NCBI GenBank assembly: GCA_041615815.1
Contig: JBFJCP010000043.1
Coordinates: forward strand, 1 to 27,662
Source: Gemmatimonadales bacterium
Lineage (GTDB): Bacteria; Gemmatimonadota; Gemmatimonadetes; Gemmatimonadales; GWC2-71-9
DNA length: 27,662 nt
Direction of reading: 5' to 3'
Shown here: positions 1 through 27,662 of the stretch, piece by piece
How the letters are laid out: each line of letters opens with the position of its first letter
How positions within the stretch are numbered: the stretch's first letter is position 1
The notes under the pieces: model-generated
The model's database searches: none
What the model saw: only the letters and a program-made list of their open reading frames with translations
What the model was told of the DNA's origin: nothing
Translations under genes and position numbers: made by a program

Positions 1-327
1 GGACAGGTGGGAGTGCTCGCGTTCGCGGGGGATCGGGTACTCGGGATGGACGTCATCGGAAGCCAAGACCTCTACGCCATGGTGCACGAGCGGCTCGTGA
101 CTGGCTACATCATGGATGCCCTTGCATCCCGTACGGTTCCCACCAACGCCGCGGACGACGGGCACGCCGCAGCCTTTCTCGAGCAGGTATCCGCCGCCCC
201 TCGAGTCGAGGCTCCCACCGTGGGCCGCGGTACCTACCGCGTGCTGGCCGAGGGGGTGTTGGGGGGAGAGCTCGAAGACCAGAGTCGATTGGTGCATCTG
301 AGCTCTTTCCCGGTCGGGGCCGAGTGA
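1..327 (+). CDS. DUF6569/ARPP-1-like protein, C-terminal part (5' truncated by window edge)
   Basis: Frame is open from base 1 (GQVGVLAFAGDRVLGMDVIGSQDLY..HERLVTGYIMDA..LVHLSSF). This resembles the QVG..G.D.F...L..SYALDA...HL..F C-terminal pattern I recall for DUF6569. Confidence 0.6.
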   Translation, partial: GQVGVLAFAGDRVLGMDVIGSQDLYAMVHERLVTGYIMDALASRTVPTNAADDGHAAAFLEQVSAAPRVEAPTVGRGTYRVLAEGVLGGELEDQSRLVHLSSFPVGAE

Positions 328-387
328 TTGACTCGTGGCTGGACGACGCCGGCTCAGAGCGCCGGGTTCCGCCAGGCGCTCTGGCTC

Positions 388-759
388 CTACCCTCGCTTC
401 TTCCTCCACTTCCGCCAATACACTGCATACGCAGCGGCATTGAGCACCACCACGAGCGACGCCAGCGAGAGCTGCACGTGCGGCGTCAGATTTGCTGGGT
501 AGACGATCGGCACTATGTAGTGCTCGATGAAGCCGCCAGCGTAGCCCGCATCTCCAGCCTGCTGGCGGAATGTGTTCTCCCATTCCGTGAGTGGACACAT
601 CCAGCTCACGAACTGCACCAGCACGGCCCAAGCCGCCGCCGGGAGATGGACCCAGGCGACCTTCCGCCAACGCCAAGCCAGGAAGCCACCCAGGCCCACG
701 AACGCGATGAAGGCGACGTGGGCTAGGAAGAGAGCATCAGCCAAGAACGCGAAGAGCAT
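388..759 (-). CDS. DUF2784 family membrane protein
   Basis: MLFAFLADALFLAHVAF...HLPAAAW...CPLTEWEN..RQQAG..GY.GGFIEHY..PIVYP is the DUF2784 signature. The likely ATG is at 759; the ORF-track extension to 834 looks non-coding. Confidence 0.9.
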   Translation of the reverse strand: MLFAFLADALFLAHVAFIAFVGLGGFLAWRWRKVAWVHLPAAAWAVLVQFVSWMCPLTEWENTFRQQAGDAGYAGGFIEHYIVPIVYPANLTPHVQLSLASLVVVLNAAAYAVYWRKWRKKRG

Positions 760-878
760 TGGTGCCCTGGGAATCAGTGCGCGGACGCTCGGCGGACCGG
801 CAGACGCCTGGTTGCTCGCAGACCCCTGGAGCATATCTTCGCGGTAGCGCCCAAGTCCCCCAACGAAAGGGCGACTCC

Positions 879-1553
879 GTGAAGATCTCGGTCATCATTC
901 CGGCGTACAACGAAGCCGCCTGCCTGGATCGCACGCTTCAGGCAGTTTCCCGACTCAAGGGAGATTTCGAGCTTCTCGTGGTCGACGGGAGCAGCACTGA
1001 CGAGACCTCTGCCATCGCCCGTCGATGCGGCGCCCGCGTTCTCACGGCAAGGCGCAGCCGCGCCGCCCAAATGAACGTCGGAGCGGAACACGCACGAGGC
1101 GATGTGCTGTTGTTCCTCCACGCAGACACGTTTCTCCCCGAGGAGGCGTACGATCAGGTCACTCGCACGCTCGCGGATCCTAACGTGGCCGGCGGATGTT
1201 TCCGGCTTGGCTTTGACCAGCATACCCCTGGCCTTCGGTTTTCGGCGTTCGTCACCCGGTTTTCGTTCCCGCTCTTTCATTTTGGAGACTCGGCGTACTT
1301 TGTACGAGCCACGGCGTTTCGGCAGCTGGGTGGCTACCGATCCTATCCGATTATGGAGGATATCGATCTCTGGCTCCGTCTCCGGAAGCGCCACCGTCTG
1401 GTGGTGCTCGAAAGCAGCGTGGTGACCTCGGCCCGCCGCTTCATCCGCTACGGCGTGTTCCGACAGCAGTGCCGGGGAATTTGCCTGCTGCTCCTGTTCC
1501 TGCTGGGCGTCCACCCCACTCGTCTCAAACGATTCTACGGCGAGGTGCGCTAG
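879..1553 (+). CDS. GT2 glycosyltransferase, TIGR04283-like (rSAM/selenodomain-associated)
   Basis: ISVIIPAYNE, VVDGSSTD, RAAQMNVGA, LLFLHADT, FGD, GGY...IMED and TSARRF motifs. GTG start at 879 with AAAGGG upstream. Confidence 0.88.
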   Translation: MKISVIIPAYNEAACLDRTLQAVSRLKGDFELLVVDGSSTDETSAIARRCGARVLTARRSRAAQMNVGAEHARGDVLLFLHADTFLPEEAYDQVTRTLADPNVAGGCFRLGFDQHTPGLRFSAFVTRFSFPLFHFGDSAYFVRATAFRQLGGYRSYPIMEDIDLWLRLRKRHRLVVLESSVVTSARRFIRYGVFRQQCRGICLLLLFLLGVHPTRLKRFYGEVR

Positions 1554-1554
1554 C

Positions 1555-2655
1555 ATGTCAGACACCACTGCCACGAGGGCCGGAGCCGACTTCCGCAAAC
1601 CCACGCCACGGGAACGGCTCCTCAACCCGGTGCGCACGGTGTGGCACTGGGTCTACTCCAACCTGCACCTTGGCCTGGAGTCCTACCACGTGTTGGACGC
1701 GATGGCGTTCAGGCCGCTCGGCGCGGGGCTCCTGTCGGAGAGGCATCCTTGGGTGACGGGAATGGCGCCGGAATTGGGAAGACCCATCTGGCCGGAGAAC
1801 ATCGTCTACGCTTCCCCACGCGCCGAGACATGGCGCGGCCCGCCGCCGGAGGACGATCAAACGATCGCCACGAAGATCGGCTCTTTCCTGGCCGCCATGG
1901 TGCAGCGGTCACTGTACGATCCAGAGATCCCGCATGGCCCAAAACGCCGCATGCCTCACGGCGTGAACTACCTGCATGGGTCGATCCACTACAATGGCGG
2001 TCTGGTGATTTTCAACGACATGCGGGACGGACGGCTTCATCTGTCGGACGCGGCGTTCACCCGTGAGGTTCGACGGTTTGCCAGTGAAGAGCGACGCGAG
2101 CTCACGATCGTGCTGCGGGAGCGGAGCTATCACCCCGATGAATACGCTTGGTTCGTGGCCTTCGTGCGAGCCCGATTGCGATGGTACGCGAACGGCAACG
2201 GTCCCACGAAGCGGCGAGTGCTGTGGGGTACGCCCAGCCCATACGCCGCCGTCAATCCGATTAACGGGAGTTGGGTCCGCGACGTCCGCATGCTGCGGCA
2301 TGGGCGCCTCGACGAGCTGGCTCGTCCGCCCATCGAGAAGCCGTACTTCCGCGCGGCGTATCGCGGGTGGCAGGCCGATTACACGTTTCTCGAACGGTTC
2401 CACGCGTGGGCACAGAGCCTCCTCATCCGTGCCAAGGGGTTTCAGGGCAACCTCGCGTTTACGAAGCGTCGGCGGATCGAGCCTCAACGGTGGGACGCAT
2501 TTCGCCACGGAGAGGGTGGTTGGGAGACGAGTTATCGGGTGCCACACCCGTTCGCCAGTATCGAGCGCGTCCGCGCACGCCGGGCCGCCGCGAACGCGAT
2601 GCCTGAGGAGTCAGGTACGGTCCCAGCGAGCGCCGCACGTGTCGCCAGGGGCTGA
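1555..2655 (+). CDS. hypothetical protein (366 aa), no recognised family
   Basis: Long ORF starting 1 nt after the GT2 stop and ending 13 nt before the GT1 start. Its composition is enzyme-like and rich in aromatic residues, His and Asn. Confidence 0.8.
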   Translation: MSDTTATRAGADFRKPTPRERLLNPVRTVWHWVYSNLHLGLESYHVLDAMAFRPLGAGLLSERHPWVTGMAPELGRPIWPENIVYASPRAETWRGPPPEDDQTIATKIGSFLAAMVQRSLYDPEIPHGPKRRMPHGVNYLHGSIHYNGGLVIFNDMRDGRLHLSDAAFTREVRRFASEERRELTIVLRERSYHPDEYAWFVAFVRARLRWYANGNGPTKRRVLWGTPSPYAAVNPINGSWVRDVRMLRHGRLDELARPPIEKPYFRAAYRGWQADYTFLERFHAWAQSLLIRAKGFQGNLAFTKRRRIEPQRWDAFRHGEGGWETSYRVPHPFASIERVRARRAAANAMPEESGTVPASAARVARG

Positions 2656-2668
2656 CGCCCGATAGCCG

Positions 2669-3922
2669 GTGCGAGTCACGATCGTTGCCCTCGGTTCGCG
2701 GGGCGCGGTGCAACCGTACGTGGCGCTCGCCACGGGGCTCCGGTCCGTCGGGCATCACGTTCGGATCGCTGCTTATGCCGACTTCGAACCACTCGTTCGC
2801 CATCACGATATCGACTTTCATCCCATCACCCGTAACGCGGACGAGTTGGAGACCTGCGGTAAGAGCGACAATTGGCTCGGCAGCAATCCCGTCCAAGGCT
2901 TGCGGCGGTTATCGAATCTGCTCGCCCCCGTCGTTGAGCGCTCACTCGCCAACTGCAACGACGCGTGTCACGATGCGGATGTAGTCGTCTACTCGACCAT
3001 CGGGTGGCTCGTCGCACAGCACGTCATCGAGCGCCGGGGTGTGCCTGGCGTTGCCGCACTGCTGCAGCCAGCGACCCCGACGGAAGCCTTCCCCGCCATC
3101 GCCTTGCCGCAGGTCAGAATGGGACGCGCGTGGAATCGCGCCAGCTATCGCGTGCTCGAGCGGTTGTTTTGGCTAATGCTGCGGCGATCGCTCGATCGTG
3201 CGAGAGACGAGGTCCTCAACCTGCCTCCAATGGACCGACGCATCCCGTTTGCCAGCACAAACCCCGCTCACCTGGTGCTGTACGGTTACAGCCCGTCGAT
3301 CGTTCCCAAGCCAGCCGACTGGAATGAGAACGTGCACGTCACCGGGTATTGGTTCGTACGCGAGTCCGAGCCATGGACGCCCACACCGGAGCTTCGGCAA
3401 TTTCTGTCGAACGGCGCACCGCCCGTCTACATCGGGTTCGGCAGCATGCGAAGCAGCGGAACCGAACGGCTCAGCACCATCGTCGCACAGACCCTTCGAA
3501 CAACGGGAGAGCGGGCGATTGTCCTGAGCGGGTGGGGCCTGAACGCGAACGGCATGCCGGACTCGGTGCTCGCGGTCCGGTCGGTCCCGCACGATTGGCT
3601 CTTCCCCCAGGTATCGGCGGTGGTGCATCACGCCGGCGGCGGAACGACCGCCGCCGGTCTTCGAGCGGGCGTCCCGGCGGTCACCGTACCCTTCTTCGCG
3701 GATCAACCTTTTTGGGGGGCGCGCATCCATCTCGTGGGAGCAGGCCCCCGCCCCATTCCGCGAACGCGCCTGCGAGCCCGGTCACTGAGCCGCGCCCTTC
3801 GCGCAGCTTTGGGAAACCACGAAATGCACGAGCGCGCGCAGGCACTCGGTGAGCGGATCCGGCGCGAGGACGGCGTAGGCCGGGCAGTGGAAGCATTCGA
3901 AGGGTGGGTGAAGCGGACCTGA
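2669..3922 (+). CDS. GT1 family glycosyltransferase (sterol glucosyltransferase/GtfB-like, GT-B fold)
   Basis: GSRGAVQPYVALA..L...GHHV, VTGYWF, PPVYIGFGSM, VPHDWLFP, VVHHAGGGTTAAGLRAGVP and PFFADQPFWG motifs. Confidence 0.92.
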   Translation: MRVTIVALGSRGAVQPYVALATGLRSVGHHVRIAAYADFEPLVRHHDIDFHPITRNADELETCGKSDNWLGSNPVQGLRRLSNLLAPVVERSLANCNDACHDADVVVYSTIGWLVAQHVIERRGVPGVAALLQPATPTEAFPAIALPQVRMGRAWNRASYRVLERLFWLMLRRSLDRARDEVLNLPPMDRRIPFASTNPAHLVLYGYSPSIVPKPADWNENVHVTGYWFVRESEPWTPTPELRQFLSNGAPPVYIGFGSMRSSGTERLSTIVAQTLRTTGERAIVLSGWGLNANGMPDSVLAVRSVPHDWLFPQVSAVVHHAGGGTTAAGLRAGVPAVTVPFFADQPFWGARIHLVGAGPRPIPRTRLRARSLSRALRAALGNHEMHERAQALGERIRREDGVGRAVEAFEGWVKRT

Positions 3923-4010
3923 GACTGGAGCGTGGCGGGCTCTGGGCGAATGTGAAGGCAGCCGCGGCCGCGGCTGAGACAGACGGACCTCCCATACCGA
4001 ATTCTCGATA

Positions 4011-4045
4011 TGCAACCCGGAACCTTCCGGGGGCATCCAACGTAA
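4011..4045 (+). promoter_or_regulatory. candidate ECF-type promoter
   Basis: GGAAC(4019)-N17-CGTAA(4041), overlapping TGCAAC(4011)-N15-GGCATCC(4032), in the intergenic region upstream of the choice-of-anchor B gene. Confidence 0.35.
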
Positions 4046-4146
4046 TGATGAACGTCACTTCCGTTCCCACCTCGGCGGGCCGCTTCTATCGCGGGCGCTG
4101 AGAGGCGTTGTGAGGCCACCAGCCTCTGCGCCGGAAGTGCTTTTTT
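4045..4146 (+). promoter_or_regulatory. candidate attenuator-like leader: 18-aa uORF plus nested stems plus U-tract
   Basis: ATG 4045..TGA 4101 encodes MMNVTSVPTSAGRFYRGR. Pairings: CACTTCC 4056-4062/GGAAGTG 4133-4139, GGCGC 4094-4098/GCGCC 4128-4132, AGAGGC 4101-4106/GCCTCT 4122-4127. T6 at 4141-4146. Confidence 0.4.
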
Positions 4147-4196
4147 CAAAACAAGTTACGATTCCAAGACACGCAGATCTTCTCGGAGAGGTATGC

Positions 4197-6578
4197 ATGA
4201 GCATCGTACGCCCCGTGGTCGCGCTGACCATTCTCGCGGCGGCGCCGCTTCACGCCCAGCAGTTTGGCGCCTACGCAGCCACCCAAAACGGCGACATCCT
4301 GATTAGTGAGCCGGTGAAGCAGACCGAGCCCGCGACCGTCTACGTCTACCGGCGCAGCGCCGACGGCTGGACGCAAGCGGCTACCCTCATGGCTCCAACC
4401 CACGACGGCGGAGACTTCTTTGGCCGCTTCATCGCCACGGACGACCAGACGCTGATCGTGGGCAGTACGGCCTACGAAAACGCCGCGGGCGCCGCGTGGG
4501 TCTACCGCCGCCGCGGCGACACGTGGGAGCTCAAGGAAATGCTGCGGCCCGAGGACGTGCAACCGGGAGATTCGTTTGGCCGGTTCGGGCTCCTGCACGG
4601 GAATCTCCTGTTTGTGTCCTCGCTCGGGCACAACGAGGGTCGCGGAGCCATCTGGGTGTTTCAGCGCGACGCCGCCGGCGAGTGGACGCAGGAGGCCAAG
4701 CTGGTACCCGGTGATGAGATCACCCCCCAGGAATTCTTCGGCTGGTCGATGGCGTTCGACGGCGAACGCTTGCTGACCGGCGCGCTGCAGGCGAGCCGCG
4801 AGCTGCAGAACCGCGGCGCGGCGTACATCTTTCGCCGAAACGCGCCGGGCGATTGGGCTCTCGAGACACGGCTGACGCTCGGCGAGGAGGCGGAGCGCGG
4901 CGACGTGTTTGGCGCGGCCGTGGGCTGGCTCGACGGCCATGCGCTCGTTGGCGTCCCCGGACGGAACGACGATGTGGGCGAGGTTCGTGTGTACCACATG
5001 AGCCGCGGTGAGTGGGTGGAAAGCATGACGCTCAGTGCTCACGACCGGGTCTCCGACGCGGACTTCGGCAGCAGTCTGGCCTCGCGTGGCAACGAGCTGT
5101 GGGTGGGCGCACCGGGCGCCGACGGGGTGGGCCGCGTTTACCGCTTCGAGTTCGACGCCGAGACGGACCGGTTTGGCAACGTGAGCAAGATCGCGGGGCT
5201 CGAGGAGGACATTGGGGACGGTTTCGGCAGCACGATCACCCTAGCCGACGAGATTGCGATCGTGGGCTCCACGGGTGACGACTTCGGACTCGGCTCGGCC
5301 GTTATTCTGGAACGGGACGGCGGCGCCTGGCGCGCGACCGCAAAGCTGTACGGCCCCGACCCGGTGAGCCTCGAGCCCCTCGTGGCCGGAGAGATCAGCT
5401 GCGCCGAGGGGAAGGCGGATCAATTCGCGTGCAGTCAGGTGGACATTCTGTCATTCCTCCCGGTGCGCGACATCGGCGGCGGGCGCGGCGCCGAGACGAA
5501 CGACGTGTGGGGATGGACAGATCCCGAAACGCGACGGGAATACGCGATCGTGGGCCGCACGGACGGGACGGCGTTCATCGACGTGACGAAACCCGCGAGC
5601 CCCAAGTACCTCGGCAATCTCCCCAAGACCGCCGGATCGCGCGGCAACTCGTGGCGTGACATCAAGGTGTACGGCAATCACGCATTCATCGTGGCGGATG
5701 GCGCCGGCCGGCACGGGATGCAGGTGTTCGACCTCACACGTCTCCGGAACGTCTCGGGCGCGCCGGTCACGTTCGACGAGAACGCGCATTACGACGGCAT
5801 CGCTTCCGCACACAACATCGTCATCAACGAGAAGACGGGCTTTGCCTACACCGTGGGCTCGAACGGCGGTGGTGAAACGTGCGGTGGCGGACTCCACATG
5901 ATCGACATTCGGAATCCCACCAAGCCCACGTTCGCCGGCTGCTTTGCGGATTCGACCACGGGGCAGGCTGGAACAGGCTATTCGCACGACGCCATGTGCA
6001 TCGTGTACAATGGACCCGACACCGATCACGCCGGCAAAGAGATCTGCTTCGGCTCCAACGAGAACGCACTCTCGATCGCCGACGTCACGGACAAGAACAA
6101 CCCCGTACGGATCTCGTCGGCCACCTATCCCAACGTCGCCTATGCGCACCAGGGCTGGATCACCGAGGACCACAAGTACTTTTACATGAACGACGAGGGC
6201 GATGAGTCCAATGCCGTCCAGGCCGGCAAGCCGCTCCCCGGCACCCGAACACTGATCTGGGACGTGGAGGACCTCGACGACCCGATCATGATCAAGGAGC
6301 ACTTCGGGACTACGTTTACGATCGACCACAACCTGTACGTCAAGGGCAACCTGATGTACCAGTCGAACTACGTGAGCGGGCTCCGCATCCTCGACATCCG
6401 CGATCCCCAAAACCCGCGCGAGGTGGGCTATCTGGACACCGTGCCGTGGAGTGAAGAGGTGGAGTTTGACGGCTCGTGGAGCAACTACCCATTCTTCGAC
6501 AGCGGGACAATCGTGGTGTCGAGCGGCAAGGAGGGTGTGTTCTTCCTCAAGTACCGGCCGTTGGAGCTGGTTCCGTAG
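4197..6578 (+). CDS. secreted FG-GAP-repeat + choice-of-anchor B (LVIVD-like) domain protein
   Basis: Signal peptide MSIVRPVVALTILAAAPLHA, about 7 FG-GAP-like blades (DFFG, DSFG, EFFGWS, DVFGAAV, ADFGSSL, DGFGSTI), then NDVWGWTDP, WRDIKVY, HGMQVFDL, AHNIVIN, YAHQGW, DHNLYV and WSNYPFF. ATG at 4197 with GAGAGG RBS. Confidence 0.88.
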   Translation: MSIVRPVVALTILAAAPLHAQQFGAYAATQNGDILISEPVKQTEPATVYVYRRSADGWTQAATLMAPTHDGGDFFGRFIATDDQTLIVGSTAYENAAGAAWVYRRRGDTWELKEMLRPEDVQPGDSFGRFGLLHGNLLFVSSLGHNEGRGAIWVFQRDAAGEWTQEAKLVPGDEITPQEFFGWSMAFDGERLLTGALQASRELQNRGAAYIFRRNAPGDWALETRLTLGEEAERGDVFGAAVGWLDGHALVGVPGRNDDVGEVRVYHMSRGEWVESMTLSAHDRVSDADFGSSLASRGNELWVGAPGADGVGRVYRFEFDAETDRFGNVSKIAGLEEDIGDGFGSTITLADEIAIVGSTGDDFGLGSAVILERDGGAWRATAKLYGPDPVSLEPLVAGEISCAEGKADQFACSQVDILSFLPVRDIGGGRGAETNDVWGWTDPETRREYAIVGRTDGTAFIDVTKPASPKYLGNLPKTAGSRGNSWRDIKVYGNHAFIVADGAGRHGMQVFDLTRLRNVSGAPVTFDENAHYDGIASAHNIVINEKTGFAYTVGSNGGGETCGGGLHMIDIRNPTKPTFAGCFADSTTGQAGTGYSHDAMCIVYNGPDTDHAGKEICFGSNENALSIADVTDKNNPVRISSATYPNVAYAHQGWITEDHKYFYMNDEGDESNAVQAGKPLPGTRTLIWDVEDLDDPIMIKEHFGTTFTIDHNLYVKGNLMYQSNYVSGLRILDIRDPQNPREVGYLDTVPWSEEVEFDGSWSNYPFFDSGTIVVSSGKEGVFFLKYRPLELVP

Positions 6579-6636
6579 GGGCTAGGGGCTCAGTCTGAGG
6601 TCGGCCGCAACATTTGAGTTATGACGAGTACGAGGA

Positions 6637-6672
6637 CGGCCCGTGAGCCAGTTGGCTTGCGGGCCGCTTCCG
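6637..6672 (+). terminator. hairpin, probable terminator of the choice-of-anchor B gene
   Basis: CGGCCCGTGAGCC-agtt-GGCTTGCGGGCCG forms a 13-bp stem with two G-U pairs on the + strand. The U-tract is weak. Confidence 0.55.
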
Positions 6673-6730
6673 TATCGGCACGAGGGGCGGCCAAGGGCAG
6701 GCGCCACAGGCCGAGGTGACAGTAAGCGAC

Positions 6731-6758
6731 GCGGAGGGGGCCGCGGAGCCCCCTCCGC
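6731..6758 (-). terminator. hairpin downstream of the lipoprotein gene
   Basis: Perfect 11-bp inverted repeat GCGGAGGGGGC-cgcgga-GCCCCCTCCGC, 12 nt after the stop at 6771. Confidence 0.6.
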
Positions 6759-6770
6759 ATCACATCCTCC

Positions 6771-7433
6771 TTACCACGCGATGGCGTAATTCGAGAAGTG
6801 GCGTAACTCGGCCTTGAGCCACTGCCCGGCTTTGTCTACCGTCGTGGGGATCGACTTCCATTCCGAGTCGCGGTTGGGCTGGTACCAAACCTTCGGCTGT
6901 CCGTCCACACCGTCGAGATCGGCATACTTGGTCCAGACCCACAGCACCACCGGTCGTTTTCCGGTAAAGCTCGACCCGTGCGGCCCGAATTCGAACGAGA
7001 TGTACGTGCCATCCACGCGCACGGAGATCTCGACGGACTCACCGTCCGGTACCGGGTTGCCGTCGGCATCGACGAACTGAGCGCTCGACGGCACATCGAG
7101 CACCATGAAGTAGTTCCCGTCCTCGAAGAAGATGACGAAATTCTGCTTCCACCCTTGGTGCGCCACGAACGTGGTGTCGTAGGTCATGAGCGAGGGCGCC
7201 CCGGGGGCAAACCGCAATACGTGGGGGATACCATCCTCGCTGGTAGAGCCCGAGCTGCTGTCCTGGACGGTGCCTTCGGTGGCCCCACCGTCGGTACTGG
7301 CCGTTGTGGTGCTGCGTCGTCCACCTTTGGCGAACAGCGCCGATTGACCGCTGAGCTCCGGCTCCGAAATGTCACCACACGCCGCCAGCAGCATGGCGAG
7401 GCTCGCGGCGATGATTGATCTAGCTCTGAACAT
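6771..7433 (-). CDS. predicted lipoprotein of unknown function
   Basis: Lipobox LAAC after a hydrophobic signal, an S/T/G-rich linker, and a beta-rich domain ending LRHFSNYAIAW. GAGGAG RBS. Confidence 0.85.
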   Translation of the reverse strand: MFRARSIIAASLAMLLAACGDISEPELSGQSALFAKGGRRSTTTASTDGGATEGTVQDSSSGSTSEDGIPHVLRFAPGAPSLMTYDTTFVAHQGWKQNFVIFFEDGNYFMVLDVPSSAQFVDADGNPVPDGESVEISVRVDGTYISFEFGPHGSSFTGKRPVVLWVWTKYADLDGVDGQPKVWYQPNRDSEWKSIPTTVDKAGQWLKAELRHFSNYAIAW

Positions 7434-7550
7434 GCGACTCCTCGTCTTCAGTCAGGTGTTTGTCTCACTACCGCGCTCACATCGACAGCTTGGAGCCACT
7501 GGCCGTTCGGCCAGGTATTCCCGCCGACGCGTGACGCGCCTCACCTAGTG

Positions 7551-7566
7551 GCACAAGACGTACCAG
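7551..7566 (-). promoter_or_regulatory. candidate sigma54 (-24/-12) promoter for the lipoprotein
   Basis: Minus strand reads CTGGTACGTCTTGTGC, with GG-N10-GC spacing, close to the TGGCACG-N4-TTGC consensus. Confidence 0.5.
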
Positions 7567-7693
7567 CAGGCTGATTCGTCTAACACTTTGTAATATTGAG
7601 ACTTATCTCCCGATACGGCTCCGCGTGAATGGAGCATTTCGTACCAGGCCGGGACGTTGGGTCCCATCGAGATCAATGCAGTTTCCTTCATAC

Positions 7694-7708
7694 TGGCTTG
7701 CTTCTTGC
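7694..7708 (+). promoter_or_regulatory. candidate sigma54 (-24/-12) promoter for the PurB-like lyase
   Basis: TGGCTTGCTTCTTGC has TGGC and TTGC with exact GG-N10-GC spacing. Confidence 0.45.
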
Positions 7709-7788
7709 CCCCTCGAAGCTCGCGTGCGCGGTGGGACCCGCCATGTGGAGCGGCGCGCCCTCGTACACTCGTGCGACGAGGATCTTGC

Positions 7789-9237
7789 ATGGACGCCCTA
7801 GTCCCCTTCCAATCGCTGCTGTTCGAGGAGATGGTGAGCACGCCCGAAATGCGGGCCGTGTGGACCGAGGAGCGGACGGTCGAGAAGTGGATGGAGGTGG
7901 AGGCAGCCGTGACGCGTGCCCAGATGCAGCTGCGGCTCGTCCCCTGGGACGCCGGCGAAGAAATCCTGCAGTGTCTTTCGGTTCAGCGATTCCCCATCGA
8001 AAAGATCCGCGAACGCAAACAGACTCATGGGCACTTGATGGTGGCGTTTCTCAAGGCGTTCCGGGAGGTGTGTGGTCCGGCCGCCGAGCATTTCCATGTG
8101 GGGCCCACCACGCAAGACATCTTGGACACCGGACTCACGCTGCAGATGCGCGAGGCGAACGCAACGATCCGACGCCAGCTTCGGAACCTCGAACGCGTGC
8201 TGTGCGATCGTGCGCTACAGTACAAGACCACGGTGATGATGGGGCGAACGCATCAGCAACACGCAGTGCCGCTCACCCTCGGGTTCACGCTCGCCGTCTG
8301 GGCAGCGGAGATGCGTGACCATCTGGAGCGCCTCGAGCAGGCCGAAGGGCGATTGTTGTTTGGCAGCGTCTCGGGAGCCGTGGGAACGCAAAGCGCGTAC
8401 GTCGAGCTGGCGGGCAGCGATGGAGCGCGGGCCATCGAGCGCATAGTGTGCGAGTCCCTCGGACTTCACCGGCCTCCCATCGCCCTTCACTCGCGTACGG
8501 ATCGTTTTTCGGAGATCGGGTGGATCCTCGCCGGAGTCGCAAGCTCACTCGGCAAGATGGGCATGAGCATCGCGGGGCTGCAGCGCTCGGAAGTGATGGA
8601 AGTAGAGGAACCGAGCGACGACGATCGGTACGGGAGCAGCACGATGCCGAACAAGATCAATCCCGAGCCGAGCGAGCAGGTGGATGGGCTGGCCAAGCTG
8701 GTACGGGCGCAGGCTCTGGCGCTTCAGGACATTCTGATGCACGACCAGCGCGACTCGACCCGGATGCCGGTACAGTACACGGCCCTTCCCCTCTGCTATC
8801 TCATGACTTCACGTGCGCTCGGGACGATGACCCACGTGATCGGCGGGCTGGTGGTACACCAAGACCGGATGCGGAAAAACCTCGGGCATCCCAACGTGCT
8901 CGGTCAGGCGGTGGCGGAGCGATTGATGATCCGGATCTATAAGAAGACGGGAAATCGAGATTGGGCGCACACGAAGCTGCACGAGTGGGCGTTGCGTTGT
9001 CGCGAGGAGAAACGCTGGTTTCGGGACGTCGTGGCGGAGGAGGAGATCATTCAGCAGATGTTCACCGAGGAAGAACTGCACGAGATCTTCGATATCAGCA
9101 ACTGGGTGGGCACCGCTGTAGAGCAGGTGGAGGGGATGGTGAGGCGACTACGCGGGGACGGGGACGCGAGACCCACTGTGGTCGAGCCCCGAGAAACGCA
9201 GGTGGCGCGGCGGGCCTCCTCGCCGAGGATCGCGTAG
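7789..9237 (+). CDS. adenylosuccinate lyase / fumarate-lyase superfamily protein (PurB/PcaB-like)
   Basis: HVGPTTQDILDT, MMGRTHQQHAVPLTLG, SGAVGT and GSSTMPNKINP motifs. ATG at 7789 with GAGGA RBS. Confidence 0.88.
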   Translation: MDALVPFQSLLFEEMVSTPEMRAVWTEERTVEKWMEVEAAVTRAQMQLRLVPWDAGEEILQCLSVQRFPIEKIRERKQTHGHLMVAFLKAFREVCGPAAEHFHVGPTTQDILDTGLTLQMREANATIRRQLRNLERVLCDRALQYKTTVMMGRTHQQHAVPLTLGFTLAVWAAEMRDHLERLEQAEGRLLFGSVSGAVGTQSAYVELAGSDGARAIERIVCESLGLHRPPIALHSRTDRFSEIGWILAGVASSLGKMGMSIAGLQRSEVMEVEEPSDDDRYGSSTMPNKINPEPSEQVDGLAKLVRAQALALQDILMHDQRDSTRMPVQYTALPLCYLMTSRALGTMTHVIGGLVVHQDRMRKNLGHPNVLGQAVAERLMIRIYKKTGNRDWAHTKLHEWALRCREEKRWFRDVVAEEEIIQQMFTEEELHEIFDISNWVGTAVEQVEGMVRRLRGDGDARPTVVEPRETQVARRASSPRIA

Positions 9238-9314
9238 GGAGAAGAATCGATGGCATCAGCCGCCGAGGTTGCGAGCAACTGCCGAGGCATCCGCTCGCTT
9301 CTGCCGGCGGGCGC

Positions 9315-10262
9315 TCAATGGCAGACGTCGCTACCGGCATCTCGGAACGTTCCCGAGACCGGTATGAACTCCCAGTCGTAGCTGTCGGAATGCAAGGTGA
9401 ACTTGATCACCCCATAGGTGTCGTTGTACCGCACCTCGCTATTCGGTAGCGGCGTGTCGAACCCGTAGAGGCTCCTGCCCGCGTTTCCCACCACGAATTG
9501 CCGCACCCCAGCGTTCATATCGACCGTTTCGTCCGGCGCTTGTGGCATAAAACGCTCGTAGACGTGGTCGTGACCACCGACGACGATCTCGGCCCCGGCA
9601 TCGTAGAGCGCCTGAAACAGCGACGCCGTCTGGGACTGACTCCCGTGGTTGCTGGAGCTGCTGAAACGCGGACGGTGCATGTAGGCGATCGTGCACGTTC
9701 TGGTGGTGGCGGCGAGATCAGTACGCAGCCACAGCTCTTGAGGGGAGCCCGCGTCCATGCTGATTTCGCTGTTCAGTGCGATGACGTGCCACGCACCAAG
9801 GTCATAGCTGTAGTAGCCCTCGCCGCGCTCCCCCGCGTTCGCCCCGAAGTAGTCGAAGTATCCGGCCGCATCCGCCGTATGGTAGTCGTGATTTCCCGGC
9901 GACGGCCGTGTCCTGTCTCTATGGCGGCCCCACGAGGGCGCGTAGCAGTTGGCAAAATCGGTGGCGGTGCCATCGGGGTAGGCGTTGTCGCCCGCCGTGA
10001 ACACCGTTCCTGGAATGGTGTCCAGGATGAGGGCCGTCTCTTCGTCTCCACTCGAGCTGCACGATGCGATGTCGCCCGCCCCTACGAGTACCAGGCCAGC
10101 TTCCGGTGCACCCGGCCCGGCCACACCGGGATCGGCTTGGCAAGCGCCAACAAGCGGCAACGCCGCCAGCAGGAGAGGGTTGAGGCACCGGGTGCAAACG
10201 GGAACGAGACCAAACCGCATCACCAACCCCGGGGTAGTCGGATCCGGCCATTGAAGATCCAT
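9315..10262 (-). CDS. exported calcineurin-like metallophosphoesterase, possibly a lipoprotein
   Basis: GAGDIA, AGDNAY, PGNHDY, MHRP and GHDHVYER metal-binding motifs, plus a lipobox-like VGAC. The start may instead be 10220. Confidence 0.88.
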   Translation of the reverse strand: MDLQWPDPTTPGLVMRFGLVPVCTRCLNPLLLAALPLVGACQADPGVAGPGAPEAGLVLVGAGDIASCSSSGDEETALILDTIPGTVFTAGDNAYPDGTATDFANCYAPSWGRHRDRTRPSPGNHDYHTADAAGYFDYFGANAGERGEGYYSYDLGAWHVIALNSEISMDAGSPQELWLRTDLAATTRTCTIAYMHRPRFSSSSNHGSQSQTASLFQALYDAGAEIVVGGHDHVYERFMPQAPDETVDMNAGVRQFVVGNAGRSLYGFDTPLPNSEVRYNDTYGVIKFTLHSDSYDWEFIPVSGTFRDAGSDVCH

Positions 10263-10544
10263 GACGAGCGAGCCAACCTAGTGGCGCGGCGTTCGTGCCG
10301 TTGTGACAGGAGTCACCCACGATCATCACACTCGAATGTTTTCTCGAGACCCCCTCGCCGCCCGTCCTTATAGATGTCCTGAAGAACGCATGAACCTCGT
10401 TCCCACCCCATTGCGTTTTGAGAGGCCGCGCCTATTGTAGTGACCGTATTCCGGTGGGTCGCCCGGTGCGTCCGCCGTTGTTGCCCTACGCTCCCGGGCG
10501 GAATTGGGCGCTGGCGGCCGCCGACAAGACTGGAGGGAAGGAAT

Positions 10545-10733
10545 ATGGCAAAGGAGCTGCGCTGTGGTGACATGATGCCGGGCTGCAAGTTCGTGGCCAC
10601 GGCGGAAACCGAGGAGGAGTTGCTGAAGAAGGTCACCAAGCACGCCAAGGAAGCGCACAACATCAAAGAGATCACACCCGAGCTGAGCAAGAAGGTCAAG
10701 GGTGCGATTCGAACCGTCGCGAAAGTGAAGTAG
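10545..10733 (+). CDS. DUF1059 small metal-binding-like protein
   Basis: MAKELRCGDMMPGCKFVATAETEEELL....HAKEAH pattern. GGAGG/AAGGA upstream. Confidence 0.9.
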   Translation: MAKELRCGDMMPGCKFVATAETEEELLKKVTKHAKEAHNIKEITPELSKKVKGAIRTVAKVK

Positions 10734-10754
10734 CGACCGAAGAGCGCAACGACG

Positions 10755-10785
10755 GGGGGAGGCGTCACCGCCTCCCCCTTTTGTT
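10755..10785 (+). terminator. intrinsic terminator
   Basis: GGGGGAGGCG-tcac-CGCCTCCCCC followed by TTTTGTT. Confidence 0.85.
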
Positions 10786-10821
10786 CTCCCTACCTTTCCT
10801 TTCGCCAACCACACCGTTCTC

Positions 10822-11982
10822 CTACGGAACCACCACCACCCCCACCGCACCGCCGAACTCCGTTTGCTCGCGTCTCGATCCCGCCGGCACCTGCCACGCA
10901 CCACCGTTGACCCGCACGTTCACCCGGTACACCCCGGGGGCGAGCACGACGGTAGTCTCCCAAGTCGACGATCCAACCTTCGCGAGTGCCACCACCTGCC
11001 AGTCAGTGAAATCTCCCATCAGCTCAACCGATGTCGCGCCGTCGACGTGCACGCGGAGTGCGCGCGTACGTCCATACGGTGGGATCTCGAGCCGGGCGGG
11101 ACTCGTGTCACCCGAGGCGGCATCTCGCCGAGCCGCCCGCAGCAACGCACCCGTGATCGTGGGTACCGGAGAGCGCTGGGATCCAAAGACGTTCAACCGC
11201 AGTCCGATGGTCGCGTACTTCGCGGCGAGGACACGACGCATGGGATCCGACGGATAACTGCCGCCGCCCAGTGAGAGGGTGATCCGCTCGTTGAGCGCAA
11301 CCAGCACCGACGCGTCGCCAAACACTCCCGTCCGCGCCTCGCCCACGCCTTCGCCACTTCTGGCCCACGGGCGCGCTATCAGCCGACCCTCGAGCTCGAC
11401 GCGCGGTCCCGTCCACCGCACCGCGCCCAACAGATCCATATAGCCGTCACCGCTGAGCCACGTGCCGGTGACCGTGCCCGCCAGCGCGACCCGATCCCGC
11501 ACGCTCCACCCTCCCACCGCGAGCTCGAACGGCACGCCGGAGGATACGCCGCCGAATGACCCCCCTCCAGTGCCGCTCACCCACCCGCCGGTGCGCTCAC
11601 CATAGAAGTGAATGCGTGTGCGTGCCAGGAAGTGCCCGTTGCCCGGCTCGTCGGCGTACTTGGAGGCGCCCACCGAGCCCGAGAGTTCGACCCGCCACCA
11701 CTCGCGCGGAGGCGCGAGCCATGCGGCGGCCGCCGTTCCTTGAAAAATCTGATTGCCGCTTTCAAAGATGGTCCAGGATCCCTGGCCACCGACCGACAGG
11801 TTGGAAATATCGAATGTGAGGGCAGGCGCGAGCACGGCGGCTCCCGAGACGAGAAAGCCGTCATATTCGACAACGGACGCACCGATATCTAGGGTCCCCG
11901 CCGTCTGTCCTACCAGTGGAGACCCGGAGGAAAGAAGCCAGGCCGCGACCGTCGCTGCGGCGCGCCGGCAGCGACGGGTCAC
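10822..11982 (-). CDS. predicted outer-membrane beta-barrel protein with C-terminal CBM48/AMPK-like glycogen-binding domain
   Basis: Signal-like N-terminus, then many amphipathic Gly/aromatic strands, then ATSVELMGDFTDW...W...LAPGVYRVNVRVNGGAW...EFGG. The GTG start at 11982 is inferred. Confidence 0.78.
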   Translation of the reverse strand: MTRRCRRAAATVAAWLLSSGSPLVGQTAGTLDIGASVVEYDGFLVSGAAVLAPALTFDISNLSVGGQGSWTIFESGNQIFQGTAAAAWLAPPREWWRVELSGSVGASKYADEPGNGHFLARTRIHFYGERTGGWVSGTGGGSFGGVSSGVPFELAVGGWSVRDRVALAGTVTGTWLSGDGYMDLLGAVRWTGPRVELEGRLIARPWARSGEGVGEARTGVFGDASVLVALNERITLSLGGGSYPSDPMRRVLAAKYATIGLRLNVFGSQRSPVPTITGALLRAARRDAASGDTSPARLEIPPYGRTRALRVHVDGATSVELMGDFTDWQVVALAKVGSSTWETTVVLAPGVYRVNVRVNGGAWQVPAGSRREQTEFGGAVGVVVVP

Positions 11983-11995
11983 CCGGGATGCGACA

Positions 11996-12652
11996 CTACG
12001 GTTTTCGCTTTCGAGGTGGTTTGGTCGTCGATCCTGTTTCGCCTCCTGGACCGGCGGCGAGATCGGTCGCCGCCTGAAGGCGAACACCCAGCGCAGCCGC
12101 CGGCGATGCGCCGAGCGCGATGTCGCGCTGGACGTTGCGCCGGAACGCGACATAGTCGGCATCCTGCGCATCTCTGGCCAAAGCCATCACCGCGGTGATC
12201 GCCGTGTCCACCGGAACGCCTGCAGCGACGAGGTCCGCCAAGACCGCGGCGGCAACCGTCAACGGTTGTCCGGGACGCAGCTCCTTGAGCCGTGCTAGAT
12301 CCCCCTCCACCGCACCCGCCCTGAGGGCGCTGGCGCCCGCTGTGAGCTCTGCCAAGGAAGCGGTCTCGCCAAACGCCTCACGCGCAACCCCCAACTCTCC
12401 ACGCAGCCGCGAGACCGCTGACACGATCAGTTGCGGCGCGGCACCCTTGGCGGCACCCTCGAGCGCTCGGTCCACGAGTGGTTCCGTGGGAAGCCCCGCA
12501 GCACGCGCCTCGTCCAGGATCGTGTTCACCTGAGCCCGAGCAGCGTCCGGTAGCCGTCCCTCGAGCCGGGGCTCCTGGGCATGCATGTTACCCGGCGCCA
12601 ACCAGAGCATCCCGCCGAGCACCATGGTGAGAGTTTCAAGCCGCATAGTCAT
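11996..12652 (-). CDS. exported Ala/Leu-rich helical protein of unknown function
   Basis: Signal peptide ending MHA/QE and a GLPTEPLVDRALEGAAKG motif. ATGA overlap with the upstream gene. Confidence 0.8.
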   Translation of the reverse strand: MTMRLETLTMVLGGMLWLAPGNMHAQEPRLEGRLPDAARAQVNTILDEARAAGLPTEPLVDRALEGAAKGAAPQLIVSAVSRLRGELGVAREAFGETASLAELTAGASALRAGAVEGDLARLKELRPGQPLTVAAAVLADLVAAGVPVDTAITAVMALARDAQDADYVAFRRNVQRDIALGASPAAALGVRLQAATDLAAGPGGETGSTTKPPRKRKP

Positions 12653-13215
12653 GCGCCTCCGATCGTGACGACGGCGTTCGAGCGTCCAAACTCGTCTTCC
12701 AGCGTGGGGGCGTTGGGATCACCGAGCCACGTGGTGCCATCTACCACAAACGAGTACCGATACCGACCAGGCTCGAGCGGGACAGTCACCCACCACACGC
12801 CGTCTCCTGCTTCCTTCTCCATGGGGGTGGCGGTGAGGTTCCAGTCATTGAAATCCCCCACCAGGGTCACCGAACCCGCTTCCGGCGCCACCAACACGAA
12901 CTGAATCGGCTGGGTGAACTGCGCGGTGGCGATTCCCTGCACCGGAGCCGGTGTTCCCCTCGGCCCCGCGAACCAGCTTCCCGCAAGCACGACGGCGGTG
13001 AGTCCCGCTGCCATCGCCAGCCCGCCGAGCGGGCTCAGCCGGATCGTGCGGGGACGCCGGAGCCACTCGAGCACCGTTGCCCTGCCCGCCGTGCCGTCTG
13101 GCATAGGGAGCGCCTCGATCTCGGACATCACCCGACTCGTGAGGCTCGGGTCGATCCGCACCGGCTCCTTCAGCGCCTGGACCGCACGTGCAATGGTGTC
13201 GTCGTGCTCAGCCAC
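12649..13215 (-). CDS. putative anti-sigma factor: cytoplasmic N-terminus, one TM helix, extracytoplasmic CBM48 (isoamylase early-set/AMPK-beta-like) domain
   Basis: Overlaps the sigma stop by 8 nt. TM segment PLGGLAMAAGLTAVVLAGSWF, then FVLVAPEAGSVTLVGDFNDW...GVW...LEPGRYRYSFVVDG..W..DP....DEFGRSNAVV. Confidence 0.8.
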   Translation of the reverse strand: MAEHDDTIARAVQALKEPVRIDPSLTSRVMSEIEALPMPDGTAGRATVLEWLRRPRTIRLSPLGGLAMAAGLTAVVLAGSWFAGPRGTPAPVQGIATAQFTQPIQFVLVAPEAGSVTLVGDFNDWNLTATPMEKEAGDGVWWVTVPLEPGRYRYSFVVDGTTWLGDPNAPTLEDEFGRSNAVVTIGGA

Positions 13216-13753
13216 GGACTGTCTCCGTCAATAATCGCCGCAACTCTTCTCGCGCTCGAAAGACTCGCATCTTGAGCGCCGGAATACGCGTACCTGTCAC
13301 CTGCTGCATTTCCTCATAACTCAACTCTTCCACGTGCTTCAGGAGAAACGCTTCTCGCTGTTCCTCGGGCAGCTGGTCCAGCGCCCACATGATCGCCTCG
13401 CGGCTCGCGTCGCGGTCCTCTGTGTGCTCCACCGAGGCACTGGCCACGGCGATGTCGTCAGTCACGACCAGCTTTTGTCTCCGGGTCCGCTTCGCCGCAT
13501 AGGTGCGGCACCGGTTCACCAAGATTCCGAAGAGCCAGGCTCCGAAGCGCTCCGGATCGGTGCAGCGAGCGAGCGAGCGATAGCCGCGGACGAAGGTGTC
13601 CTGGAGCGCATCCTCGGCGTCGGCCACGTCGCCGAGCATGCGCACGGCGTAGCGGCCCAACCGATCGCGATATCGCTCCACCAACCGGGCGTACACCTGG
13701 CGCTCTCCCGCCAGGACGCGACGCACCAGGAGCCCGTCGGTGTCCTCCCTCAC
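13208..13753 (-). CDS. ECF (sigma-70 group 4) RNA polymerase sigma factor
   Basis: Region 2 DAEDALQDTFVRGY...FGAWLFGILVNRC and region 4 LPEEQREAFLLKHVEELSYEEM....G....LKMRVFRAR. GTG at 13753 is the likely leaderless start. Confidence 0.93.
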   Translation of the reverse strand: MREDTDGLLVRRVLAGERQVYARLVERYRDRLGRYAVRMLGDVADAEDALQDTFVRGYRSLARCTDPERFGAWLFGILVNRCRTYAAKRTRRQKLVVTDDIAVASASVEHTEDRDASREAIMWALDQLPEEQREAFLLKHVEELSYEEMQQVTGTRIPALKMRVFRAREELRRLLTETVRG

Positions 13754-13758
13754 ACTAT

Positions 13759-13789
13759 GGGATACCCGGGCTCGGGGGCCGACGTCACA
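13759..13789 (-). promoter_or_regulatory. putative ECF promoter, autoregulatory copy
   Basis: Minus strand reads TGTGAC-gtcggcccccgagcccg-GGTATCCC-atagt-GTG. Confidence 0.7.
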
Positions 13790-13914
13790 GTCGGACCCGA
13801 ACACTCCGCGGGCGCTCGCCGATAGGAAACCAGTAAGCCCAAGGTGGCCACTCTCTTAGCGTGACCCCTTCAAGTCTACGTTGCGCGGCGCCGGGGTCAA
13901 CGACGTGGGGCCCA

Positions 13915-13945
13915 TGTGACTCCTCGCCCGATACCGAGGTATCCC
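13915..13945 (+). promoter_or_regulatory. putative ECF promoter, target-operon copy
   Basis: TGTGAC-tcctcgcccgataccga-GGTATCCC has the same boxes and 17-nt spacer as the minus-strand copy. Confidence 0.7.
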
Positions 13946-13977
13946 CTAATAGAGGCCTTCCGACCGAGGTGTTCCAA

Positions 13978-15480
13978 ATGAAACGCGTCCTTGTCTTGTC
14001 AGGGCTGTTCTTGGTCTGCGCGACGACCGCGTCCGCGCAACTGATCCCCATCCGCACGGTCCCGATCTCACAGTCCCACCAGTTCGAGATCTTGCCATCG
14101 CAGACGTTCGGCATGGCAGGGGTGTCGATCGCGATCCCGGACTCGTTGCTCGATCCGTTCGACAACCCAGCCAAGGGAGCGCGGCTCCGTGCAGCGCGGT
14201 TCTTCGGCACACCGAGTGTCTACAGTGTCACGAGCAAAGCCGGTGGCGGGCGCACCTTCCCGCTGGGCGCCATGATCAAGACGGGGCCGTGGTTCGGCGG
14301 GCTCTCAGTGGCGCTCCAGGAAGTCGATTTCAGCCAGCGGAACGGGTTCAATGACATCATCCCCTTCGCCTGCCCCAACTGCGGCGGTCAGCCGGTGGAC
14401 TTCTTTGGGCCGGTGGAGCGCTCGCACGGTAACGCCTACCTGTTTGCCATGTTCGGCCGGGATCTTCCCGCGGCAGGGCTTTCGGTGGGGGGCAGCTTCG
14501 CCTACTCCGAGCTGAACGCCGTGGACGGCGTGGACCTGCTCTACGCGGGTAGTGCGCGGATCAAACAGTATGGCGACGCCGTGGATATCCGGTTCGGCGT
14601 GCTGAAGGAGTGGTCGAACGGTCGATCGCTCGAGGCGCTGGTCCTGCACAACCGGTTCGGGATGACGCACGACGTGTTCTACCTGGACGGGTTCTGGGAT
14701 CCCGACACGCAACAGTTCGCACAGCGCCCGCGCTTGGAGCAGAACCTGGACCGGACCCGCACGTGGGGGCTCCATACCGAGTACGAGATCCCGCTCACCA
14801 CCTCCGGGTGGCGGATGGGCTGGCTCGCAACCGTCAATCGGATGTCGCATCCCAAGATTCCCAACTACGAGATCCAAAACATCCCGCGGGACCCCGGCAA
14901 CTCCAACGCGTTCAACGTGGGTGTCGGCGTGTCGCGGACGTACAACCACTCGACGTTCGGCGTGGACGTCATCTACGAGCCGATCTGGAGCCACACCTGG
15001 GCGGACTCGGAGGACCCGGTCGAGACGGACGCGGGAGAGATCATTCCGCCGGGCGGCAAGACCATCGAGAACCGATTTCGCTTTTCCAACGCGCTGTTCC
15101 GAATGGGCTTCGGACAACAGATCGCCTTTGGCGAGACCGGCACTTCGGCCGGTATTCAGTTCGGGTTGGCTCTCCGCACCATTCACTACTGGCTGAACCA
15201 GGACGACCACGTGTCCCTGACCTCGCGGAATCTCGAGGAGCGATGGGTGGAGTGGACACCCTCGTGGGGGGTGAGTGTCCGGTTTCCGGAGCTCGAAGTC
15301 GGGTATCGCGGTCGGGTGACCAACGGGACCGGCCGGCCGGGGGTGGCAAACAACCCCGGTATCCTGGTGGCCGATGCCGCGGGAGGGAGCAACATCCTCG
15401 TGGCGCCCAGTGGTCCGCTGACGTTGGACGAGGTCCGGGTAGTCACGCACCAGTTCTCCATCTCTCTACCGCTACGCTGA
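13978..15480 (+). CDS. predicted outer-membrane beta-barrel protein of unknown function
   Basis: Signal peptide MKRVLVLSGLFLVCATTASA, a FGMAGVSIA....DPFDNPA N-terminus reminiscent of FadL/PorV-type barrels, alternating amphipathic strands, and C-terminal HQFSISLPLR. GAGGT RBS. Confidence 0.8.
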   Translation: MKRVLVLSGLFLVCATTASAQLIPIRTVPISQSHQFEILPSQTFGMAGVSIAIPDSLLDPFDNPAKGARLRAARFFGTPSVYSVTSKAGGGRTFPLGAMIKTGPWFGGLSVALQEVDFSQRNGFNDIIPFACPNCGGQPVDFFGPVERSHGNAYLFAMFGRDLPAAGLSVGGSFAYSELNAVDGVDLLYAGSARIKQYGDAVDIRFGVLKEWSNGRSLEALVLHNRFGMTHDVFYLDGFWDPDTQQFAQRPRLEQNLDRTRTWGLHTEYEIPLTTSGWRMGWLATVNRMSHPKIPNYEIQNIPRDPGNSNAFNVGVGVSRTYNHSTFGVDVIYEPIWSHTWADSEDPVETDAGEIIPPGGKTIENRFRFSNALFRMGFGQQIAFGETGTSAGIQFGLALRTIHYWLNQDDHVSLTSRNLEERWVEWTPSWGVSVRFPELEVGYRGRVTNGTGRPGVANNPGILVADAAGGSNILVAPSGPLTLDEVRVVTHQFSISLPLR

Positions 15481-15496
15481 GCGAGGAGCGTCGACG

Positions 15497-16849
15497 ATGA
15501 CACGGTTTGCATGTTCGTTGTTCCTCGGCGTGCTCCTGCTCGCCGGCTGCGACTCGATCACGACCACGGAGCCGCCACGCCAGACCATCGATGCCGAATT
15601 GCGTCAGAACATGACCCAATGGGGTGTGATCCCCATCGGTTCCATGCAAGCGCAGGACGCAGCAAAGGTCGCGCTGGGGCGCGCGCTGTTCTTCGACAAG
15701 GTCCTGAGTGGGAACCGGGACATCGCGTGTGCCTCGTGCCACGAGCCGAACAACGGCTTGGGCGACGGGTTGTCTCTGGCAGTGGGCACCGGTGGCACGG
15801 GGATTGGCCCGGCGAGGACGTTGGGGCCGGGACGGCAGTTCGTCCCGCGCAACGCACCGTCGCTCCTCAACTCGGGGCTCGGGCTGTTCTATATGTTCTG
15901 GGACGGCAGGCTCACCGGGTTCGGGTCCGGTCCGTTCTTCAACCAGCCGGACACGCTGCTTCTCTCAGGATTCCCCAACATCCTGGCCGCGCAAGCCATG
16001 CTCCCGGTGCTCAACCGGGTGGAGATGCGCGGTACGGCGGGTGATACGGACGTGTTCGGCAATCCCAACGAGCTGGCGGAATTCGGCGACGACCAGCGCG
16101 AGGCGATCTGGCGGGCAATCATGGACCGACTGCGGGGAATCCCGGAGTACGTCCAGCTGTTCAATGCGGCCTTTCCCAATGTCTCGACACAAACGCTCAG
16201 CTTCCGGCACGCTGCGGAGGCGCTGGCGACGTTCCAGCGGGACGCTTTCATCAAGACGGACTCACCGTTCGATCGTTACCTCGATCGCGACGATGCGGCG
16301 CTCACGCTCGAACAGAAACGCGGCGCCTTGCTCTTTTTTGGCGAGGCCCAGTGTGTCACCTGTCACAGCGGTCCGTTTCTCGGTGCTCAGAGCTTTGCCA
16401 ACGTTGGCGCGCCGCAGATCGGTCCCGGCATCGGGAAACAGCTGCCGCTCGATCGCGGGCGGGGCGAGATCGACGATTTCGAGTTCTACCAATTCGCCTT
16501 CCGGGTCGCGCCGCTCCGCAACGTGGAATTGACAGCGCCCTACATGCACAGCGGTGCCTATCCCACGCTCGAGGCAGTGGTGGAGCACTACAACGATGTT
16601 CCGACAGCGATGCGCAGTTTTGACGTCATGCAGCTGGATCCGGCGTTTCGCGACCAGCACCATGGGGACGATGCGACGATCAACACGGTGATGCCCACGG
16701 TGGATTTCCGCTTCACCCAACGGCTCGACTTCAGCGAGACCGAGAAGCGTGCGTTGGTGGCGTTCTTGAAATCCTTGACGGATCCTGCGGCGCGGAACCT
16801 GAGTTCAGTGATTCCCTCACGGGTGCCGAGCGGGTTGCCGGTGCGGTAG
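15497..16849 (+). CDS. diheme cytochrome c peroxidase / MauG family lipoprotein
   Basis: Lipobox LAGC, LGRALFFDKVLSGNRDIACASCH, RNAPSL, FWDGR, GALLFFGEAQCVTCHSG, FRVAPLRNVELTAPYMHSG and LVAFLKSLTD. Confidence 0.93.
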   Translation: MTRFACSLFLGVLLLAGCDSITTTEPPRQTIDAELRQNMTQWGVIPIGSMQAQDAAKVALGRALFFDKVLSGNRDIACASCHEPNNGLGDGLSLAVGTGGTGIGPARTLGPGRQFVPRNAPSLLNSGLGLFYMFWDGRLTGFGSGPFFNQPDTLLLSGFPNILAAQAMLPVLNRVEMRGTAGDTDVFGNPNELAEFGDDQREAIWRAIMDRLRGIPEYVQLFNAAFPNVSTQTLSFRHAAEALATFQRDAFIKTDSPFDRYLDRDDAALTLEQKRGALLFFGEAQCVTCHSGPFLGAQSFANVGAPQIGPGIGKQLPLDRGRGEIDDFEFYQFAFRVAPLRNVELTAPYMHSGAYPTLEAVVEHYNDVPTAMRSFDVMQLDPAFRDQHHGDDATINTVMPTVDFRFTQRLDFSETEKRALVAFLKSLTDPAARNLSSVIPSRVPSGLPVR

Positions 16850-16853
16850 GGAC

Positions 16854-16912
16854 GGGGAGCAGGGAGCGGGAAGCAGGGAGCGGGACACGGCTCCCCGCTC
16901 CCCGCCCCGTCT
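16854..16912. repeat. heptamer tandem repeat (RGGRAGC)x4 with inverted copies; hairpin/terminator-like
   Basis: GGGGAGC AGGGAGC GGGAAGC AGGGAGC ... GCTCCCC GCTCCCC GCCCC, immediately after the peroxidase stop. Confidence 0.75.
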
Positions 16913-16913
16913 C

Positions 16914-16942
16914 TTGCCCGGTTTTCTAGCGCACAGTAGCTT
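16914..16942 (+). promoter_or_regulatory. candidate sigma70-type promoter
   Basis: TTGCCC-N17-TAGCTT, ending 8 nt before the TTG at 16951. Confidence 0.45.
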
Positions 16943-16950
16943 AGCGCAAC

Positions 16951-17679
16951 TTGAGACCAAGTCTGCGTACCCTGTCAGAAGACGACTCCCCAAAGTCCAG
17001 ACCGCACGTGCCGCCCACCAAGCGGGTGTACGAGGATCGTGCACTGCAGCGAGACGTCGACGCCCCGCAACGCCTCCTCGCCATCGGGACCCTTGCTCAC
17101 TCGGCGCTGGGGGGATTGGTGGGCATGGTGGCTGGGCTTGGCTTGGCATACGCGGGTCGGTGGAGTGGTCCCGTGGGGTTGGTAATCGGTTTCCTGATTG
17201 GGTTCGTGATCGCTTTCGTCGTCATCACGCTCTCGAGACACGGCGCCGCGTCATTGGCGGGCATGATCTTCAATCCCTCCGGCGAGTCCACACCCTCCAA
17301 GGCAGACTATTCCTATCCACAATCGCTGACCGCACGCGGTCACTACGAGGAGGCCATAGGCGCGTACCTGGTCTGCCGGACCGCCAATCCGCAGGATTCG
17401 GAGCCGTACCTCGGGATCGCGCGGCTGTACCGCGATCACCTCGAGGCATACAACGAGGCTTTGCGCTGGTTCAAGCGTGCTCGCTCGGAGTCGGCTCTCA
17501 CGCGAGCCCGTGAGATGCTCATCACGCGAGAGATCATAGAGCTCTACACGCGTCGCATCGGCGATCCGCAGAGGGCGATACCGGAGCTGGCGCGGCTAGT
17601 CGATCGCTTCCCGCACGATCCGGTTTCAGAATGGGCAAAAAAGGAAATAGTCAGGCTCAGAGAGGCGTCCTCTGAGTGA
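16951..17679 (+). CDS. two-TM membrane protein with C-terminal TPR-like helices
   Basis: Two Gly-rich hydrophobic segments, then GHYEEAIGAY..., PYLGIARLY....EALRWF and AIPELARLVDRFP. Start uncertain (16951 TTG or 17008 GTG). Confidence 0.78.
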   Translation: MRPSLRTLSEDDSPKSRPHVPPTKRVYEDRALQRDVDAPQRLLAIGTLAHSALGGLVGMVAGLGLAYAGRWSGPVGLVIGFLIGFVIAFVVITLSRHGAASLAGMIFNPSGESTPSKADYSYPQSLTARGHYEEAIGAYLVCRTANPQDSEPYLGIARLYRDHLEAYNEALRWFKRARSESALTRAREMLITREIIELYTRRIGDPQRAIPELARLVDRFPHDPVSEWAKKEIVRLREASSE

Positions 17680-17794
17680 GCCCTCGGCTCCGCGGCGCGC
17701 GCACCCTCCGCCTTCGTTTTCTTTTTCCGGTATTCCGGGAGGTGCCTAGCTCCTCGCTAATACCCACCTCGCCCACACGTCGATGTTACGAGCT

Positions 17795-18376
<582 letters not shown>

Positions 18377-18493
18377 CGGTCCTCCGACGTTGGTCTGTAT
18401 GCCTTAGAGGCTTGCGCGCATACGGAAAGGTAGCAAGGTGGAGGCCCCTCGCCTACGCAGGGACGCGGCGGCAACGACGGGTGCATGTTCCCC

Positions 18494-19384
18494 TCAAGAG
18501 GTCCTTTGTCTACTCGCTCGAACGCGTGTTGGCCGACGTGCTGATCCTTCGCCCCGGACGATCAGCACGCATCCGGGAAACCCCGAGGCGATCGACTCCA
18601 ACGCTTCATTCGAGACCAGATCACTCTCGATTGGGAGGATCAGCGTGTTGGCACCGATCGAAGCGGCTACCTGCGCCGCACGCGACACGTCCTGTGGCTG
18701 GAGGTGTCGGAAGTTGGCTTCGTCACCGGCGGGCCCCAATTGTCCGATTGCCGTTCGGACGAGCGCCCGTGCGGCCTGCTCCGTGGGCGCGACGCAGAAT
18801 ACGTGCACACCCTGAGTTCGCCCACGAGCAATGGACAGAGCGGTCTCGAGCGCCTCGACAGCGGTGGCGGTGCCGTCGAAGATGACGGCAACGGGACCAA
18901 CCGATTTCGCGCCGGGTGGAAGCAGGAGGATTCGTCCGCGTGCCGTGACGGCGACCCGCCGCGCGGTCGAGCCGAGACCGCGCGCGGGACCCGCCAACCG
19001 ACCGCGGATACCGAGGCTCAAGAGGTCGTCTACCGTCAGATCACGGACCAGCTGCTCCGCCACGATGCCGCGCGTGATGCGAAACGACGAGCGGATACCC
19101 AAGCGTTGGGCCATCTCGGCGAGTGTCGCGCGGGCTTGCTCCGCCTGCAGTCGCAATTGACGCTCCAGCTCGCCGCTCGTGAGCGGGCGCGACACGGCAA
19201 AACTGGCTCCCACCTGGCGGGCAAACGGGAGGGAGCTCCATCGCAGGAGGTTGATGTCTTCGACGAAGAGCCCCAGGACCTCGGCCTCGAGCGCTGCAGC
19301 GAGCTCGACGGCCGCTTCCAACGCCGCCACGCTGCCAGGAGAGGCATCGATCGCGATCACGATCCGGCGAATGGGCATGGTCAT
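18494..19384 (-). CDS. universal stress protein (tandem USP domains)
   Basis: IRRIVIAIDASPGS..ALE.A, GLGSTARRV, and a second domain VAVIFDGT. ATGA overlap with the Lon-like gene. Confidence 0.85.
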   Translation of the reverse strand: MTMPIRRIVIAIDASPGSVAALEAAVELAAALEAEVLGLFVEDINLLRWSSLPFARQVGASFAVSRPLTSGELERQLRLQAEQARATLAEMAQRLGIRSSFRITRGIVAEQLVRDLTVDDLLSLGIRGRLAGPARGLGSTARRVAVTARGRILLLPPGAKSVGPVAVIFDGTATAVEALETALSIARGRTQGVHVFCVAPTEQAARALVRTAIGQLGPAGDEANFRHLQPQDVSRAAQVAASIGANTLILPIESDLVSNEALESIASGFPGCVLIVRGEGSARRPTRVRASRQRTS

Positions 19385-21900
19385 GCTTCCGGAGGCGTCG
19401 GTTGACCGCCGCCACCGTCCCCCACGCCGTCACCGTCGCCATCCTTGCCTTCGAGTAACACCGGCGTGACCTCGAGGGTCGGAATCCCGAACTCTTTCCG
19501 CTGCAGTGCCAGCTCCAGGAGCCGAGCTTCGACGAAGTGATTGAAGGTGCCGTCGGGGTACTTCCCCTGTTCGTCACGCTCTCCGGCCGGTAGACCGGTC
19601 AACAGTTCGATCCCCTCATCGACGGTCTCGATGGCGGCGATATGGAACCGATGCTGCTTCACCGCCTCGATGACATCCTCCCGCAGCATCAGGTGCTCGC
19701 TATTGCTGCGGGGGATGATGACGCCCTGCGTACCGGTGAGTCCTCTCGCCGCGCAGATGTCGAAGAAGCCTTCGATCTTTTCGTTGATGGCACCGACCGG
19801 CTGCACCTCGCCGTGCTGATTGACCGAGCCCGTGACGGCCATGGATTGCCTGAGCGGCACGCCGGCAATGGCTGACAGCAGCGCGAAGAGCTCTGCACAG
19901 GACGCGCTGTCACCCTCGACTCCCGAATACGACTGCTCGAACACCAGACTGGCGGACAGAGAGAGGGGATGATCGGGAACGTACCGCGCGCCGAGGTAAC
20001 CCGAGAGGATCAACACCCCCTTGGAGTGGACCGGGCCTCCGAGTTTCACCTCGCGCTCGATATCGACCAGCTCCCCCCCGCCCAGTCGCACGCGCGCCGT
20101 AATCCGACTCGGCCGGCCAAATATGAAATTGCCGAGTGCGAGCGCCGAGAGGCCGTTGACCTGTCCGACGGTGGCACCATCGGTGTCGATCTTGATCGTT
20201 CCGCGGGTAATCTCTTCGTACACTCGTTCGCGTACCCGATCAGCCCGTTCGACCTGCGCATCGATGGCTCGTTGAACGTGCGCCCCCGTGACCGCCGCGT
20301 CGCGCGCCCTCGCAGCCCAGAAGTCCGCTTCGCGAAGGAGATCGGAGAGCGAGCGCATGTGTGTGGTGAGCTTGCGCTGGTCCGATGCCATCCTGGCGCT
20401 CTGTTCCAGCACCCGGACGACAGCCGATCGGTCGAACGCTCGGAGGTTCTCTCGTTGCACCACGGAAGCGATGAGCTGCGTGTATGCACGCACGCCACTG
20501 TCGGACGCATCCATCACGTCATTGAAGTCCGCTGCGACTTTGAAGAGCTCCTCGAACTCGGGGTCGTAATAACACAGGAGATAGTAGAGGAGCCGCTCAC
20601 CGCTGAGCACCACCGTCACATCCAGATCGACGGGCTCCGGCTCGAGCGTCACGGTACTCACCAAGCTCAGTGCCTGGCCCAGCGACTCGATCCGGAGCTT
20701 CTTGGACCGGAGGGCTCGCTTGAGTGCATCCCATGCGTAGGGGGTCCGCAGGAGCTTGTTGATCTCGAGCAGGAGGAAACCGCCGTTCGCCCGATGCAAG
20801 GCCCCCGCTCTGATGAGCGTGAAGTCCGTCGAGAGAGCGCCAAAGCGCGAGACGTGCTCGGTCCGACCGATCAGGTTGTCGTAGGTGGGGTGGTCTTCCG
20901 CAATGACCGGTGCGCCCTTGGTGTCACGATTGTCCACGAGGACATTGATCTTGTAGCGACTGAGGGGCTGCGGCTCCGCACGCCCGAGACCGCCCGCCTC
21001 GAGCAGAGCTGCGGGAAACGGTTGGTCCGGACTCACGATGCTTCGCGCGTTGCGAATGATGTCGTCCTGCACGGTATCGAGATACTCGAGGACGGCGTCG
21101 AGCCCAGCGAACTTGCTGCGAAGCTCGTCGATGAGGTGACCCACGGCGAGCTTGGCGATCTCCTGATCCAGCTCGCGGACCCGCTCACGTCGCTCTCGGT
21201 CCCACCGGGGCACCTGCCGCAGCGTCCGATGCACCTCTTCTTCGAACGATTCGACCAACGACTCGATGCGTTTCCTCTCCGCATCGGGTAGCTTGTCGAA
21301 CTCTCCACCGGACATCACCTCTCCCTCCTGCACCGGTGCAAACGCCATCCCGACCGGCGTGCGGATCAGCGTGAGCCCGGCGTCCGTGGCTCGGTGCTCG
21401 ATATCCTGCAGTGCCTGTTGTGGCCGCTCCTTGAACTCGTCCTCGATGACCTTGCGCCGCATCTGGTATTCCTCGCTCTCAAACGCACTCGTGAGTACGT
21501 TGCGCAACTCCTCCACGAGACGCTCCATTTCACCATGCAGCGTGGTCCCCGTTCCCGCCGGGACCACGAGAAGACGCGGACGCTGGGGATTGTCGAAATT
21601 GTGGACGTAGCAGAAATCCGGTGGCACGCCTTTGGACGCGGCGTGTTTCGTCAGATAGTGCCACACCAGTGAGCGCTTCCCCGTACCAGGGGGACCCAAG
21701 GCAAAAATGTTGTAGCCGTCGCGAGCGATGCCGATGCCGAACTGCACCGAGGCCTCGGCCCGCCCCTGCCCCACAATCTCCGTCAGCTCCGTCACGTCAT
21801 CGGTGGTGTCGAACGGAACGATGCTCGGGTCGTAGCGGCGCCGCAGCGCTTCGGGCTCCAGCTCGAGTTTGCCCCTCGTTTTCACCAGCTCGTGCGCCAT
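19381..21900 (-). CDS. Lon-like ATP-dependent protease (AAA_32 + S16 Lon_C, LonB/LonC-type)
   Basis: Walker A GPPGTGK, AGALHRANGG, GQVNGL, HSKGVLIL, EQSY.GVEGDSAS (catalytic Ser) and GAINEKIEGFF (catalytic Lys). ATG at 21900. Confidence 0.93.
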   Translation of the reverse strand: MAHELVKTRGKLELEPEALRRRYDPSIVPFDTTDDVTELTEIVGQGRAEASVQFGIGIARDGYNIFALGPPGTGKRSLVWHYLTKHAASKGVPPDFCYVHNFDNPQRPRLLVVPAGTGTTLHGEMERLVEELRNVLTSAFESEEYQMRRKVIEDEFKERPQQALQDIEHRATDAGLTLIRTPVGMAFAPVQEGEVMSGGEFDKLPDAERKRIESLVESFEEEVHRTLRQVPRWDRERRERVRELDQEIAKLAVGHLIDELRSKFAGLDAVLEYLDTVQDDIIRNARSIVSPDQPFPAALLEAGGLGRAEPQPLSRYKINVLVDNRDTKGAPVIAEDHPTYDNLIGRTEHVSRFGALSTDFTLIRAGALHRANGGFLLLEINKLLRTPYAWDALKRALRSKKLRIESLGQALSLVSTVTLEPEPVDLDVTVVLSGERLLYYLLCYYDPEFEELFKVAADFNDVMDASDSGVRAYTQLIASVVQRENLRAFDRSAVVRVLEQSARMASDQRKLTTHMRSLSDLLREADFWAARARDAAVTGAHVQRAIDAQVERADRVRERVYEEITRGTIKIDTDGATVGQVNGLSALALGNFIFGRPSRITARVRLGGGELVDIEREVKLGGPVHSKGVLILSGYLGARYVPDHPLSLSASLVFEQSYSGVEGDSASCAELFALLSAIAGVPLRQSMAVTGSVNQHGEVQPVGAINEKIEGFFDICAARGLTGTQGVIIPRSNSEHLMLREDVIEAVKQHRFHIAAIETVDEGIELLTGLPAGERDEQGKYPDGTFNHFVEARLLELALQRKEFGIPTLEVTPVLLEGKDGDGDGVGDGGGGQPTPPEA

Positions 21901-22202
21901 GGCATTTCCCGGTTCTCGATTCTCGAGGGCCCACTCGCTCGTCAACACCATCGAGCTCGACGCACCATTGGCGACCAGGATTGCGCCGAGAAACGAGCAG
22001 TGGGGCGAATGGGATCATCATCGCGTGCGGTTCGTGAAGGAGCGGTGAAGGCGCCTTCAAACGATGGTTCAGGTTCGCTTCAGAGGGGTTTCAGTGCTGC
22101 TCGTTCAGCTTAAACGGTACAGGCCTCGTCATATCTCCACTCACGGCGCAAACCGAAAAGGGGTCAGTTGTTTACTCGCAGCGCTCGGGCAGCACATCTG
22201 AC

Positions 22203-22829
22203 GTGAAGACGAAAGCCCCGGCGATCGAAGTCAGCCTTCGGTCACTCGAGAAGAGTCGGCTCTATTCGGAAGCACTCGGAATCATGCTGAAGTCTCGTAA
22301 AGACACCGAGTACTTCAAGTGGTTCCTTGCGAGCCTGCTGTTCGGCGGCCGCATCTCGGAGACGATTGCGCAGAACACCTATCGAGCCTTTGCCAATCAC
22401 CGACTGTTGACGCCCCGGAAGATCTTGGCAGCCGGGTGGGGCTTTCTGGTCAATCCGATCATGCGCGAAGGCGGGTACGTGCGTTATGATGAGCGGAAAT
22501 CGACACAGATATTGAGAGACTGCGAAACGCTGCTCGCGGACTACGGAGGGAGCCTGACCCGGTTACACCGCACGTCGCGCCACCGGGCCGATCTCGAATC
22601 GCGGTTGGACGAGTTCTACGGCGTGGGGCCCGTCACAGTTAACATCTTCCTGCGCGAGCTACGACCCTATTGGAGCAAGGCGGCTCCTGAGCCACTGCCG
22701 GTCGTGTTCGATCTTGCCAAGCGACTGGGACTCGACCTGGAAGCGCGCAACCGCCACACCGTGACCTTCACCCGCATCGAGGCAGGGCTCATTCGCCTCA
22801 GCCACAGCCAGCGGGCCGCAGCCAGGTGA
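22203..22829 (+). CDS. helix-hairpin-helix DNA-glycosylase-like protein
   Basis: FKWFLASLLFGGRISETIA, GGYVRYDE and the HhH motif LDEFYGVGPVTVNIFLRELR. Confidence 0.7.
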   Translation: MKTKAPAIEVSLRSLEKSRLYSEALGIMLKSRKDTEYFKWFLASLLFGGRISETIAQNTYRAFANHRLLTPRKILAAGWGFLVNPIMREGGYVRYDERKSTQILRDCETLLADYGGSLTRLHRTSRHRADLESRLDEFYGVGPVTVNIFLRELRPYWSKAAPEPLPVVFDLAKRLGLDLEARNRHTVTFTRIEAGLIRLSHSQRAAAR

Positions 22830-22866
22830 TCGAGGAACCCGCCGCCGGTGCGCTGGGACCAAACCG

Positions 22867-23730
22867 TCACACCGGGGGCGGGGGCATGCCCGCCCAACCG
22901 CGATAGCGCGCGTAGGCTTGCGTGAACTCGGCGCCCAGCAGGACCAGCTGCGCCGAGTAGTACACCCAGAACAGGAACACCACGACCGATCCCGCGGCCC
23001 CGTAGGCGGAGGCCATGACGCTCCTCCCGACAATGAAGCCCACGAGCTGCTTGCCCACCGCGAAGAACAACGCCGTGATGGCCGCGCCGATCCACACATC
23101 GCGCCACTTCAGTTGGATATCTGGCAGCACCTTGTAGATCATGGCAAAGAGCAAGGTGGCGAGAGTCAGGGAGAGACCCATGTCGAGGATCCGGAGGAGA
23201 TGTGGCAGTCCCGGCGCCCCATCAGAAAGCCGCGCCTCGGCCGCTGCCATGCCTACGCTCGCTGCCAGCCCCAGGAGGCCCAAGAAACCGGTTCCGAGGA
23301 CCAGGGCAAAGGACAGGAGCCGTTTCCGAGCGAATTCCCACACCATGCGACGGGGCGGCGGTGTCACATTCCAGACCGTGTTCAGTGCGCCTTGGAACGA
23401 CGCGAAAGCGGCGGTGGAGCCGAGAAAAAACGCGAAGACCGCAAAGAGCGTGGCGAGGATGCTTCCCGAAGACAGCGACACGTTTGGCAGCACCCGCTCA
23501 ACCACCGACGCTGCGGTATCGCCAATGGCGTGTCGTGCCGCCGCCACCAGTTCGGTTCTGGCGGTGTCCTGGCCGAAAACGATACCGGCGACGACAGCGG
23601 CGATGAGCAGCAGCGGCGCCAGGGAGAACAGCGTGTAGAAAGACAACGCGGCGCCAAGGCGAGGGATGCCGTCGCGATCGGCAGCTCGGAACGCGGTCTT
23701 CACCAAGTCCCAGAATGTGCGGAAAGTCAT
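22867..23730 (-). CDS. YihY/virulence factor BrkB family membrane protein
   Basis: GAALSFYTLFSLAPLL, ALNTVW, IYKVLPD, W.DVWIGA and YGAAGSVVVFLFWVYYSAQLVLLGAE motifs. Confidence 0.93.
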   Translation of the reverse strand: MTFRTFWDLVKTAFRAADRDGIPRLGAALSFYTLFSLAPLLLIAAVVAGIVFGQDTARTELVAAARHAIGDTAASVVERVLPNVSLSSGSILATLFAVFAFFLGSTAAFASFQGALNTVWNVTPPPRRMVWEFARKRLLSFALVLGTGFLGLLGLAASVGMAAAEARLSDGAPGLPHLLRILDMGLSLTLATLLFAMIYKVLPDIQLKWRDVWIGAAITALFFAVGKQLVGFIVGRSVMASAYGAAGSVVVFLFWVYYSAQLVLLGAEFTQAYARYRGWAGMPPPPV

Positions 23731-23826
23731 GGCTCGGAGCGACCCTTGGCGTGGTGACGCGGGCGTCGTCGCCGGCACCCGCGTCTTCGGGACGCCAAGC
23801 GACCCGTCGGCCCACAGGACCCGCCC

Positions 23827-25758
23827 CTATCCAACGGGGGCTTCAGCAGGCGCGCGCGTTCTCTGGTCTGCGGGAGGCATTGCCGGCAGAACATCGCCGC
23901 GCACCAATACGTCCAGCTCGTCCCGCCCCAAGGTCTCACGCTCGATCAGCGCGCGAGCGATTGCCTCGAGGGTATCCCGGTTTTCCGTCAATAGCCGCCG
24001 TGCGGTTTCGTACGCCTCATTGAGTACCCGTCCGATTTCCCGATCCACGAGGTCCGCCATACGCTCGGAGACTTCATGGTGCTGCGCGACCTCACGGCCC
24101 AAGAACAGCACCTCGTCGCGCCCACCGACGGTCATCGGACCCACGGCCTCGCTCATGCCGAACTGGGTCACCATGCGGCGCGCCAGCTCCGTGGCCTGCT
24201 GGAAATCGTGCGCCGCTCCCGTGGTCACCTTGTCGGCGCCGAACTCGAGTTCCTCCGCCACGCGCCCACCATACGCCACCACCAACCGCCCGCGGATATA
24301 CTCCTTCGTGTAGTTGTGCCGGTCTTCCTCCGGGAGGGACGCCGTGAGGCCGAGGGCCCGCCCGCGGGGGACGATGGTGACCTTGTGGACGGGATCCAGT
24401 CCCGGGAGCACGAGGTTGAGGAGCGCGTGTCCCGCTTCGTGATACGCCGTCAGCCGTCGCTCTTCCTCTGTGAGCACCAGGCTCCTCCGCTCCACACCGA
24501 GCATCACCTTGTCCTTGGCATCCTCGAAGTCCCGCCGGTCCACCTGCCCCTTGTTGCGGCGGGCGGCGAGCAGGGCGGCCTCGTTCACGATATTGGCAAG
24601 GTCGGCCCCGGCGAGACCCGGCGTCCCGCGGGCGACGACCGCGAGATCCACGTCGGCGGCCAGCGGGATCCTTCTGGCGTGCACCCGCAGGATCATCTCT
24701 CGACCCCGTACATCCGGCATGTCCACCACGACTTGCCGGTCGAAGCGTCCCGGACGCAGCAGCGCCGGGTCCAAAACGTCTGGACGATTGGTCGCGGACA
24801 GAAGGATCACTCCCTCGTTGGGCTCGAATCCATCCAGCTCCACGAGGAGCTGATTCAATGTTTGTTCTCGTTCATCGTGCCCCCCGCCGAGCCCGGCTCC
24901 TCGCAGTCGTCCAACGGCGTCGAGCTCATCGATGAAGATGATGCACGGGGCGTTGGTCTTTCCCTGCGCGAAGAGGTTGCGGACGCGGGCGGCACCCACA
25001 CCTACGAACATCTCCACGAAGTCGGACCCCGAGATCGAGAAGAACGGCACCCCGGCCTCCCCGGCCACTGCACGGGCCAGAAGCGTCTTGCCGGTGCCGG
25101 GTGGGCCCACCAACAGCACGCCCTTGGGAAGCCGTCCGCCCAGTCGCTGAAAGCGCGACGGATCCTTGAGAAAGGCGACGATCTCCTGGAGTTCGGTCTT
25201 CGCCTCGTCCGCACCGGCCACATCGGCGAACGTCACTTTGGGTCGTTCGCCGGACACCTGCTGCGGCGTCAACTTCCCGAATGACAGAGCGCGGTCGCCG
25301 CCCATACGCATTTGGCGGCTGAGCACCATCCAGAACGCGATGATGAGGACCCACGGCAGGAGCCAGTACAGGGCGGTCGCCCAGCCGGACCCACCTTTCT
25401 TCCCTTCCACCGTCACGTCCTGTTCCTCGAGACGGGCCACGAGCGACGCCGGGTCGTCGAAGGGAAGCACGGTCCGAAAGCGGGAGTAGGCCTGCCCCTC
25501 GATGGTCACCGAGTCGCGGAATTCCCCGCGAATCTCGTTTTCATCCGGAGTGACCTCGACTGCCCGGAGATTGTGCGCTTCGATCTGAACCTGGAGCTCC
25601 GAATACGTGATCTCCGCAGTGCCCTCATCCCGCCGAACCAACTGGATCACGAGCGCCGAACCCGCCAAGATGACGATCCACAGCACGGCACCCCGAAACC
25701 CCATACGCTTCTGTGGCGTAACCGAACGCTTCTGTGGCGTAGGCGGACGAGCGGTCAT
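23827..25758 (-). CDS. ftsH: ATP-dependent zinc metalloprotease FtsH
   Basis: Two TM helices, Walker A GPPGTGKT, Walker [20 protein letters not shown], zinc motif HEAGH and GRVAEE. Confidence 0.97.
25705..25741. repeat. 16-bp perfect direct repeat with 21-nt period at the 5' end of ftsH
   Basis: ACGCTTCTGTGGCGTA at 25705-25720 and 25726-25741, encoding TPQKR twice. Confidence 0.9.
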
Positions 25759-25867
25759 GACGCAAGATCCCCTATCTGGCTTTTACAAGGTTTCCAGGAA
25801 TCCCTGAAGGACGGATGAACGCGGGGTGAATGGAAGAAACAACCGGGCAAGCGTGCGCGGGGGTCGG

Positions 25868-27238
25868 CTACCGCCCGGACGCCTGCGCGATCTCGGCTCG
25901 GAACGCGTGGAGCGCCGGACTCAGTGTGACCCGGTACGGGGGATCAGCCTGCGCCTTGTCCAGCAGGTGCTCCGGCAGAGCCGCGAGCGCCCTCTGGGCG
26001 TGGGCGCGAGCCTCAGCGAGCGTGCGCCTCCCGGCGGCGGTACGGCGCCCCTGGTGCATCACTTGCTCCAGAAGCGGCTGGCCCACAACGGATTCGCCAA
26101 ATCGGCCGATGATGTCTTCGACCGCCCGTCCGTCCTCCACGACGCGAAACACCTGCTTCTGCCCCGGCAGGATCCCTTTGCCGGGTGACAGCTTGAGCCG
26201 TCCTTTTCCGCCGTAGGCGGCCAGCTTGTACGCGATGTCGAGCGCCGGTGCGTCCGGCGAGACACCCATCCGCGTGCCCACCCCAAAGCCCGTGATCGGC
26301 GCCCCTCGCTCGAGCAACGAGGCGATCTCGTGTTCGTCCAGCCCACCGCTGGCGAAGATCTCGACGCGCTCGAGCCCCGCATCGTCGAGGATCCGTCTTG
26401 CGGCGAATGCGAGCTCGCACAGGTCTCCCGAATCGAGTCGGACGCCACGAACGGCGAAACTCGAGCCCAGTTCACGAGCGAGCGCGGCAACTCGGCGCAC
26501 TCCTTCCAGCGTGTCGTAGGTGTCCACCAGCAGAATCGTCGAGGGATAGAGCGCCGCGAACTCACGAAAGGCATCGAGTTCGCGTTCGTGGGCCTGGATG
26601 TAACTGTGCGCCATGGTTCCGGCCACGGGCACGCCGTAGAGGCGTCCGGCGAGCACGTTGCTCGTTGCCGTTACCCCAGCCACATGAAACGCGCGCGCGG
26701 ATTTGATGCCGGCATCCAACCCGTGCATGCGACGCAACCCAAAATCCACCACCGCCCGTCCCCTCGCGGCACGCACCACCCGGGCCGCTTTCGACGCGAT
26801 GACGGTCTGGAAGTGCACCTGGTTCATGACGAACGTCTCGGCGAGCTGTGCTTCCGGCAACGGCGCCACGACCTCGAGCAGCGGCTCGTCCCCGAATATC
26901 GGCGTGCCTTCCGGAACCGCATGCACGTCTCCCGTGAAGCAGAAGCCGGACAGCCAATCGAGGAACGCAGGCTGGAAGAAGTCCAGCGACGAGAGATACT
27001 TCAGCGCTTCCTCCTCGAACCGGAGCCGTTCCAGGTAGCTGAGCGCGTCGTCGAGGCCGCAAGCCAGGAGATAATTGCGCTCTGGCGGAAGGCGCCGAAC
27101 GTGCAGCGTGAACACGGCCGGCTCCAGCATCCCCTCCCGCCAATAGGCCTGGAGCATGGTCAGCTCGTATAGGTCCGTGAAGAGCGCGAGGTTGCGGTCG
27201 ACGACCCCGCGAGTTTCACTCACGGCGCGAATTGACAA
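25868..27238 (-). CDS. pncB: nicotinate phosphoribosyltransferase
   Basis: LFTDLYELTM, DFGLRRMHG, TSNVLAG, GTMAHS, LLVDTYDT, GVRLDSGD, ASGGLDE, GFGVGT and YKL motifs. Exact start uncertain. Confidence 0.95.
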   Translation of the reverse strand: MSIRAVSETRGVVDRNLALFTDLYELTMLQAYWREGMLEPAVFTLHVRRLPPERNYLLACGLDDALSYLERLRFEEEALKYLSSLDFFQPAFLDWLSGFCFTGDVHAVPEGTPIFGDEPLLEVVAPLPEAQLAETFVMNQVHFQTVIASKAARVVRAARGRAVVDFGLRRMHGLDAGIKSARAFHVAGVTATSNVLAGRLYGVPVAGTMAHSYIQAHERELDAFREFAALYPSTILLVDTYDTLEGVRRVAALARELGSSFAVRGVRLDSGDLCELAFAARRILDDAGLERVEIFASGGLDEHEIASLLERGAPITGFGVGTRMGVSPDAPALDIAYKLAAYGGKGRLKLSPGKGILPGQKQVFRVVEDGRAVEDIIGRFGESVVGQPLLEQVMHQGRRTAAGRRTLAEARAHAQRALAALPEHLLDKAQADPPYRVTLSPALHAFRAEIAQASGR

Positions 27239-27322
27239 CCGAGTCCCGCACGGCGGCGTGGGTGCGGCGGGGACATGCAGGTGTCGAGGTTCGCGTGGCC
27301 ATGGGATGCCGCTGCCGTCGGG

Positions 27323-27662
27323 CTACTTGAGTTTATTCGCGATGACGCCAGGAGGGGTGTCCGTTGCGGAGGGGTAGAGCTTTGGCTCTCGATGCTTCGT
27401 GGGAGGGGGAAAGCGGTGCCGGCGGATCATGTCCTCTATACCCCGAAGCACGTCCCGACGACTCACGAGACCCACTAACTTGCCACCCTGGGTGACGGGA
27501 AGCCGTCGTACGTTGTAGCTGAAGAAGGATTCGGCGATCGAGAAGATCCCGAGCTCGGGAGCGATGGTGTACTCTGGCTCGCTCATGAATGCCGCCACGC
27601 TCAGAGTCTTCTCGAAATCTTCCGCATTGTACTGCCCCCGAGCGAGCACGCGTAGGCAATCC
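27323..27662 (-). CDS. CBS domain protein (5' truncated by window edge)
   Basis: VAAFMS....TIAP.......A..F....VRRLPV..GGKLVGLVSRRDVLR. The frame continues to the window end. Confidence 0.85.
   Translation of the reverse strand, partial: DCLRVLARGQYNAEDFEKTLSVAAFMSEPEYTIAPELGIFSIAESFFSYNVRRLPVTQGGKLVGLVSRRDVLRGIEDMIRRHRFPPPTKHREPKLYPSATDTPPGVIANKLK

Follow-up and report, generated by a model that had tools for sequence, protein, structure and literature searches.

A conserved four-gene ECF sigma factor locus of Gemmatimonadota with CBM48 domains and a promoter motif associated with lipoprotein genes

Organisation of the locus and its promoter motif

The window, a 27,662-nucleotide stretch of DNA, comes from the 4.19-Mb genome of a Gemmatimonadales bacterium (G000). 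It contains a locus of four minus-strand genes facing two plus-strand genes, and all six open reading frames were confirmed in the sequence. The features are as follows:

10754..10779, plus strand: GC-rich hairpin, likely terminator, lying between the core operon and a DUF1059 gene convergent with it
10822..11982, minus strand: outer-membrane protein with a predicted 14-strand beta-barrel, a linker and a C-terminal CBM48 (AlphaFold2 model)
11996..12652, minus strand: exported helical protein that belongs to no named family, with a signal peptide
12649..13215, minus strand: predicted anti-sigma with one transmembrane helix and a periplasmic CBM48 (CBM_48/AMPK1_CBM above cut-off)
13208..13753, minus strand: ECF sigma factor of 181 aa; its leaderless start codon, GTG, follows the -10 element by 7 nt
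13761..13789, minus strand: predicted autoregulatory ECF promoter TGTGAC-N17-GGTATC, just 5' of the sigma start
13915..13943, plus strand: second promoter copy, for the target operon (exact TGTGAC-N17-GGTATC match)
13978..15480, plus strand: first target gene, for an outer-membrane beta-barrel, tentatively FadL/BamG-like
15497..16849, plus strand: second target gene, for a di-haem lipoprotein enzyme in the bCcP/MauG superfamily (CCP_MauG above cut-off)

The tight coupling of the four minus-strand genes described in a first-pass annotation was found as described, with an 8-nt overlap of the sigma and anti-sigma genes (13208-13215) and an ATGA overlap of the anti-sigma and helical genes (12649-12652), while two starts were corrected. 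For the sigma gene the most likely start is GTG 13753 (181 aa, leaderless) rather than 13804, judging by the matching position in relatives, and for the barrel-CBM48 gene it is GTG 11982 (386 aa), 13 nt after the stop of the helical gene, rather than 12171.

The same annotation had noted a shared promoter-like motif on both arms, and exact copies are indeed present at 13789-13761 (minus strand) and 13915-13943 (plus strand). TGTGAC-N17-GGTATC occurs exactly twice in the G000 genome, once per arm; by chance, 0.28 exact sites would be expected over the whole genome at one spacing, and for the intergenic stretch the expectation is about 1e-5 per site. In 38 of 39 loci a relaxed form of the motif lies just 5' of where the sigma gene starts. 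The earlier proposal of an autoregulated ECF/anti-sigma switch with CBM48 domains facing the periplasm, which would control the divergent operon through the shared motif, is supported. A sigma-70-like site at 13900-13873 was at chance level and was set aside.

The sigma/anti-sigma pair and the CBM48 proteins

The sigma factor has the composition of an ECF protein: regions 2 and 4.2 are present (Sigma70_r2, r4_2 and TIGR02937 all above their cut-offs), there is no region 3, and the length is about 180 aa. The anti-sigma contains a single hydrophobic segment (19-residue windows starting at 60-66) followed by a CBM48 domain (PF16561, 44.9 bits versus a cut-off of 26.8); from this domain order we infer that the CBM48, C-terminal to the transmembrane helix, faces the periplasm. 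In a profile comparison, residues 6-37 aligned with the final part of the zinc-finger anti-sigma domain found in relatives (probability 93.7; score 34.4 versus a shuffled maximum of 9.4), with ca. 5 residues before the matched segment versus 40 in the zinc-finger relatives. The N-terminus is predicted to be a truncated class I anti-sigma domain with helices 3-4 only, which we count among the new findings; helix 4, of the type that binds sigma region 2, appears to be present by the profile match, and the complete four-helix domain with helix 1 is not. No match to the anti-sigma was found among plasmids.

Polysaccharide-sensing SigI/RsgI pairs of Clostridium thermocellum also have an anti-sigma with an extracytoplasmic carbohydrate-binding module, and their targets are cellulosomal enzymes. 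The present pair resembles them in that module but belongs to other sigma and CBM families, sits in a different envelope (theirs is Gram-positive), and has no catabolic targets among those identified here. Class I anti-sigmas, as described in PMC7406223 for RseA, RsiW and RskA, likewise have a single transmembrane helix and are co-translated with their sigma, and the N-terminus of the present protein would correspond to the last two helices of its relatives' zinc-finger domains. Of the class I domain so described, the present anti-sigma lacks the zinc site and helices 1-2, and with them the sigma-4-binding helix 1, and its periplasmic part is a CBM48.

The first-pass annotation held that no characterised system has this architecture. 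As regards experiments this holds within the literature covered, which included part of the published ECF classification: no experimental study of the switch was found there. The sigma/anti-sigma design and its GTGAC promoter have, however, already been predicted in print as ECF278 subgroup s1 (Casas-Pastor et al. 2021, PMC7826278). The group text gives, at +1, a single-pass anti-sigma with a periplasmic AMPK glycogen-recognition domain, as is predicted here, and a predicted promoter with GTGAC (-35) and GTATA (-10), to which the present motif comes close: the -35 element is identical, and the -10 element is GTATC in G000 and GTATA, GTATT or GTCTY in relatives. This likeness concerns the description of domains and promoter. 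The same text lists s1 only for Desulfovibrio and Syntrophobacter (and s2 for Chloracidobacterium), and names no helical protein, barrel-CBM48, regulon or studied member. Assignment to ECF25, which lists Gemmatimonadetes (s4), was rejected, as both the motif and the anti-sigma domains differ: in its group text the promoter GGAAC/GTC is given for s1 and s2 only, and the anti-sigmas carry a zinc domain, DUF4384 or DUF4349, with nothing specific for s4 (PMC7826278).

The CBM of the barrel protein scores below the Pfam cut-off (21.1 versus 26.8 bits), and its predicted structure superposes on the AMPK beta-2 CBM (VIA Z 11.2, rmsd 1.7, 79 residues). In AMPK beta-type CBMs, according to the accounts in PMC2642990 and PMC4032982, glycogen is bound by a stacking pair, W100 and W133, and by polar contacts of K126 and N150. 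Both stacking positions are retained at the locus and in its relatives: in the anti-sigmas W125 is present in 60/60 and W163 in 53/60 (Phe in six more), and in the barrel CBMs W328 and W363 are each present in 33/33. The equivalent of Asn150 is Asn in 41/60 anti-sigmas and Gly or Ala at the matching place in barrel CBMs. The retained Trp pair in both domains fits real glycan binding.

These residues bear on nutrient sensing, in which maltodextrin or cyclodextrin would pass through the barrel and be bound by the periplasmic CBM48s, switching on genes for alpha-glucan use, as proposed for ECF278s1 and as shown for the SigI/RsgI pairs. We consider this unlikely. The Trp pair and the Asn speak for it, but the equivalent of Lys126 is absent from 60/60 anti-sigmas and 33/33 barrel CBMs. 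The barrel itself has an AlphaFold2 model with pLDDT 84.6, for which OmpG is the top Foldseek match and the cyclodextrin porin CymA the top VIA match (Z 18.5, tied with OmpG at Z 18.3). The CymA match could be taken as a sign of sugar transport; we rejected this because the match is generic: OmpG ties with CymA, and CymA comes first for the unrelated plus-strand barrel too.

The helical protein has a signal peptide with a conserved A-x-A-Q ending and no Pfam or NCBIfam match; by sequence, its only solved relative is a designed helical barrel. Its family comprises 2622 clusters at E<=0.001. Among the best 150 of the family's representatives, five are natural fusions of the helical protein to the barrel-CBM48, made without the barrel's own N-terminus; they rest on gene calls, with partial barrels in two. 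The fusions are a new observation. Two exported L201 proteins gave weak profile matches to halves of the helical protein (probabilities 1.0 and 12.6) and were not counted.

Conservation of the core and its target operon

The order of the four-gene core (sigma, anti-sigma-CBM48, helical protein, 14-strand barrel-CBM48) is kept in 35 of 43 Gemmatimonadota loci, and the remaining eight end at a contig edge. The helical gene is present in 90 of 151 genomes of the phylum, so that a system for which we found no experimental study occurs in about 60% of sampled Gemmatimonadota. The divergent barrel is much less common (32 of 151 genomes), with the MauG-like gene next to it in 10 of 30 barrel loci.

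The first-pass annotation had proposed a dedicated six-gene cell-surface signalling module that serves to induce the haem enzyme. Its four-gene core is conserved, but the fixed six-gene set is not. Direct adjacency of all six genes was found in five loci overall (G000, G067, L026, L030 and L140; 2 of the 151 genomes), with near-adjacency of the core and the barrel/MauG-like pair in G112 and G001. Most system-positive genomes are without the pair; where present it is often far away or on another contig, and elsewhere the divergent slot is filled by serpin, DUF4382 or DUF4397 lipoproteins. The motif does stay with the pair, being kept 5' of it in 9 of 9 assessable cases, unlinked pairs included. 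The pair is probably one movable target of the switch; as a general model the six-gene module is largely refuted, and we regard it as very improbable.

The target enzyme has a lipobox (Cys18), two c-haem motifs (CXXCH at 78-82 and 286-290), a Trp bridge and distal Glu/Gln, which place it in the bCcP/MauG superfamily, and it scores below the NCBIfam cut-offs for MauG, MbnH and TIGR03981. W135, Q166, E176 and Y365 are invariant in 8/8 sequences. Y365 falls at the position of a Tyr in PDB 6E1C, an entry which we take to be MbnH, with this Tyr as the sixth ligand of its second haem. The enzyme is probably of the His/Tyr (MauG/MbnH/BthA-like) type. With MauG, MbnH and BthA, as presented in PMC6405878, it shares the two CXXCH motifs, the inter-haem Trp, the distal Gln/Glu and a Tyr that would occupy the ligand position of the second haem; it differs from them in being a lipoprotein, paired with a barrel under ECF control, with no Mau or Mbn substrate gene nearby.

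The target barrel is harder to place. By atlas features its nearest clusters are auto-named FadL/TodX, yet Toluene_X matched none of 15 members. Weak matches were obtained to PorV and to the N-terminus of BamG, the latter in 4/15 members (best E 0.008). FadL-family proteins are 14-strand barrels with an N-terminal hatch and a lateral opening. The AlphaFold2 model of the target barrel (pLDDT 59) has a barrel fold with at least 15 strands at low confidence and no discernible hatch; no solved relative by sequence and no match among plasmids were found.

The BamG match enters into another explanation, a response to lipoprotein or outer-membrane biogenesis, in which the outer-membrane unit would monitor assembly or export to the surface, while surface lipoproteins would be anchored by the FadL-like target barrel as BamH is by BamG. 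According to PMC12611786, BamG docks the lipidated tail of BamH, and here too a barrel gene is paired with a lipoprotein gene; the match, however, is far below the cut-off (10 bits versus 250), and there is no BamA link. The targets, almost all lipoproteins or barrels, agree with such a response. Against it, the FadL assignment is tentative, and among the targets we identified no chaperone, protease, Bam or Lol gene; we judge it quite unlikely.

Motif-associated lipoprotein genes and a proposed envelope switch

Six relatives, with target assignments corrected by hand, contain 43 motif sites, which precede 5 sigma genes, 6 barrels, 18 lipoproteins and 1 small exported protein; 12 have no such target and 1 runs off its contig. 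When the spacing was shifted by one base as a control, 0 of 17 sites had such a target. In held-out genomes, which were chosen for having many sites and are kin, 37 sites precede 19 lipoproteins, 3 sigma genes and 7 genes with signal-peptide calls (made by a crude rule of our own, 3 being false by eye), with none at 8. In genomes without the core (five lacking the helical gene), 0 of 16 sites precede lipoproteins. As background in G000, lipoprotein genes followed 51 of 3000 random positions and 4 of 161 sites with a wrong spacer. The motif is strongly associated with lipoprotein genes, and the candidate regulon is new.

The 41 target proteins include 8 that group with Pfam serpins, 7 that group with DUF4382 and an unnamed family of 8; the two target serpins inspected keep the EEGTEAAA hinge. 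In G000 itself, a weight-matrix scan gave 9 sites at >=18 bits versus 2.8 expected, the top match being inside a gene, and a convincing target at only 4 of the 9 (the sigma gene, the barrel and two lipoproteins). No serpin or DUF4382 homologue was found in G000, so a reading as defence against proteases rests on the relatives.

No glycosidase, sugar transporter or other sugar-utilisation gene was identified among the targets, which argues further against nutrient sensing. One G000 site, on C22, does fall between genes of a sugar-gene cluster, but the exported GH13 gene is ca. 3 kb away, beyond a gene on the opposite strand, and a link to GH13 is not supported. Neither of the two GH13 genes of G000 has a site with <2 mismatches directly upstream.

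Our best reading, preferred over starch foraging, is that the four-gene ECF switch answers attack on or damage to the envelope and transcribes its own operon and a scattered lipoprotein regulon that includes the peroxidase operon; we give it an even chance of being right. Because most targets are without known function, 'defence' is drawn from the serpins and one peroxidase. RseB, acting on RseA, is a model for the shielding or tethering of an anti-sigma. By analogy, the helical protein would act in the periplasm with the barrel-CBM48, normally shielding or tethering the CBM48 of the anti-sigma, whose short N-terminal domain would hold sigma region 2. A signal at the outer-membrane unit, possibly alpha-glucan on the two-Trp platform, would release the anti-sigma and so open it to intramembrane proteolysis; G000 encodes an RseP-type M50 peptidase. 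The freed sigma would then induce protective surface proteins from a promoter of the form GTGAC-N17-GGT(A/C)T. At the envelope, H2O2 would be removed or used by the peroxidase, which the co-transcribed barrel may hold in place.

A related explanation makes alpha-glucan itself a cue for cell lysis: the CBM48s would bind glycogen fragments that come from burst neighbours or through the cell's own leaking membrane, and protective lipoproteins would be induced. It reconciles the retained Trp platform with serpins, a peroxidase and no catabolic genes, but the Lys126 equivalent is lost and most targets lack a known function, and we think it improbable. In its fullest form, which we hold to be a long shot, glycogen fragments of lysed cells would come in via the barrel and be handed between two periplasmic CBM48s gated by the helical protein. 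This trans-envelope danger sensor would switch on an armour-like regulon, made up of surface serpins, a bis-Fe(IV)-type peroxidase and lipoproteins of no known function, throughout a phylum that is abundant and little studied. If the CBM48 domains are protein-docking or danger-sensing modules, a fold familiar from glycogen metabolism and AMPK would have a new role.

The promoter and target list give a first functional context for bacterial lipoprotein serpins, DUF4382, DUF6174, BP74_N and the unnamed lipoprotein family, and make the envelope-defence switch testable with a reporter.

Paralogous systems are present in some genomes and could share the motif. Related anti-sigmas were also found beyond Gemmatimonadota.

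Gene content and conservation of the core

Reading of the window, the entire 27.7-kb contig of a 4.19-Mb genome (G000), upheld the gene content proposed in the first-pass annotation: all six genes, with 8-nt and ATGA overlaps, are present. The four minus-strand genes (the core) encode an ECF sigma, with regions 2 and 4.2 above Pfam cut-offs; a predicted anti-sigma carrying a CBM48 domain, likewise above cut-offs; an exported helical protein; and a barrel ending in a second CBM48-like domain, a weaker Pfam match. The divergent plus-strand pair encodes an outer-membrane barrel and, at its end, a CCP_MauG protein (Pfam). Alignments moved the most likely sigma start to GTG 13753 and that of barrel-CBM48 to GTG 11982. 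The nearest named relatives are Gemmatimonadota in 42 of 43 record titles, the remaining one being labelled Bacillota.

Other genes of the window (the motif is TGTGAC-N17-GGTATC)
4197-6578, plus strand: FG-GAP/LVIVD repeat protein; no motif upstream
6771-7433, minus strand: unnamed lipoprotein; no motif upstream
9315-10262, minus strand: calcineurin-like phosphoesterase with lipobox-like signal; no motif upstream
10545-10733, plus strand: small protein with DUF1059, running towards the core operon; neighbourhood not kept in the loci examined
19381-21951, minus strand: Lon-like ATP-dependent protease, by sequence reading only; ordinary neighbour
23827-25758, minus strand: FtsH, by sequence reading only; ordinary neighbour
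25868-27238, minus strand: nicotinate phosphoribosyltransferase, by sequence reading only; ordinary neighbour

The barrel-CBM48 protein, used as a query, brought up 43 loci, of which 35 kept the core gene order; the other eight end at a contig edge (among them L037, with the helical gene after the barrel). In a phylum-wide sample of 151 genomes, the helical gene was present in 90 and the plus-strand barrel in 32. The MauG-like gene came next after the barrel in 10 of 30 barrel loci examined, out of 39 matches. All six genes were directly adjacent in G000, G067, L026, L030 and L140, and core and pair were nearly adjacent in two more, 1.3 kb apart in G112 and 5.4 kb in G001; in G002, G005, G016, G022 and G038, the pair was far off or on a separate contig. 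Elsewhere, the divergent slot held a barrel paralogue without MauG, DUF4382 lipoproteins, or a serpin or DUF4397 protein. Since the slot has other occupants and the pair is often distant, we conclude that the conserved unit is the four-gene core plus a variable target, and not the fixed six-gene module originally proposed.

Rearranged cores, with the barrel-CBM48 gene ahead of the sigma or the helical gene, were seen in L158, L191, L208, L217, L037 and L171; in L171, no helical gene lies between anti-sigma and barrel. L036, a record labelled Bacillota, has a complete core and motif; transfer and misbinning are both possible.

Anti-sigma, CBM48 domains and outer-membrane proteins

Residues 6-37 of the anti-sigma family matched the end of the zf-HC2 domain (profile probability 93.7, score 34.4, compared to 9.4 or less in 30 shuffled controls). 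The zf-HC2 domain is combined with the same CBM48 in seven of the 54 relatives of a distant anti-sigma encoded at a 30%-GC locus. In class I anti-sigmas, separate helices are reported to contact sigma regions 2 and 4 (PMC7406223). Because the match is to the end of the zinc-finger domain, the window protein is probably a truncated class I anti-sigma, with the region-2-binding helix kept and the region-4-binding helix gone. The 30%-GC locus itself (L201:5059-9048), a variant outside the high-GC group with no motif seen, encodes a sigma, a zinc-finger anti-sigma-CBM48 and three exported proteins, two of which weakly resemble halves of the helical protein.

The CBM48s of both anti-sigma and barrel retain two stacking tryptophans in alignment. 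The lysine described as needed for glycogen binding by the AMPK CBM (PMC2642990, PMC4032982) was found in none of the aligned CBM48s of either kind.

The barrel-CBM48 model has 14 strands, a loose linker and the CBM (pLDDT 84.6), and is structurally nearest to OmpG and CymA. CymA was rejected as a clue to substrate because it was also the top match for the plus-strand barrel, which may be FadL/BamG-like, as weak signals and a low-confidence model suggest. The helical protein had 2622 matching clusters and no named family matches. Among its best 150 matches, all five longer than 500 residues were helical-barrel-CBM48 fusions, known from gene calls rather than from their DNA; the N-terminus of the barrel protein is missing from them, and in two the barrel is incomplete. 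Such natural fusions link the helical protein with the outer-membrane unit.

In the di-haem protein, a lipoprotein, the bCcP/MauG core is intact. Its Tyr365, a probable haem ligand, is invariant and aligns with a tyrosine of 6E1C; the bis-Fe(IV) state of MauG and BthA is described as arising from His/Tyr ligation (PMC6405878).

Promoter motif and probable regulon

The promoter-like motif reported on both arms was confirmed: its only two exact copies in the G000 genome lie one on each arm, 126 nt apart. In many loci (e.g., L021:8121-8145), a back-to-back motif pair 10-40 nt apart serves sigma and the divergent gene. In 38 of 39 loci, a relaxed motif directly preceded the sigma start, the position in which an autoregulatory, leaderless ECF promoter would be expected. 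The barrel-MauG pair, wherever located, had the motif in all nine cases with upstream DNA; barrels from genomes without the helical gene had it in one of nine, the exception (G117) being a MauG pair. The motif is very likely the promoter of the core's own sigma.

A pattern search of six relatives yielded 43 sites, 27 of them placed by the automatic caller before exported proteins. After hand correction of three loci, where a neighbouring site had been taken, and of one false call, the 43 sites comprised 5 before sigma genes, 6 before barrels, 18 before lipoproteins and 1 before a small exported protein; 12 had no target, and 1 was off-contig. With the pattern displaced by one base, 0 of 17 sites preceded exported proteins, and five genomes without the helical gene gave 0 of 16 distinct sites; the G000 background was 51 of 3000 random positions and 4 of 161 wrong-spacer sites. 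A held-out set of 37 of 39 sites came from five further genomes selected for at least six sites each; it leaves out two G144 sites, the promoters of sigma and barrel, and includes G175 and G179, which are outside the genome set searched for the helical gene. The automatic caller assigned lipoproteins to 19 sites, sigma genes to 3 and no target to 8; the remaining 7 were signal-peptide calls, which on visual inspection split into 3 lipoproteins, 1 barrel and 3 false calls. The motif-lipoprotein association is a strong enrichment and not a formal test, because the genomes are related and the signal-peptide caller is crude.

Clustering of 41 target proteins gave 8 serpins, 8 members of an unnamed family marked by an SRCP motif, 7 DUF4382 and 2 BP74_N proteins, with DUF6174, RCC1 and PD40 among the singletons. 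The SRCP lipoproteins (ca. 145 aa; L097, L104, L129, L138, L301, L305, L307 and L312) had no Pfam or NCBIfam match in members scanned. The nine G000 sites comprise sigma, barrel, two lipoproteins and five without target; neither serpin nor DUF4382 homologues turned up in this genome. The lipoprotein genes, at C7:114350 (plus) and C52:9887 (minus), one unnamed and one DUF6174-like, are probable regulon members; homologues in G001 and G003 also carry the motif.

Two other G000 sites are intergenic. C22:54445 (minus; locus L335), a good match within a sugar-gene cluster, yielded no target; the exported GH13 gene ca. 3 kb downstream is separated from it by a gene on the opposite strand. C17:33438 (plus; L337) lies a few hundred bases before an apparent exopolysaccharide sugar-transferase cluster, possibly a target with a long leader.

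Proposed mechanism and relation to ECF278s1

In the mechanism that we consider most likely, the anti-sigma would retain sigma at the inner membrane, and the helical and barrel-CBM48 proteins would together act at the outer membrane, either as a sensor or as a second brake. Under stress, the anti-sigma would become open to proteolysis, for which the genome has an RseP-type peptidase, and released sigma would switch on the core operon along with protective lipoproteins. We give this defence relay, overall, an even chance. Starch foraging as the purpose of the system is disfavoured, since no sugar-use gene was identified among the targets and neither G000 GH13 gene has the motif directly upstream; the retained tryptophans are compatible with a glycan cue.

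The annotation knew of no characterised system with this architecture. Our literature search found classification work only and no dedicated study, but the sigma/anti-sigma/promoter design is predicted in print as ECF278s1, described in the PMC7826278 supplement with a one-TM anti-sigma bearing a periplasmic AMPK glycogen-recognition domain, a predicted GTGAC/GTATA promoter and a proposed role in glycogen sensing. Compared by description, both systems have a one-TM anti-sigma, a predicted periplasmic CBM48 and GTGAC as the -35 element, the -10 element being GTATC in G000 and GTATA in ECF278s1; unlike the window core, ECF278s1 as described there names no Gemmatimonadota and no further genes. 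We conclude that the core is real and widespread, an unstudied variation on a signalling design already known. Its new parts are the regulon, the helical-barrel-CBM48 fusions and the truncation of the anti-sigma domain.
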